The notes: generated from the sequence alone by a model not told the origin. Shown: positions 1 to 64,000, counted from the first letter of the stretch. The stretch: DNA of 64,000 bases from Alphaproteobacteria bacterium (GCA_965221125.1 CBDCRW010000004.1:224001-288000), one strand, 5' to 3'. Translations and numbers: made by a program.

Positions 1-2022
1 GCCGCAGGCCGCGCGCTCGCGGCCTTCTACGGCATCGCCTCCCTCGACGGTCTCGGCTCGTTCGGGCGCGCGGAGCGCGCCGCGGCCGGCGCCGTGCTCG
101 GCTATCTCAAGCTCACGCAGAACGGCCAGCTGCCCCGGCTTGCGCGACCGCGCGCGACGGAGACCGGCGCGGCGATGGCGATCGACGCCGCGACCCGGCG
201 CAACCTGGAGCTCACGGCGACGCTGGAGGGCGCCGCCGCCGGCAGCCTGCTTGCCGTCATCGACCGGACCGTGACCGGCGCGGGCGCCCGGCTGCTCCGG
301 GCAAGGCTCACCGCGCCGCTGACCGACCCCGACGCCATCGCAGAGCGCCTCAATGCCGTGGGCTTCCTGGTCGAGGCGGAGGGGGCGCGGGCCGGCCTGA
401 GGGAGAGGCTGCGCCGTTGCCCCGACGTGGAGCGCGCGCTCTCCCGGCTCAGCCTCGGGCGCGGGGGCCCGCGCGACCTCGCTGCGGTGCGCGAGGCGCT
501 CGGCCAGATTCCGGCGATCCGCGATGCCCTCGGCGCCGATGCCACTGGCGCCCTGCAGGCGCCGCCGCCGGCGCTCGCGGCCTCTCTCCAGGCGCTCGGC
601 CACCACCAGACCCTTGTCGACCGTCTTAACAGCGCCCTTGTCGAAAGCCCGCCGCCCGGCATCCGCGACGGCGGCGTCATCGCGCGTGGCTACGACGAGG
701 CGCTCGACGACGTGGTGGAGCTGCGGGACCACAGCCGGCGCCTGATCGGCGGGCTGGAGGCGCGCTACCGGAGCGAGACCGGCGTGGGCGCCCTCAAGGT
801 GCGCCACAACAACGTGCTCGGCTACTACGTCGAGGTGCCGCCGCCGCGGGCCGAGGCGCTGGGCGAGGCCTTCATCCACCGCCAGACCCTCGCCAGCGCC
901 ATGCGCTACACGACGGTGGAGCTGGGCGAGCTCGAGGCCAAGATCAACGGCGCGGCGGACAAGGCGCTCGCGCTCGAGCAGGCGCATTTCGAGGACCTTC
1001 GCGCCGATGTCGTCCGCCGGTCGGAGGATATCGCGCGGGCCGCCGGCGCGCTGGCTGCGCTCGACGTGGCGCACGGGCTGGCGCAGCTCGCCGTCGAGCG
1101 CCGCTACTGCCGCCCGGTCGTCGACCGCTCGCTGGCCTTCGAGATCGAGGGCGGCCGGCACCCGGTGGTGGAAGCGATGGGGGCGGGCGGGGACACGCCC
1201 TTCGTCCCCAACGACTGCGACCTCGGCGACGAAGCCCGCATCTGGCTGGTCACCGGCCCCAACATGGCCGGCAAGAGCACCTTCCTGCGCCAGAACGCGC
1301 TGATCGCGGTGCTGGCCCAGATGGGCTCGTTCGTGCCCGCCACCGAGGCCCGCATCGGCGTGGTGGACCGGCTCTTCTCCCGCGTCGGCGCGGCCGACGA
1401 TCTCGCGCGCGGGCGCTCCACCTTCATGGTCGAGATGGTGGAGACCGCCGCCATCCTCAACCAGGCCGGCGAGCGCGCGCTGGTGATCCTCGACGAGATC
1501 GGGCGCGGCACCGCCACCTATGACGGCCTCTCCATCGCCTGGGCCGCGATCGAGCATCTGCACGACGGCAACCGCTGCCGCGCGCTCTTCGCCACCCACT
1601 ATCACGAGCTCACGGCGCTTGCCCAGAAGCTCGACCGGCTCGCCTGCCACACCATGCGGATCAAGGAATGGCAGGGAAAGGTCGTGTTCCTGCACGAGGT
1701 GGCGCCGGGTGCCGCCGACCGCTCCTACGGCATCCACGTGGCGCGCCTCGCCGGCCTGCCCGAGGCGGTCCTCGCCCGCGCCGAGGAGGTGCTGACGCTG
1801 CTGGAACAGGGCGAGAAGGCCACCGCCGCCTCCCGGCTCGCGAACGATCTGCCGCTCTTCGCAGCGCGAGCGACGGCGGCGCCTGCCCGGGCGGAACCTG
1901 CGCCCGACCCGCTTCGGGTGCGCCTCGCCGAGATCAACCCCGACGACCTCACCCCGCGCGATGCGCTGGATCTGGTCTACGCGCTCCGCGCCGGGCTCGA
2001 TGACGATGAGAACCAAGACTGA
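1..2022 (+). CDS. mutS: DNA mismatch repair protein MutS (5' truncated by the window edge)
   Basis: Walker [30 protein letters not shown] and SYGIHVA MutS ATPase motifs; the frame is open from position 1. Confidence 0.97.
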
Positions 2023-2085
2023 CCGGCGGCCGCGCGGCGCTACGGGACCGGGGCCGCCCGATCGCGATCAGGATCACGCCGGCCG

Positions 2086-2952
2086 ATGAAGCCGCCGCCT
2101 TTCGCCTACGAATGCCCGCGCGACGTGGCCGGGGCAGTCGCGCTTCTCGCGGCGCACGGCGGCGACGCGCGCCCGCTCGCCGGCGGGCAAAGCTTGGTGC
2201 CGCTGCTCAACTTCCGCTTGGCGCGGCCCGCGGTCCTGGTCGATCTCAACCGCATCGAGGCGCTCGGTCGGATCAAGGTCGAGGATGGCGCGCTTTGCAT
2301 GGGCGCCATGGCCCGCCAGGCGGCGGTCGAGGCCGATGCCCGCGTGGCGCGCGGATGGCCGGTCTTGCATGAGGCCATCGGCCACATCGCCCATCCGCAG
2401 ATCCGAAACCGCGGCACCATCGGCGGCAGCCTCGCGCACAACGATCCGGCGGCCGAGCTGCCGGCGGCGATGCTGGCCCTCGATGCCGAGATGACCGCGC
2501 AGGGTCCGGCGGGAGTGCGCACCATCCAGGCCGGAGACTTCTTCGCGGGCACGATGGAGACGGCGCTGGCGCCGGACGACCTGCTCACCGAGGTTCGCGC
2601 GCCTGCGTTGCCCGAGGGGACCGGCTGGGCCTTTCAGGAGGCCGCGCGCCGCCAGGGGGATTTCGCGCTCGTCGCGGTTGCGGTGCTGCTGCGGCCGGAT
2701 GGCGCAGGCGGTATCGCCGCCCGCGTCGTCGTCACCGGAACCGGCGACGGGCCCGCCCGGATGCCGCAAGCCGAGGCGATACTGGCCGAGCGGGGCATGG
2801 ATGTCGATGCGTGCGCGGCGGCCGCCGACGCCGCGGCGGAGGCCTCCGAGCCGGCGGACGACCCCCATGCGCCCGCCTGGTACCGCCAGAAACTCGTGGC
2901 CGCGCTCACGCGGCGTGCCTGCCGCGAGGCGCTCACCAGGATGGGGCGCTGA
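2086..2952 (+). CDS. Xanthine dehydrogenase/CoxM-family FAD-binding subunit
   Basis: MKPPPFAY start, LAGGQSLVPLLNFRLARP and QIRNRGTIGGSLAHNDPAAELP motifs; followed by small and large subunits. Confidence 0.93.
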   Translation: MKPPPFAYECPRDVAGAVALLAAHGGDARPLAGGQSLVPLLNFRLARPAVLVDLNRIEALGRIKVEDGALCMGAMARQAAVEADARVARGWPVLHEAIGHIAHPQIRNRGTIGGSLAHNDPAAELPAAMLALDAEMTAQGPAGVRTIQAGDFFAGTMETALAPDDLLTEVRAPALPEGTGWAFQEAARRQGDFALVAVAVLLRPDGAGGIAARVVVTGTGDGPARMPQAEAILAERGMDVDACAAAADAAAEASEPADDPHAPAWYRQKLVAALTRRACREALTRMGR

Positions 2953-3441
2953 ATGCCGAATCACGAACGCAGCGTGCGCGTCACCATCAACGGCGAGGCC
3001 CACGAACGGCAGGTCGAGCCCAGGCTCCTGCTCTCCGACTTCATTCGGCACGAAGCGGGACTCACCGGCACCCATGTGGGCTGCGAGCACGGGGTCTGCG
3101 GCGCCTGCTCCGTGCTGCTCGACGGCGCGCCGGTGCGCTCCTGCCTCATGTTCGCGGTGCAGGCGGACGGGGCCTCGGTCGAGACGGTGGAATCGCTCGC
3201 CGACGGCGAGGCGCTCCACCCGCTGCAGGAGGCCTTCCGCCGCGAGCACGGGCTGCAATGCGGCTATTGCACGCCCGGCATCCTGATGACGCTCAAACCC
3301 TTCCTCGCAGCCAACCCGGCGCCGAGCGACGCCGAGATCAGGCGCGCGCTTTCCGGCAACCTCTGCCGCTGCACCGGCTACCAGCAGATCGTGGCGGCGG
3401 TGCGCCGCGCCGCGGCAATGCTGCGGGGTGAAGAGCCATGA
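2953..3441 (+). CDS. CoxS-family 2x[2Fe-2S] subunit of a molybdenum hydroxylase
   Basis: GCEHGVCGAC...C, QCGYCTPG and GNLCRCTGY cysteine motifs. Confidence 0.95.
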   Translation: MPNHERSVRVTINGEAHERQVEPRLLLSDFIRHEAGLTGTHVGCEHGVCGACSVLLDGAPVRSCLMFAVQADGASVETVESLADGEALHPLQEAFRREHGLQCGYCTPGILMTLKPFLAANPAPSDAEIRRALSGNLCRCTGYQQIVAAVRRAAAMLRGEEP

Positions 3442-5798
3442 CCACGCGTCTGATCGGCGAGCCCGTCGAGCGGCGCGAGGATGCGCGGCTGCTCACCGGG
3501 CGCGCGCGCTTCATCGACGACATCGGCCTCCCCGGCATGCTGCACGCTGCTGTGCTCCGCAGCCCCCATGCCAAGGCGCGGTTTGCGCGCGTCGATGCGT
3601 CCGCCGCGCTCGCGCTCCCCGGCGTGTACGCGGTCATCACCCACGAGGACTTGGGCGAGGCCAATGCGCCCATGCCGCTCCTCAACGAAGACCCCGGCTT
3701 CATCCATCCGCGCACCCACCAGGCGCTGGCGCCCGGCCAGGTGCGCTTCGTCGGCGAGGCGGTGGCGCTGGTGGTGGCCGACAGCCGCTATATCGCCGAA
3801 GACGCGCTCGACCTGATCGAGGTGGACTATGCGCCGGAGGCTGCGGCGGTCGATCTCGTGGCGGCGGCGGAGCCCGGCGCGCCGCTCGTCCACGACGACA
3901 CCGATTCCAACGTCGCCTGCCGCACCGCCGACAGCAACGGCGATGTCGAAAGCGCCTTCGCCCAGGCCGACTTCGTGCTGCGCGAGGAGCTCCGGCCCGA
4001 ACGGGGCGCGGCCCAGCCGATGGAGACGCGGGGCGTCGTCGCCCGCTTCGATGCGAGCCTCGACCGGCTCACGATCTGGGACACCACCCAGGCGCCCATC
4101 GCGGCCCGCGGCGTGATCGCAGAGAAGCTCGGGCTGCCGGAGGCCGCCGTCACCGTCATCGCGCCGGACGTGGGCGGCGGCTTCGGCGTCAAGATCTACC
4201 TGGTCTATCCGGAGGAGCTGCTGGTCCCCTTCGCCGCCCGCCTGCTGGACCGCCCGGTGAAGTGGATCGAGGACCGCCGCGAGCACTTCATCGGCTCCAA
4301 CCACGAGCGCCTGATGGTGCACCGCGTCGAGGTCGCGGCGACGAAGGACGGGCGCATCCTTGGGATCAGGGACCGCTTCCTCTACGACAGCGGCGCCTAC
4401 TGCCCCTACGGCCCCATCAACGCCCAGTGCGCCCAGGCCATCCTGCCCGGCCCCTACAGGATTCCGGCGGTGCACACGGAGTACGAGGCGGTCTACACCA
4501 ACACGCCGGTCGTGAGCCCGTACCGCGGCGCAGGCCAGCCGCACGGCAACTTCGTCATGGAAGCGGCGATGAACCACGTCGCCCGTGCGCTCGGCCTCGA
4601 TGCGGCCGAGATCAGGCGGCGCAACCTGGTGCGGCCCGAGGACTGCCCCTGGGATTCGGGCCGTATCTTCCAGGGCAACACGCCGCTCATCCACCGGGAC
4701 AGCGACTACCCCGCCCAGCTCGCGAAGACGCTGGAAGCGCTCGACTACGCGGGCGTGAAGCGGAGCCAGCCGGCGGAACGCGAGCAGGGCATCTTGCGCG
4801 GCGTCGGCATCGCCTTCTTCGTCGAGGGCACCGGCATCTCGCCCTACGAGGGGGTCGAAGTGCGGGTGGAGCCCACCGGGCACGTGCACGTGACGACCGG
4901 CTATCCCTCGCAGGGGCAGGGCCATCACACGACGCTCGCGCAGGTGGTGGCGGAGACGCTGGCCGTCCCGCCGGAGCAGGTGGTGGTGGAGAGCGGGCGC
5001 AGCGACCGCTTCGCCTGGGGCGTCGGCACCTTCGCCAGCCGCTCGGCCGTGGTGGGGGGAAGCGCTGCGTTGGGCGCGGCCGAGGCCGTCCGTGCGCGGG
5101 CGCTCGACCTCGCATCGGACGAGCTGGAGGCGGCGCCCGAGGACCTGGTGCTGGCCGATGGCGCGGTGCACGTGAAGGGGGCGCCGCAGCTGGCGGTCAC
5201 GCTGGCCGCACTCGCCCGTGCGGCAGACCCCATCAACACGCTCGCGGCGGGCGCCGAGCCCGGCCTGCGCGCCGCCGACTATTACCGCAGCCCGGACGGC
5301 GCGTTCGCGAGCGGGGTCCACGGGCTGATCGTGGTCGTCGATGCCGCCACCGGCATGGTGGAAATCGAGAAGTACGTCGTGGTCCACGACTGCGGCGTGA
5401 TGATCAACCCCACCATCGTCGACGGCCAGATCCTGGGCGGCACGGCGCAGGGCATCGGGGGTGCCTTCTACGAGAAGCTCAGGTTCGACGACGACGGCCA
5501 GCCGCTGGTCACCACCTTCATGGACTACCTGATCCCGACGGCGATGGAGATCCCGCCCATCGAGATCCATCACATGGAGAGCCGCTCCAGCCTCAATCCC
5601 CTCGGCGTCAAGGGGGTGGGGGAGGGCGGCGCGATCCCGGCGGCGGCGGCCTTCGCGGGCGCGGTGGAAGACGCGCTGGAGCCCTTCGGCGCCCGCGTCC
5701 GCGCCGTCCCCCTCGACCCTCCCGCCATCCTCGCGATGATCGAGGGGCGCGGCGACGAGGCCAACAATGCGGCAATGGTGGGCAATTACCAGCTCTAG
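3438..5798 (+). CDS. Xanthine dehydrogenase-family molybdopterin-binding large subunit (CoxL-like, not form I CODH)
   Basis: RREDARLLTG, GGGFG, active-site PYRGAG, QGQGH, FASRS and KGVGEGG motifs; ATGA overlap with the small subunit. Confidence 0.93.
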   Translation: MTTRLIGEPVERREDARLLTGRARFIDDIGLPGMLHAAVLRSPHAKARFARVDASAALALPGVYAVITHEDLGEANAPMPLLNEDPGFIHPRTHQALAPGQVRFVGEAVALVVADSRYIAEDALDLIEVDYAPEAAAVDLVAAAEPGAPLVHDDTDSNVACRTADSNGDVESAFAQADFVLREELRPERGAAQPMETRGVVARFDASLDRLTIWDTTQAPIAARGVIAEKLGLPEAAVTVIAPDVGGGFGVKIYLVYPEELLVPFAARLLDRPVKWIEDRREHFIGSNHERLMVHRVEVAATKDGRILGIRDRFLYDSGAYCPYGPINAQCAQAILPGPYRIPAVHTEYEAVYTNTPVVSPYRGAGQPHGNFVMEAAMNHVARALGLDAAEIRRRNLVRPEDCPWDSGRIFQGNTPLIHRDSDYPAQLAKTLEALDYAGVKRSQPAEREQGILRGVGIAFFVEGTGISPYEGVEVRVEPTGHVHVTTGYPSQGQGHHTTLAQVVAETLAVPPEQVVVESGRSDRFAWGVGTFASRSAVVGGSAALGAAEAVRARALDLASDELEAAPEDLVLADGAVHVKGAPQLAVTLAALARAADPINTLAAGAEPGLRAADYYRSPDGAFASGVHGLIVVVDAATGMVEIEKYVVVHDCGVMINPTIVDGQILGGTAQGIGGAFYEKLRFDDDGQPLVTTFMDYLIPTAMEIPPIEIHHMESRSSLNPLGVKGVGEGGAIPAAAAFAGAVEDALEPFGARVRAVPLDPPAILAMIEGRGDEANNAAMVGNYQL

Positions 5799-5853
5799 AC
5801 GTCTCTAATTCTGCCCGAATTATACTGGCCCTAGAGTTGTTAGGAGAGAGCTC

Positions 5854-6567
5854 TTGAAGTTACGGAAAGTAGTGAACGAATCAGACACCTTGCCGGGTAA
5901 GGTATTTGATTTTGTCGTTCTCTTTCTAATCCTAGTTTCGGTTGTCGCGTTGACAATAGATACGCTGCCGGACTTGCCCGAATTTGCACAAGACGTACTC
6001 GATATTTCTGAGATTGCTATTACTGTTCTGTTCACAATAGAATATTTTGTTCGTGTTGTAGCGTCTCCGAGGAAAAGGGATTACATATTTAGCTTTTACG
6101 GAATTGTCGATTTAATCGCGATTCTTCCCTTCTATATTGCGTTAGGAGTCGATCTTCGTGCCGTTCGAGCCTTTCGTTTATTCCGTATCATTCGCATCTT
6201 GAAGCTAACTCGATACAGCCGAGCAATGGAGCGCTTTGCCAAAGCTCTAGCGTATGCCAAGCAAGAAGTGGTGATATTCCTGGTGGCAACGATGATAGTC
6301 TTGTATTTGGCTTCAGTGGGCATGTATTATTTTGAGCATGAAGCTCAGCCGGAAGCCTTCCGGTCGATTTTTGATGGATTATGGTGGGCTGTCGCTACAC
6401 TGACGACAGTAGGATACGGTGACGTCTATCCGGTTACCGTTGGCGGTAAGATTTTCACATTCATAATATTGATGTGTGGTCTAGGTATCGTGGCAGTCCC
6501 AGCAGGACTCATCTCCGCGGCGTTGTCGAAGGTTCGGCGGGATGAGGAGCGACAAAGAGAGCAGTAA
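5854..6567 (+). CDS. 6-TM voltage-gated-type potassium channel (ion transport protein), AT-rich
   Basis: Selectivity filter TTVGYGD, S4-like LRAVRAFRLFRIIRILKL, pore helix WWAVAT; TTG start after GGAGAG. Confidence 0.92.
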   Translation: MKLRKVVNESDTLPGKVFDFVVLFLILVSVVALTIDTLPDLPEFAQDVLDISEIAITVLFTIEYFVRVVASPRKRDYIFSFYGIVDLIAILPFYIALGVDLRAVRAFRLFRIIRILKLTRYSRAMERFAKALAYAKQEVVIFLVATMIVLYLASVGMYYFEHEAQPEAFRSIFDGLWWAVATLTTVGYGDVYPVTVGGKIFTFIILMCGLGIVAVPAGLISAALSKVRRDEERQREQ

Positions 6568-6811
6568 GTTGAACCTAAATTCGCATCGCCGTTCGAACTG
6601 AATAGAATTGCCGCTGTTGTCTCTTCTCCTAAATTTTGCTGATCCTTAAACAGCCTCATCAAGCGGGACCTGACCGAGAGTGACTGATTGCATCATCTGG
6701 TGCAGCCTCAATGGGCCATAGGCCGCTTGGCGCAGGTGCGGCGGGCGACTATCGTGCGCGGCTTGTCGCGAGAGCGCGGGGCAACGCCGTGACCGGAGAA
6801 CGTGAGGCGGG

Positions 6812-8878
6812 ATGAGCAGCGCTGAGGAGGGCGCGCGCTACGTGCTCGCCGTCGATGTCGGCGGCACGTTCACCGACGTGATCCGCCACGACACGCAGAG
6901 CGGCGCGGTGGAGGTCGCGAAGACCGCGTCGACGCCGCCCGATTTCATCGACGGCATGCTGGCCGGCATCGCGGCCGTGGGCGCCGAGCCCGCTGCCATC
7001 AAGCTCATCAAGATCGGCACCACCATCGCCACCAACACGGTCATCATGCGCACCGGCGCGCGGACCGCGCTGGTGACCACGGCGGGCTTCACCGACGTGC
7101 TCCACGCCGCCCGCGCCGCGCGCCCCACGCTCTACGATTCCGACTGGGACCCGGCGCCCGCCCTGGTCGACCGCCGCGACACCATGACCGTGGCCCAGCG
7201 CACCACCTACGAGGGCGAGGTGCTGGAGCCCCTCGACGAGTCCGGCTTGCGCGAGACCGCGGCGCGCCTGCGGGAGCGCGGGATCGAGGCGGTGGCAGTG
7301 AGCTTCCTCCACAGCTACATCAACGACGACCACGAGCGCCGCGCCCAGGAAGTTCTCGGCGAAGAGATGCCAGGCAGCTACGTCTGCCGCTCGTCGGACA
7401 TCCTGCCCGAGATCCGCGAGTTCGAGCGCACCAGCACCACCGTCGCCAACGCCTATCTCGGCCCGGTGCTGGAGCGCTACCTCGCCTCGCTCCTGGCCCG
7501 GCTGGAGGGCATCGGCTACGACGGGCCGGTCCTCATCACCCATTCCGGCGGTGGCGTCATGTCCATCGAGGCCGCGCGGCGCATCCCGGCGCGCATCTGC
7601 CAGTCAGGGCCGGCTGCGGGCGTGATGGCGGGCGCCGCCATCGGCAGGCTCGCGGACAGGCCTGACGTGATCGTCCTCGACGTGGGCGGCACCAGCGCCG
7701 ACGTCTCGCTCTCGCGCCGGGGCCGCCCGCTGATCCGGCCCGAGTGGAACATCGAGTTCAACATCGTCATCAGCTTCCCCTCGGTGGACGTCACCGCCAT
7801 CGGCGCCGGCGGCGGCTCCATCGCCCGCATCGACGAGGGGGGCGTGCTGAAGGTGGGGCCGGCCAGCGCCGGTGCGCGGCCCGGCCCCGCCTGCTACGGC
7901 CAGGGCGGGACCCAGCCGACCGCGACCGATACCAACCTCGTGCTCGGCCGCCTCGGCGCCGGGACCAGGCTCGCCGGCCGCGTGGCCTTGCATCCGAAGC
8001 TTGCCGAAGAGGCCATCGACCGCATCGCGGAGCCTTTGGGCTATTCGCGGGCGGAGGCCGCGGCCGGCATCCTGCGGGTCATGCGCGCCAACATGGCGGG
8101 CGCGATCCGCCTCGTCTCGGTGAAGCGCGGCCACGACCCGCGCGACTTCGCGCTCGTCGCCTTCGGCGGCGCCGGGCCGCTCTACGCCGTGGAGCTCGCT
8201 CGCGAGCTCGGCATCCCCGAGGTGATCGTGCCCTTCCGTCCCGGCCTCGGCTCCGCCATGGGCGTGCTGCACGTGGAGGTGCGGCACGATTTCGTGCAGT
8301 CGATCTTCGCCACCGACGAGCGCTTCGATTCCGGCGAGATCAACGACGCCTTCACCGCGCTGGAAGGGCGCGCGCTGGCGCGGCTCACGCGGGACGGCGT
8401 GGCGGCCCAGGACGTGGTGCTCCGCCGCGAGATCGATGTGCGCTACTATGGCCAGGTCTCGGGCGGCCTCACGCTCGCGGTCAAGGCGGGCGCGCTCGAC
8501 GACGACGATATCCGCGGGCTCTTCCGCGCGTTTCACGAGCGCCACACCGAGGACTATGGCTACAGCTTGCCGGAGGACCTTGCCGAGCTCGAGATCGTCA
8601 ACGCCCGCGTCGCGGCGGAGGCGCGCGCTGCGACCGGCGCGGCGCCTGCGTTCGGCGCGAACGGCGCGGGCGACCCCGCTCCGCGCGGGCGCAGAAAAAT
8701 GTTCGACGAGGCCGAGGGCTGGGTGGAGGCGCCGGTCTACGAACGGACGACGCTCCCGGTCGGCTTCGAGATTCCCGGCCCCGCCATCATCGAGCAGCTG
8801 GACAGCACCACCCTGCTCGTCCCCGGCTCGCAGGCGCGGGTCGATGAGCGCTTCAACCTGATCTGCACGAGCGGGTAG
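6812..8878 (+). CDS. Hydantoinase A/oxoprolinase-family ATP-binding subunit (pair 1)
   Basis: DVGGTFTD, REFERTSTT, SGPAAGV, DVGGTSAD, GAGGGS and GPACYG motifs. Confidence 0.93.
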   Translation: MSSAEEGARYVLAVDVGGTFTDVIRHDTQSGAVEVAKTASTPPDFIDGMLAGIAAVGAEPAAIKLIKIGTTIATNTVIMRTGARTALVTTAGFTDVLHAARAARPTLYDSDWDPAPALVDRRDTMTVAQRTTYEGEVLEPLDESGLRETAARLRERGIEAVAVSFLHSYINDDHERRAQEVLGEEMPGSYVCRSSDILPEIREFERTSTTVANAYLGPVLERYLASLLARLEGIGYDGPVLITHSGGGVMSIEAARRIPARICQSGPAAGVMAGAAIGRLADRPDVIVLDVGGTSADVSLSRRGRPLIRPEWNIEFNIVISFPSVDVTAIGAGGGSIARIDEGGVLKVGPASAGARPGPACYGQGGTQPTATDTNLVLGRLGAGTRLAGRVALHPKLAEEAIDRIAEPLGYSRAEAAAGILRVMRANMAGAIRLVSVKRGHDPRDFALVAFGGAGPLYAVELARELGIPEVIVPFRPGLGSAMGVLHVEVRHDFVQSIFATDERFDSGEINDAFTALEGRALARLTRDGVAAQDVVLRREIDVRYYGQVSGGLTLAVKAGALDDDDIRGLFRAFHERHTEDYGYSLPEDLAELEIVNARVAAEARAATGAAPAFGANGAGDPAPRGRRKMFDEAEGWVEAPVYERTTLPVGFEIPGPAIIEQLDSTTLLVPGSQARVDERFNLICTSG

Positions 8879-8882
8879 GACC

Positions 8883-10745
8883 ATGCAGCTCGACCCCATC
8901 ACCTTCGAGGTGCTGCGCAACGCGCTGGGCAGCATGTGCGACGAGGGCAGCGAGATGATCGCCCGCCTCGCCTATGCACCCACCATCAGCGAGGGGCACG
9001 ACCATTCCTGCGCGCTGCTGACGGCGGAAGGCCGCCTCGTCGCCCACGGCAACCGCGACCAGGCGCCGCATATCGGCTCCTTCGAGCCCTCCGTGCGGGT
9101 GGTGAAGGAGTGGGTGGGAGACGAGTTCGAGCCGGGCGACATCTACATCTTCAACGACCCCTACACCGGCGGCATCCACTGCAACGACGTGAAGCTGATC
9201 CGCCCGATCCATCACGAGGGCCGCCTCGTCGCCTTCAACTCCAGCACCGGCCACTGGCCGGACGTGGGCGGCGCGCTGCCCGGCAGCTTCAACCCGCGCG
9301 CGGTGGACTGCTACTCCGAGGGGCTGCGGATGCCGCCCATGCGGCTCTTCCGGGGCGACGCGCTCGACCGCACGGTGATGACGCTGATCGAGTACAACAT
9401 GCGCACCGGGCGCGAGCGCATCGCCGACATCCACGCCCAGCGCCAGGCCGGCGCGCTGATCGAGGACCGCCTGCTGGAGCTCTACGCGCGCCACGGGGCG
9501 GAGACCATCGAGGCGCTGTTCGAGGACATCTTCGACTACACCGAGGAGCGCTTCCGCGCCCAGGTCGCGCAGCTGCCGGACGGCGACTACGAGTTCGAGG
9601 ATTTCTCGGACAAGGACATCATGCACCCCGACGAGCCCCGCATCCGGGTGCACTGCCGGCTCACCATCGAGGGCGACCGCGCCAGCTTCGACTATCGCGG
9701 GAGCGACGCGGCGCCGGTCGGCCCCTTCGGCTTCCCCCGCGCCTCGCTCGAGACCGCGGTCTTCGACGGCACGCTGCACTGCTTCCCCCAGCTCGCGCCG
9801 CTCAACCACGGGCTGAGCCGGGCCGTGGAGGTGTTGTCCACGCCCGGAAGCTGCGTCCACATCGAGGAGCCGACGCCGGCGTCGGGCTACGCGAGCGGCG
9901 CCTACGAGAAGGTCGCGGCGGTCACCATGGCCTGCTGGGCCGCGGCGTTCCAGGATGTCGAGCCGAAGCGCATGTACGCCGCCGGCATCAACCTCGCGAA
10001 CCTCTGCATCGGCGGGGTCCATCCCAAGACCGGCAAGCACTACGTCAACTACCTTTGGAACGAGGGCGGCCAGGGCGCGCGCAGCTACAAGGACGGCAAC
10101 CCCTTCCAGATGATGATCTTCATCGGCGGCGCCACCAACCAGCCGGTGGAGATCCTGGAGCGCTGGTATCCGCTGCTCTACACCAACTGCGAAGGGGTCA
10201 CCGATTCCTGCGGCGATGGCACCTGGCGCGGCGGGGTCGGTATCGACCGCAGCTTCAAGACGCTCGGCGCCATGACCATGACCATGCACGGCGACCGCGC
10301 CGAGGTGACGCCCTTCGGCCTCGCCGGCGGCACCAACGGCGGACCCAACACGCTCCGCCTCCGCCGCGCGGCCTCTCCGGAGACGGAAGAGGAGCTTGGC
10401 ATGCACGCCATGGGCATCCGGCTCGCGCCCGGCGACCAGCTCATCTACCGCTCCAACGGCGGCGGCGGCTTCGGCGATCCGCTGGCGAGAGTGCCCGAGG
10501 CGGTGCTGGCCGATGTCGAGCAGGGCTGGATCACGCCGGAGAAGGCCATGCAGGTCTATGGCGTCGTCGTCGCGGGCGGCAACGGCGCGGGCGATCCGCT
10601 CCGCATCGACGAGACGGCGACGGCGGCGCGGCGCGCTGCGGCCCGGCCCGCGGCAGAAGGCTACGGGCCGGGCGAGGTGCATCCGCTAGGCCGAAAGCTG
10701 AAGGCGCCCGCGAACGGCGCCGGCGGGGAACAGACCACGGCATGA
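8883..10745 (+). CDS. Hydantoinase B/oxoprolinase-family subunit (pair 1)
   Basis: MQLDPITFEV start, NDPYTGGIHCND, HWPDVGG, EGLRMPP and GGGGFGDP motifs. Confidence 0.93.
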   Translation: MQLDPITFEVLRNALGSMCDEGSEMIARLAYAPTISEGHDHSCALLTAEGRLVAHGNRDQAPHIGSFEPSVRVVKEWVGDEFEPGDIYIFNDPYTGGIHCNDVKLIRPIHHEGRLVAFNSSTGHWPDVGGALPGSFNPRAVDCYSEGLRMPPMRLFRGDALDRTVMTLIEYNMRTGRERIADIHAQRQAGALIEDRLLELYARHGAETIEALFEDIFDYTEERFRAQVAQLPDGDYEFEDFSDKDIMHPDEPRIRVHCRLTIEGDRASFDYRGSDAAPVGPFGFPRASLETAVFDGTLHCFPQLAPLNHGLSRAVEVLSTPGSCVHIEEPTPASGYASGAYEKVAAVTMACWAAAFQDVEPKRMYAAGINLANLCIGGVHPKTGKHYVNYLWNEGGQGARSYKDGNPFQMMIFIGGATNQPVEILERWYPLLYTNCEGVTDSCGDGTWRGGVGIDRSFKTLGAMTMTMHGDRAEVTPFGLAGGTNGGPNTLRLRRAASPETEEELGMHAMGIRLAPGDQLIYRSNGGGGFGDPLARVPEAVLADVEQGWITPEKAMQVYGVVVAGGNGAGDPLRIDETATAARRAAARPAAEGYGPGEVHPLGRKLKAPANGAGGEQTTA

Positions 10746-10766
10746 GCTGACCGGAGGAGACGCGGC

Positions 10767-11789
10767 ATGGAGTTCGGGATTGCCTTCAAGGGCGACATCA
10801 GTATGGAGCGCACCATCGCGATCGCGCGCCAGTGCGAGGCGGCGGGCTTCGACTATGTCTGGTTCTTCGATTCCCACATCCTCTGGTCCGACTGCTACAC
10901 CAAGATGGCGGTCTGCATGGCGCATACCGAGCGGGTGCGCTTCGGCCCGCTGGTGACCAACCCCAAGGTGCGCGACTGGTCGGTGGCGGCCAGCCTCTTC
11001 GCCACGCTGAGCGACATCGGGCGCGGGCGCTTCGACATCGCGGTCGGCCGCGGCGACAGCTCCATGCGGGTCATGGGCAAGTCGCCGGCGAATCTCGCCT
11101 ATACAGCTGCGTTCTGCGACGCCATGCGCAAGATGGTGGCGGGCGATACCGTGCAGTACGCGGATTGCCCTGAGCCCGTCTACATGGACTGGGTCGCGGG
11201 CCATCCCATGCCGGTCTGGTTCGCGGCCTACGGGCCGAAGGCGCTCAAGACGGCCGGCGAGGTCGGCGACGGGCTCATCATCCAGCTTGCGGACGTGGGG
11301 CTCTGCGAGTGGTTCGGCGGCCAGGCCAAGGCGGCGGGCGAGGCTACTGGCCGCGACATGGGGGGCTACCGCGTGCTGTCCGCAGCCCCCGTCTGGGTCG
11401 GCGACAAGGAGGAAGGCGTCGCCCAGACCAAGTGGTTCCCGGCGCTGGTCGGCAACCACGTGGCCGACATCGTGGAGAAGTACGGCGCCGGCACCGACCT
11501 CGTGCCGGAGAGCCTCACCGCCTACATCGAGGCGAGGCGCGGCGCGGGCGCGGGCGGCGAGGGCTACAACTATCGCCAGCACGCCGACAAGGTCTCCGAC
11601 AACACCTATTACATCACGCCGGAGATCACGGACTCCTTCTGCATCCTGGGCGAGCCCGACGAGCACGTGGCCAAGCTCAAGGCGCTGGAGGCGGCGGGCG
11701 TGACCCAGTTCACGATCTACCTCACCAACGGCTCGGAGGAGCGCATCGTCGCCGACTACGGCGACCACGTGATCCCCAACTTCCGCTAA
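10767..11789 (+). CDS. LLM-class (luciferase-like) oxidoreductase, probable F420-dependent CPS_4043/TIGR03842-like
   Basis: WFFDSHILW, GPLVTNP, GRGDSS and AAYGPKAL...GEVGDGLI motifs; GGAGG RBS; continues the hyuAB run. The subfamily is recalled, not searched. Confidence 0.82.
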   Translation: MEFGIAFKGDISMERTIAIARQCEAAGFDYVWFFDSHILWSDCYTKMAVCMAHTERVRFGPLVTNPKVRDWSVAASLFATLSDIGRGRFDIAVGRGDSSMRVMGKSPANLAYTAAFCDAMRKMVAGDTVQYADCPEPVYMDWVAGHPMPVWFAAYGPKALKTAGEVGDGLIIQLADVGLCEWFGGQAKAAGEATGRDMGGYRVLSAAPVWVGDKEEGVAQTKWFPALVGNHVADIVEKYGAGTDLVPESLTAYIEARRGAGAGGEGYNYRQHADKVSDNTYYITPEITDSFCILGEPDEHVAKLKALEAAGVTQFTIYLTNGSEERIVADYGDHVIPNFR

Positions 11790-11803
11790 GCGGCGGGCGG
11801 TAG

Positions 11804-12190
11804 TCAGAGCGCCTGGATCGGCCCCGGATAGCGGGCAAGCGTCGAATCCGCCGTCAGGAGGGTGAGGCCCTCGATCTGCGCTTGGGCGATCAGGATGCGG
11901 TCGAACGGATCCCGATGGATCGGCGGCAGCAGGTCTACGGCCGTCGCGTGAGCGCCAGTGATCGGCAGTTCACGGTAGTCGTTCTCCAGGAGGTTCCGCC
12001 GCAACAGGCGCGGATCGACGCTGAACGACGCACGCCCGAGCCCGTTCTTGATCGCGATTTCCCAGAGTGACGCGGCGCTGAAGACCAGCTCGGTCGCTTC
12101 TTCCTCCATCGACGCCCGCGCGTCGGGCGGCAGTCTATGCGGCTCACCCACCGCCCAGAGGACGACGTGGGTATCGAGCAGGAGCTTCAC
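11804..12190 (-). CDS. vapC: VapC PIN-domain toxin
   Basis: LLLDTHVVLW, SAASLWEIAIK and HRDPFDRILIAQA motifs; GTGA overlap with the antitoxin. Confidence 0.93.
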   Translation of the reverse strand: MKLLLDTHVVLWAVGEPHRLPPDARASMEEEATELVFSAASLWEIAIKNGLGRASFSVDPRLLRRNLLENDYRELPITGAHATAVDLLPPIHRDPFDRILIAQAQIEGLTLLTADSTLARYPGPIQAL

Positions 12191-12432
12191 TCGTCACCGT
12201 CGAACATGGCCTCGATCTCGGCCGCGCCGATACGGTCGAAGTTCTCCGGTATCGTGACTTGCCCTTCCATGATTCCGAGCCGGCGCTTGGTGCCGGCCGC
12301 CGGCGTATCGACTGCGACCACCTTGACCAGCGGCTTGCCTGCGCGCGCGATGACGAACGGCTCGCCGCTGGCAGCGGCGGCGACCAGTCGCGACAGATGG
12401 GTCTTGGCCTCGTGCATATTGACGGTGCGCAT
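12187..12432 (-). CDS. Phd/YefM-family antitoxin
   Basis: MRTVNMHEAKTHLSRLV...GEPFVIARAGKP signature directly upstream of vapC. Confidence 0.92.
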   Translation of the reverse strand: MRTVNMHEAKTHLSRLVAAAASGEPFVIARAGKPLVKVVAVDTPAAGTKRRLGIMEGQVTIPENFDRIGAAEIEAMFDGDE

Positions 12433-12444
12433 GGCGGCGTTCCC

Positions 12445-12473
12445 ATAGACTTAGTCTAGTAAACTTAGTCTAT
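12445..12473 (-). promoter_or_regulatory. Probable autoregulatory operator of the Phd-VapC operon
   Basis: Palindrome TAGACT-T-AGTCTA (12446-12458) and tandem variant TAAACTTAGTCTA (12460-12472), 13-40 bp upstream of the antitoxin ATG. Confidence 0.7.
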
Positions 12474-12510
12474 CAGTCCGGCCCGCGCAAGGCCCGCTTC
12501 GAGACGCCCC

Positions 12511-13512
12511 CTAATCCAGCCGCACCACCTCGCCGGTCGCGGCAGAGCGTTCCGCCGCCAGCGTCGTCCGCACCGCTTCCATCGATTCTCGGGGCGTGAT
12601 GATGGTGGGCGGCGTGCCGTCCCGCACGCAGCGGGTGAAGTAGAGGAACTCCTCGCGGAGCGCGCCCGAGAGCCTGCCGTGCAGCGCCGGCCAGTAGGTG
12701 GTGTCGGGGCTGCGGAAGCCGTCCTTCGTGCAGATGCCGATGTTGGGGAAGGTGTCCTGGATGTGGATGAAGCCTTCCGTGCCGATGATCGACATGCGCT
12801 CGTCGATGTCGAACGGGGTTTTTTCCGGCATGCACCAGACCGTCTCCAGCGTCGCCGTGGCGCCTGAATCGAAGCGGTACATGGTCTGGCCGATGTCGGG
12901 GTACCTGAGCCCGCGCACGTCCACGGTCTGGGCGTATGCGCTCACCACGTGCGCGCCGGTGAACCACAGCATCAGGTCGGTGTCGTGGATGGCGTCGCCG
13001 ATTATCGGCCCGATCTTGTTCAGGATCTCGGGCGTCCACGCCGCCGGGATGTTGCGGCGCGAGCTGAGCGCCACGATGCGGCCGATACTGCCGGCCTCGA
13101 TCGCGCGCTTGGCGGAAGCGTAGCGCGGGTTGAAGCGGCAGATGTGCCCCACCATGAGGTAGCCGGGCGCCGCCTCCGCCGCGGCGACGATGCGCGCGCA
13201 GTCCTCGACCGTCGACGCCATGGGCTTCTCGAGGAAGACATGCTTGCCCGCCGCGAGCGCATCCAGCGTGGGCCCGGTGTGCTGGTCCCACATGGTGACG
13301 ACGCTCACGGCATCGAGGTCGCCCCGCCCCAGCAGCGCGCGGTAGTCGGTCTCCAGCACGCCGACCCCGTACTTGGCTCCAAGGTCGGCGAGCCTGGATT
13401 CGGTCCGGGTGCAGAGCGCGGCAAGCTCCAGGCCCGGCGTGGCCTCGATCGCGTCGCAGTGGACCTCGCCGAACCAGCCGAGGCCGATCACGCCGATGCG
13501 CACGCTCTCCAT
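12511..13512 (-). CDS. Gfo/Idh/MocA-family NAD(P)-dependent oxidoreductase
   Basis: IGVIGLGWFG Rossmann motif, GKHVFLEKPMA, GHICRFNP, AIHDTD. Confidence 0.9.
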   Translation of the reverse strand: MESVRIGVIGLGWFGEVHCDAIEATPGLELAALCTRTESRLADLGAKYGVGVLETDYRALLGRGDLDAVSVVTMWDQHTGPTLDALAAGKHVFLEKPMASTVEDCARIVAAAEAAPGYLMVGHICRFNPRYASAKRAIEAGSIGRIVALSSRRNIPAAWTPEILNKIGPIIGDAIHDTDLMLWFTGAHVVSAYAQTVDVRGLRYPDIGQTMYRFDSGATATLETVWCMPEKTPFDIDERMSIIGTEGFIHIQDTFPNIGICTKDGFRSPDTTYWPALHGRLSGALREEFLYFTRCVRDGTPPTIITPRESMEAVRTTLAAERSAATGEVVRLD

Positions 13513-13539
13513 GGCGCTGCCCTCCCGCCGCCCCGCCGC

Positions 13540-14121
13540 TCAGGCGGCCTCCTCCTTCTGCGCGGTGAACGTGAGGCCCTTGGCCGCGAACTTCTCCTTC
13601 ACGCCCGCCTGGATGGCGTCGAGTCTCACGGCGGTGGACGGCGCCATGTCGATATCGGTCATGTCGTGCACGCCGCCGGAGATGATCACCTGCAGGATGG
13701 CCTCGTCGTCGCCGATGTTGCGGAAGGCGCGGTTGACCCTGGGCGGCACCGAGATGGTGTCGAGCTCGTCGAGCTCCACCCGGCCGCTGCCGTCGTCGTT
13801 CCACGTCACCTCGAAGCGGCCCTTGAGCACGGTGAAGGTCTCGTAGGTCTGGTGATGCGCGTGGAGCGCGGGGCCCTGGCCCGGCGGGCAGACGGCGAGC
13901 GTCATGGTCATGCCGGCCGCGTCCACGATGGGCGCGCCGGTGTTGATCGGCGTCTCCACGTCGCCGCCGAGGCCGATGACGGAGAGCAGCTTGCGCGCAT
14001 AGATGACGTCGTTGGCCTCCTGCGGGATGTCCGGGTCCTGCTGGATCGGCAGCGGCTTCAGCGCGCCGTAGCGCGAAATCCGGGCCTGCATCTCGTCCTG
14101 CGTGATCTCGATCGTCTTCAT
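13540..14121 (-). CDS. Cupin-domain protein
   Basis: GPALHAHHQTYETF and ISVPPRVNRAFRN cupin motifs; start moved to MKTIEI, which follows a GGAGG RBS. Confidence 0.82.
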   Translation of the reverse strand: MKTIEITQDEMQARISRYGALKPLPIQQDPDIPQEANDVIYARKLLSVIGLGGDVETPINTGAPIVDAAGMTMTLAVCPPGQGPALHAHHQTYETFTVLKGRFEVTWNDDGSGRVELDELDTISVPPRVNRAFRNIGDDEAILQVIISGGVHDMTDIDMAPSTAVRLDAIQAGVKEKFAAKGLTFTAQKEEAA

Positions 14122-14249
14122 CGCATCCTCCCTGGCGCGCACCGCGGCGCCGCGCCCGGAATGGTAGAGCGATCCGCGCCCGATTGGAATCGCCCGTGCG
14201 CGTCCCGCATCGCACTATGGAGTGGATGACACGCCGGGCGTTACTTTGC

Positions 14250-14380
14250 AGGGGAGGGGATTCGGATTACCCGACTCCACTGGAGAGAGCTTCGGGCTTG
14301 TTGGGCGGATCCTCAGGAAATTGGGCGTCGTTGGGGTAAACCAAGACGTTGGCGTCAATCGGGTTTGGGGCTGCCGCGCT
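14250..14380 (-). pseudogene. Remnant of a PIN-domain toxin gene
   Basis: A frame overlapping the end of the upstream ORF reads ...IDANVLVYPNDAQFPE, resembling the PIN N-terminal D-T/A-N-V-L-V-Y motif, then stops. No start codon and most of the domain is missing. Confidence 0.5.
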
Positions 14381-14564
14381 CGTAGAGTTCTTCCCTCGTC
14401 CAGCCGCGCTCGCGGGTGGTGCGCGCGATTGGTTCGGCTCCGCCCTTTCGCTTCCGGGAGGTCGATTCTCTGGACAGACGAAGGAGCCTGTCGACGGGGG
14501 ACCCTTCGGTTGCCGGGTCGACAGAGGGCTCCTTGATCTGAGGCTTCCCCGTTTTCTCGCTCAT
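14355..14564 (-). pseudogene. Degenerate/shortened AbrB-type antitoxin
   Basis: C-terminal RGWTREELYERG is typical of antitoxins preceding PIN toxins; MSEKTGKPQIKEP resembles a decayed AbrB start; the middle of the domain appears missing. Confidence 0.5.
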
Positions 14565-14598
14565 ATCAATATCATTATTGATATGACGTGATTGTCAA
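14561..14598 (-). promoter_or_regulatory. Palindromic operator plus -35 box of the TA relic (likely leaderless promoter)
   Basis: Perfect 11-bp inverted repeat TCATATCAATA-N4-TATTGATATGA (14561-14586) overlapping the ATG; minus-strand TTGACA at 14598-14593. Confidence 0.6.
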
Positions 14599-14635
14599 CA
14601 GCGACGGAACCAGAGGCGACGCCCGCGCCCCTCGC

Positions 14636-15550
14636 TCACGCTTCCCGCGCCGAGATCGGGTCGACGATGTTGAGGCGCGTGATGAAGCGCTGGAAGAACA
14701 GGGCCAGGAAGAGCGGCGGCAGGATCGAGAGCGTGCTGGCCGACGCAAACAGGACGATGTTCTGCGAGACCGTCTGCAGGGCCGGCGAGAGGGTCTGGGC
14801 GGTGGTGCCGCCGACCAGGATGATGCCGAAGAGCAGCTCGTTCCAGCAGAACAGGAAGGCGATGATGAAGGAGGCGCTGATGCCGGGCATCGCCATCGGG
14901 ATCATGACGTGCCGCAGCACGCCCAAGCGGCTGCACCCGTCGATCCGCGCGGCGCGCTCGATGTCGGCCGGCAGCGTCGCGAAGTAGCCCATCAGGATCC
15001 AGGCGAGCAGCGGCGTGATGCCGGTGAGATAGGTCAGGATCAGGGCGCCCTGGTTGCCGATCAGGCCGAGGGAGCGGAAGAAGGTGTAGTAGGGGATGAG
15101 GATGGCGATCGGCGGCAGCACGCGGGTGACGAGAAGGGCGAAGAGCAGGCCCATCCGGCCCGAAAAATCGAAACGCCCGAAGGCGTAGCCTGCCACGGTG
15201 GCGATGGCGGTCGCGGCGAGCGCCGTGGGCAGCGCCACGATCAGGCTGTTGAGGAAGCCGAGGCCGATCTGCCTGGTCTGCCCGCCGAAGAGCGCATCCG
15301 TCTCCGCGATGCCGAGGATGCGCGCATAGTTGTCCAACGTCGGCGCGTCGATGGTCTGGACGATGCCCTCGACGATCTCGGGCTTGGTCATGAGCGAGGC
15401 CCAGACCATCCAGAAGAAGGGCAGGATCGTCCACAGCACGACGAGGAGCCCGGCGGCGGCGACACAGACCTTGAGCCGGGCGGTTCCGCTGAGCGAGGCC
15501 CAGCGCGCCCGCGCGCGGCGCAATCTCGCGAGGAGCCCGACCGGGGCCAT
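14636..15550 (-). CDS. Carbohydrate-type ABC transporter permease (MalG-like), orphan
   Basis: Six hydrophobic segments, EAA loop ERAARIDGCSRL, WNELLF. Confidence 0.88.
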   Translation of the reverse strand: MAPVGLLARLRRARARWASLSGTARLKVCVAAAGLLVVLWTILPFFWMVWASLMTKPEIVEGIVQTIDAPTLDNYARILGIAETDALFGGQTRQIGLGFLNSLIVALPTALAATAIATVAGYAFGRFDFSGRMGLLFALLVTRVLPPIAILIPYYTFFRSLGLIGNQGALILTYLTGITPLLAWILMGYFATLPADIERAARIDGCSRLGVLRHVMIPMAMPGISASFIIAFLFCWNELLFGIILVGGTTAQTLSPALQTVSQNIVLFASASTLSILPPLFLALFFQRFITRLNIVDPISAREA

Positions 15551-15577
15551 TCGCCCGGCCGCCCCGCCGCCCGGCCC

Positions 15578-17131
15578 CTAAATCTTCCTTTCGTGGCCTT
15601 CCCAGAAGCGCTCGCGGACCTTGCGCTTCAGCACCTTGCCGACGCCGCTGCGGGGCAGCTCGTCCCAGAACTCCACCGTCTTCGGCGCCTTGTAGGGGGA
15701 CAGCTCCTGCTTGCAGAGCGCGATCAGGTCGTCGCCGCTCACGCGCTCGCCCTGCTTCAGCTCGACCACCGCCTTCACCGCCTCGCCCCACTTCTCGTCG
15801 GGCACGCCGATCACGGCGCAGTCCTGCACCGCCGGGTGGCTCCAGATCACGCGCTCGATCTCGATCGGGAAGACGTTGAGCCCGCCCGAGATGATCATGT
15901 CCTTCTTGCGGTCGACGATGTAGACGAAGCCGTCCTCGTCCTTGTAGCCGATGTCGCCGGTGTGGTGCCAACCGTGCGCCCGCATCTCCGCCGTGCCCTC
16001 CGGGTCGCCGAAATAGCCGAGGGAGACGAAGGTGCCGCGCACCACGATCTCGCCCCACGCGCCCTGCGGCATCATGGTGCCGTCGTCGTCCATCATCTCG
16101 ACCTCGACGAAGACGGGCGGGCGGCCGCAGCTCTTGAGCCGATGGCGCTTGCTGGGGTCGGCGAGGGCCTCCAGGTGGTCGGCGGGCGTGAGGATACCGA
16201 TGGTGCACGGGCACTCGGCCTGGCCGTAGATCTGGGTCATGCAGGGGCCGAAGAGGTCGATGGCCTCGGCCACCTTGTCGGCCGACATCGGCGCGCCGCC
16301 ATAGACGAAGTAATCGAGCGTCGAATAGTCGAACTCGCGGGCACGCGGGTGCGCGATCATCATGTAGATCATCGTCGGCGGCATGAAGGTGTGGGTCACG
16401 CCGTGGCGGTCGATCGCCTCCAGCACCGTGAGCGGATCGGGCTTCTGGATGCAGACCGTGGTGCCGCCGAAGGCCATGGCGGGCCAGGCGAAGACGCCGG
16501 CGCCGTGCGCCATGGAGGTCGCCACCAGGTGCACCGGCGGCTTCCTGATCGGCATGTGGGCGTAGGCGTTGGCGCACCAGGCCTCCCAGATGAGGTTCGA
16601 CCACATCGCGCCCTTGGGCCGGCCCGTGGTGCCGCCCGAGGTGAAGTGGCTGATGACCGCGTCGCGCTCGTCCGCAAGCTCCGGCGCCACGTCGCCGTGG
16701 CCCGCGATGAAGTCCTCGAAGGAGGGCGCGTGCGTGCCGGTGCGGTCGAGGCAGACGAGATGGCGGAGTTTTGGGCACCGGGCGCGGATCTGCGCGATCA
16801 CGGGCTCGAAGCTCGAATGGTAGAAAAGCCACGCGGCCTCGCGCTGGTCGATGACGTAGGCGTTCTCGTCCGCTGACGCGAGCGCGGCGAGGCCGACCCA
16901 GACGCCGCCGGCCCGCGCAGCGCCGATCCAGGCCTCGAAGGCGCGGGACGCGTTGGGGCTCAGGATTGCGACGCGGTCGCCGGCCGCGAGCCCGCCCGCG
17001 ATCAGCGCGTTCGCCGTGCGGTGGCTGCGCTGTGCCACCTCGCGGTAGCTGAGTTCGCCCGCCCCGTCGATGAGGCAGGCGCGGTCCGGGTGGTAGCGGT
17101 GCCCGCGCTCGAAGTAGTCGATCAGCCTCAT
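15578..17131 (-). CDS. Acyl-CoA synthetase/AMP-binding enzyme
   Basis: FTSGGTTGRPKG, YGQAE, TGDIG and DRKKDMIISGG motifs; start at MRLIDYF after GGAGGAG. Confidence 0.92.
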   Translation of the reverse strand: MRLIDYFERGHRYHPDRACLIDGAGELSYREVAQRSHRTANALIAGGLAAGDRVAILSPNASRAFEAWIGAARAGGVWVGLAALASADENAYVIDQREAAWLFYHSSFEPVIAQIRARCPKLRHLVCLDRTGTHAPSFEDFIAGHGDVAPELADERDAVISHFTSGGTTGRPKGAMWSNLIWEAWCANAYAHMPIRKPPVHLVATSMAHGAGVFAWPAMAFGGTTVCIQKPDPLTVLEAIDRHGVTHTFMPPTMIYMMIAHPRAREFDYSTLDYFVYGGAPMSADKVAEAIDLFGPCMTQIYGQAECPCTIGILTPADHLEALADPSKRHRLKSCGRPPVFVEVEMMDDDGTMMPQGAWGEIVVRGTFVSLGYFGDPEGTAEMRAHGWHHTGDIGYKDEDGFVYIVDRKKDMIISGGLNVFPIEIERVIWSHPAVQDCAVIGVPDEKWGEAVKAVVELKQGERVSGDDLIALCKQELSPYKAPKTVEFWDELPRSGVGKVLKRKVRERFWEGHERKI

Positions 17132-17274
17132 GCGGCTCCTCCCGGATCGCCCCTCGGATGCCCGTCCGCCCGCAGCGCGGGCCGCCACGCTCTACGCGGA
17201 ATTGACTCGGATTTCAAACAAGTGTTTGCTCGGCGCCACCCGACCCCCGCCGGCCGCCGCAATCGGAGAGACAC

Positions 17275-18492
17275 ATGCTTTCGCTGCCCAAGCAGGAGCT
17301 CAAGGGGCACTTCACCATGCTGCCGATGGACGAGGTCCATTTCGGCTCCGGCAGCCTCGACAATCTTTCCGCCGAGCTGGACAAGCAGGGCGTGAGCCGG
17401 GCCGTCATCATCACCGGCAACTCCTTGGCCAAGAACACGAATCTGGTGGACAAGATCGCCGCCGCCACGGGCAACAAGTGCGCCGGCGTCTTTCACGAGA
17501 CGTCGCAGCACGTACCGCGCCGCACCGTGATCGCGGCCGCCGACTACGCGCGCGAGCGGGGCGCGGATGCGCTCATCAGCTTCGGCGGCGGCACGCCCAA
17601 CGATACCGCGAAGGCCGCCACCATCTGCCTCGCCGAGGGGATCACCGAGCCTTCAGGTCTCGATGCCTACATGATCAAGTTCACCTATCCGGACAAGGTG
17701 GAGATCCCCTCGCTCACCAACGACCCGATCCCGATGTTCGCGATCCCGACGACGCTGTCTGCGGGCGAGTTCACCTACTTCGTCGGCATCACCGACGAAG
17801 AGCGCAAGGTGAAGGACCTCTACGTCGACCGGCGGATCACGGCGAAGGCGGTCATCCTAGACCCGGAGCTGACCCTGGAGACGCCGGAGCGGCTCTGGCT
17901 CGGCACCGGCATGCGCGCGGTCGACCACTGCATCGAGGCGATGTGCTCGACCACGGCCCAGCCCTTCATCGACGCGCTGGCCTACCGCGCGCTCGACATG
18001 CTGGTGCGCTACCTGCGCGAGACCAGGGCCGACCCCGGCGACGCGGCGGCGCGCGCACAATGCATGGTGGCGGCGTGGATGTCGGTCTGCGGCCTCGCCA
18101 ACGTCACGCTGGGCTTGAGCCACGGCATCGGCCACCAGTTGGGCGCGCGCTGCAACGTGCCCCACGGCGAGACCTCCGCCGTGATGATGCCGCACGTCAT
18201 GGCCTTCAACCGCGAGCAGACCATGACGCGCCAGGCCTGGGTGGCCGAGGCGATGGGCGTGGACCTCGCCGGCATGAGCGAGGAGGACGCTGCCACCGCC
18301 GCGGCCGACGAGGTGGCGAAGCTGGTGCGCGACGACATGGGCCTCCCCTGGCGGCTCCGCGACGTGGGCGTTGGCCACGACGACTTCCCCGGCATCGCGA
18401 AGGACGCCCTGGAAGACATCATCGTCGCCAGCAATCCTCGCCAGGTGACGTCCACGGACGAGGTCATCGACCTCTTGCACAAGGCCTGGTAG
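17275..18492 (+). CDS. Iron-containing alcohol dehydrogenase family (maleylacetate reductase-like)
   Basis: SFGGGTPNDTAK, IPTTLSAGE, DHCIE and HGIGH...VPHG metal ligands. Confidence 0.9.
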   Translation: MLSLPKQELKGHFTMLPMDEVHFGSGSLDNLSAELDKQGVSRAVIITGNSLAKNTNLVDKIAAATGNKCAGVFHETSQHVPRRTVIAAADYARERGADALISFGGGTPNDTAKAATICLAEGITEPSGLDAYMIKFTYPDKVEIPSLTNDPIPMFAIPTTLSAGEFTYFVGITDEERKVKDLYVDRRITAKAVILDPELTLETPERLWLGTGMRAVDHCIEAMCSTTAQPFIDALAYRALDMLVRYLRETRADPGDAAARAQCMVAAWMSVCGLANVTLGLSHGIGHQLGARCNVPHGETSAVMMPHVMAFNREQTMTRQAWVAEAMGVDLAGMSEEDAATAAADEVAKLVRDDMGLPWRLRDVGVGHDDFPGIAKDALEDIIVASNPRQVTSTDEVIDLLHKAW

Positions 18493-18524
18493 CGCAGGCT
18501 TGCTTCCGGGTTAGGGAGACTCCC

Positions 18525-20612
18525 ATGAGCTATCGCATTGCCGTCGATACCGGCGGCACGTTCACCGATGTCGTGCTCGCCGACGAAGCGGGCCAGCTCA
18601 CCGTCGGCAAGGCGCTGACCACGACCGAGCGCACCTTCGAGGGATTTCGCGAGGCGCTCGCCAACGCCGGCGAGATCGTGGGCGTCGACTACGAGCGCCT
18701 GCTCGCCGAGACCGAGATGCTGATCTACGGCACCACGCGCTCCACCAACTCGATCATCGAGGGCAAGGTCGCGAAGACGGCGCTGCTCGCGACCGAGGGC
18801 TTTCCCGACACGCTGCTCTACCGCCACGGCGGCAAGCGCGAGCCGCTCAACCTCGCGATGGAGTTCCCGCCGCCCTACATTCCGCGCCGCCTCACCTTCG
18901 AGATCCCGGAGCGCATCAACGCCGAGGGCGGCGTCGAGCGCGCGCTGGACGAGGCGGCGGCACGGGCGATCATCGAGGGCCTGCCGCGCAAGCGGATCGA
19001 TGCGGTTGCGGTGGCGCTGCTCTGGTCCATCGTCAATCCCGACCACGAGCTTCGCATCGGCGAACTGATCGCCGAGATCGTGCCGGGCGTGCCGTATACG
19101 CTCTCGCACCAGCTCAACCCGATCATCCGCGAGTTCCCGCGCACGTCGTCGACCGCCATCGACGCCTCGCTCAAGCCGCTCATGCAGGCTCATCTGGCCG
19201 GGTTCGAGAGCGACCTGCGCGCCGCCGGCTGCGAGGGCGAGGTCCTCATCAGCACGTCGTCGGGCGGCGTCATGCACGTGGACGACGTGGTGGCGAAGCC
19301 GATCTACACCGTGAAGTCGGGCCCTGCGATGGGGCCGCTCGCCGGCATCGCCTACGCCGGCGCGGAGGCGCAGGGCGACGACGTGATCATCGTCGATACC
19401 GGCGGCACCACCTTCGACGTGAGCCTGGTCCGCAGCGGCCAGGTGAAATACACCCGCGACACGTGGCTATTGGGCGAGTGGATCGGCCACAACCTCGGCC
19501 TCTCCTCGGTGGACGTGCGGAGCGTCGGCGCCGGCGGCGGGTCCATCGCCTGGATCGATTCCGGCGGGCTGCTGCGCGTCGGCCCGCAGAGCGCGGGCGC
19601 GCGCCCCGGCCCCGCCTGCTACGGCCTGGGCGGCGAGGAGCCCACCGTCACCGACGCCGCCGTGGTGCTCGGCTACATCGACCCCGACTACTTCCTCGGC
19701 GGGCGCATGAGCCTCGACGTGGCGGCGGCAGGGCAGGCGATCGAGCAGGTGGCGGAGCCGCTCAAGCTCTCCGCCGAGGAGGCGGCGTCTGCCGTGCTCA
19801 CGCTCGCCGGCGAGCAGATGATCAAGGCGATCCAGGAGATCACGGTCCAGGACGGCGTGAACCCCGGCGAGAGTATCATCGTCGCCGGCGGGGGTGCCGC
19901 CGGACTCAACATCATCCCCATCGCCCAGGCTTTGGGTTGCCGCCGCGTGCTGCTGCCGCGCACGGCGGGCGCGCTCAGCGCCTGCGGCGGGCAGTTCTCC
20001 AACATCGTCACGGAGTTCAGCGCGAGCCGCTACGCGCACTCCAACACCTTCGATTTCGAGGGCGTCAGCGCGACGCTCTCCGGCATCGCTCAACGCATGG
20101 ACGCGTTCGAGGAGAAGCTGCGCGGCCGCAGCATCGAGCGCTTCGGGCGCGAGTATTTCGTCGAAGCCCGCTACATCAACCAGCAGTGGGAGATGGAAAT
20201 CCCCATGCCCATGGACCGCTTCGAGGGCCAGGCGGACGTGGAGCGGCTGGTGGAGGCCTTCCACGATGTCCACTTCCGCCGCTACGCGGTGAAGGAGGAG
20301 GGCGGCGCCATCGAGTGCATCAACTGGAAGGGCCGGATCACGGCGTTCCTCGACAAGCCGTCGTTCCCGACGGAAGCCGCGGCGGAGGCGCCCCTGCCCG
20401 CGCCGCGCCACACCACGCGGGCCTACTTCGGCGAGGCCGGAGCCTTGGACACGCCCTTCCATCTCGGCGATGATCTGCACGCAGGGATGGTGGTGCCCGG
20501 GCCGGCGATCATCGAGGAGCCCACGACCACGATCGTGGTCTATCCCGGCTCGTCGGCGATCGTGACCGCCGGGCGCAACTACCTGCTGGAGACCGGCGCC
20601 GCCGGCGCCTGA
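18525..20612 (+). CDS. Hydantoinase A/oxoprolinase-family subunit (pair 2)
   Basis: MSYRIAVDTGGTFTD start after GGGAG, plus SGPAMG, DTGGTTFD and GAGGGS motifs; true start lies inside the 1160-aa ORF call. Confidence 0.92.
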   Translation: MSYRIAVDTGGTFTDVVLADEAGQLTVGKALTTTERTFEGFREALANAGEIVGVDYERLLAETEMLIYGTTRSTNSIIEGKVAKTALLATEGFPDTLLYRHGGKREPLNLAMEFPPPYIPRRLTFEIPERINAEGGVERALDEAAARAIIEGLPRKRIDAVAVALLWSIVNPDHELRIGELIAEIVPGVPYTLSHQLNPIIREFPRTSSTAIDASLKPLMQAHLAGFESDLRAAGCEGEVLISTSSGGVMHVDDVVAKPIYTVKSGPAMGPLAGIAYAGAEAQGDDVIIVDTGGTTFDVSLVRSGQVKYTRDTWLLGEWIGHNLGLSSVDVRSVGAGGGSIAWIDSGGLLRVGPQSAGARPGPACYGLGGEEPTVTDAAVVLGYIDPDYFLGGRMSLDVAAAGQAIEQVAEPLKLSAEEAASAVLTLAGEQMIKAIQEITVQDGVNPGESIIVAGGGAAGLNIIPIAQALGCRRVLLPRTAGALSACGGQFSNIVTEFSASRYAHSNTFDFEGVSATLSGIAQRMDAFEEKLRGRSIERFGREYFVEARYINQQWEMEIPMPMDRFEGQADVERLVEAFHDVHFRRYAVKEEGGAIECINWKGRITAFLDKPSFPTEAAAEAPLPAPRHTTRAYFGEAGALDTPFHLGDDLHAGMVVPGPAIIEEPTTTIVVYPGSSAIVTAGRNYLLETGAAGA

Positions 20613-20623
20613 GGGAGGAAGCG

Positions 20624-22441
20624 ATGGCACAAGCACTCGCGGAAGCTGGGCGGGAGAACCGCATAGACCCGGTCCTGCTGCCGGTGATGGCGAACCGTAT
20701 GGACGCGGTCTGCCGCGAGATGACCAACACCATGCTGCTGGCGGCGCGCTCGTCCGTCATCGGCATGGCGCGCGACTTCTCCTGTGCGGTCATCACGTCG
20801 GACAATCAGGTACTCGCCGTGGCCGAGGGCTTCCCCATCCACGTCTGGGGCACCAACATCCAGACCAGGTCGATGCAGGACCTGCATCCCGACTATGCCG
20901 AGGGCGATGCCTACCTGCACAACGACCCCTACCTCGGCAACACGCACCCGGCCGACCACACCATCCTGGTGCCGGTGTTCCACGAGGGCGAGCACTTCTT
21001 CACCGTCGCCGTGAAGGCGCATCAGGCCGACGTCGGCAACAGCCTGCCCACCACCTACATGGCGCAGGCGGCCGACGTCTATCAGGAGGGCGCGCTGATC
21101 TTCCCCTGCGTGCAGGTGCAGCGCGACTTCAAGGACATCGACGACATCATCCGCATGTGCGAGCGCCGCATCCGCGTGCCGGAGCAGTGGTACGGCGACT
21201 ACCTCGCCGCCGTCGGCGCGGCCCGCATCGGCGAGCGCTCGCTCAAGGCCTTCATCGCCAAGTACGGCGCGCACACGGTGCGCCACTTCACCGAGGAGTG
21301 GTTCGACTACTCCGAGCGCCGCTGCATCGAGGCGATCCGCACGCTGCCCAAGGGCAAGCTCAAGGGCTCGCAGGCGCACGATCCGGTCGAGCCGTGGGTG
21401 CCGGACGGGATTCCCATCAACGTCACCATCGACATCGACCCCGACGCGGCGAAGGTGACGGTGGACCTGCGCGACAACATCGACTGCATCGATGCGGGGC
21501 TGAACCTCACCGAGACCACGTCCACCATGGCGGCGGTGCAGGGCGTGCTCACCTGCCTCGGCGAGGACCTGCCGCCCAACTCCGGCACCATGCGCCGCAT
21601 CGAGGTGCTGCTGCGCGAGAACTGCGCGGTCGGCATCCCGCGCTTCCCCCACAGCTGCTCGGTGGCGACCACGAACCTCACCGACGTGATCGTGAACGTG
21701 ACGCAGTCCGCCTTCGCCGAGCTCGGCGAGGGCCAGGGTTTTGCCCACGGCAACTACTGCAACTCGGCTGCGGCCGGCGTCGCATCGGGCACCGACTGGC
21801 GCAGGAACGGCGAGCCCTACATCAACCAGATGTTCATGATGGGCGGCGGCGGCGGCGCGTCGGCCGAGAACGACGGCATGCACTACCTCTTCGTGCCGGT
21901 GGCGGCGGGCCTGCTCTACCGCGACAGCATCGAGATCAACGAGCAGCGCTTCCCCGTGCTCATCGACAAGATGCACGTGATGACCGATTCCATGGGCCAC
22001 GGCCGCCGGCGGGGCGGGCCCGCCACCGAGGTCGTCATGGGACCGCGCAACGATCCCATGCGCATCCTCCATGTCTGCAACGGGCTCGAGAGCGCGCCCA
22101 AGGGCGTGCGCGGCGGCACCGGCTCGCGGCTCGGCGGCAACGCCAAGATCGCGCAAGACGGCTCGGAGCACCCCTACCCGGCGGTGATGGTCTGCGATCT
22201 CGAAGGCGGCGAGCGCCTGCGCGCGCGCGACCAGGGGGGCGGCGGCTACGGCACCCCGGCGGAGCGCGAGACCCATCGGGTGCTGAACGACGTGGCCGAG
22301 CGCTACATCTCGGCCGAGACGGCGCGCGCGGTCTATGGCGTCGCCATCACCGGCAGCGTGGACGACGACAGCCTCGCCGTGGACGAGGCCGCGACCGCCC
22401 GGCTTCGGGCCTCGATGAACGGCGGCGGCGCTCCGGCCTGA
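20624..22441 (+). CDS. Hydantoinase B/oxoprolinase-family subunit (pair 2)
   Basis: NDPYLGNTHPAD, HQADVGNSLP and GGGGYG motifs. Confidence 0.92.
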   Translation: MAQALAEAGRENRIDPVLLPVMANRMDAVCREMTNTMLLAARSSVIGMARDFSCAVITSDNQVLAVAEGFPIHVWGTNIQTRSMQDLHPDYAEGDAYLHNDPYLGNTHPADHTILVPVFHEGEHFFTVAVKAHQADVGNSLPTTYMAQAADVYQEGALIFPCVQVQRDFKDIDDIIRMCERRIRVPEQWYGDYLAAVGAARIGERSLKAFIAKYGAHTVRHFTEEWFDYSERRCIEAIRTLPKGKLKGSQAHDPVEPWVPDGIPINVTIDIDPDAAKVTVDLRDNIDCIDAGLNLTETTSTMAAVQGVLTCLGEDLPPNSGTMRRIEVLLRENCAVGIPRFPHSCSVATTNLTDVIVNVTQSAFAELGEGQGFAHGNYCNSAAAGVASGTDWRRNGEPYINQMFMMGGGGGASAENDGMHYLFVPVAAGLLYRDSIEINEQRFPVLIDKMHVMTDSMGHGRRRGGPATEVVMGPRNDPMRILHVCNGLESAPKGVRGGTGSRLGGNAKIAQDGSEHPYPAVMVCDLEGGERLRARDQGGGGYGTPAERETHRVLNDVAERYISAETARAVYGVAITGSVDDDSLAVDEAATARLRASMNGGGAPA

Positions 22442-22480
22442 AGGCGGCCGGGACGGCCAACCGGGCCACGCCGGCGCGGT

Positions 22481-22813
22481 TCAGAGCGCGGCGAGAGCGT
22501 CGGCCTGCGACGGGTAGACGGGGATCAGCTGTTCCATGCCGCTGAGCTTGATCACCTTGGCGATCGGTTTCGGCGGAGAGCACACGGCGATCCCGGCATC
22601 GCGCTTGTCGAGATCGGACGCCGTCATGAAGACGGCGCGAAGCCCCGCGCTGCCGAGGAACTTGAGCGCCTCGAAGTCCATGACCACGGCCCGGTCGCCG
22701 GCATCGATCTCGGCTCTGACCGTCCTGTAGAAGTCCGCGGCATTGGCGGATTCCAGCCGCCCGCTTGCAGAAACGATCAGCACGCCGTCGCGACGTTCGA
22801 ATTCCACATCCAA
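22481..22813 (-). CDS. STAS-domain anti-sigma factor antagonist
   Basis: SGRLESANA...MDFEALKFLGSAGLR STAS signature; probable TTG start after GGAGG. Confidence 0.85.
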   Translation of the reverse strand: MDVEFERRDGVLIVSASGRLESANAADFYRTVRAEIDAGDRAVVMDFEALKFLGSAGLRAVFMTASDLDKRDAGIAVCSPPKPIAKVIKLSGMEQLIPVYPSQADALAAL

Positions 22814-22955
22814 GGCACCCGCCTCCCCCTGTCGTGTCAGCGTAACGCCATACTTGTCCATATAGGGACGGAGCCATTGTACATTCAATTCCCTGGTGTG
22901 GGACCGGCCGCCGACGCCATGATCGCGCGCACGCCGCTCGGCCGCGCTGTAGGGG

Positions 22956-23996
22956 CTACGAGACGAGGGCCGCGAACAGGAGCCCGCTCAGGATCGCGCC
23001 GGCGATGCCAAAGCAGAGGTAGGCGGCGAACACCTGCCCGCGCACGATCGACCAGACGGCCACCATGGCCGGGATGCAGCTCACCGCGCCCGCTACCATG
23101 AATGCCATCGCGGCGCCCGAGCCCATGCCCTGCTCCATGAGGCCGGCGACGAGCGCGGGCGCGGCGTAGCCGTTGAGGTAGGCGGGCGCACCCACCAGCG
23201 CGCCGATCACGACGGGCCCCGGTCCCTCGCCGCCGACGACGCCGGCGATCATCTCGGCCGGCACGTAGGTGACGAGCAGACCCTCGATCAGATAGGCCAG
23301 CACGAGCCATTTCACGAGGAAGCGCGCGTTCGCGATCCCTTCGGCGCGGAATGCGGCCCGCCGGGCCGGCTCGCGCCAGAAGCGCCAGACGGGTTTGCCC
23401 TCTTCCAACCCGCTGGCGGTGCCGCAGCAACCGCCGCCCGCGCCCGGCCGGAGCGGTTCGGCGAAGGCGCCGCGCGAGACGAGGAGGCGCGCGCCAAAGC
23501 CGCCGAAGAGGCCGAGCGCCACCGCCGCAGCCGCCTTGCCCACCGCGAAGTCCCAGCCGAGTGCTGCGGCGGTGATGAGCATGCTCGACGGGTCGATGAG
23601 CGGCGAGGAGAGCCAGAACGCCATGATTGCCGAGAGCGGGACGCCCACGGCGAGCAGTCCTGCGATGAGCGGAATGACCTCGCACGAGCAGAATGGCGCG
23701 AGCCCGCCGATGAGCGCCGCGAGCACGATCATGCGCGTCTCGCGGCCCTCGAAGGCGCGGGGGACGAGCGCGGTGGCCCCTGTCGCCTTCAGCGCCGCGA
23801 TGAGCAGGACGGCTGCGGCGATGTAGGGCAGGGTTCCGGCGAACGCCTCGGCGGCGATGAGGAGGATGTCCACGACGTTCGCCGCATCCAGCAGCGCCAC
23901 CGCAAGCGGGATGACGAGGATCAGGGTCCAGGCGGACAGCACGCTCCGCGCGTTCGTGCGGAGGCCGTGGACGCTGCGAAGAACGAGCGCGGTCAC
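22956..23996 (-). CDS. DUF318/ArsP-family permease
   Basis: PFCSCEVIP motif, internal GGCCG loop, about 8 TM segments; GTGA overlap with the upstream arsR-like gene. Confidence 0.85.
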   Translation of the reverse strand: MTALVLRSVHGLRTNARSVLSAWTLILVIPLAVALLDAANVVDILLIAAEAFAGTLPYIAAAVLLIAALKATGATALVPRAFEGRETRMIVLAALIGGLAPFCSCEVIPLIAGLLAVGVPLSAIMAFWLSSPLIDPSSMLITAAALGWDFAVGKAAAAVALGLFGGFGARLLVSRGAFAEPLRPGAGGGCCGTASGLEEGKPVWRFWREPARRAAFRAEGIANARFLVKWLVLAYLIEGLLVTYVPAEMIAGVVGGEGPGPVVIGALVGAPAYLNGYAAPALVAGLMEQGMGSGAAMAFMVAGAVSCIPAMVAVWSIVRGQVFAAYLCFGIAGAILSGLLFAALVS

Positions 23997-24376
23997 CCCG
24001 TGTGTCCCTCCAGCGCGGCCCGCGCGGCACGGGCTTCGGGCGAGGGCCTGGCGTCGGCGCAGCACGCTTCCAGCAGGAAGGCGGCGAGGGCCTCGATGCG
24101 CCGATAGGCCGCGCGGTTGATGACGGTGCGGCCGCGGCGCTCCTGTTCGACCAGCCCGCCCGCAGCGAGAAACCCGAGGTGATGGGCGAGGGTCGACGCC
24201 GGGATGGCCGTGCGCTCCTGAATCTCGCCGACGGTGAGCCCCTCCGCGCCGGCGCGCACCAGCAGCCGCAGCACCATGAGCCTCGGCTCGGAGCCGCAGG
24301 CGGCGAATCCCTGCGCCGCTTCCTCCAGCGCCACGGCAGTCGGGGACAGCGCGTGAGTGTGTTGTCTCACATCCAT
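23993..24376 (-). CDS. ArsR/SmtB-family transcriptional regulator
   Basis: RLMVLRLLVRAG...IPASTLAHHL winged helix and C-terminal vicinal cysteines (EACCAD). Confidence 0.9.
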   Translation of the reverse strand: MDVRQHTHALSPTAVALEEAAQGFAACGSEPRLMVLRLLVRAGAEGLTVGEIQERTAIPASTLAHHLGFLAAGGLVEQERRGRTVINRAAYRRIEALAAFLLEACCADARPSPEARAARAALEGHTG

Positions 24377-24411
24377 ATAACTAGGTTTATAGTTTTGTTG
24401 GCGAATGTCAA
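24376..24411 (-). promoter_or_regulatory. Probable sigma70 leaderless promoter/operator of the arsR-permease operon
   Basis: TTGACA (24411-24406), 16-bp spacer, TAAACC about 7 nt before the ATG; imperfect palindrome TATAACTAGGTTTATA overlaps it. Confidence 0.5.
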
Positions 24412-24660
24412 GGGCTACCCTGCTTCAGAATCCATGCAATCCACGGTCTTCGGGAGTTGTGAGCGCGCGTCCGCTTTTGCTGCCGGCCGCGGGCTGGCTC
24501 CGGACCATGGTGCGGTGCACGGGGCAGGCGAGTGGGGGCAGGCTCTGCGGATGCAGCGCGCAGACCATCGCACGTCAGGGAAAGCCGGGCCGGAGCGGCT
24601 CGGGGGAGTCGGCTCGTCGCCGGGCGCTCGTCCAGCGGCCTCCCGCCGCCGCCGGGGACG

Positions 24661-24784
24661 GGCCAGCTTGGGCCATCTTGAGCCACCTTGTGCCACTTTG
24701 GGCCACTTTGTGCCGCCCGTTTCGGACCACCTTGGGCCACTTTGGACCACTTTGGACCGGCATAGACCGGAATGGACCGCTTTA
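24661..24784. repeat. Imperfect 10-bp tandem repeat array (consensus GGCCACTTTG/GACCACTTTG)
   Basis: Units GGCCAGCTTG, GGCCATCTTG, AGCCACCTTG, TGCCACTTTG, GGCCACTTTG, then after a short interruption GACCACCTTG, GGCCACTTTG, GACCACTTTG and decaying GACC units. Confidence 0.85.
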
Positions 24785-24814
24785 ATGCCGTTCCGTGAAA
24801 AACGGGAAAGCGCG

Positions 24815-25345
24815 CTAGGCCGCGAAGGTACCGAAGGCGCCGCGGGAGTAGAGCAGGGGCTCCTGGGCCGAGTCGGTGCGCACCGCCTGCACCCGGCCGG
24901 TGAGCACCGTGTGGGTCTCCGCCCGCAGCGTCTGGCCGAGCAGGCAGTCGAAGCTCGCGAGCGCGTCCATCAGCACCGGCGCGCCGGTGGCGAGCGTGCC
25001 CCAGTTGCCGGAGGTGAAGCGCTCGCCCACGCGCGAGGACGAGGCGAACTGCGCCGCGAGGTCCAGGTGCCGCTCGCCCAGCACGTTGACGCAGAAGACC
25101 CGGCTTTGCAGGGTCGGGTCGTGGGCACCGGCCTCGCGGTTGACGCAGGCGAGCAGCATCGGCGGTGCGGCGCTCAGCGAGCAGACGGCGGTGGCGGTCA
25201 ACCCGTTGCGCTGCGCGCCGATGGAGGTCGTGACGATGGTGACGCCGGCCGCGAGCTGGCGCATGCCCTCCCTGAAGTCGTCGGAATCGACCGCGACGAC
25301 CGGCGCGGCCAGGGAATCGAAATCGAAATCGTCCAACAGCGACAT
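24815..25345 (-). CDS. Flavin reductase (HpaC/RutF-like)
   Basis: FREGMRQLAAGVTIVTT, GLTATAVCSLSAAPP, THTVLTG and PLLYSRGAF motifs. Confidence 0.9.
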   Translation of the reverse strand: MSLLDDFDFDSLAAPVVAVDSDDFREGMRQLAAGVTIVTTSIGAQRNGLTATAVCSLSAAPPMLLACVNREAGAHDPTLQSRVFCVNVLGERHLDLAAQFASSSRVGERFTSGNWGTLATGAPVLMDALASFDCLLGQTLRAETHTVLTGRVQAVRTDSAQEPLLYSRGAFGTFAA

Positions 25346-25448
25346 GCAGCCCTCTCCCGGCGCGGCGCCAGCGCTCCCTCGCCGCCGCCGCATTATGAAG
25401 ACCGCCGCCGCAGGGGTCCACGGCGGGCGGGCGGCACGAGCGCCGCGC

Positions 25449-26093
25449 TCAGTACGCGACCGGGAGCGGGTCGAGGCTCCGCCACAGGTGCCAGACCGCG
25501 ACCGAGCGCCAGGGCCGCCAGCACGCGGCGCAAGCCTCCATCGCGTCCGTGCTCATCTTCCTGCCGTCGCCGTAGTGTCTGGCGATGGCGCGCTGCACGC
25601 CGATGTCGGCGAGCGGCAGCACGTCCGGCCGCTGCAGATGGAAGATCAGCACCATCTCGGCGGTCCAGCGGCCCACCCCCCTCAGCGCCAGCAGCTCGGC
25701 GATCACCGCGTCGTCGTCGGCCTCCTGCCAGCGGCCGGGGTCGATGTCTCCCGACACGAAGCCAGAAGCGATGTCGCGCAGGTAGCCGGCCTTGCGCCGG
25801 GTGAGGCCGGCGCCGTGCAGCGCTTCTTCCGCGTGGGCGGCGACGGCGGGCGGCGTGACGCTGCCTACGAGCGCTTCCAGGCGCGCCCAGATGCTGTCTG
25901 CCGCGTGTACCGATATCTGCTGCGCCACGATGGCGCGCGCGATGGTGAGAAAGGGGTCGCCCTGGCCGACCAGCCCCTCGCCCTCGTAGCGCGCGACGAG
26001 CCCCGCCATCACCGGGTCGGCTGCGGCGAGCGCATCGCGCGCCTCGTGCCAGTAGGCCGGCTGCCCCCGCGGCCCGCTCGCCCAGCGCGGCAT
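25449..26093 (-). CDS. alkA: DNA-3-methyladenine glycosylase II (HhH-GPD, AlkA-like)
   Basis: IVAQQIS, HhH LRGVGRWTAEM, PLADIGV and WRPWRS motifs. Confidence 0.88.
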   Translation of the reverse strand: MPRWASGPRGQPAYWHEARDALAAADPVMAGLVARYEGEGLVGQGDPFLTIARAIVAQQISVHAADSIWARLEALVGSVTPPAVAAHAEEALHGAGLTRRKAGYLRDIASGFVSGDIDPGRWQEADDDAVIAELLALRGVGRWTAEMVLIFHLQRPDVLPLADIGVQRAIARHYGDGRKMSTDAMEACAACWRPWRSVAVWHLWRSLDPLPVAY

Positions 26094-26126
26094 GGCGATC
26101 CTCTCCCTGTTCCCCGTCGGCCCGCG

Positions 26127-27062
26127 TCAGCGCCGGGCGAAGCTCGGCATGGGCTCCTCGATGCCTTCCGGGTCGGCGTGGATGAGGACCTCCGCGTGGG
26201 GGAAGGCCTCGCGAATCCGCGCTTCCACGTCGTCCGATATCTCGTGCGCGCGCAGCAGCGTGAGCGAGCGGTCCATCTCCACGTGGACCTGGATGAACGA
26301 ATCGAGACCCGAGCGCCGCGTCCGCAGGTCGTGGCAATCCAGCACCTCCGGGTGCTCCAGCACGATCCGGCGGATGCGCTCGCGGTCCTTCTCCGGCAGC
26401 TCGTGGTCCATCAGCTGCTGGATCGAGCTCCACGCGACGCGGAGCGCGGCATGGATGATGACGCCTGCGATCGCCATCGCGATGATCGGATCGGCGAGCC
26501 CCCAGCCCAGGGTCGTCGCCAGCGCCAGCGCCGCGATCACGCCGACGTTCATCAGGATGTCGGAGGCATAGTGCAGGGCATCGGCCCTGATCGCGGTGGA
26601 CCCGGTGAGCCGCACGACGCGGCGCTGGTAGGCCACCAGCGCCGTGGTAACGACGATGGCGAAGACCATCACGCCGATCCCCACCGGCGCGCGCGCGATC
26701 GGCTCCGGCTCCATGATGCGCCCCACCGCCTCGACGATCAGGAAGATCGCCGAGGCCGTGATGAAGAGCGCCTGGCCGAGGCCCGCCAGCGGCTCCGCCT
26801 TGCCGTGGCCGAAGCGGTGCTCGCGGTCCGCCGGCTGCAGCGCATGGCGCACGGCGAACAGGTTGATGAGCGAGGCCAGCACGTCCATCACCGAATCGGC
26901 CAGCGACGAGAGCAGGCTCACGGAATCCGTGACGAGCCAGGCGCCGAGCTTGGCGGCGATCATCAGGGCGGCGGCTGCGACCGCGAGATTGGTCGCACGC
27001 CGCATCAGCCGGCGCGCGCGCTCGGGCTGGGTCCTGGGGCCGCTCGGGATTTCGGGTTTCAC
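26127..27062 (-). CDS. fieF: Cation diffusion facilitator transporter (FieF-like)
   Basis: SLADSVMD, PADREHRFGHGKAE, ADALHY and HDLRTR...IHADP motifs. Confidence 0.9.
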   Translation of the reverse strand: MKPEIPSGPRTQPERARRLMRRATNLAVAAAALMIAAKLGAWLVTDSVSLLSSLADSVMDVLASLINLFAVRHALQPADREHRFGHGKAEPLAGLGQALFITASAIFLIVEAVGRIMEPEPIARAPVGIGVMVFAIVVTTALVAYQRRVVRLTGSTAIRADALHYASDILMNVGVIAALALATTLGWGLADPIIAMAIAGVIIHAALRVAWSSIQQLMDHELPEKDRERIRRIVLEHPEVLDCHDLRTRRSGLDSFIQVHVEMDRSLTLLRAHEISDDVEARIREAFPHAEVLIHADPEGIEEPMPSFARR

Positions 27063-27215
27063 GCCGGCTGCTTATAGCACGGCCACGGCGGATGGCCGTA
27101 TCGGGCAGCGGAACAGGGACGATCCGGGCTGCTGGAGGCACATGCACGTTGCGGCGCCGCGGGTTTCGTGTAGGATGCGGCAACACACCGGAAATCAAGG
27201 CAAAACGAGGCTTCG

Positions 27216-28031
27216 ATGGCGGATGCTTCGCCGCTGATGGCGGGCAAGCGGGGCATCGTGATGGGCGTCGCGAACGCGCGCTCGCTTGCCTGGGGCGTGG
27301 CCAGGTCCCTCGCCGACCACGGCGCGGAACTGGCCTTCACCTACCAGGGCGAGGCGATCGAGAAGCGGCTCCGGCCGCTCGCCGAATCGGTGGGCTCCGA
27401 TTTCCTGCTCCCCTGCGACGTGACCGACCGGGCGAGCATGGACGCCACCTTCGAGGCGCTCGCCGGGCGCTGGAGCAGCCTCGATTTCCTCGTCCACGCC
27501 ATCGCCTACTCCGACAAGGAGGAGCTGAAGGGGCGCTATCTCGACACCTCGCTCGAGAACTTCCAGAACACGCTCCAGGTCTCCTGCTATTCGTTCACCG
27601 AGCTCTGCCGGCGCGCCGTCGCGCTGATGGGGGACGGCGGCGGCGGCCTGCTCACGCTCACCTACATGGGGGCCGAGCGCTGGGTGCCGCACTACAACGT
27701 CATGGGCGTCGCCAAGGCCGCGCTGGAGGCGAGCGTGCGCTACCTCGCCGCCGATCTCGGCGATCGCAACATCCGGGTCAACGCGATCTCCGCCGGCCCC
27801 GTCAAGACGCTGGCCGCGTCCGGCATCGGCGATTTCCGCTACATCATGAAGTGGAACGAGCTGAACTCGCCGCTCAAGCGCAACGTCACCATCGACGAGG
27901 TGGGCGGCGCCGCGACGTATCTCCTCAGTGACCTCGGCCGGGGCGTCACCGGCGAAGTCCACCACGTCGACTGCGGCTATCACATCGTCGGCATGAAGCG
28001 GCCGGACGCGCCCGACATCTCGGTGGTCTAG
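27216..28031 (+). CDS. fabI: Enoyl-ACP reductase FabI
   Basis: [23 protein letters not shown] and [13 protein letters not shown] motifs. Confidence 0.96.
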
Positions 28032-28048
28032 GCGCGGCGAGCGCCGCC

Positions 28049-29119
28049 ATGGCCAGCAACAGCTTCGGCCTGCTCTTCCGCGTCACCACCTGGGGCGAGA
28101 GCCACGGGCCGGCCATAGGCTGCGTCGTCGATGGCGTGCCGCCGCGTATTCCGCTTGCCGAGTCCGACATCCAGCCCGCGCTCGACCGGCGCCGGCCCGG
28201 CACGTCCCGCTTCGTGACCCAGCGGCGCGAATCCGACACCGTGCGCATTCTCTCCGGCGTGTTCGAGGGCCGGACCACCGGCACGCCCATCGCGCTCGTG
28301 ATCGAGAACGAGGACGCGCGCAGCCGCGACTACGGCCCGATCAAGGACACCTATCGCCCCGGCCACGCCGACTTCACCTACGACGCGAAGTACGGCATCC
28401 GCGATTACCGGGGCGGCGGGCGGGCCAGCGCGCGGGAGACCGCGATGCGCGTGGCGGCCGGCGCCATCGCGCAGAAGATCCTGGGCGCGGGCGTGACGAT
28501 CCGGGGCGCCGTCATCCAGGTCGGCGGGATTGCCGTCGAGCGCGCACGCTGGGACTGGGCGGAGACCGCGCGCAATCCCTTCTTCTGCCCCGATGCCGAG
28601 ACGGTGCCGCAATGGGAAGACGCGCTCGATGCGGCGCGCAAGGCCGGCACCTCCTTGGGCGCCATCATCGAGGTGGAAGCCGGCGGCGTGCCGGCGGGGC
28701 TGGGCGCGCCGGTCTACGGCAAGATCGACGCCGACCTCGCCGCCGGCATGGTCGGCATCAACGCGGTCAAGGGCGTCGAGATCGGCGCCGGCTTCGCCGC
28801 CGCAGCCTTGGGCGGGGACGAGAACGGCGACGAGATCCGCATGGAAGGGGGCAAGCCGACGTTCCTCACCAACAACGCGGGCGGCGTACTCGGCGGCATC
28901 ACCACCGGCCAGCCGGTCCTGGTCCGCTTCGTGGTCAAGCCCACCAGCTCCATCCGCACGCCCCGCCGCACGATCACGCGGGACGGAACCGAGACCGAGG
29001 TCTCGACTGAAGGCCGGCACGATCCCTGCGTCGGCATCCGCGCGGTGCCGGTGGGCGAGGCGATGATGGCCTGCGTGTTCGCCGACCACCTGCTGCGCCA
29101 CCGCGCCCAGTGCGGTTGA
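28049..29119 (+). CDS. aroC: Chorismate synthase
   Basis: [25 protein letters not shown] and GRHDPCV signatures. Confidence 0.97.
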
Positions 29120-29120
29120 G

Positions 29121-29251
29121 AAATTTGTCGCTCACGGCAGCCGGCTTGCAGCCGGCGCCTCCGCGAGGGCGCCGCATTCGCGGCGGGCCGCTGTCGCGGC
29201 CTGTCGCGAGCCCGCCCAAGACGGGCTCGCTCTAAGCTACCGCACGCAAAT
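29121..29251. repeat. Multi-hairpin intergenic (REP/RPE-like) element
   Basis: Consecutive stems GGCGCC/GGCGCC, CGCCGC-ATTC-GCGGCG, GGCCGC-TGTC-GCGGCC and GCGAGCCCG-N7-CGGGCTCGC; ATTTG...CAAAT at the ends. Confidence 0.5.
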
Positions 29252-29271
29252 CATCGCCAGGGGAGAGAGCC

Positions 29272-29862
29272 ATGCCGGCCAAGCGAGCGCCGCGCAAAGC
29301 GGATCGCGTCCACGCGCTGCGCCTTCCGGATCAGCGCAGCAACACGCCCGAGATCCGCGCCGTCTTCGCGCGCTGCCTGGAGAAGATCGGCTTCGTGCCG
29401 AACGTGCTCCGCTCCTACACGCTCCGGCCCCGCAAGTTCGAGCTGTTCCGCACGTACAACAACGAGCTGATGCTGGGCGACTCCGGCCTCTCCCCCCTGG
29501 AGCGGGAGATGATCGCCGTCGTCGTCTCCTGCGTGAACCACTGCCACTACTGCCTGGTGGCCCACGGCGCGCAGGTGCGCGTCCTCGCAGGCGACCCGGT
29601 GCTCGGCGACCAGCTCGTCGCGAACTACCGCGCGGCGCCGCTCTCGAAGCGCCAGCGCGCGATGCTGGATTTCACCTGGAAGCTCAGCGAGAGCCCGGAT
29701 TCCGTGGGCGATCCCGACCGCGCGGCGCTCAGGAAGGCCGGCTTCGGCGACGAGGACATCTTCGACATCGCCGAGGTCGCGGGCTTCTACAACATGACCA
29801 ACCGGCTCGCCGCCGCCATCGACATGCGCCCCAACCGCGAATACTACGGCATGGGGCGCTGA
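29272..29862 (+). CDS. Peroxidase-related AhpD/carboxymuconolactone decarboxylase-family protein
   Basis: GFVPNV, EREMIAVVVSCVNHCHYCLVAHG (CxxC) and YNMTNR motifs. Confidence 0.88.
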   Translation: MPAKRAPRKADRVHALRLPDQRSNTPEIRAVFARCLEKIGFVPNVLRSYTLRPRKFELFRTYNNELMLGDSGLSPLEREMIAVVVSCVNHCHYCLVAHGAQVRVLAGDPVLGDQLVANYRAAPLSKRQRAMLDFTWKLSESPDSVGDPDRAALRKAGFGDEDIFDIAEVAGFYNMTNRLAAAIDMRPNREYYGMGR

Positions 29863-29926
29863 GGGATGCAAAGGGCCAGCCCCGGTGACGGGACAGGCCC
29901 CCTAGCTTCTCGGCATTTGTTTCCAA

Positions 29927-30829
29927 TTAGGGGTGTGCGACGGCGGCCTCTTCACGCTGCCGGCGGTGGGCGGCGCGCATCGCCTTCTGCAGCTTCTTGA
30001 AGGCGCGCTCCTCGATCTGGCGGATGCGCTCGCGCGAGACGCCGTAGACCTTGCTCAGCTCCTCCAGGGTGGACGGCTCCTCCTTCAGGCGCCGCTCGGC
30101 CAGGATGTGCTGCTCGCGCTCGGTGAGCACCTCGAGCGATTCGGTGAAGAGCTGCCTGCGGTGGTCGAGCTCGTTGGCCTCGAGGATGTCCGTCTCGTGG
30201 CTCTCTCCGGGGTCTTCCAGCCAGTCCTGCCACTCGCCGCCGCCTTCCTCGCGGACGGGCGCGTTGAGCGACTGGTCGGGGCCGAGCATCCGCCGGTTCA
30301 TGGAGACCACGTCGGCGGCAGGCACATTGAGCGCGGTCGCGATGTGCTCCACCTGCTCCGGCGTCAGATCGCCGTCGTCGATGGCTTCGATCTCGCCTTT
30401 CAGCTTGCGCAGGTTGAAGAAGAGCTTCTTCTGCGCCGCCGTGGTGCCCATCTTCACCAGCGACCAGGAGTGCAGGATGTATTCCTGGATCGAGGCGCGG
30501 ATCCACCACATGGCGTAGGTCGCAAGGCGGAAGCCGCGATCCGGATCGAAGCGCTTGACCGCCTGCATGAGCCCGACGTTGCCCTCGGAGATCAGCTCGC
30601 CCACCGGCAGCCCGTAGCCGCGATAGCCCATCGCGATCTTGGCCACCAGGCGCAGGTGGCTGGTCACGAGCTGGTGCGCCGCCTCGGCATCGTCGTGCTC
30701 GCGCCAGCGCTTGGCCAGCATGAACTCCTCTTCGGGCGAGAGGAGCGGAAACTGCCGAATCTCGCGGAGATAGCGGGAGACGCCGCTCCCCTCCATGGTC
30801 GCCGGCATCGGGACGGTGCGCGATGTCAT
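29927..30829 (-). CDS. rpoH: RNA polymerase sigma factor RpoH (sigma-32)
   Basis: LVTSHLRLVAKIA, RpoH box QKKLFFNLR, region 4 GVSRERIRQIE; lies downstream of rluD. Start is uncertain. Confidence 0.95.
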   Translation of the reverse strand: MTSRTVPMPATMEGSGVSRYLREIRQFPLLSPEEEFMLAKRWREHDDAEAAHQLVTSHLRLVAKIAMGYRGYGLPVGELISEGNVGLMQAVKRFDPDRGFRLATYAMWWIRASIQEYILHSWSLVKMGTTAAQKKLFFNLRKLKGEIEAIDDGDLTPEQVEHIATALNVPAADVVSMNRRMLGPDQSLNAPVREEGGGEWQDWLEDPGESHETDILEANELDHRRQLFTESLEVLTEREQHILAERRLKEEPSTLEELSKVYGVSRERIRQIEERAFKKLQKAMRAAHRRQREEAAVAHP

Positions 30830-30918
30830 CGTTCCATCCCCCTTTCCACAGGAGCCCCTCCGATCCTCCGCAGGTGCCGCCCCAGGCTCTTCGGCCGGTC
30901 CTGCGCATGCACAATAGG

Positions 30919-30947
30919 AATTGGCGCCCAAAAGCGGCGTTTTCAAG
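30919..30947 (-). promoter_or_regulatory. Possible sigma-32-type promoter upstream of rpoH
   Basis: CTTGAAA-N14-CGCCAATT resembles CTTGAAA-N13-15-CCCCATNT; the -10 element is imperfect. Confidence 0.35.
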
Positions 30948-31005
30948 GCAAAATCATGCCCGTCACGTAAGTGTTATAGGCGCGTTATACAATACTTATA
31001 GCAGT

Positions 31006-31989
31006 TTAGTGCTCATCTATGTCATCGCCGGACAGTGCCGCGATCAGCGCCTTCATGTCCGCCGGAAGCGGGCTCTCGAACGCGAGCTCTGCGCCGCTCA
31101 CCGGGTGAACGAACGCGAGCGCGACCGCATGCAGCGCCTGGCGCGGGCAGAGCGCAAGCGCGGCACGCAGGCTCTCGTCGAGGCTCCGCCGGCGCGCGCC
31201 GCCGTAGAGTGTATCGCAGAGCAGCGGGTGGCCTGCGTGCGCCATGTGGACCCTGATCTGGTGGGTGCGCCCGGTCTCCAGCCGGCACTCGACGAGGCTC
31301 CAGCGCGCGTCTGCCGATTGCAGCACGCGATAGCGCGTGACGGCCGGCTTGCCGCCGCTCCTCCGCACGGCCATGCGCTTGCGGTTGCGGGGGTCGCGTC
31401 CGATGGCGCCTTCGATCCGCCCTTGGCCGGGCCTGGGCACGCCCCAGACGACGGCGCTGTAGGTCCGGCCGAGCCGCCGCGTCGCGAACTGGGCGGAAAG
31501 CCCGTGGTGCGCGGCGTCGTGTTTGGCCGCGACCATGAGGCCGCTCGTGTCCTTGTCGAGGCGGTGGACGATGCCGGGCCGCCGCACGCCGCCGATGCCC
31601 GAGAGGCTGGCGCCACAGTGGGCGAGCAGCGCATTCACCAGCGTGCGGTCGGGGTTGCCCGGCGCCGGGTGGACCACCAGGCCCGCCGGCTTGTCCACCA
31701 CGATCAGGTCATCGTCCTCGTAGGCCACCTGGAGCGGAATGGCTTGGGCGCGCGGCGTCACGTCCACCGGCGGCGGAATGACGAGGGTCACGGCTTGCCC
31801 CGGTTTGACCCGATATCCCGGCTCCGTTATCGTCTCGCCCGCGATCGAGACCCGGCCGGTCTCGATCAAGTTTTTGAGCCGCGAGCGTGACAGCGCCGGC
31901 ACGTGGTCTGCCAGGATCCGGTCCAGCCGCGCGCGAGCCTCCGCCCGAGCGACGGTGAACCGGCGGCGCGTATCAGTGGCGGTGCTCAT
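31006..31989 (-). CDS. rluD: 23S rRNA pseudouridine synthase (RluD-like, S4 domain)
   Basis: S4 RLDRILA...SRSRL, DKPAGLVVHP, HRLDKDTSG and TGRTHQIRVH motifs. Confidence 0.92.
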   Translation of the reverse strand: MSTATDTRRRFTVARAEARARLDRILADHVPALSRSRLKNLIETGRVSIAGETITEPGYRVKPGQAVTLVIPPPVDVTPRAQAIPLQVAYEDDDLIVVDKPAGLVVHPAPGNPDRTLVNALLAHCGASLSGIGGVRRPGIVHRLDKDTSGLMVAAKHDAAHHGLSAQFATRRLGRTYSAVVWGVPRPGQGRIEGAIGRDPRNRKRMAVRRSGGKPAVTRYRVLQSADARWSLVECRLETGRTHQIRVHMAHAGHPLLCDTLYGGARRRSLDESLRAALALCPRQALHAVALAFVHPVSGAELAFESPLPADMKALIAALSGDDIDEH

Positions 31990-32003
31990 ATCCGGTACGG
32001 GCC

Positions 32004-32357
32004 ATGATCACCTATCTCAAGATCATCGTCATCGTTCTCGGCGTGATGATTGCGGCGGGCCTCGTCGTGATCGGCCTCAAGCTGGTCGAGAAGGGCAACG
32101 AGCTGGCCGAGCTCACCGGGGACGAGGACGCGGCGGCGACGGAGGAGGCGGACTGGAACGCCGTGCCCGAGGCGGCGGCGCTTCCCGCGCCTGGCGACCT
32201 CGGGCTGCCGGCGGGCTCGCAGGTGCGCCGCATGACCGCGGCGGGCCACCGACTCATCCTCGTCGTCGCGGTGCCCGACGCCGGCGAGCGCATCGTGATC
32301 GTCGATCTCCGCAGCGGCGGCACGGTCGCCAACATCGGCCTCGAGGGGACGCCGTGA
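32004..32357 (+). CDS. Hypothetical membrane-anchored protein
   Basis: N-terminal TM helix and C-terminal beta-rich domain; GTGA-coupled to the next gene. Confidence 0.75.
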   Translation: MITYLKIIVIVLGVMIAAGLVVIGLKLVEKGNELAELTGDEDAAATEEADWNAVPEAAALPAPGDLGLPAGSQVRRMTAAGHRLILVVAVPDAGERIVIVDLRSGGTVANIGLEGTP

Positions 32358-32812
32358 GCGCCGCGGCGGTGCGCCTCACGCCCGAGCAGCTGCGGGTCAT
32401 CGAGCGGGCGGCGGAAGAAGCCTACCCGGAGGAAGCCTGCGGCCTTCTCGTCGGCCGCTCTGCGCCGGGCGAGGCGTACCGCGTGAGCACGGTGGAAGCG
32501 AGCGCCAACGTCGCCGAGCCGCCGCGCACCCGGCGCTTCGAGGTCGACCCCAAGCTCCGCCTGCGCCTGGAGCGCGCGTTGAGGGAAAGCCCGGATTCCG
32601 TCATCGGCGTCTACCACTCCCACCCCGACGGCAGCGCCGCGCCCTCCGAGACGGATATTTCCATGATCTTCGAGCCCGACATGGTCTGGCTCATCACCGC
32701 CGTCACGGACGGCAGGGCGGGCGCGACCACGGGCTGGCGGCCGGCGGAAGACCGCTCGGCTTTCCTGCCGCTCGAGCTCGATCTTGCTCGCGAAACGACC
32801 GAACGCGGATAG
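32354..32812 (+). CDS. JAB/MPN+ (M67/Mov34) metallopeptidase
   Basis: YPEEACGLL and YHSHPDGSAAPSETD JAMM motif; GTG start overlaps the previous stop. Confidence 0.9.
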   Translation: MSAAAVRLTPEQLRVIERAAEEAYPEEACGLLVGRSAPGEAYRVSTVEASANVAEPPRTRRFEVDPKLRLRLERALRESPDSVIGVYHSHPDGSAAPSETDISMIFEPDMVWLITAVTDGRAGATTGWRPAEDRSAFLPLELDLARETTERG

Positions 32813-32827
32813 AGAGGACGGACAGGA

Positions 32828-33877
32828 ATGGATTTTCGCAGCGATAACGTCGCCTCCGCCGCGCCGGAGATCGTGGACGCCGTGGCGGAAGCGGCGCGCG
32901 GCAGCGCCACGCCTTACGGCGGCGATCCCTGGACTCAAGGGCTGGATGCAGCGTTCTCGGCGCTCTTCGAGACCGAGGTGAGCGTCTTCCCGGTGCTGAC
33001 CGGGACCGCGGCGAACTCCGTGGCCGTCGCCACCTTCACACCGCCCTGGGGGGTGATCTACGCGGGCCGCGCCGCCCACGTGGAGAACGACGAGTGCGGC
33101 GCGCCGGAGTTCATGACCGGCGGCGCCAAGGTCGCGGGAATCGACGAGCGCTTCGGCAAGATCGTGCCCGACGCGCTGGAGGCGGCGCTCGCCGCCGCCG
33201 GCACGGGCGAGGTGCACTGGTCGCAGCCCGCCTGCCTCAGCGTCACGCAATCCACCGAGATGGGCCAGATCTACACGCCGGACGAGCTTGGCGTGCTCAC
33301 CGGGCTCGCGCGCGGCCACGGGCTCGCGGTCCACATGGACGGCGCGCGCTTCGCCAACGCCGTTGCAGGCAGCGGCCTGAGCCCGGCGGACCTCACCTGG
33401 CGGGCGGGAGTCGACGCGCTCTCCTTCGGCGCGACCAAGAACGGCGCGCTCGCGGCCGAGGCCATCGTCCTGTTCGCTCGCGAGCGCGCGGGCGACCTCG
33501 CCTTCCGCCACAAGCGGGCGGGGCAGCTTCTCTCCAAGATGCGCTTCGTCTCGGCCCAGCTCGCGGCCTACATCGCGGACGGCCTCTGGCTCCGGCTGGC
33601 CGCGCACGCCAACCGCCAGGCACAGCGTCTTGCCGCCGGGCTGGAAGCGGTGCCCGGCGCGTCGCTCGCGGCGCCGGCGGAGGCCAACGAGCTCTTCGTC
33701 ACCCTGCCGCGCCCGGTGATCGACGGGCTCGCCGAGGCCGGAGTCCTCTTCTACTCCTGGCCCGAGACCGATCCCGAAACCACCACGATCCGCCTCGTCA
33801 CCCGCCACGACACCGCGGATGACGACGTGGATGCGCTGATCGCGACCGCGCACCGGCTCGCCAGCGAGGCGGCGTAG
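32828..33877 (+). CDS. ltaE: Low-specificity L-threonine aldolase
   Basis: MDFRSDN, GTAANS, HMDGARFANA, SFGATKNG (PLP lysine) and LSKMRF motifs. Confidence 0.9.
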   Translation: MDFRSDNVASAAPEIVDAVAEAARGSATPYGGDPWTQGLDAAFSALFETEVSVFPVLTGTAANSVAVATFTPPWGVIYAGRAAHVENDECGAPEFMTGGAKVAGIDERFGKIVPDALEAALAAAGTGEVHWSQPACLSVTQSTEMGQIYTPDELGVLTGLARGHGLAVHMDGARFANAVAGSGLSPADLTWRAGVDALSFGATKNGALAAEAIVLFARERAGDLAFRHKRAGQLLSKMRFVSAQLAAYIADGLWLRLAAHANRQAQRLAAGLEAVPGASLAAPAEANELFVTLPRPVIDGLAEAGVLFYSWPETDPETTTIRLVTRHDTADDDVDALIATAHRLASEAA

Positions 33878-33962
33878 CCCGCGCCGAGACCGTGACCGTG
33901 GCAAGAGATGCGGGCTAGAGTGAGCGGACAACGCATCGCGGCCAGACAGAGGAGGAGGCACC

Positions 33963-34355
33963 ATGCTGAAGCGGCACAATCCGGCCACCGTCGTCGAGGC
34001 CTTCGGCGGCGGCTACAGCCAGGCGCTGGAGATTCAGCCGGGCGCCCGGCTGCTGTTCACCGCAGGCCAGGTGGGCGTGGCGCCCGACGGCACGACGGCA
34101 GACGGCTTCGCCGCCCAGGCCGATCAGACCTGGGCCAATATCCTGGCGCTGCTCGACGAGGGCGGCATGGGCGTGGACGACATCGTCAAGATCACCGGCT
34201 ACATCGTCGGCCACGAGAACTTCCCGGCCTACGCGGCGGCGCGGAAGAAGGCGCTCGGCGGCGTGCGCCCGGCATCGACCGCGATCATCGTGCCGGCGCT
34301 GGCGCTGCCCGAGTGGGTCGTCGAGATCGAGGCGGTGGCCGCGAAGGTCGACTGA
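33963..34355 (+). CDS. RidA/YjgF-family protein
   Basis: YSQA, FTAGQVG, RPAST and EIEAVA motifs. Confidence 0.9.
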   Translation: MLKRHNPATVVEAFGGGYSQALEIQPGARLLFTAGQVGVAPDGTTADGFAAQADQTWANILALLDEGGMGVDDIVKITGYIVGHENFPAYAAARKKALGGVRPASTAIIVPALALPEWVVEIEAVAAKVD

Positions 34356-34401
34356 GCGGGCCTATCGCCCGCGCGGCGGAGGCTGCCGGAGGAGAGGGAT
34401 C

Positions 34402-34776
34402 ATGGTAACGCCATCCATGCAACTGATCGGCGAGGCGCTGGCGGAGGTCGCCAGCGTCTCGGTGGACGACGCGCTGGCCCTTGCGGGCGGCGAGGACGCG
34501 CTCTTCGTCGACGTGCGCGAGCGGGCCGAGCAGAGCGCCGGCGCGATTACGGGCGCCGTCGCCGCGCCGCGCGGCTTCCTGGAGTTCGTCGCCGACCCCG
34601 CCTCGCCGATGCACAACCCGGCGCTCTCGTCCGGCAAGCGGCTGATCGTCTACTGCGCCTCGGGCGGGCGCTCCGCGCTCGCCGCCAAGACCCTGCAGGA
34701 CATGGGATACGCCGAGGTTGCCAACCTGACCGGCGGCTTCCAGGCCTGGAGCGAGGCCGGCGGCCCGACCGAATAA
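34402..34776 (+). CDS. Single-domain rhodanese
   Basis: FVDVRE, active-site YCASGGRS, LTGGFQAW. Confidence 0.88.
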   Translation: MVTPSMQLIGEALAEVASVSVDDALALAGGEDALFVDVRERAEQSAGAITGAVAAPRGFLEFVADPASPMHNPALSSGKRLIVYCASGGRSALAAKTLQDMGYAEVANLTGGFQAWSEAGGPTE

Positions 34777-34791
34777 CGGCGGCACGACCGC

Positions 34792-36036
34792 ATGACCGAA
34801 GGCGCGGCGGCGGCGCCCATCGATACCGCCTTCGCCCGCGCGCACTTCCCTGCGCTTTCCGGCCCCTGGGCGCTGTTCGAGAACGCGGGCGGCACCCTGG
34901 TCGCCGCGCATGCGTTGGACCGCATCCGCACCTACATGAGCGAGTGTCAGGTGCAGCCGGGCGCGGCGTATCCCGCCTCCGCCCGCGCCGCCGCGATGAT
35001 CGCGGAAAGCCACCAGGCGATGGCGGCGATGATGAACGCCAAGCCCGAGGAGGTGATGATCGGGCCGTCCACGTCCATGAACGTGTTCCTGCTCGCCCAG
35101 GCGCTCCGGCCCGGCCTGGCCGAGGGGGACGAGGTCGTCGTCACCAACCTCGACCACGAGGCGAACGTCGGCGCCTGGCGCAAGCTCGCGGCGGCAGGGG
35201 TCACGGTGCGCGAGTGGCGCTTCGATCCGGGCAGCGTGGCGCTGGAGCCAGAGGGGCTCGCCACGCTGCTGAACGAGCGCACACGCCTCGTCTGCTTCGG
35301 CCATTGCTCCAACATTACCGGCGGCTTCACCGACGTGGCGGCGCTGGTGCGCATGATCCATGACGCGGGCGCGCTCGCCTGCGTGGACGGCGTTGCCTAC
35401 GGCGCCCACCGCGCCATCGACGTGAAGGCATGGGACGTCGATTACTATCTCTGCTCCACCTACAAGCTCTACGGGCCGCATCTCGCGCTCCTCTACGGCA
35501 AGCGCGCGCACTTCGAGCAGGCGGCGCCGCTCAACCACTTCTTCCTCGACGACGCGCTGCCGCTGAAGCTCAACCCCGGCGGCCCCAACCACGAGCTGAG
35601 CGCCGGCCTCGCCGGGATCACCGCCTATCTCGACGCGCTCCACGCCCACCACGAGGGGGAGACCAACCTGCCGCTGCACGGCCGGCTGGCGGCGATCTTC
35701 GAGCGCATCGCGGCGCACGAGGAGGCGCTGGGCGCGCCGCTGCTGGAGTTCCTCACGGCGAAGCCCGGCGTCCGCCTCATCGGCAACCCGAGCGCCGACC
35801 GGAGCGTGCGGGCGCCCACGTTCTCCTTCGCGGTGGACGGCCGCGATGCCGGCGAGATCGCCCGCGCCGCGAGTGCCCACGAGATCGCCATCGGCGCCGG
35901 AGACTTTTATGCCGCGCGCTGCATCGAGGCCCTGGGCCTCGCGGAGAGGGGCGGCGTCGTTCGCGCGAGCATGGTCCACTACAACACGGCAGACGAGGTC
36001 GAACGCCTGATCCGCGCTCTCGACGAGGCGATTTAG
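34792..36036 (+). CDS. Class V PLP-dependent enzyme, cysteine desulfurase-like
   Basis: FENAGG, DHEANV, DGVAYGAH, STYKLYGPH and RASMVHYN motifs; lacks the SufS RxGHHCA catalytic cysteine (has GAGDFYA). Confidence 0.85.
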   Translation: MTEGAAAAPIDTAFARAHFPALSGPWALFENAGGTLVAAHALDRIRTYMSECQVQPGAAYPASARAAAMIAESHQAMAAMMNAKPEEVMIGPSTSMNVFLLAQALRPGLAEGDEVVVTNLDHEANVGAWRKLAAAGVTVREWRFDPGSVALEPEGLATLLNERTRLVCFGHCSNITGGFTDVAALVRMIHDAGALACVDGVAYGAHRAIDVKAWDVDYYLCSTYKLYGPHLALLYGKRAHFEQAAPLNHFFLDDALPLKLNPGGPNHELSAGLAGITAYLDALHAHHEGETNLPLHGRLAAIFERIAAHEEALGAPLLEFLTAKPGVRLIGNPSADRSVRAPTFSFAVDGRDAGEIARAASAHEIAIGAGDFYAARCIEALGLAERGGVVRASMVHYNTADEVERLIRALDEAI

Positions 36037-36151
36037 GGCGTCTCCGTTGTCAGCGGCGGCCGCGGTGCTCCTTGTGCGCCGCGCCGCAATGCCGCACCCT
36101 GTGGACCATCGAATACTCCTGTTCAGTTCCGACAGCGAGGGGGACGCGGAC

Positions 36152-37006
36152 ATGGGGATCGTGACGGACGTCGTGCTGCCGATTGCGCTGGCGTTCATCA
36201 TGCTGTCGCTGGGGCTCGGCCTCACCGTCGGCGATTTCGTGCGGGTCGCGAAACAGCCCCGCGACTTTCTCGTGGGCGCCGTCTCGCAAGTGGTGCTACT
36301 GCCGGCGGTGGCTCTCGGCCTCGTCAGCATCTGGCCGCTCGCGCCGGAACTCGCGCTCGGCGTCATGATCATCGCCGCAGCGCCCGGCGGGGTGACCTCC
36401 AACCTGCTCACCGCCTTCGGGCGCGGCGACGTGGCGCTCTCCATCTCGCTCACCGCCGTCATGAGCCTGCTGAGCGTCGTCACGGTCCCGTTCATCGTCA
36501 TCTTCGCGTACGCGCACCTCGTGGGTGGCGATCTGGGCGATGTCTCCGTCGTCGAGACCGCGCTCGGCATCTTCCTGATCGTCACCCTGCCGGTGCTGAT
36601 CGGCATGGCGGTCCGGCGCTGGGCCGCGGGCTTCGCCACCAGGGTCCACGCCAACGCGCATCGGATCTCCGCGCTGCTCTTCGTGCTGGTGCTGGCCGCC
36701 GCGATCTACCAGGAGCACGAGAACGCGCTTGAGTACATGGGCCAGGCGGGGCCCGTGACGGCGGTGCTCAACGTCCTGATGATGGCGCTCGCGTACGTTC
36801 TCGCGCGCTTCCTCGCGAGCGGCCCGCGCCAGCGCATCGCCATCTCCCTCGAATGCGGGGTGCAGAACGGCACGCTCGCCATCGCCGTCGCGACGCTGCT
36901 GTTCGGCGGCGGCCTCGCCGTCGTGCCTGCGGCCACCTACAGCCTGATCATGTTCGGCTCGGCGCTCATCTTCATCGCCCTCTTGAGGCGACAGGCTATC
37001 GACTAG
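36152..37006 (+). CDS. Bile acid:sodium symporter (BASS) family transporter
   Basis: IMLSLGLGL, AAPGGVTSN and ECGVQNGTLA motifs; start at ATG after GAGGGGG. Confidence 0.9.
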   Translation: MGIVTDVVLPIALAFIMLSLGLGLTVGDFVRVAKQPRDFLVGAVSQVVLLPAVALGLVSIWPLAPELALGVMIIAAAPGGVTSNLLTAFGRGDVALSISLTAVMSLLSVVTVPFIVIFAYAHLVGGDLGDVSVVETALGIFLIVTLPVLIGMAVRRWAAGFATRVHANAHRISALLFVLVLAAAIYQEHENALEYMGQAGPVTAVLNVLMMALAYVLARFLASGPRQRIAISLECGVQNGTLAIAVATLLFGGGLAVVPAATYSLIMFGSALIFIALLRRQAID

Positions 37007-37635
37007 AGCCTGCGCGCCTGGGCGATGGGGAGGTCGGAGATGCGGGCGTACTCGCCGGTGCTGAGGAGCGCCGGGTCGTTCAGATAGTCCAGCACCAGAT
37101 CGGTCGAATCGAGACCCCAGAAGAGCTCGTCGCCGATGGCGAAGGTGGGCACGCCGAAGACGCCGCGCTCCGCCGCTTCCTCCGTGCTCTTCCTCAGCCT
37201 GTCCTTGACCTCGGGCCGGGCGATGGCCGCGTCGGCGCCGGCGATGCCGAGGCGCTCCGTCAGCGCCTGCCACGCATCGTCGCGGGAGGGGTCGCGCCCC
37301 TCGGCCCATATGGCGTCGAAGACCGCGCGGACGAGCGCGGGGTCGCCATCGTGCGCGACGGCGAGGCGCAGCGGGCGCAGCGGGTTGAACGGATGCGCCG
37401 GCGGCATGCGGAAGGGGATGCCGTGGCGTGCCGCGTACCAGTGGCACCAGCGGTAGGTATGCACGCGCTTGGCCGGAATTTCTGCGGGCCCCTTGTGCCC
37501 CCAGTGACCGAGCAGGCCGGCGAAGAGGACCGGGCGGCAGGCGACGTCTACGTCCTGCGGCAGCCGGTCGAACTGGGTCAGTTGCAGATAGGAGAAGGGA
37601 GAGAGAAAATCGAAGTACCAGTCGGCGGCCCGCAT
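37003..37635 (-). CDS. 2-hydroxychromene-2-carboxylate isomerase/GST-kappa (DsbA-like) family
   Basis: WYFDFLSPFSY, HPFNPL and GVFGVPTF...FWG motifs. Confidence 0.88.
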   Translation of the reverse strand: MRAADWYFDFLSPFSYLQLTQFDRLPQDVDVACRPVLFAGLLGHWGHKGPAEIPAKRVHTYRWCHWYAARHGIPFRMPPAHPFNPLRPLRLAVAHDGDPALVRAVFDAIWAEGRDPSRDDAWQALTERLGIAGADAAIARPEVKDRLRKSTEEAAERGVFGVPTFAIGDELFWGLDSTDLVLDYLNDPALLSTGEYARISDLPIAQARRL

Positions 37636-37741
37636 CGGCCCGTCCTCCACGTTCCAGCATCCGGGTCGCCGGCCGATTGTGCCCGGTTCGGCCCGGCCGC
37701 GCGAGGGCAGGCGATGAGCGGGGCCAAGCAGCGGAGGGACG

Positions 37742-38476
37742 ATGAGCGAGACGGAGCGCGAGGCGCGGATCGATCTGGCGGCGGCCTACCGGATGGCCTG
37801 CCATCACGGGCTCAACGAGGGCGTCTGCAACCACTTCTCCCTCATGCTGCCGGGGAGCAGCGACCGCTTCCTGTTGATCGCTTACGGCACCCACTGGAGC
37901 GAGGTGCGCGCGAGCAGCCTCGTCGTCGTGGACTTCGACGGCCGCCTGATCGAGGGCGAGGGGGAGGTGGAGGAGACCGCGATCTGCCTTCACGCGCCCC
38001 TGCACAAGGCGCGGCCCGATCTCCGCTGCCTGATGCACACCCATCAGCCCAACGTGCTGGCGCTCGCCATGGTCGAGGACGGCCGCCTGGAGCCCGCGAG
38101 CCAGAACGCGCTTCGCTTCACCCATCGCATCGCCTACGACCGGGCGTATGGGGGCGTCGCCCTTGCCGAGCAGGAGGGCGACCGCGTGGCCCGCGCGATG
38201 GACGGCCACGACATCCTCTTCATGGGCAATCACGGCGTGATGGTGGGCGGCGGCGACGTCGCCAAGACCTACGACGATCTCTACTACCTGGAGCGCGCGG
38301 CGATGGTTCAGATCCTCGCCATGAGCACGGGCCGTCCGCTGCAGCCGATCCCGCCCGAGATGGTGGCGGAAACCGTGGGCCAGTTGACGCGGGACAACAG
38401 GCACCGCTACGCGCTCGAGCATTTTGCCGCGATCAAGCGGATCCTCGACCGCACCGAGCCCGATTACCGGGAGTGA
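37742..38476 (+). CDS. Class II aldolase/adducin-family protein
   Basis: RIDLAAAYR, CNHFS, MHTH, NHG and LYYLERA motifs. Confidence 0.88.
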   Translation: MSETEREARIDLAAAYRMACHHGLNEGVCNHFSLMLPGSSDRFLLIAYGTHWSEVRASSLVVVDFDGRLIEGEGEVEETAICLHAPLHKARPDLRCLMHTHQPNVLALAMVEDGRLEPASQNALRFTHRIAYDRAYGGVALAEQEGDRVARAMDGHDILFMGNHGVMVGGGDVAKTYDDLYYLERAAMVQILAMSTGRPLQPIPPEMVAETVGQLTRDNRHRYALEHFAAIKRILDRTEPDYRE

Positions 38477-38518
38477 GTTTTTCGGGCGCCCCCTCGTCAT
38501 CGAGGCGGCGCCCAGGGA

Positions 38519-39211
38519 TTACCGATCCGGCGGCGTGCCGCGGTAGCCCGCGGCGAGCACGTAGGTCTCCGCCGAATCGCTGCGGCTCGCGGGCGGCTTG
38601 ACGTTCCGCACCCGCGCGAAGGCCTGGCGGAGGCGCACCTGAAGGTCGCTGTCGCCGCCCTGGCGCAGCTTGGCGAGGAAGCACCCGCCGGGGGCGAGCA
38701 GCGGCTCCGCGAGATCGAGCGCGGTCTCGCAGAGCGCCGAGACCCGCAGCCGGTCGGTCGGCGCGTGTCCCGTGGTCGGTGCCGCCATGTCGCTCATCAC
38801 AAGGTCCGCAGGCCCGCCCAGCGCGGCGCGAATCTCGTCGAGCGCGCCCGTGCCGCAGGCGTCGATGGTGAGCACGACCACGCCCTCGATGGGCTCGATC
38901 TCCGTGGTGTCGACCGCGACCACGCGGCCGCGTCTGCCCACCTGCGCCGCCGCCACCTGGCTCCAGCCGCCTGGCGCCGCGCCAAGGTCGACCACCCGGT
39001 GTCCGGGGCGCAGGATGTCTGCCGTCTCGGCGAGGCCGATCAGCTTGTAGGCGGCGCGGGAGCGGTAGCCGGCCTCGCGCGCCGCGCGGACGTAGGGGTC
39101 GTTGAGCTGGCGCTCCAGCCAGCGGGTGGACGACGGCTTGCGGCGGCGGGCGCGCTTGAGCTTGACCGGCGCCCGTCGCTTGCCTGGGCCACCGTCGCCC
39201 CTAGCGCTCAC
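38519..39211 (-). CDS. rlmE: 23S rRNA (uridine-2'-O) methyltransferase RlmE/FtsJ
   Basis: RQLNDPYV, YRSRAAYKL, DLGAAPGGWSQ, SDMAAP and KPPASRSDSAETY motifs. Confidence 0.95.
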   Translation of the reverse strand: MSARGDGGPGKRRAPVKLKRARRRKPSSTRWLERQLNDPYVRAAREAGYRSRAAYKLIGLAETADILRPGHRVVDLGAAPGGWSQVAAAQVGRRGRVVAVDTTEIEPIEGVVVLTIDACGTGALDEIRAALGGPADLVMSDMAAPTTGHAPTDRLRVSALCETALDLAEPLLAPGGCFLAKLRQGGDSDLQVRLRQAFARVRNVKPPASRSDSAETYVLAAGYRGTPPDR

Positions 39212-40206
39212 CGGGCCGCGCTCTCCCGCCGCTCGGCGCGTGCCGCCCGCATCATCCTGAGCAGCATCCCCTCGCGGAGCCCCCGGTCGGCGACGTCGAG
39301 CTGTCCGGCCGGGCAGATGGCCATGACCGCATCGAGGATGGCGCAGCCGGCGATCATCACGTCGCCCCGCCCCGGCCCGATGCAGGGCTGGGCCGCGCGG
39401 GCGGCAAAGTCCTGATCGATGACCGTGTCGATCACGGCGCGCACGTCGTCGAACCGCAGCCGGAGGCCATCCACCCGCTGCCGGTCGTAGCGCGGGAGCC
39501 CGAGATGGATGCCCGCGATGGTGGTGACGGTGCCGGACGTGCCGAGGAGCTGAACCCTGTCGTTGCCGGCGCCCGCCGTGATGCCGTGCGCCGCGGCGAA
39601 GGGACCGATCTCGCCTTCGATCTCGGCGACCATGGCGTCATAGACCGCGCGCCCCACCCGGTCGCCGCCGTAGCGCTCGGCAAGCGAGACGACCCCGTGG
39701 GCGATCGAGGTCCACGCCGCGAGCTCGGGCCGCCGGCCGTCGTCGAGGCGCACCCATATGAGCTCGGTGCTGCCGCCCCCGATGTCGAGCACCAGCACGT
39801 GCCGCCGCGTCCCGTCGAAGAGCGGCGTGCAGCCCTCCAGGGCAAGTTGCACCTCCTCGGCTGGCGAAATGATCTCGATCGAGAGCCCGGTCTCGTCGTC
39901 GGCACGGTCGATGAACGCTTGCCGGTTCTCCGCCCGCCGGCAGGCCTCGGTGGCCACCGCGCGATAGTGGCTGACGCCGCCCCGCCGGAGCTTGCCGGCG
40001 CAGACCCGGAGCGCCCCGATGGTCCGCTCCATCGCCTGCTCGGAAAGCCGCCCCGATTGCGCCACGCCCTCGCCGAGCCGCACGATCCGCGAGAAGGCGT
40101 CGACGACGCGAAAACCCTTTCCCTTGGGCCGCGCGACGAGGAGCCGGCAGTTGTTCGTGCCGAGGTCGAGCGCGCCGAATGAAGGGCCGGGCCTTCCGTC
40201 CACCAT
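39208..40206 (-). CDS. ppx: Ppx/GppA-family phosphatase
   Basis: ALDLGTNNCRL, ATEACRRA, DIGGGSTE, GTSGTVTT and RGLREG motifs; coupled to rlmE. Confidence 0.92.
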   Translation of the reverse strand: MVDGRPGPSFGALDLGTNNCRLLVARPKGKGFRVVDAFSRIVRLGEGVAQSGRLSEQAMERTIGALRVCAGKLRRGGVSHYRAVATEACRRAENRQAFIDRADDETGLSIEIISPAEEVQLALEGCTPLFDGTRRHVLVLDIGGGSTELIWVRLDDGRRPELAAWTSIAHGVVSLAERYGGDRVGRAVYDAMVAEIEGEIGPFAAAHGITAGAGNDRVQLLGTSGTVTTIAGIHLGLPRYDRQRVDGLRLRFDDVRAVIDTVIDQDFAARAAQPCIGPGRGDVMIAGCAILDAVMAICPAGQLDVADRGLREGMLLRMMRAARAERRESAAR

Positions 40207-40378
40207 GCCTGCTCCGATTGCCGGGGCGCCCGCTCCCCGGCGCCGGCTCGGGCGCCATTACAACGCGTGCGCACGCGGCTGGCAACGCATCGGAGCACGC
40301 GGGTGCGACGCAGGCCGTGACCGGGGCGAGAGGCGCACGCTAGTCTGGCCGCATGATGACCCACGCAAGGGCCTGACC

Positions 40379-41476
40379 GTGCGGGACGCAGCTGCGCCAG
40401 TCCGTTCGCTGGACGCGCGCTACTACACCGATCCGGCCGTCTTCGAGAGAGAGCGCACGGGCCTCTTCTCCCGCACCTGGCAGTTTGCCGGGCACGAGAG
40501 CCTGCTCCGCAACGAGGGCGACTACTTTACCGTCGAGATCGCGGGCGAAAGCCTGTTCTGCGTTCGCGGTCGCGACGGGGTCCTGCGCAGCTTCTACAAC
40601 GTCTGCCAGCACCGCGCCCATCCGCTGCTGCAGGGCCGGGGCAGGGCGCGCGCCGTCGTCTGCCCCTATCACGCCTGGTCCTACGAGCTCGATGGCGCAT
40701 TCCGCAGCGGGCCGAACGTCGCGGCCGTTCCGGGCTTCGATGCGTCGGCCATCCGTCTCACGCCGGTGCGCACCGAGATTTTTCGCGGCTTCGTCTTCGT
40801 CAACCTGGACGATGACGCCCTGCCGATGGACGCGTGGTATCCCGGCGTCCGCGAGGAGCTGGCGGCCTACGTCCCCGACATCGGCGCGCTCGAGCCGCTC
40901 GAATGGCTCGAGGTGCCGGAGCGGTGCAACTGGAAGGTCTCGGTCGAGAACTATTCAGAGTGCTACCACTGCACGCTGAACCACCCGACGTTCGCGACCG
41001 GCGTCGTCCGGCCCGAGAGCTACGACATCCGGGCTTCGGAGCGGGGATACGTCCTGCGCCATGTCTCGGAGTGCCAGGACCTCGAACGGATGAGCTATCC
41101 GATCGACCCTTCGGTCCCCCACGCCGGCGCGTACCGCTCCTTCTTCCTCTGGCCCACGTTCTCGTTCCAGGTCTATCCGGGCAACCTGCTGAACACCTAC
41201 CACTGGCGAGCCGACGACGTGGACACCTGCACCGTCTGGCGCGGCTGGTACACGCCCGGCGGGGCCGAGAGCGAGACGGTCCGCCGGCTCGCCCGCCAGG
41301 ACCGCGAGACCACCGTGGCCGAGGACCTCCGCCTGGTCGAGAGCGTGGCGCAGGGCCTGAAGAGCCGCGGCTACCGTCCGGGGCCGCTCGTGCTCGACCC
41401 GAACGGCGGGCTCAACGCCGAGAACGCGATCCGGACGCTCCAGCAATGGATGCGCGAGGCGGCGGAGGAAGCGTGA
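40379..41476 (+). CDS. Rieske non-heme iron oxygenase alpha subunit (quaternary-amine oxygenase-like)
   Basis: Rieske CQHRAH...CPYHAW and mononuclear Fe site NWKVSVENYSECYHCTLNH; GTG start is approximate. Confidence 0.9.
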   Translation: MRDAAAPVRSLDARYYTDPAVFERERTGLFSRTWQFAGHESLLRNEGDYFTVEIAGESLFCVRGRDGVLRSFYNVCQHRAHPLLQGRGRARAVVCPYHAWSYELDGAFRSGPNVAAVPGFDASAIRLTPVRTEIFRGFVFVNLDDDALPMDAWYPGVREELAAYVPDIGALEPLEWLEVPERCNWKVSVENYSECYHCTLNHPTFATGVVRPESYDIRASERGYVLRHVSECQDLERMSYPIDPSVPHAGAYRSFFLWPTFSFQVYPGNLLNTYHWRADDVDTCTVWRGWYTPGGAESETVRRLARQDRETTVAEDLRLVESVAQGLKSRGYRPGPLVLDPNGGLNAENAIRTLQQWMREAAEEA

Positions 41477-41490
41477 CGGCAGGCCAAGAT

Positions 41491-41515
41491 CGGTTGACAC
41501 GGCCGCCCCTTGCCA
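41491..41515 (+). repeat. Left copy of a 25-bp direct repeat (duplicated tRNA-Gln promoter segment)
   Basis: CGGTTGACACGGCCGCCCCTTGCCA matches 42792-42816 (CGGTTGACACGGCCGCCCCATGCCA) at 24 of 25 positions. Confidence 0.85.
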
Positions 41516-41590
41516 CCCGCCGTACTCTCCGATTTGGATTCCGCTCCGTCCCGCTTGACGAACCGCGCCAACCCATCATATTGGTAAGTT

Positions 41591-41920
41591 GTGGCAGGCG
41601 GCTCCATCATTCCGTTTCCCAAGATGGGCCAGACACGTCCCACGACTCGGCAGCTGGTGCGGCACGTCCACGAGTTCTCCTCGGTGGACACCCATAACGT
41701 TCGTATGGACGAACCGCATTTCCAGCAGAGCATGAGTGAGCGGGATATCGACATGAGGTCGGTTCTGGAAGTCCTGCGGCACGGGAGAGGTATCGGAAGC
41801 CCAACGCTCGACGAATACGGAGATTGGCGGATCAGGATGGTTCGGAAGGTGGCCGGTCGCAGCGTCGAGGTGACCTTGGCGGTATGCGCAGACCACGTGG
41901 TGTGCATCACCGCCTGGTAA
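41591..41920 (+). CDS. DUF4258-like protein, putative RelE-fold toxin
   Basis: HFQQSMSERDIDMRSVLEVLRHG and C-terminal VVCITAW pattern; precedes an XRE gene; TTGACG-N16-CATATT lies just upstream of the GTG. Confidence 0.65.
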   Translation: MAGGSIIPFPKMGQTRPTTRQLVRHVHEFSSVDTHNVRMDEPHFQQSMSERDIDMRSVLEVLRHGRGIGSPTLDEYGDWRIRMVRKVAGRSVEVTLAVCADHVVCITAW

Positions 41921-41945
41921 GCGACTGACGAACGGAGGGAGACCG

Positions 41946-42440
41946 ATGGATGGCGAGAGATACCACTACCGGGAGTGCGGACTGGACGACGTTTATCTTG
42001 TGAACGGGTTCACGCGCTTCAAGTCGGCCCGCGGAACAAGCGTCGCGATAAAGAATATCGACATGCTTCACCAGGCTATCGGCACGCATCTGTGCAATCA
42101 GACTGGGGAGCTGAGCGGCAAGGAGATCAAGTTCCTGCGGCGGGAATTGATGCTGTCCCAAGCGGCGCTGGCGCACCTCGTGGGCGTGAAAGAGCAAACC
42201 GTTCACAGATGGGAGGCGGACAAGAACAGTATGCCGAGAGCAACGGAGGCTCTGTTGAGGCGTCTCTACATGGAGCAGGTCGAGAGCGACAACGATAGCC
42301 TTCGAGACCTGCTGAAGCGGATTGCCGATCTCGAAGATGCGATTCACCACCGCCAGGAATTGATCTTCAAGCTCAAGACCACGAGGCGGAGAAAGACTTC
42401 AGCCGGGCAACAGCCGGTGCAATGGGCATTGGCTGCTTAG
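41946..42440 (+). CDS. XRE/MqsA-like HTH antitoxin
   Basis: YHYRECGLDDVYLVNGF N-terminus and GKEIKFLRRELMLSQAALAHLVGVKEQTVHRWE HTH; GGAGG RBS. Confidence 0.85.
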   Translation: MDGERYHYRECGLDDVYLVNGFTRFKSARGTSVAIKNIDMLHQAIGTHLCNQTGELSGKEIKFLRRELMLSQAALAHLVGVKEQTVHRWEADKNSMPRATEALLRRLYMEQVESDNDSLRDLLKRIADLEDAIHHRQELIFKLKTTRRRKTSAGQQPVQWALAA

Positions 42441-42706
42441 CCCGCATTTCTCACCAGGGTCATGGTCTGCGCGGCGTTGTCCGGCCGTCAGGCAAGGAGA
42501 GGCGCGCAGCGCGATGTGGTGCATCGGGCAAGCGCATCGACGCAGCATGTCGGCCGGACAGCGTCGCCCTTCGGGTCGCGCCCAGGCGCCCGCCCGCGGC
42601 GTCGCGGGCCTCAACCGTATTCCCTGATACGCTTTTCGGCCCGCTCCTGGCGGATCGAACGCCTGGACGCGACGCAGGCCGTGACCCTGGTGATAAATGC
42701 GGGCTA
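42438..42706. mobile_element. MITE-like non-autonomous element with 34-bp terminal inverted repeats
   Basis: Left TAGCCCGCATTTCTCACCAGGGTCATGGTCTGCG (42438-42471) versus reverse complement of 42673-42706 (TAGCCCGCATTTATCACCAGGGTCACGGCCTGCG): 31 of 34 identical. Terminal TA could be a target duplication; no transposase inside. Confidence 0.75.
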
Positions 42707-42791
42707 GGGACGCCAGAAGCTCCCCTGCCAAGCCAGGCGGCGATGAAGTCGTCGACAGCTCAAATTGCGCTATTGTGCTGCCTACCTGCGC

Positions 42792-42822
42792 CGGTTGACA
42801 CGGCCGCCCCATGCCATAAATT
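42792..42822 (+). promoter_or_regulatory. sigma70 promoter of tRNA-Gln (includes the right copy of the 25-bp direct repeat)
   Basis: TTGACA (42795-42800), 16-bp spacer, TAAATT (42817-42822), 16 nt before the tRNA. Confidence 0.7.
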
Positions 42823-42838
42823 TCGGGCCACAGCCTGC

Positions 42839-42912
42839 TGGGGGATAGTCTAACGGTAGGACAGCGGACTCTGACTCCGTAGGTCCAGGTTCGAATCCTG
42901 GTCCCCCAGCCA
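42839..42912 (+). tRNA. tRNA-Gln (anticodon CTG)
   Basis: Acceptor stem TGGGGGA/TCCCCCA, anticodon arm GCGGA-CTCTGAC-TCCGT, T-loop GGTTCGAATCC, encoded CCA. Confidence 0.97.
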
Positions 42913-42975
42913 CCTCTCCCGCCCGGCACGGCCCGATGGCCCGGCCGGGCGACGTGATTCTGGCGAGCGCCCAAA

Positions 42976-44073
42976 TCAGGCGTGGGTGCGGGTCTTATCC
43001 GGGTCGTAGAACGGAATCTGCGAGACCGTGGCCTGGCACTGCATGGTCTCGCTTTCCAGCATCAGCTCCGTGCCCTCGGCGGCCGCGTTCGGCGAGACGT
43101 GGCAGAGCGCGAGTGACTTCTGGAGCCGGTGCGACCAGGCCGGGCTGTTGACGATGCCGACCTTGTCGCCGTCGAGGGTGAGCGTGGCGCCCGCCTCCGC
43201 CGCGTCGTCGTGATCGGCGACGATGCCGACCATCAGTATCTTCTCCTGCCCCTCGCGGGCGAACACCGCGTCCCTGCCGCGAAAATCGCCCTTCTTGCGC
43301 GAGACCGACCAGCCCATGGTCACCTCCCAGGGCGTGTTCTCCTCGGTCATGTCGTAGGGATAGAAGAGGAGCGCCGCCTCCACCCTGATCTTGTCGAGGC
43401 AGGTGAAGGAGCAGGGAACGATGCCGGCGCCCGCGCCGGTCGCGAGGATCTCCTCCCAGAGCGGCACCACGTGCTCGGCGGTGGCGAAGATCTCGTAGCC
43501 GCGCTCGCCGGAATAGCCGGTCCGCGAGATCAGCACCGGGCGGCCGAAGAGCGTGGTCTCCGCCTGGTGGAAGTAGCCGAGCGCGGGCAGGTCGATGGGC
43601 GTGTGCGCATCGAGGAAGCCCACCGATGCCGGCCCCTGCAGCGAGATGTCGTGCAGGTCGTCGTCGAAGACGATGCTCGCGTCGCGGCCCGCCGCGCTCT
43701 CCTGCAGCTTCTCCATGCAGGCGCCTGCGCCGTGGACGACGAGGAAGTCGTCGTCGCCCAGGGTGAAGATGATGGCATCGTCGCAGATGCCGCCGTCATC
43801 CTGGAGGATCGGCCCGTAGGCCGAGCGCCCGATGGGGATCCGGGTCATGTCGCGGGTGATGATGTGATCGCAGACGGCGGCGGCGTCGCTGCCGCGCACG
43901 CGGACCTTCTTGAGGCCTGAGACGTCGAAGAGGCCGGCGCGCTCCCGCACCGCGTCGTGCTCGTCGCAGGGGTCCGAGTCGTAGGTCCATGGCGCGCCCA
44001 TGCCGTTCCAGTCCTCGAGGTTGGAGCCGAGCGCCCGGTGGTGCGCGGCCAGCGCCGATTCACGTGTGCTCAT
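42976..44073 (-). CDS. GcvT-family (THF-binding) aminomethyltransferase-like protein
   Basis: GLFDVSG, DDAII, SLQGP, SRTGYSGERGYEI, RVEA and PFYDP motifs; the N-terminus HRALGSNLEDWNGMG recalls DmmD-type methylamine-linked proteins. Confidence 0.9.
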   Translation of the reverse strand: MSTRESALAAHHRALGSNLEDWNGMGAPWTYDSDPCDEHDAVRERAGLFDVSGLKKVRVRGSDAAAVCDHIITRDMTRIPIGRSAYGPILQDDGGICDDAIIFTLGDDDFLVVHGAGACMEKLQESAAGRDASIVFDDDLHDISLQGPASVGFLDAHTPIDLPALGYFHQAETTLFGRPVLISRTGYSGERGYEIFATAEHVVPLWEEILATGAGAGIVPCSFTCLDKIRVEAALLFYPYDMTEENTPWEVTMGWSVSRKKGDFRGRDAVFAREGQEKILMVGIVADHDDAAEAGATLTLDGDKVGIVNSPAWSHRLQKSLALCHVSPNAAAEGTELMLESETMQCQATVSQIPFYDPDKTRTHA

Positions 44074-44125
44074 GCTCCCTCTCCCTTGTCGTATCCCTCA
44101 GTCGCCGGGCAGGGTTGCTCCCGCT

Positions 44126-46423
<2,298 letters not shown>

Positions 46424-46505
46424 CTACGGCGCAGGATAGCATAGTGGACGCGGGGCCGGTAGACGCTCGACTATCAGTGGCGGCATCAATTTACCTAACA
46501 CTCGA

Positions 46506-46555
46506 TTGGTAGAACCAAAATGGTCGCATGGCGATACTCTGATTGGTCCAACCAA
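46506..46555. promoter_or_regulatory. Two GntR/FadR-type operator palindromes in the divergent tmd/ABC promoter region
   Basis: TTGGT-AGA-ACCAA (46506-46518) and TTGGT-CCA-ACCAA (46543-46555) match the TGGT-N3-ACCA FadR-subfamily consensus. Confidence 0.72.
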
Positions 46556-46726
46556 CAACTCGTATTTGTGCCCTAATTTGTCGCGCGGTCTTGACTCGGA
46601 TCAATGACACCGAATACGATTTTGTCTGACGATTTCGCGACAGGAGCGTAATCGATCTGGCTGCCTCGGCAGATCGCGCCGCGCCACGGCGCTCCGCGCA
46701 GCCGCACCCAACAGGGAGACCAAGTC

Positions 46727-47998
46727 ATGGGCAAGAAGGGACTTACACGCAGGCAATTCACCGGCACCGCCGCAGCCGCGGCCGGCGCCGTTGCCGCGTC
46801 GTCGTTCGGCGCCCCCTATGTTGCACAGGGCGCCGAGAAGGTCGTCAAGCTCGGCTTTCTGGGGCCGCTCACCGGTGAAGTGGCGGGCTGGGCCCTGCCG
46901 GGCCGCAATGCTTGCCTGATCTGGGCCGACCAGGTCAACGCGGGCGGCGGCATCAAGATCGGCGACGACAACTACATGGTCGAGATCGTCTCCTACGACA
47001 ACGAGTACCTGGCGGACAAGTCGTTGATCGGTGCGAAGAAGCTGGTGCTCGAGGACGACGTCAAGTTGGTCTTGATGCTGGGCGGCACCGACGCGCCGGC
47101 GGCCGTGCAGTTCTTCACCAAGCAGAAGATGCTGTCGACCACCCTGCTGCCGAGCGATCTCACCCCCGACACGCTCTATCACCTGGCGCCCGCCGAGGTG
47201 CATCCGCTCTACAACGTGACCGGCGTCGAGTGGCTCGCTGAGAACCGGCCGGAGCTCAAGACCGCTGCGATCTGCGCCCAGGACGACGAGCTCGGGTGGC
47301 CCTCGGTCGCGACCTATCTCGCTGCGTTCGAGGCGGCAGGCATCGACGTCGTCTACAACAAGTACTTCGACATCGGGACCACCGACTTCGCGCCGGTGGT
47401 GACCGCGATGCTGGCCGAGAATCCTGACATCGTCTGCCTCGACACGGCCTATCCGGACTTCGTCAACCTGCTCTGCGAGCAACTCTTCCTGCAGGACTAC
47501 AAGGGGCAGATCATCTCCTGCACCCTCGATTTCTACGGGCGGATTATCGAGAAAACGAGCACGGAGTTCCTCGAGGGTCTGATCTTCCAGTTCCCGGATT
47601 TCGACGACCCGGCGATGAACGAGCCGCACATTAACTTCGAAAACCCCAACGAGTTCTTCGTCAACTACAACGAGCGCTTCCCCGACGCCTGGAGCGCGGT
47701 GACCTGGGAATATCCCGCCATCGCCGAGATGTGGAGACTGGCGGCCGAGAAGGCCGGCAGCGTCGAGCCGATGGCCGTGTTCGCGTCGCTGAAGGAAGGC
47801 GGGCGCGGCCCCCACGTCTTCGGCGACGCCGACTGGTGGGGCGAAGAGCTGTGGGGCATCGACAACGCCCTGGTCGGCAACTGGCCGGTGGTGCAGATCC
47901 AGAACGGCAAGGCCACGATCGTCGAGTACCGCAACATCATCGACTGGTGGAACAAGCACGGCGAGCTGTTGAAGAAGCATACCGCGGAGCAAGGCTGA
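46727..47998 (+). CDS. LIV/HAAT-family ABC substrate-binding protein with Tat signal
   Basis: TRRQF twin-arginine signal, KLGFLGPLTG, VNAGGGI and TDFAPVV motifs. Confidence 0.9.
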   Translation: MGKKGLTRRQFTGTAAAAAGAVAASSFGAPYVAQGAEKVVKLGFLGPLTGEVAGWALPGRNACLIWADQVNAGGGIKIGDDNYMVEIVSYDNEYLADKSLIGAKKLVLEDDVKLVLMLGGTDAPAAVQFFTKQKMLSTTLLPSDLTPDTLYHLAPAEVHPLYNVTGVEWLAENRPELKTAAICAQDDELGWPSVATYLAAFEAAGIDVVYNKYFDIGTTDFAPVVTAMLAENPDIVCLDTAYPDFVNLLCEQLFLQDYKGQIISCTLDFYGRIIEKTSTEFLEGLIFQFPDFDDPAMNEPHINFENPNEFFVNYNERFPDAWSAVTWEYPAIAEMWRLAAEKAGSVEPMAVFASLKEGGRGPHVFGDADWWGEELWGIDNALVGNWPVVQIQNGKATIVEYRNIIDWWNKHGELLKKHTAEQG

Positions 47999-48070
47999 CC
48001 CTGCAGCCTGCGGTAACCACCACGTTATGACGCGGCGGGTCCGTCGTCAGCACGGACCGCCGCACAGGCG

Positions 48071-48103
48071 AGCCGGGGCAGTGCAGCCCCGGCTTTTCCT
48101 TTG
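48071..48103 (+). terminator. Intrinsic terminator/stabilising hairpin after the binding-protein gene
   Basis: Stem AGCCGGGGC/GCCCCGGCT with a 6-nt loop followed by TTTCCTTT. Confidence 0.65.
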
Positions 48104-48203
48104 TAGTATTCGTGACCGGGCGAGTGGATGCACCGCTCGGCCCGGCGCGGCTTTTCCGCCGGCAGGCCGCGGCTTGATACGTCGCTGATCCGCACGAGGG
48201 ACC

Positions 48204-49079
48204 GTGGATACTGTCGTTCAGACGCTGGTGAACGCTCTGATGCAGAGCAGCTTCGTCGCGCTGATGGCGGTGGGCCTGGTTCTCATCTTCGGCGTCATGC
48301 GGGTCATCAACTTCGCCCACGGCGAGTTCTACATGGCCGGCGCCTACGTCGTGTTCTGGCTCTACGCCCAGCACGAGCTGCCCTTCTTCGCTGCCGTGGT
48401 TGCGGCCATGATCATCGTCGGCATCATCGGACTGATCATCGAGCAGCTTCTGTTCAAGCCGATGCGGGACAACCCGCTCGGCGGGCTGATCATGTCCATC
48501 GGCGTGCTCTTCATCCTCCAGGTGCTCGCCGCGGTCATTTTCGGCGTCGGCCTGATGAAGCACATCCCGCCGCTCTATCCCGGGGCAACGCCGCTCTTCG
48601 GCATGGACGGCGTCTCGGTGCCGTGGCAGCGGCTCGTCGCCTTCGGCATTGCGGTCGTGCTACTGATCGGGTTCTGGCTCTTTCTCAAGCGCACACGGCT
48701 CGGCTGGGCGCTCCGCGCCTGTGCGCAGGACCGCGAGGCGGCGGCGCTCCAGGGCATGTCGATCAACAAGCTGGCGCTGCTGGCCATGGGGCTCGGCGCC
48801 GGCATGGCGGGCGCCGCCGGCGCGATCATGGCGCCGCTGGTCCGCGTCTATCCCTATATCGGCGGCCCGGTGATCGTGACCGCCTTTATCGTCATCGTCG
48901 TGGGCGGCATCGGCAGCCTCGAAGGCGCGGTGCTGGCCGCGGTGCTCTACACCTTCTTCCACACCTTCGTCGCAACCTACCTCGACGGGACCATCGCGAG
49001 CATCCTCGGCCTGCTGCTGATGCTGCTCGTGCTCATCGTGCGGCCCGCCGGACTGCTGGGTAAAGGTGAGAAGGTCTAA
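48204..49079 (+). CDS. LivH-type ABC permease
   Basis: GLVLIFGVMRVINFAHGEFYM, LRACAQDREAAALQG and VVGGIGS motifs. Confidence 0.92.
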   Translation: MDTVVQTLVNALMQSSFVALMAVGLVLIFGVMRVINFAHGEFYMAGAYVVFWLYAQHELPFFAAVVAAMIIVGIIGLIIEQLLFKPMRDNPLGGLIMSIGVLFILQVLAAVIFGVGLMKHIPPLYPGATPLFGMDGVSVPWQRLVAFGIAVVLLIGFWLFLKRTRLGWALRACAQDREAAALQGMSINKLALLAMGLGAGMAGAAGAIMAPLVRVYPYIGGPVIVTAFIVIVVGGIGSLEGAVLAAVLYTFFHTFVATYLDGTIASILGLLLMLLVLIVRPAGLLGKGEKV

Positions 49080-50109
49080 CCGCCTCATCGCGACAGGCGG
49101 CGGGCTGGCCCTCGTGCTGGCCGTCTTCTGCGCGCTGCCGTTCCTGGTCGCGATCTACCGCATCGACATCCTGATCTTCCTGCTGATCAACGTGATCCTG
49201 GCGATCAGCTACCGGTTCCTCACGCTTGCCGGCGAGTTCTCGCTCGCCCACGTGGTGATGATGGGGGTGGGCGCCTACGGCAGCGCGCTCGCGACCAAGG
49301 AGGCCGGCCTCTCGGTCTGGCTGGCGGCGCCGCTGGCGGCGGCCTTCACGGGCCTGCTGGCGCTGGTGCTCGCCTTCCCGCTGTTCCGGATGAAGGGCTT
49401 CTACTTCCTGATCGGCTCCTTCGCCGCCGGCGAGGCGATCCGGCTGACCTGGAACCGCTTCCGCGATCCCTTCGGCGGCCCCGGCGGCCTGGTGTTCATC
49501 CCCTCGCCCGAAATTCCGCTCCCCGTCCTCGGCATGTTCGACGTCGCGGCGGACCCCATCGCCTACTACTTCCTGTGCCTCGCGATCGTGGTCATCACGA
49601 TCTTCATCTTCTACCGGCTGGAGCACTCCCGCTTCGGCCTCACGCTGCACGCGATCCACTGGCAGGACGTGCTCGCCGAATCGGTCGGCGTGCACATCTG
49701 GTGGTACAAGACCTTCGCCCTGGTGCTCGCGTCCGGCTTCGCCGGGCTCGCGGGCGGGCTCCTCGGCCACTACCTCGGCACCGTCAACCCGGTCCAGTTC
49801 AACCTGCACATCATGCTGTTCGTGCTGGTATGGGTGATCGTGGGCGGCACGCGGACCATCGCCGGCCCCATCATCGGCGTCATCGTGCTGACGGTCGTCG
49901 ACCAGGGCCTGCGCGGCTTCGACGAATGGCGGCCGCTGTTCTACGGCGCGATCCTGATCCTCACCGTGATGTTCCTGCCCGACGGGCTGGAGAGCCTGCC
50001 GCGTCGCCTGAAGGAGTGGTACGAGCTGGCGCGGCACGGGCGCCACCCGCAGGTCAGCGACGACGAAGAACCACCGGAGTCAGATAAACCGCCGCCTCGA
50101 GACGCCTGA
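49066..50109 (+). CDS. LivM-type ABC permease
   Basis: GEFSLAH, RMKGFYF, GGPGG, IVGG...GP and FLPDGL motifs. Confidence 0.92.
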   Translation: MRRSNRLIATGGGLALVLAVFCALPFLVAIYRIDILIFLLINVILAISYRFLTLAGEFSLAHVVMMGVGAYGSALATKEAGLSVWLAAPLAAAFTGLLALVLAFPLFRMKGFYFLIGSFAAGEAIRLTWNRFRDPFGGPGGLVFIPSPEIPLPVLGMFDVAADPIAYYFLCLAIVVITIFIFYRLEHSRFGLTLHAIHWQDVLAESVGVHIWWYKTFALVLASGFAGLAGGLLGHYLGTVNPVQFNLHIMLFVLVWVIVGGTRTIAGPIIGVIVLTVVDQGLRGFDEWRPLFYGAILILTVMFLPDGLESLPRRLKEWYELARHGRHPQVSDDEEPPESDKPPPRDA

Positions 50110-50758
50110 GATCGCTCATCGTCTGGTCCTCCGATGCGGCCGCGAGGCGATCTGGTCCGAAGCTCACCGGGTCGCGCTCGATCGCCTCGGCCCGCTGTCG
50201 CGCGTCCTGAGCCGCCGTCTCGTCTCCCGCTTGTGCCTTCAGCGCCGCGAGGACGCGGCAGATCGGCGCCTGGTCGCTGTCGCGCCAGCCGAGGCCCGAC
50301 AACCGCAGCTCTTGCGCTTCCTCCAGAGCGGCCGCCGGATTGCGCGCGAGGTGGGCACCGCCGGCGAGCGCCGCCCCCCGGCCGGCACCGAGAAGCTTGG
50401 CGAACTCGACACGGGCGAGCGCGTCGTAGCGCCGCCGATGCTTCGCCTCCAGCCGAAGGTGGAAGCCCGAGCTGCGCGCGCGCTGGGGGAGCGCCATGCG
50501 CGCGATCCAGGCCTCTGCTGCCTCCCAAGCACGAAGCGCCCGGCGGAAGGCCCGGCGCGCGCTCGCGGCGTTGCCTTGCGCGGCGTGGCAGAGAGCGAGG
50601 TGGGTCCGGCTTGCGGCCCGGCGCGGGTCGTCCGTATCGAAGGCCCGGCCGATGGCGGCGGCGGAGCGCCAGGCGGCGTACGCCTCCTCGATACGGCCCT
50701 CCTGAAAGGCCGCGAGGCCCTCCAGCGTGCGTGCTTCCCAGCGCCGGTCGGCCGACAT
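50054..50758 (-). CDS. Hypothetical helical (TPR-like) protein
   Basis: Ala-rich helical repeats (DPRRAASRTHLA); lies 3 nt after the LytTR gene and overlaps the livM 3' end convergently. Confidence 0.6.
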   Translation of the reverse strand: MSADRRWEARTLEGLAAFQEGRIEEAYAAWRSAAAIGRAFDTDDPRRAASRTHLALCHAAQGNAASARRAFRRALRAWEAAEAWIARMALPQRARSSGFHLRLEAKHRRRYDALARVEFAKLLGAGRGAALAGGAHLARNPAAALEEAQELRLSGLGWRDSDQAPICRVLAALKAQAGDETAAQDARQRAEAIERDPVSFGPDRLAAASEDQTMSDLRRLEAAVYLTPVVLRRR

Positions 50759-50761
50759 CGT

Positions 50762-51568
50762 TCAGACCAGGCCGGCGGCGCGGACGGCGGCCATGTAGGT
50801 GCGGCTTACCGGCACCTCGTGTCCGCCGGTGAGCCGCAGCGTCGTGCGGCCGTCCCGCCGCGCAGCCCCCTGGACGTGCTGGCGCGCGACCCAGTAGGAG
50901 CGATGCACCCGGAGCCCGCCTGCGTCGTCGAGCTCGGCGACGGCGTCGACGAAGCGCATGAGCACCAGGGTCGAGCCCGCCGTGGTGACTGCTTCGACGT
51001 AGTGGTCGGCGGTCTTGAGATAGACGAGGTCGCGGCCGAGTTTTTCGGGCAGGCGGTCGAGGAAACGCGCCCCGGGCGCAGGGCCGGCGGTTGACGCCTC
51101 GGCCGGATCGGCCACGGCGTCGGCGCTTCCCGCCGTCAGCCGGCGCCGGACTTCGATGACGGAGACGACGGACATCCCGATCACCAGCATCAGCACGGCC
51201 ACCGAGAGATAAATCGTGGGGACGGAGACTCCGGTGGTGTAGCCGGGCCGGAAGAGCGCTTCAGCGCCGTACACGAGCCCGGTACCGGGCGCAGCCGCGA
51301 GCGGTGCCGCGCACGCGGCCACGAGGACGCGCCGGCGCATCGATTCGCCGCCGACGGTGACCAGCGCCGCCATCATGATGCCGCCGCAGACGAGCCAGTT
51401 GCCGCCCATCGCCACCGCCCAGTAGCCGAGTCGGCCGCCCAGCCCGAGGGAATCGTAGGTGCCGAAGGGGCCGATGAAGGCGAAGAGCAGCACCAGGCCG
51501 ACGAGCGCCGCCCCCTGACCGGCCAGCGAGCGGCGCAGTTCGCGAAGCGTGAACGGCGATTCCTGCAA
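50762..51568 (-). CDS. Membrane-bound LytTR-family transcriptional regulator
   Basis: Four N-terminal TM segments (GPFGT) and C-terminal LytTR domain (DHYV, VHRSYWV, VPVSR). Confidence 0.88.
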   Translation of the reverse strand: MQESPFTLRELRRSLAGQGAALVGLVLLFAFIGPFGTYDSLGLGGRLGYWAVAMGGNWLVCGGIMMAALVTVGGESMRRRVLVAACAAPLAAAPGTGLVYGAEALFRPGYTTGVSVPTIYLSVAVLMLVIGMSVVSVIEVRRRLTAGSADAVADPAEASTAGPAPGARFLDRLPEKLGRDLVYLKTADHYVEAVTTAGSTLVLMRFVDAVAELDDAGGLRVHRSYWVARQHVQGAARRDGRTTLRLTGGHEVPVSRTYMAAVRAAGLV

Positions 51569-51668
51569 CTCGCGAATAATCCCGTGGCGTTTGCGTATCG
51601 GACGATGACGCGCGGCGTCGGCCTGCTCACCCTGCCCCGGTCAGCCAACCCCACGCTCAGGAGAATAT

Positions 51669-52151
51669 GTGATGACCATTCGAACCGCATCCATCAAGGG
51701 CTTCGCTCTGGCCGCCGCGATCGCCTGCACGGCCTCGCTCGCGTCCGGGGCTGCGGCGGCCGATCTCGAGGTCCGTGTCGACGGCCTGCGCTCGTCCGAC
51801 GGCGACGTGCGCGTGGCACTCCACCGGCAGGTATCGGACGACAGCTTCCCCGGCGATGCCGGCGTGGTCGGCGCGTCCTTCCGTCGGGCCGCCGAGGGTA
51901 CCGTGCGCTTCGTCTTCGCGGACGTGACGCCCGGTGCCTACGCGGTGGCCGCGTTCCACGACGCCGATGGCGACGGCGCGCTCAACCAGAACCTCGTCGG
52001 CATGCCGACCGAGGGCCACGGCTTCTCCAACGGCGCGCGCGGCTTCATGGGCCCGCCCAGCTTCGAGGACGCGGCCGTGACCGTGGACGAGAGCGAGGCT
52101 GTGGTCTCCATCACCGTCTCCATCGACTATCCGATCGGGGCGCAGCAATGA
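51669..52151 (+). CDS. Secreted DUF2141-family protein
   Basis: Signal peptide, PGAYAVAAFHDADGDG, GMPTEGHGFSN and GPPSF motifs. Confidence 0.85.
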   Translation: MMTIRTASIKGFALAAAIACTASLASGAAAADLEVRVDGLRSSDGDVRVALHRQVSDDSFPGDAGVVGASFRRAAEGTVRFVFADVTPGAYAVAAFHDADGDGALNQNLVGMPTEGHGFSNGARGFMGPPSFEDAAVTVDESEAVVSITVSIDYPIGAQQ

Positions 52152-53656
52152 CCGGCGCACCCTCCCGCCGGGCGGTGTTGCAGGCGCTCGGCGCTCTGCC
52201 GGTCCTCGTGGCGGCCGGCAGGGCAGGGGCGGCCAGCAGCGATGCGGCCGAACCCGGCCTCTCCGCCGAACAGCGCATGCTGGCCTTCGCCACTGCGCCG
52301 GCCGAGACCCTTGCCGCGCCGCTCGCGACGCGTGCCGGCCGTCTGCCACTCGATCTCACGGGCGTTCTCTGGCGCAACGGCCCGGCGGAGCACGAGCGCT
52401 TCGGCCATCGCTACGGCCACTGGTTCGACGGCGACGGCATGGTGCAGGCCTTCACCTTCTCGGGCGACGGCGTGAGCCACCGCGCCCGCATCCTGGAGAC
52501 GCCGAAGCGCCGCCGCGAGACGGAAGCGGGCAGGCGCCTCCTGCCCACGTTCGCCACGCTGCCTCCGGAGGTCGAGCCGATCCTCTCGCCGGACGACATG
52601 AACGCCGCCAACACCTCCGTGCTCGCCCACGGCGGGCGGCTCATGGCGCTCTGGGAAGGGGGCTCGGCGCTCGCGGTCGATCCCGAGACGCTGGACGCCG
52701 ACGGCTTCGTCTCCTGGCGCGCGGACCTCGCAGGCCTGCCCTTCTCGGCCCATCCCAAGGTGGAGGCCGACGGCACCTGCTGGAACATCGGCTGCGCCAC
52801 GGCGCCCCGGCCGATGCTGCTCTTCTACCGCATCGACCCGCAAGGCCGGCTCGCCGCCTTCAACGCGCTCCCCCTCGACCCCCTCGGCATGGTGCACGAC
52901 TACGTCGTGACCCGGCGCCACCTGGTGCTTGTCGTACCCCCCTTCGTGGTGGAGCCGGAGCGTTTCGCGGCCGGTCCCATCAGCTTTCTCGACGCCCACG
53001 TCTGGCGGCCGGAGCTCGGCACCCGCGTGATCGTGGTGGAGAAGGAGACCCTCACCCCCATTCGCCGCTACGCGCTGCCGGCGGGCTTCCACTTCCACCA
53101 CGGCAACGGGTGGGAGGAGGCGGACGGCACCATTCACCTCGACCTCTGCCGGGCGGCCGACCCGATGTTCGCGGTCCACGACCTCCGCGCGGTCATGGCG
53201 GGGGACTGGCGCTTCCCGTCGGCGCAGCCGCACTACAGCCGCATGGTGCTCGGGCCCGGCAGTGCGGCCACGGTCGAGCAGGTGGTGCCGGCGGAGGCGG
53301 ACTTTCCCCGCATAGACCCGCGTCGCACGGGGCTGCGGCACCGTGCGCTCTTCGCGCTCACCGGCTCGGGCGACGGCGGCTGGCCGCTCTCGCGCATCGA
53401 CCGGATCGACCCCGACCGAGGTTCCGTCGACGGCTGGTCCTACCCGCGTCACGTGATCCCGGAGGAGCACGTGTTCGTGCCGCGCGGCGGGACGGAAGGC
53501 GACGGCTGGCTGGTGGGTCCCTCCCTCGACCTGGAGCGCCGCGCTGCCGGGCTCAGCGTCTTCGACGCCCGGCACCTCGCCGACGGGCCGCTCTGGCAAG
53601 GCCTCCTGCCCTACCCGCTCCCCCTCGCTCTGCACGGGACCTTCGTCCCGGCGTAA
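52148..53656 (+). CDS. Carotenoid cleavage oxygenase (RPE65 family) with Tat signal
   Basis: SRRAVL signal, RNGP, HWFDGDGM, four His ligands (SAHPK, VHDY, FHHGN, LHGTF) and EEHVFVP; ATGA overlap with DUF2141. Confidence 0.9.
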   Translation: MTGAPSRRAVLQALGALPVLVAAGRAGAASSDAAEPGLSAEQRMLAFATAPAETLAAPLATRAGRLPLDLTGVLWRNGPAEHERFGHRYGHWFDGDGMVQAFTFSGDGVSHRARILETPKRRRETEAGRRLLPTFATLPPEVEPILSPDDMNAANTSVLAHGGRLMALWEGGSALAVDPETLDADGFVSWRADLAGLPFSAHPKVEADGTCWNIGCATAPRPMLLFYRIDPQGRLAAFNALPLDPLGMVHDYVVTRRHLVLVVPPFVVEPERFAAGPISFLDAHVWRPELGTRVIVVEKETLTPIRRYALPAGFHFHHGNGWEEADGTIHLDLCRAADPMFAVHDLRAVMAGDWRFPSAQPHYSRMVLGPGSAATVEQVVPAEADFPRIDPRRTGLRHRALFALTGSGDGGWPLSRIDRIDPDRGSVDGWSYPRHVIPEEHVFVPRGGTEGDGWLVGPSLDLERRAAGLSVFDARHLADGPLWQGLLPYPLPLALHGTFVPA

Positions 53657-53667
53657 CGCGAGAACCG

Positions 53668-53793
53668 GGCGTCGGGCGACGAGTAGGGAACCGGGCCGCA
53701 GGCCCGGACGGCGCGACAGCGCCGCGCGCCGAAGGCGCGTAGCCAAGCGAGCGGAGCGAGCGCCCGGCGCCTGAGGGATTACAAAAAGATCCC
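53668..53793. repeat. Structured cloverleaf-like intergenic palindromic element
   Basis: Closing stem GGCGTCGGGCG (53668-53678)/CGCCCGGCGCC (53761-53771) encloses hairpins CCGGGCC-GCA-GGCCCGG, GGCGC-GACA-GCGCC and GCGCGCC-GAA-GGCGCGT. Confidence 0.6.
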
Positions 53794-53795
53794 GC

Positions 53796-54995
53796 TCAAA
53801 GAGCGGGATCAGCCGAGGGGAGGCCCAGCAGCACGCGGCCGTGGTTGGACGCGTTCACGTCCCAGTTCTGGGTGATGTGACCACGGATGCAGTTGAGATC
53901 GCGCATCGCCCGCGAGATCGGGTTGCGGTCATAGAGCCCCGCCCCGCCCGAGAGGTGGAAGAGCAGGTCAACCGCCTCCGCCGCGAGCCTGCCCGCCATG
54001 GTCGCCTTGGCGCGAAGCTCCGTCTTGAGCGGCATCGGCGCGACCTCGCCCCGCGCGGCCACCGCCATGCCTGCATCGCAGCAGTGGTGCAGCAGCAGCC
54101 GCGCGGTCTCGATCGCGGTGTGGGCCTCGGCGACCTTGACCTGGGCGGTGGCGTAGTCGGCCATGCTCTTGCCCGACATCCGCGCGATGCGGTCGCGGGT
54201 GCGCGCGATGAAATCGTCGTAGGTGGCCTGGGCGACGCCCACCGCGACGATGCTCTGGTTGATGGAGAACATGGCGAAGGCCGGCAGCTTGTAGAGTGCC
54301 GCGCCGTTCACCGCGCAGCCCGGCGCGCTGCCGCCGCCCTTGGTCTCGTCGATGGCGAGCGCGCGCCGGTCCGGCACGAAGACGTCGTCCACGGCGACAT
54401 CGGCGCTGCCGGTGCCGCGCAGGCCCGCGGTGTGCCAGGTGTCGATGATCTCGAACTGGCCGAGGGGGACGGCGTGCATCTGCGCGCGCTTGGGCACGCC
54501 GTCCCCCTCGGTGAACGCCGTCGCGATGAACCAGTCCGCGCCGTAGACGCCGCTCGCGAACGGCCAGCGCCCGCTGATGCGCCAGCCGCCGTCCACCCGC
54601 ACCGCCCGGCCGCAGCTAGGGATCAGCACGCCCGCCACCATGGCGTCCGGCACCGCCTCCCAGATTTCGTCCTGCCCCTCCGGCGGCCAGTAGCCCAGCA
54701 GGCAGTTGTGCGAGCAGTACTGGGTCAGGCACCAGCCGGCGGCGCTGCAGGCGATGGAGATGGTCTCGACGATGTCGGCCATGCCCGAGAAATGCGCCTC
54801 GGCCCCGCCGTGCCGCGCGGGCTGGAGGATGCGCTGGATGCCGGACTCGCGCATCGCCTGCATGGTCTCGGGCGCGAGCCGGCGGGTCTCCTCGGTCTCG
54901 TCGGTCCGCGCGCGCACCGTCTCCATGAGCCCCCTGGCCCGCGCGAGAAGATTTTCGCGGGTCCGCGCCGTGTCCACGCCTGCCGTCTCGTTCAT
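53796..54995 (-). CDS. Acyl-CoA dehydrogenase-fold flavin-dependent monooxygenase (group D, HsaA-like)
   Basis: ILQPARHGG, GRWPFASG, DTWHTAGLRGTGS and RAMRD...H motifs. Confidence 0.87.
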   Translation of the reverse strand: MNETAGVDTARTRENLLARARGLMETVRARTDETEETRRLAPETMQAMRESGIQRILQPARHGGAEAHFSGMADIVETISIACSAAGWCLTQYCSHNCLLGYWPPEGQDEIWEAVPDAMVAGVLIPSCGRAVRVDGGWRISGRWPFASGVYGADWFIATAFTEGDGVPKRAQMHAVPLGQFEIIDTWHTAGLRGTGSADVAVDDVFVPDRRALAIDETKGGGSAPGCAVNGAALYKLPAFAMFSINQSIVAVGVAQATYDDFIARTRDRIARMSGKSMADYATAQVKVAEAHTAIETARLLLHHCCDAGMAVAARGEVAPMPLKTELRAKATMAGRLAAEAVDLLFHLSGGAGLYDRNPISRAMRDLNCIRGHITQNWDVNASNHGRVLLGLPSADPAL

Positions 54996-55001
54996 GGCGC
55001 T

Positions 55002-55646
55002 TCAACCTTCCATCAGCACGTCGTGGGCGAGGTGGTCCGCCACTCTCCCCAGGCCCTCGCCGGTGCGGCAGTTGGTCAACAGCACGGGCCGGCCGTTCCG
55101 CACCTCCTCCGCTTCCTGCCGCATGAGCGCGAGATCGACGCCCACGTGGGGCGCGAGGTCCGACTTGTTGATGATGAGCAGGTCGGCCCGGATGATGCCG
55201 GGCCCCCGCTTGCGCGGGATGTCGCCGCCGCCCGAGACGTCGATCACGAACATCCAGTAGTCCACCAGGTCGAGGGAGAAGGTGGAGGCGAGGTTGTCGC
55301 CGCCGCTCTCGATCAGGATGAGGTCGAGGGGGCGGAGCTGGTCTTCCAGCATGTCGGCGGCCTCGATGTTGAGCGTCGGGTCCTCGCGGATCACGGTGTG
55401 GGGGCAGGCGCCCGCCTCGACGCCCACCACGCGCTCCGGCGAGATCAGGCCGCTCCGCTGCAGCCGCTCCGCGTCCTCCTGCGTCACCAGGTCGTTGGTG
55501 ACGATGGCGAGCGAGGTGCCGCGCGCCGCAAAGAGCGGCAGCAGGCCCTCGATGAGCGCCGTCTTGCCCGAGCCCACCGGCCCGCCGATGCCGACCCGCG
55601 CCGCGCTCGGCGCGGCTGCGGCCGGGGCCTCCGCCGTCTCCGCCAT
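55002..55646 (-). CDS. ureG: Urease accessory GTPase UreG (no urease in window)
   Basis: [15 protein letters not shown] Ni-binding motif, ESGGDNL, RKRGPG and NKSD; TGATG coupling with ureE. Confidence 0.92.
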
Positions 55647-56104
55647 CACCTGCCCTCCCGCTCGTCCACGAGGCGCGCCCTGCCGTCGGCCAGGTGCTGA
55701 GCGAGCCGCGCCATGTAGCTCTCGCGCGGGCCGTCCAGCGCGACCTTGAGCACCGCGCCCTCGAAGCGCACCCGCCAGTGCAGATTGCCGCAGAAATAGC
55801 CGAGGTCCAGAGCCGCCGCTAGGTCCCGGGGCTCCAGCGCGAGCCACACCGTCTCCCGCATGCGGACGACGACGGCGCGGTCTTCCTCCAGCAAGAGAAC
55901 CGCGCCGTTGGCGAGGCTGTCGGAGCGCGCCAGCGCAATCGCGCAGTCCGTCCCCTTGTCGGTCGCCACGCGCAGCCGCTTGCGCGCCGTGTCGGCCGCA
56001 TCCAGCGTGATGGACTCGACCCGGCCGTCGTGTTCCAGCGCGTGCAGCCGCTCCGCGATGTCAGGCTCGGTCGCGTTGCCGAGGATCCGGGTCAACCGCA
56101 ACAT
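55646..56104 (-). CDS. ureE: UreE-like nickel metallochaperone
   Basis: [11 protein letters not shown]...L..GAVL N-domain and GYFCGNLHW (GNxH) motif; no His-rich tail. Confidence 0.78.
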
Positions 56105-56227
56105 GGCGGGCAGCTTACGAGGATGGTGCGTGCTGGCAAGGGAGGGCGCGCCGGCGCGGCGCGTGTCGATTGAAGGCCGGCCGGGCCTTCGGCATCATGC
56201 GGGCACGGCGCCACGCGGAGGAACGTT

Positions 56228-57856
56228 ATGCGCGCGACGATGATGGACTACCCGCTCACGCTGACCCAATACCTGGAGCGGGCCGGCACGCTGTTCAGAG
56301 ACAGCGAGATCGTCACCCGGCTGCCGGACAAGTCGCTGCACCGCTACCGCTACGGCGACTTCCACCGGCGCGCCCGGCAACTCGCCTCGGCGCTCAGGCG
56401 CGCAGGCCTCGAGCGGGGCGATCCCGTCGCCACCATGATGTGGAACAACTTCCCGCACGAGGAGTGCTACTTCGGCGTTCCCTGCGCCGGCGGCGTGCTG
56501 CACACGCTGAACTTCCGCCTGCACCCGAACGACATCGCCTATATCGCGAACCACGCGGGCGACCGCTTCGTGATCGTGGACGACGTGCTGCTGCCGCTCT
56601 TCGAGAAGGTCCGGGCCGAGATCGCGCCGGAGCGGGTGTTCGTCGTAGCCCTCTCCGGCCATCCGGTGTCGGACGGCTACGAGAGCTACGAGGACCTGCT
56701 GGCCACCGGCGATGCCGATGACGACCTGCCGGAGCTCGACGAGCGCGACGCCTGCGGCGTCTGCTACACCTCCGGCACCACCGGCCGGCCCAAGGGCGTC
56801 GTCTACTCGCACCGCGCCATGGTGCTGCACACCATGACGATGTGCATGACCGAGCCCTTCGGCATCAGCCAGCACGATTCCGTCATGCCGGTGGTGCCGA
56901 TGTTCCACGCCAACGGCTGGGGTCTCCCTTTCGCGGCGGCGGCGAGCGGCGCCCGCATCGTCCTGCCCGGCCCGCACCTCGACCCGGTGAGCCTGCTCGA
57001 CCTCTGCGCGGCCGAGGAGGTCACGTTCACCGCCGGCGTGCCGACGATCTGGAACGGGATCCTCCAGGCGCTCGATGCCGAGCCCGAGCGCTGGTCGCTC
57101 GACCCCCGGTTCCGCACCGCGGTCGGCGGCTCGGCGGCGAGCGAGGCGATGATCCGGGGCTTCGACCGTCACGGGGTCCGCACCATCCACGCCTGGGGCA
57201 TGACCGAGATGACGCCGCTCGGCACCGCCGCGCTGCTCAAGGCGACCATGCAGGGGCTGGACGAGGACGCCGCGTACGGCTACCGCGCGAAGCAGGGGAC
57301 CGCTCTGCCCTTCGTCGACATGCGGCTGATCAACGATGCCGGGACCGTGCCCTGGGACGGCGAGACCATGGGCGAGGTGCAGGTGCGCGGGCCCTGGATC
57401 GCCGCCGCCTATCACGATTCGGAAGAGCTCGGCGACAAGTGGTCGGAGGACGGCTGGCTGCGCACCGGCGACGTCGCCACCGTCGACTCCGAGGGCTACA
57501 TGAAGATCACCGACCGCACCAAGGACCTGATCAAGTCCGGCGGCGAGTGGATCAGCTCGGTCGATCTGGAGAACGCGCTCATGGGGCATCCCGCCGTGAG
57601 CGAGGCCGCGGTGATCGCGGCGCGCCACGAGAAGTGGGAGGAGCGCCCGCTCGCCGTCATCGTCCTGAAGGAGGGGGCGGAGGCGGATTCGGACGCGCTC
57701 CAGAGCCACCTCGCAGCGGGCTTCGCCAAGTGGTGGCTGCCCGACGACTACGTCTTCGTGGACGAGATTCCGCGCACGTCCACCGGCAAGTTCCTCAAGT
57801 CGGCGCTCCGCGAGCGCTTCGAGGGGCTGCTGGTGGACGAGGGCGGCGGGGGTTAG
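56228..57856 (+). CDS. Medium/long-chain acyl-CoA ligase (AlkK/DmdB-like)
   Basis: YTSGTTGRPKGVVYSHR, PMFHANGWG, AWGMTE and DRTKDLIKSGGEWISS motifs. Confidence 0.92.
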   Translation: MRATMMDYPLTLTQYLERAGTLFRDSEIVTRLPDKSLHRYRYGDFHRRARQLASALRRAGLERGDPVATMMWNNFPHEECYFGVPCAGGVLHTLNFRLHPNDIAYIANHAGDRFVIVDDVLLPLFEKVRAEIAPERVFVVALSGHPVSDGYESYEDLLATGDADDDLPELDERDACGVCYTSGTTGRPKGVVYSHRAMVLHTMTMCMTEPFGISQHDSVMPVVPMFHANGWGLPFAAAASGARIVLPGPHLDPVSLLDLCAAEEVTFTAGVPTIWNGILQALDAEPERWSLDPRFRTAVGGSAASEAMIRGFDRHGVRTIHAWGMTEMTPLGTAALLKATMQGLDEDAAYGYRAKQGTALPFVDMRLINDAGTVPWDGETMGEVQVRGPWIAAAYHDSEELGDKWSEDGWLRTGDVATVDSEGYMKITDRTKDLIKSGGEWISSVDLENALMGHPAVSEAAVIAARHEKWEERPLAVIVLKEGAEADSDALQSHLAAGFAKWWLPDDYVFVDEIPRTSTGKFLKSALRERFEGLLVDEGGGG

Positions 57857-59604
57857 CCGCCCCTGCCGCAGGGCCCGGCCTGGCGGCGCGCGGCGGTGGC
57901 GGCCTCGTCGACCTCGGGCGGGTCGCCGGTCAGCACGACGCCGAAGCGCGTCTCCGCTTCCTCCGCCGTGTAGTAGCCGCGCATGACGTCGCGCGCGACC
58001 GCTGCAGGATCGCGTGCCCAGGCATCGCCGTAACCGCCTCCGCCCGGCGTGGACACGCGCACGGTATCGCCGGGGCGGAGCGGGATTTCCTGGTCCTTGG
58101 AGAGGTGCGGCGGCTTGTAGCGGGAGCCGTCGACGCGGATCACGTCCACGCTGTTGACGCCGCCGGGCGCGCCGCCGAGCGCGCCGTTGGGCCCAGCACG
58201 CCCGTGGTCCATCACCATGGAGGCGGAGGCCGCGCCCCGCCGGAGCGTACACGCGTAGGTGACGCCGAAGCCGCCGCGCCAGCGCCCGGCGCCGCCCGAG
58301 CCCTCGTGCAAGGAGTATTCCTGGAAGAGCACCGGGTACTTTTGCTCCATCACCTCGATGGGCTGTGACTTGGAGATGCCGATGGTGGAGCAGCCGTTGG
58401 TGAGACCGTCGCCCGATGGCGAGCCGCCGTAGCCGCCGCCGGTGAAGAGGTACATCACGAAATCGCGCCCGCGCGCGGGGTCGGCGCCGCCCACGGCGAA
58501 GTTGCCCGACGTGCCGGCGGGCGCCGCGAAGAGGCGGTCCGGTATTGCCTGGGCGAGCGCGTCGAACACGGCTTCGGCGATGCGCTGGCTCACCTCCGCC
58601 GCGCAGCCCGAGACCGGGCGCGGGTACTCGGCATGGAGGAAGGTGCCCCTGGGCTCCGTGATGTGCAGCGGCTCGAACATGCCGGCGTTGATCGGCACGT
58701 CGGGGAAGATGTGGCGGATCGCGAGGTAGACCGAGGACTTGGTGGTCGCCGCCACGCTGTTCATCGGCCCGGCGCAGGGCGGGCTCGAGTTCGCCATGTC
58801 GAAGTGCAGCTCGCTGCCGTCCACCCGAATACGCATGTCGATGGTGAGCGGCTCGTTCACCACACCGTCTGAATCGACCTGGGCGAGGCCGCGGTAGGTG
58901 CCGTCCGGAATGGTCTCGATCTTGGCCCGCATCTGCCGTGCGGCGCGCTGGCGCATCTCCCGGATCACGTCTTCGACCAGGGCCTGGCCGTACTTGTCGA
59001 GCAGCGCCGTCATCCGCCGCGCGCCCACCAGCAGCGCCGCCGACTGCGCCTCGATGTCGCCGATGCGCTGCTCGGGCACGCGGATGTTGGAGAGGATGAT
59101 CGAGAGGATCTCCTCGTCGATCGTCCCCTCCTTGTAGAGCTTGACCGGCGGGAAGCGCAGGCCCTCCTGCACCACCTCGGTGGCGCGCGCCGAGAAGCCG
59201 CCCGGCACCATGCCGCCGGTGTCCGGCCAGTGGCCGGTATTCGACAGCCAGGCGAAGTGCGCGCCCTTGTAGAAGAAGGGGAGCGCGAAGCGCACGTCCA
59301 TCAGGTGCGTGCCGCCGAGGTAGGGGTCGTTGACGGCGAAGATGTCGCCCTCGCGCACGTCGGGCTTTGTGGCGATCAGGTGCTCGGTCGAGAACTGCAT
59401 GGTGCCGACGAAGACCGGCAGCCCCAGCTCGCCTTGCGCGATGAGCTTGCCGTCCTCCTTCGCGTAGATGCCGTCCGAGCGGTCCAGGCCCTCGGAGATC
59501 ACGGGGCTAAAGGCCGAGCGCACGAAGGCGAGATCCATCTCGTTGCAGACCTGCTGCAGGCCGCTCTGCACCACGCCGAGGGTGATGGGATCGAGCGCGC
59601 TCAT
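57853..59604 (-). CDS. Hydantoinase B/oxoprolinase-family subunit (pair 3)
   Basis: MSALDPITL start, NDPYLGGTHLMD, HWPDTGG and TPGGGGYG; ATGA overlap with the A subunit. Confidence 0.93.
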   Translation of the reverse strand: MSALDPITLGVVQSGLQQVCNEMDLAFVRSAFSPVISEGLDRSDGIYAKEDGKLIAQGELGLPVFVGTMQFSTEHLIATKPDVREGDIFAVNDPYLGGTHLMDVRFALPFFYKGAHFAWLSNTGHWPDTGGMVPGGFSARATEVVQEGLRFPPVKLYKEGTIDEEILSIILSNIRVPEQRIGDIEAQSAALLVGARRMTALLDKYGQALVEDVIREMRQRAARQMRAKIETIPDGTYRGLAQVDSDGVVNEPLTIDMRIRVDGSELHFDMANSSPPCAGPMNSVAATTKSSVYLAIRHIFPDVPINAGMFEPLHITEPRGTFLHAEYPRPVSGCAAEVSQRIAEAVFDALAQAIPDRLFAAPAGTSGNFAVGGADPARGRDFVMYLFTGGGYGGSPSGDGLTNGCSTIGISKSQPIEVMEQKYPVLFQEYSLHEGSGGAGRWRGGFGVTYACTLRRGAASASMVMDHGRAGPNGALGGAPGGVNSVDVIRVDGSRYKPPHLSKDQEIPLRPGDTVRVSTPGGGGYGDAWARDPAAVARDVMRGYYTAEEAETRFGVVLTGDPPEVDEAATAARRQAGPCGRGG

Positions 59605-61640
59605 CCGCGCACCTCCAGGATCAGGTTGCCGATGGCGTCGAGGGAGGCGCGGTTGCCGGGCTCGACCACGCTCGTGGTGTCGATCTGGCGGACGATCGCG
59701 GGCCCCTCGAAGCGGGCGCCGGCGGGCAGGCGCGCGCGGTCGTAAATGGGTGTCTCCGCCCAGCCCGAGGGGAACCACACGCGGCGCGTGCCTGCGAGCG
59801 CGTCGTCGAGGGCTGTGGCCTGTTCTGCGCCGGCGAGCGCTGCGAGCGGCACCTGGGGCCGCGCGCCGATCACCGCGGTGTGCAGGTTGACGAGGACCGC
59901 CGGGATCGCGTCGAGCGCGACCGCGAAGCGCTCCCAGTAGGCGGCCTCGAACGCCTCCTGCAGCTCCTCGCGCGTGACCTCGGCCCCTTCCAGCGGCACG
60001 GTGAGCAGGTGGGTCTGGCCCTCGAACTGCATGTCGGCGGCGTGCAGGTACGCGATCTCGCCGACCGCAACGCCCTCCTGCTCGATGGTCGCGCGGCCTT
60101 CCGCCGCCTGGCGCTCCAGGATCGCGCGGACGCTCCCCATGTCCGCCTCCGCCAGCGGCGCGTTCACCGTGTTCACGTGGTCGTGGCGGATGTCGGCGGT
60201 GATGCAGCCGACGGCGCTGGTGATGCCCGGCCGCGCCGGGATCATCACGCGCGGGATGCCCAACTCGGCGGCGAGCGCTGCGGCGTGCATGGGGCCCGCA
60301 CCGCCGAAGGCGAAGAGCACGAAGTCGCGCGGATCGTGGCCGCGCGCGAGCGTCGCCATGCGGATCGCGCCGGCCATGCGGTCGTTGGCGATGCGAATCA
60401 CCGCCGCCGCCGCACCGTCCACGTCGAGGCCGAGCGGCGCGCCGATGGCCTCGGCGAACACGCAACGCACGTCGCCGGGTCCAACCGGGTCTTCCACCGC
60501 CAGCAGCCGCTTGGGATCGAGCCGGCCGAGGATCAGGTTGGCGTCGGTGAGCGTCGGCCGCGCGCCGCCCCGGCCGTAGCAGATCGGCCCCGGCTCGGCG
60601 CCTGCGCTCTCCGGCCCTACTTGCAGCAAGCCGGCCTCGTCGATCCGCGCGATGCTACCGCCGCCGGCGCCGACGGTGTGCACGTCCACCATGGGCACGT
60701 GGATCGGCATGCCGTGCTCCAGCTCCATCTCGGCCGTCACCGCCGGCACGCCGGCCAGCACGAGGCCCACGTCGGCGCTGGTGCCGCCGGTGTCGAAGGT
60801 GATGAGGTCCTGGGCGCCGGCCGCGCGGCCGATCGCGGCGGCGGCCATGACGCCGGACGCCGGGCCCGAGAGCACCGTGTTGACCGCCTTCGCCGCCGCC
60901 GAGCGGGCCGAGACGCTGCCGCCGTTTCCCTGGATCACCAGCAGCTCGCGCCCGTAGCCGCGGCCTGCGAGCTTGCCCTGCAGCCGGTCGAGATAACGGT
61001 GCAGCAGCGGCTGCACGCAGGCGTTCACCGCCGCCGCGACGCCGCGCTCGTACTCGCGGAACTCGGCGAGGATCGCGTGCCCGGCGGTCACGTAGCCCTC
61101 CGGCCAGCATTCGCGGGCGATGGCAAGCGCCCGCTCCTCGTGCGCGGGGTTCTTGTAGCTGTGCAGGAAGTGGACAACGAGCGAATCGCAGCCGGCGGCA
61201 CAGAGCCGCTCCACGGCGTTGCGCACCGCCGCCTCGTCGAGCGGTGTCAGCACCTCGCCGGCCGCGTCCATGCGCTCCGGCACCTCGATGCGAAGCTCGC
61301 GCGGGATCAGCGGCGTGAAGCTGCCGGTGAGGCCGTAAGGCTGGGGTCGCGTGCGCCGCCCGAGCTCCAAAACGTCGCGGAAGCCCTTGGTCGTGATCAG
61401 CCCGCAGCGGCTGAGCTTGCGCTCCAGCAGCGCGTTGGTGGTGACCGTCGTGCCGTGGATGATCGCCGCGACGTCCGCGAGCGATGCCGACGCCCCGTCG
61501 AGCGCGGCGAGCACGCCCGCCGCCTGGTTCGCGGGCGTGGACGGCACCTTGGCGAGTCTCACGGCGCCGGTCTCCGGCTCCATCAGGATGAGATCGGTGA
61601 AGGTTCCGCCGACATCCACGCCGACGACCGCGCCGCTCAT
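59601..61640 (-). CDS. Hydantoinase A/oxoprolinase-family subunit (pair 3)
   Basis: DVGGTFTD, HGTTVTTN, REYER, SGPASG and GAGGGS motifs. Confidence 0.93.
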   Translation of the reverse strand: MSGAVVGVDVGGTFTDLILMEPETGAVRLAKVPSTPANQAAGVLAALDGASASLADVAAIIHGTTVTTNALLERKLSRCGLITTKGFRDVLELGRRTRPQPYGLTGSFTPLIPRELRIEVPERMDAAGEVLTPLDEAAVRNAVERLCAAGCDSLVVHFLHSYKNPAHEERALAIARECWPEGYVTAGHAILAEFREYERGVAAAVNACVQPLLHRYLDRLQGKLAGRGYGRELLVIQGNGGSVSARSAAAKAVNTVLSGPASGVMAAAAIGRAAGAQDLITFDTGGTSADVGLVLAGVPAVTAEMELEHGMPIHVPMVDVHTVGAGGGSIARIDEAGLLQVGPESAGAEPGPICYGRGGARPTLTDANLILGRLDPKRLLAVEDPVGPGDVRCVFAEAIGAPLGLDVDGAAAAVIRIANDRMAGAIRMATLARGHDPRDFVLFAFGGAGPMHAAALAAELGIPRVMIPARPGITSAVGCITADIRHDHVNTVNAPLAEADMGSVRAILERQAAEGRATIEQEGVAVGEIAYLHAADMQFEGQTHLLTVPLEGAEVTREELQEAFEAAYWERFAVALDAIPAVLVNLHTAVIGARPQVPLAALAGAEQATALDDALAGTRRVWFPSGWAETPIYDRARLPAGARFEGPAIVRQIDTTSVVEPGNRASLDAIGNLILEVRG

Positions 61641-61647
61641 GAAACGC

Positions 61648-62508
61648 TCATGCGGCGACGGCTCCGGGTTCCGGCGTTGCCAGCGTGCGGCTCTCGCCCT
61701 GGAGCGCCAAACGAGCCGAGACGATCAGACCCGCCCGCTGCATCGCCCGCGCTTCGGCGAGCCCGGCGTCCAGCGCCGCCGCCCTGGCGTCGGCGGGGAG
61801 CGGCCCGACTGCGACGGTGACCGGGCGCGCGCCGAGATCGCTCTCCTCGCGGCGCGTATCGGCCGGTGCCCGCTCGATGGCGGGATGGTCCACGGTGACG
61901 GCATTGGCGATCAGCGTCGCCGCGGCGTCGGCCGCTGCCGCGCTCCCGGCCAGCACCGTGACCGCATCAGCGATGCCGAAGGAGAGGGAGCGCCCGCGCC
62001 AGCCCGAGGTTGCCATGCCCCGCGCGGGCCCGTCCGCACCGAGGACGATCCGCTCGTCGAAGCCCGGCCGGTCGGGGTCGTTCACCACGCCGGCCGAAAG
62101 CGAGGTTCCGGGGCTGAGGTGAACCGCGATGTCGCCGCCGTTGTTGACGTAGGCGCGCGCGAGCCTGCGCCCCGCCGTCATGGCGGCCAGCGCCTCGTCG
62201 GCGACGGAGCCCGCCACCGCCGCCATCGGCGTGATGAACTGCGTCCGGTGCGGCCAGCAGGCGCCCAGCATGCGCCGCGCCACCGGGCCTTTCAGCGCGG
62301 GACGGGTCTCGCCCAGGGGGCGGCGCAGAAGGGCCAGCTCGGCGACCAGACCGTCGAGGACGGTTGCGAAGCACGCGCCGGCCTGGCGGTAGGCGGCGCG
62401 CACTTCCGCGTCCTCGCCGAAGGCCTCGGCCACGATGTCGATGGGCCCGTGCTGCAGGTGCAGCCGGCGGCCGTCGGGCAGCATCGCCATGCGCGCTGCG
62501 CCCGGCAT
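61648..62508 (-). CDS. UPF0280-family (ApbE-like) protein
   Basis: RLHLQHGPID, TPMAAVAG, YVNNGGD and ATSGWRGRSLSFGIADAVTVLA...ADAAAT; TGATG coupling with the upstream reductase. Confidence 0.87.
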   Translation of the reverse strand: MPGAARMAMLPDGRRLHLQHGPIDIVAEAFGEDAEVRAAYRQAGACFATVLDGLVAELALLRRPLGETRPALKGPVARRMLGACWPHRTQFITPMAAVAGSVADEALAAMTAGRRLARAYVNNGGDIAVHLSPGTSLSAGVVNDPDRPGFDERIVLGADGPARGMATSGWRGRSLSFGIADAVTVLAGSAAAADAAATLIANAVTVDHPAIERAPADTRREESDLGARPVTVAVGPLPADARAAALDAGLAEARAMQRAGLIVSARLALQGESRTLATPEPGAVAA

Positions 62509-63980
62509 CAGGGGGTGCGCTCCGGCAGCGGCCAGGGATTGGCGCGCGGCCACGGCTCCGCTCGGTGGTCCGCATCCTCCAGCGCCTGCTCCAGCGGCAC
62601 GACGCGATCCACGTGGCCGCCGAGCGCCGCGAACTCTGTGCGGCCCAGCGTGAACTCGATGGGCGCCACCAGGGCGGGCGTCGGCACGTAGCCGAAGGCG
62701 TCGGCGGGCATGCGGGTCACGTCCACCATGAAGGTAATGCCGCCGCCGGGCCAGACGTGGACCGGCGCGCCGCCAGCGGTGACGCGGGTGAGCGCGTCCT
62801 TGATCGAGCGGGTGAGGCGCACCGGGTTCTCGGTGACGCCTGCGCGCAAGGAGCCGCCCGCGCCCGCCATGAAGAGCACGGTGCAGAGCGCGGGCTCGCA
62901 GTTCTCCGCGATGCGGCCCACCACCGTCTCGATCTCCGCCGGCATGGGGGCGGGCCGGGGCGTCAGCGTCTCGTCGAGCTCGAACCAGGCGGCGTCCTCG
63001 CCGGTGGTGGAGACCATGTGAAGCCGGAGCCCCGGCCAGGCCTTCTTGGGGTCGATCCGCTCGATGATCTCCAGCGGGTCGGCGATCTCGGTGGCGGCCC
63101 AGCCGCGCCCCTTGCGCGCCACCTGGAAGTAACGCCCCGGCGTCGACCGCCGGCCACGGATTCGGATGCCGGAATGCGGCATGTCGAGGAAGCGCCCGGC
63201 CTGGTGCTCGGTGAGCACGCCGGTGATCTGGTCGTCCACGACGATCACCTCGTCGGCGTGGCCGTGCCACTGGCGCGCGAACATGCCCATGGCGGCCGAG
63301 CCGCAGCCGGCCCGCATGCGCTCCTCGCGCTGGCCGTCCACCACCGGCGCTGCACCCGCCTGCACCACCAGCTCGGCCCCGTCGTCCACGGTGAGCGTCG
63401 CGGGCTTGCCGTTGCAGAGGTCGAGCAGGGTGCTGCAGGTGACCGTGCCCTCGCGCTTGGTGCCGCCGGTGAAGTGGCGCACGCCGCCGAGCGAGAGCAT
63501 CTGCGAGCCATATTCCGCTGTGGTCACGTGGCCGATGGGCTCGCCGTCCGCGCGCACCGAGGCCTGCTCGGGGCCCACGTGGCGGTCGGTGTCGATCTTC
63601 ACCTTCACGCCGCAGTAGCTGAAGATCCCTTCCGAGACGACGGTCACCATGTCCACGCCCGCCGCCTCGCTCGCGATGATGAAGGGCGCGGGCTTGTAGT
63701 CGGGATAGGTGGTGCCGGAGCCGATCCCGGTGACGAAGCGCTCAGGCTTAGCCACCATGCCGCCGTCCCAGTCCTCCGCGCCGCCGAGGAACGGCACCAC
63801 GGTCTCGGCCCGCTCGGTCACCAGCAGCGGGTCGACGCGGGTGAGCGTGCCGCCGACGTTGGCGTAGCGGTCGCAGGCGCCGACCTTGCCCTCGCGGATG
63901 CGGCACAGCACGGGGCAGGCGTCGCAGCGGATGATCGACGCGTCGTCCTTGACCCCGCGCTCAGGCCTAGGCTCGCTCAC
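62508..63980 (-). CDS. 6-hydroxynicotinate reductase-like Fe-S flavoprotein
   Basis: N-terminal CDACPVLC...GACDRY, TTYPDYKPAPFI, EGIFSYCG, MRAGCGS and GAGGSLRAGVTENPV; typical pairing with UPF0280. Confidence 0.82.
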   Translation of the reverse strand: MSEPRPERGVKDDASIIRCDACPVLCRIREGKVGACDRYANVGGTLTRVDPLLVTERAETVVPFLGGAEDWDGGMVAKPERFVTGIGSGTTYPDYKPAPFIIASEAAGVDMVTVVSEGIFSYCGVKVKIDTDRHVGPEQASVRADGEPIGHVTTAEYGSQMLSLGGVRHFTGGTKREGTVTCSTLLDLCNGKPATLTVDDGAELVVQAGAAPVVDGQREERMRAGCGSAAMGMFARQWHGHADEVIVVDDQITGVLTEHQAGRFLDMPHSGIRIRGRRSTPGRYFQVARKGRGWAATEIADPLEIIERIDPKKAWPGLRLHMVSTTGEDAAWFELDETLTPRPAPMPAEIETVVGRIAENCEPALCTVLFMAGAGGSLRAGVTENPVRLTRSIKDALTRVTAGGAPVHVWPGGGITFMVDVTRMPADAFGYVPTPALVAPIEFTLGRTEFAALGGHVDRVVPLEQALEDADHRAEPWPRANPWPLPERTP

Positions 63981-64000
63981 GGGCGGGCCTCCCGCTCGCG
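63977..64000 (-). CDS. 3' end of an upstream co-transcribed gene (truncated by the window)
   Basis: Minus strand reads REREARP-stop with a GTGA overlap onto the reductase start. Confidence 0.4.
   Translation of the reverse strand, partial: REREARP

Follow-up and report, generated by a model that had tools for sequence, protein, structure and literature searches.

A predicted trimethylamine dehydrogenase with a DmmD-like partner and a divergent LIV-family importer in an alphaproteobacterial genome

Examination of a 64,000-nucleotide stretch of DNA from an alphaproteobacterium (CBDCRW010000004.1:224001-288000 of assembly GCA_965221125.1; hereafter the window) points to one half of a two-locus module for the uptake and oxidation of trimethylamine (TMA), with capture of the C1 unit on folate, a reading to which we assign a probability of about 0.6. 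Trimethylamine dehydrogenase (TMADH) is a textbook enzyme that oxidises TMA to dimethylamine and free formaldehyde with ETF as acceptor and without O2, and the uptake of TMA by bacteria is poorly defined. The initial annotation of the window had described a 730-aa flavoenzyme with the hallmarks of TMADH, a GcvT-fold gene 52 bp further on and a divergently transcribed importer, and all of these elements were recovered in place.

The gene at 44126-46318(-) codes for a 730-aa protein predicted to be a TMADH with a TMA-type pocket, carrying an FMN domain with a covalent Cys, a 4Fe-4S domain and an ADP-binding domain; the Pfam families recognised are Oxidored_FMN, Pyr_redox_2 and OYE-like_second_a-b. 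The open frame extends to a TTG at 46387, and the ATG start (MARDPKYD) was preferred because it aligns with residue 1 of the solved enzyme. Motifs VPHC (position 28), TEY (59), VYGAH (169), AEWGED (265), CIGCNMC (348) and SRWE (356) are found in the translation. The protein aligns over its full length with TMADH of Methylophilus methylotrophus W3A1 (PDB 1djn) and scores 958 bits against it, compared with 555 bits against histamine dehydrogenase (6de6) and 528 bits against 3k30; its proposed grouping with TMADH rather than with histamine dehydrogenase was thus upheld. Trees were built without the W3A1 or Hyphomicrobium sequences, and bit scores to the solved chain were used in their place: representatives of the same-pocket clade have the highest scores to 1djn (958 for the window and 974 for the relative L026), and other clades reach 938, 830 and 780.

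In the W3A1 enzyme, Cys30 is taken here to bind FMN covalently, Tyr60, Trp264 and Trp355 to form an aromatic bowl and Tyr169-His172-Asp267 to form a triad. Equivalents of C30, Y60, S74, W105, Y169, H172, W264, D267 and W355 are all kept in the window protein (pocket signature CYSWYHWDW), so that the pocket and active site agree with W3A1 TMADH, and not with the dimethylamine type, at nine of the nine positions checked. Among these residues are C31 of VPHC, which aligns with W3A1 Cys30 and is invariant in 43 homologues, and the triad residues Y170, H173 and D270. Positions 60, 74 and 105 hold Tyr, Ser and Trp, as opposed to the Gln, Thr and Phe that presumably mark dimethylamine dehydrogenases; the Tyr that had been read at position 60 in place of the dimethylamine-type Gln is therefore correct. 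The 4Fe-4S cysteines C348, C351, C354 and C367 are present; across 43 close homologues there is little or no variation at these or at the nine positions above. The window enzyme shares the three-domain architecture of W3A1 TMADH (PDB 1djn and 2tmd; 1o94 with ETF), and its covalent-FMN Cys, aromatic bowl, triad and 4Fe-4S cysteines match those of that enzyme.

Downstream of the TMADH gene, across a gap of 52 bp (44074-44125), lies a stand-alone GcvT-fold gene (42976-44073(-)) coding for a 365-aa DmmD-like protein, the proposed tetrahydrofolate-dependent C1 acceptor. Pfam families GCV_T (230.6 bits) and GCV_T_C (53.1 bits) are both recognised, and the top matches are the C-terminal half of Tdm in NCBIfam (243 bits) and the Tdm C-domain among solved structures (184 bits). 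Both cut-offs for true GcvT are missed (203.8 against 235.85 bits for TIGR00528 and 241.1 against 300 for PRK00389). In the tree, the window protein forms one clade (support 1.00) with an Acinetobacter DmmD-type protein (45% identity), encoded in a dmmA / PDR-VanB oxidoreductase / DUF3445 operon, and with the Tdm C-domain of the window's own genome (35% identity). Outside this clade fall the DMGDH-like domains and the GcvT candidate of the genome (C6:616607-617695), which belongs to the other main clade and is 28% identical to the window protein. The TMADH-linked copies make up a clade of their own (support 0.99). These comparisons indicate that the protein is of the DmmD/Tdm-C type and not a glycine cleavage T protein.

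Three motifs, DD at 98-99, SRTGYSGERGYE (GYSGERGYE) and R230/E232 (R..E), have aligned counterparts in Tdm and in T-proteins; they are invariant in 51 homologues, and we take them to be folate-site motifs. The window protein, DmmD of DmmDABC and the Tdm C-domain share the GcvT fold, a conserved pair of Asp residues and the GYxGExGYE motif, and each is encoded together with an enzyme by which a methylated amine loses a C1 unit. The partner differs: it is an O2-independent flavin/Fe-S dehydrogenase in the window, whereas DmmD and Tdm-C are paired with a monooxygenase or with Tdm. By this likeness the window protein would also capture its C1 unit on tetrahydrofolate. The passages on DmmD in two papers propose it as an auxiliary former of methylene-THF, as a hypothesis there too (PMC4543880, PMC5520151).

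The arrangement in the window is more than chance because it recurs in related loci. Our survey of paralogues covered 18 same-pocket enzymes (17 loci and the window) and 65 other paralogues, and 31 pocket signatures were counted among these 83 sequences of the TMADH family. Of the 18 same-pocket enzymes, 15 have a GcvT gene no more than 5 kb away, with short flanks in two of the three misses, as against 6 of the 65 other paralogues and none of the 44 among them that are without the Tyr/His and Trp pattern. It is on the same strand and 17-170 bp away in 12/18 same-pocket enzymes, and a binding-protein gene is found within 10 kb in 12/18. The neighbourhood, whose conservation had been put forward as a check, is thus conserved. 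The locus L018 has no GcvT gene despite flanks of 10 kb, and the GcvT-type partner is regular but not obligatory for TMADH. The gene order in L013, L024 and L026 is TMADH, a fused Fe-S/CCG/ETF-beta gene, ETF-alpha and GcvT; in L013 and L024 the binding protein and two permeases come next, with ATPase genes nearby. The GcvT-type copy of L024 groups with the DmmD type in the tree.

A plasmid search with the window TMADH returned best matches at most 61% identical, among which Paracoccus aminovorans was the sole locus examined further. Plasmid IV of P. aminovorans JCM 7685 (NZ_LN832562.1) encodes a TMADH with the pocket signature of the window enzyme and 1315 bits to 1djn, the best match to W3A1 TMADH that this analysis recovered from a cultivated organism. 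The window TMADH is about 58% identical to it and, with 958 bits to 1djn, represents a lineage separate from that of W3A1. The P. aminovorans operon contains genes for TMADH, an Fe-S protein, ETF-beta, ETF-alpha and an aminomethyltransferase-family (GcvT-like) protein 55% identical to that of the window, all generically annotated. Upstream of the operon lies a binding-protein gene whose product is 54% identical to the window's; it is without adjacent permeases and stands beside an FCD-family regulator. TMADH, ETF-alpha, ETF-beta, Fe-S/CCG, GcvT-like and binding proteins thus share one neighbourhood in P. aminovorans and all have counterparts in the window's genome, where the system is divided between two contigs and where the Fe-S protein and ETF-beta, separate genes in P. 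aminovorans, are fused. A paralogue with the signature CQTFYHWDW, the presumed dimethylamine type, stands alone in P. aminovorans. The module had been called undescribed: no description of a TMADH with a folate-binding helper and a dedicated importer was found in open-access full text, but the same partnership is present under generic names in this cultivated organism.

Divergent from the TMADH gene are the genes for a binding protein and two permeases. The first (46727-47998(+)) codes for a 423-aa LIV-family substrate-binding protein (Peripla_BP_6, 148.9 bits in Pfam) with a Tat signal; R8 and R9 of its N-terminal TRRQF motif are invariant in 53 homologues. The LivJ profile PRK15404 gives only 23.9 bits (cut-off 477) and the UrtA profile 23.2 bits (cut-off 492.75). 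An AF2 model of the protein (pLDDT 88.1) has UrtA, LivK and aromatic-acid binders as Foldseek neighbours and a TM-score of 0.70-0.72 to UrtA at 16-18% identity. The model is consistent with the type I periplasmic fold of LivJ/LivK and UrtA (TM-scores of about 0.7), although the protein is 15-20% identical to every solved relative and far under the curated cut-offs. At this level of identity, such neighbours, whose ligands are urea, amino acids or aromatic acids, are no guide to what the window protein binds. LivK residues Ser79, Thr102, Tyr202 and Glu226 presumably hold the amino-acid backbone; at the LivK contact positions the window protein has Gly, Leu, Ala and Thr, with Trp18 alone kept (W55), which suggests, with low confidence because the alignment reaches just 37 bits, that the amino-acid contact residues of LivK are missing. 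The protein is a candidate TMA receptor, and among the paper titles listed by our literature search none described a bacterial TMA binding protein. A member of this family also lies 214 bp from the L010 paralogue, whose pocket is different, and the family may therefore lack specificity for TMA.

The two permease genes code for a LivH/UrtB-like protein (48204-49079(+), 291 aa; BPD_transp_2, 135 bits) with eight hydrophobic segments and an UrtB score of 190.3 bits against a cut-off of 250.3, and for a LivM/UrtC-like protein (49066-50109(+), 347 aa; BPD_transp_2, 137 bits) whose LivM score of 127 bits is under the cut-off. Between the genes for the binding protein and the first permease, a pattern scan found a terminator-like hairpin (48070-48095(+); 10-pair stem, 8 G-C pairs), a consensus match only.

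Transporters of the LIV and Urt type combine two BPD_transp_2 permeases with LivG/LivF-like ATPases, as does the window's genome. A second locus, C7:725374-730995, carries two ATPase genes, a gene for a 1051-aa membrane Fe-S/CCG/ETF-beta fusion protein and an ETF-alpha gene. Its ATPases are 79% and 83% identical to those of the cluster at L009, and its ETF genes 62% and 65% identical to those of L024. The four genes of the window had been taken for a module; the set is real and co-conserved, but it is incomplete, since the ATPases and the dedicated membrane Fe-S/ETF pair are encoded on this other contig. The genes found thus include those of a dedicated ETF, as for W3A1-type TMADH; unlike in the W3A1 system, ETF-beta forms a single polypeptide with a membrane Fe-S/CCG protein. 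A glutathione-dependent formaldehyde dehydrogenase, scoring above its cut-off, is also encoded and would offer a THF-independent way to deal with free formaldehyde. The genome, 92% complete, yielded no PurU above cut-off and no recognised dimethylamine-consuming enzyme; PF11927 (DmmC/HODM-like) had no match in it or in any control genome. No Gln/Thr/Phe-type paralogue was seen among its matches to the TMADH query, a check that covered the second-best match. An FMO-like match was weak and partial (45 bits) and was not accepted as Tmm.

The GcvT-like protein could be a general or downstream handler of C1 units, from dimethylamine or another demethylation, much as DmmD serves the monooxygenase; it would then be tied to TMADH by shared regulation only, with no specific interaction in function or structure. 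Its subfamily does occur elsewhere, after the dmmA, PDR-VanB oxidoreductase and DUF3445 genes of Acinetobacter and after an MttB-family methyltransferase in Leisingera (58.6% identity), the copy of L024 falls in the DmmD-type group and L018 has none. We nevertheless consider such a role rather unlikely in view of the close same-strand adjacency in 12/18 same-pocket enzymes, the position of the P. aminovorans gene within the TMADH-ETF operon and the separate, well-supported clade of TMADH-linked copies. Still less probable is another tertiary or secondary amine as the true substrate, with an importer that carries this compound or a precursor instead of TMA. The many clades and pocket signatures of the family, the identity of only about 58% to the P. 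aminovorans protein that best matches W3A1 and the presence of the binding-protein family beside the different-pocket paralogue of L010 would all fit such a substrate, but the full agreement of the checked pocket and catalytic residues with W3A1 TMADH and the same partners beside the P. aminovorans enzyme, with its 1315 bits to 1djn, argue against it.

Public databases name the homologues aminomethyltransferase and branched-chain amino acid transport system substrate-binding protein, names that would suit an incidental adjacency of a glycine-cleavage T protein and a branched-chain amino acid importer. This explanation is highly improbable: the GcvT-fold protein is under both GcvT cut-offs, lies outside the clade of the genome's GcvT candidate and is co-conserved with TMADH, and the binding protein is far below the LivJ cut-off, with the LivK contact residues apparently absent.

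The two arms are separated by a control region (46319-46726) with two palindromes and a promoter-like site at 46591-46620(+) found by a promoter scan. The palindromes TTGGTNNNACCAA (46506-46518 and 46543-46555) are the sole two matches in the 64 kb, as against 0 in 100 shuffles; they are kept in L006, L007, L008 and L011, and not in L009. Contigs from four RNA libraries (three studies), which may include DNA and cannot rank expression, wholly cover the binding-protein gene and cover the TMADH and GcvT genes in pieces, stretches left uncovered (50372-50645) carrying no meaning. One contig spans the GcvT and TMADH genes, and contig starts at 46643-46659 fall within the control region.

Under the preferred reading of a two-locus TMA module, the Tat-exported binding protein and the two permeases would import TMA, powered by the LivG/LivF-like ATPases from the other contig. 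TMADH would demethylate TMA oxidatively without O2 to dimethylamine and a C1 unit, as expected from known TMADH chemistry. Gene linkage and the known partnership of TMADH with ETF suggest that electrons would exit through the dedicated ETF and then through the membrane Fe-S/CCG protein fused to ETF-beta to the quinone pool. The co-transcribed GcvT-fold protein, judged by its relationship with DmmD and the Tdm C-domain, would transfer the carbon of formaldehyde or of the iminium to tetrahydrofolate to give 5,10-methylene-THF, which would limit free formaldehyde and feed C1 metabolism. A regulator acting at the two palindromes probably controls both divergent arms.

A more far-reaching version, tentative and in its entirety rather doubtful, would have TMADH release no free formaldehyde in vivo, a docked DmmD-like protein passing the iminium or formaldehyde carbon directly to tetrahydrofolate. 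The LIV-family protein would then be the first dedicated bacterial TMA receptor and, with the membrane-anchored ETF oxidase, part of a system for scavenging TMA that is complete, works without O2 and is common among marine Alphaproteobacteria and those associated with sponges; a wider radiation of TMADH-like amine dehydrogenases would rely on the same folate partner. If confirmed, a conserved folate partner would alter what is assumed to become of the C1 unit when TMA is oxidised by a dehydrogenase, and this route would then resemble those of Tdm, DmmDABC and the enzymes for sarcosine and dimethylglycine. Methylated-amine cycling in marine and host-associated communities could likewise be followed with a TMA-specific binding protein, which would supply both a marker gene and a scaffold for sensors. 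Both ideas are directly testable in P. aminovorans, which is cultivable and has the same gene set.

Downstream, the module ends at a conserved boundary, a tRNA-Gln(CTG) gene (42839-42912(+); ARAGORN, Rfam tRNA 69.1 bits) that comes after the GcvT gene in L006-L009, L011 and L012 as well; an Rfam scan of 38000-53000 returned tRNA only and no riboswitch. A Rieske GbcA-like gene (40352-41476) was considered as part of the module and rejected: ppx directly follows the tRNA in L007, which makes the Rieske gene part of a lineage-specific insertion. On the other side, a gene for a 234-aa TPR protein (50054-50758(-); TPR_12) is convergent with that of the second permease and overlaps it by 56 bp. Its homologues adjoin this permease in L006-L011, L015, L016 and L019 and lie near TMADH in L013, L025 and L070; the TPR protein thus travels with the transporter, and in L010 its gene comes after two ATPase genes. 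The ESM Atlas placed the protein in generic TPR clusters only. Next to it (50762-51568(-)) is a gene for a 268-aa membrane-anchored LytTR DNA-binding protein (LytTR, 57.8 bits; four hydrophobic segments), possibly a regulator. In this lineage it occupies the place that the two ATPase genes have in relatives, and copies 77-82% identical are found in L006, L007, L008 and L011.

The gene set proposed in the initial annotation, a trimethylamine dehydrogenase (TMADH) and a GcvT-fold gene lying divergent from a binding protein and two permeases, is present in full. The window has a G+C content of about 70%, and third-codon-position G+C picked out one reading per locus. On the reverse strand lie the GcvT-fold gene (42976-44073, 365 aa) and the flavoenzyme gene (44126-46318, 730 aa). 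On the forward strand, across an intergenic region of 408 bp, are the genes for a Peripla_BP_6 binding protein (46727-47998) and two BPD_transp_2 permeases (48204-49079 and 49066-50109). A tRNA-Gln gene (42839-42912, forward) is located just past the GcvT gene, and a convergent TPR protein gene (50054-50758, reverse) overlaps the end of the second permease gene by 56 bp, next to a gene for a membrane LytTR protein (50762-51568, reverse). No ABC ATPase or ETF gene was found among the annotated ORFs of the window.

Judged by its sequence, the flavoenzyme is a TMADH. Among all solved chains, it aligned end to end with the W3A1 enzyme of Methylophilus methylotrophus (PDB 1djn) at 958 bits, versus 555 and 528 bits for histamine dehydrogenases. 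The equivalents of Cys30, Tyr60, Ser74, Trp105, Tyr169, His172, Trp264, Asp267 and Trp355 are all kept, as are the 4Fe-4S cysteines; the roles of these pocket and catalytic residues are known from studies of TMADH and DMADH. Across 83 full-length homologues, drawn from 75 related loci and the window, these nine positions form 31 different signatures. The W3A1 signature, CYSWYHWDW, occurs in 18 sequences (16 complete and two N-terminally truncated), which form one group of two subclades, each well supported (0.998-1.00); the two trees support their union at 0.71 and 0.83. Representatives of this group gave the highest scores to 1djn (958 and 974 bits), followed by the neighbouring groups with 938 (CYH...), 830 (CAL...) and 780 bits (CYSWSDWDF). 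In some metagenome-assembled genomes, four to six TMADH-family paralogues stand in head-to-tail arrays (L017 3840-14504, L020 3174-15335 and L039 1249-14504, all related loci). These paralogues are 55-66% identical to the window enzyme and differ in pocket signature, suggesting that amine dehydrogenases have radiated widely.

Plasmid IV of Paracoccus aminovorans encodes two TMADH paralogues, 65.7% identical to each other. The one with the CYSWYHWDW signature scored 1315 bits to 1djn and is the closest to the W3A1 enzyme among the matches found. At 57.7% identity to it, the window enzyme belongs to a distinct lineage that shares its pocket. The second paralogue has the signature CQTFYHWDW, whose Gln, Thr and Phe are the pattern of dimethylamine dehydrogenase. 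Its gene (14133-16340 of the plasmid locus L084) adjoins a cupin gene, and no ETF, GcvT-like or binding-protein gene was found within about 13 kb of it.

Both predicted partners accompany most of the enzymes sharing the W3A1 pocket, as expected from the initial annotation. For 15 of these 18 enzymes, a GcvT homologue is encoded no more than 5 kb away. At L028 and L014 none was found, but the contigs stop 4.3 and 2.5 kb downstream, and at L018 the gene is absent despite 10-kb flanks on either side. Among the other paralogues, the same linkage was seen in 6/65 sequences, all within the 21 closest to the TMADH group, and in 0/44 sequences of the remaining clades. The binding protein is encoded within 10 kb of 12 of the 18 same-pocket enzymes. 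An orthologue of it (at least 81% identity) occurs in 14/18 other genomes of the same genus, a count which, as kin are not independent, indicates only stable retention of the gene within the genus. At L010 the same binding-protein family occurs 214 bp away from an enzyme paralogue whose pocket differs, which calls for caution on ligand specificity.

The GcvT-like protein falls under both curated GcvT cut-offs; in NCBIfam it best matches the C-terminal half of TMAO demethylase (Tdm), and among solved chains the Tdm C-domain scored best (184 bits, versus 163.5 for Bacillus GcvT). Its Asp pair, GYSGERGYE stretch and R..E motif align with Tdm and T-proteins and are invariant across 51 homologues. 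In the 32-sequence tree, the proteins linked to TMADH group in a clade of their own (support 0.99). Their next neighbours are a Leisingera protein (58.6% identity to the window protein) whose gene follows an MttB-family gene, then an Acinetobacter protein of DmmD type (45.2%) whose gene follows dmmA, PDR/VanB-oxidoreductase and DUF3445 genes, and then the C-domain of this genome's own Tdm (34.8%). The comparison with DmmD and GcvT suggested earlier places the protein in a larger clade with these relatives (support 1.00), which leaves out the genome's GcvT candidate (28.3%) and seven DMGDH-like C-domains; the copy at L024 falls with the DmmD type. In the passages dealing with it, DmmD is described as a GcvT-domain protein that is thought dispensable for demethylation itself and may turn formaldehyde into methylene-THF (PMC4543880, PMC5520151). 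By homology and context, the most economical reading is that the GcvT-like protein would play this DmmD-like role beside TMADH, converting formaldehyde into methylene-THF. On a plasmid of Leisingera sp. NJS204 (L085, 10430-13077), the MttB-like gene belongs to the trimethylamine-methyltransferase family and the GcvT-like gene starts 14 bp on.

In three related loci (L013, L024 and L026) the TMADH gene is followed by genes for a 1007-1055-aa protein with 4Fe-4S dicluster, CCG and ETF-beta domains, for ETF-alpha and for GcvT, in that order; L013 and L024 then have the binding-protein gene and the two permease genes, with ATPase genes nearby. At L009, L010 and L015, two LivG/LivF-like ATPase genes adjoin the TPR gene. 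In many relatives this TPR gene accompanies the transporter genes; at L010 it comes after the two ATPase genes. On contig C7 of the window's own genome (725374-730995), two ATPases (250 and 235 aa, 79% and 83% identical to those of the L009 cluster) are encoded together with a 1051-aa fusion protein and a 321-aa ETF-alpha (62% and 65% identical to their L024 counterparts). In its N-terminal part the fusion contains at least four hydrophobic segments; two CxxCxxCxxxC motifs are also present. With the four missing genes lying together on C7, this genome divides the module between two loci. TMADH is known to pass its electrons to ETF (PDB 1o94), from which they would travel onward to quinone. Convergent with this ETF-alpha gene is a second Rieske GbcA-like oxygenase gene (9162-10238 of locus L080), whose product is 29% identical to the window's Rieske protein.

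The binding protein is modelled with confidence (pLDDT 88.1, pTM 0.85) as a type I periplasmic binding fold. The solved structures closest to it in fold, an uncharacterised Tat-signal protein, UrtA urea binders, aromatic-acid binders and LivK, share 15-20% sequence identity with it. Against LivJ and UrtA it reached about 23 bits, where the cut-offs are near 480, and homologues carry generic names only in public sources. A weak alignment with LivK retains Trp18 as W55 and places Gly, Leu, Ala and Thr at the positions whose LivK residues bind the amino-acid backbone. The family has many invariant aromatic and acidic residues. Because neither fold neighbours, scores nor names point to a specific ligand, a methylamine ligand is suggested by gene context alone.

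The divergent intergenic region holds the only two TTGGTNNNACCAA palindromes of the 64-kb window, a motif that was absent from 100 shuffles; both are kept in L006, L007, L008 and L011 and absent from L009. By consensus match only, the binding-protein gene has a promoter-like site ahead of it (46591-46620) and a hairpin after it (48070-48095). The region was compared with contigs from four RNA libraries of three studies, which bear the labels sponge, marine or plain metagenome. Individual contigs span the entire binding-protein gene (46644-48003 with nine differences, and 46659-48023), with library adapters adjoining the sequence at 46643 and 48023. The TMADH and GcvT genes are covered piecewise, one contig bridging the gap between them (44074 to 44127) with a shorter side of 36 letters. 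As DNA may be present in libraries of this kind, the cover is a hint and not proof that the module genes are expressed.

The generically annotated record of P. aminovorans JCM 7685 gives the order ABC transporter substrate-binding protein, FCD regulator, hypothetical, FAD-dependent oxidoreductase (the TMADH), heterodisulfide-reductase-related Fe-S protein, hypothetical, ETF-beta, ETF-alpha, aminomethyltransferase family protein and DMT transporter. The GcvT-like and binding proteins are 55% and 54% identical to those of the window. A 2026 preprint on strain BM109 (10.64898/2026.04.15.718846) notes two TMADH genes and, in the passages concerned, discusses formaldehyde dehydrogenase and glutathione routes alone; 'aminomethyltransferase', 'tetrahydrofolate' and 'electron transfer flavoprotein' have zero mentions in its text. 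In open-access full text, TMADH was nowhere linked with 'aminomethyltransferase' or 'GcvT', and its combination with 'tetrahydrofolate' and 'gene cluster', or with 'folate', gave only papers unrelated by title. Among the open-access titles listed for a TMA binding protein, none described a bacterial one; they included a preprint on archaeal MttP as well as transporters for TMAO, DMSP and ergothioneine. A SAR11 binding-protein survey mentions only TMAO in its relevant passages. On this open-access search, the module is provisionally regarded as undescribed. Its known part is the classical TMADH-ETF pair; new would be the joining to it of a putative DmmD-like folate partner and a predicted divergent LIV-family importer, here over two loci. 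The overall interpretation in the initial annotation is consistent with every computational test run, and both partner functions remain predictions.

Elsewhere in the genome, Tdm (1169 bits) and a GmaS-type enzyme (656 bits) scored above cut-off, a glutathione-dependent formaldehyde dehydrogenase was found (609 bits), and several other GcvT-domain matches fall within open frames some 800-1100 aa long. Neither PurU above cut-off nor a recognisable dimethylamine-oxidising enzyme was found in this 92% complete genome. On contig C2 (84762-88558), a possibly broken glutamine-synthetase-like gene matches the GmaS-type model in two segments; about 2 kb away is a homologue (40% identity) of the FCD regulator beside the P. 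aminovorans TMADH operon. Between tRNA-Gln and ppx, the window carries an insertion (40352-42440) with a Rieske GbcA-like oxygenase gene (40352-41476) and an MqsA-like HTH antitoxin-type gene (41946-42440); at L007 the tRNA gene is immediately followed by ppx. The window also contains two A and two B hydantoinase/oxoprolinase genes (6812-10745, 20624-22441 and 59601-61640), adjacent as an A-B pair only at 6812-10745.
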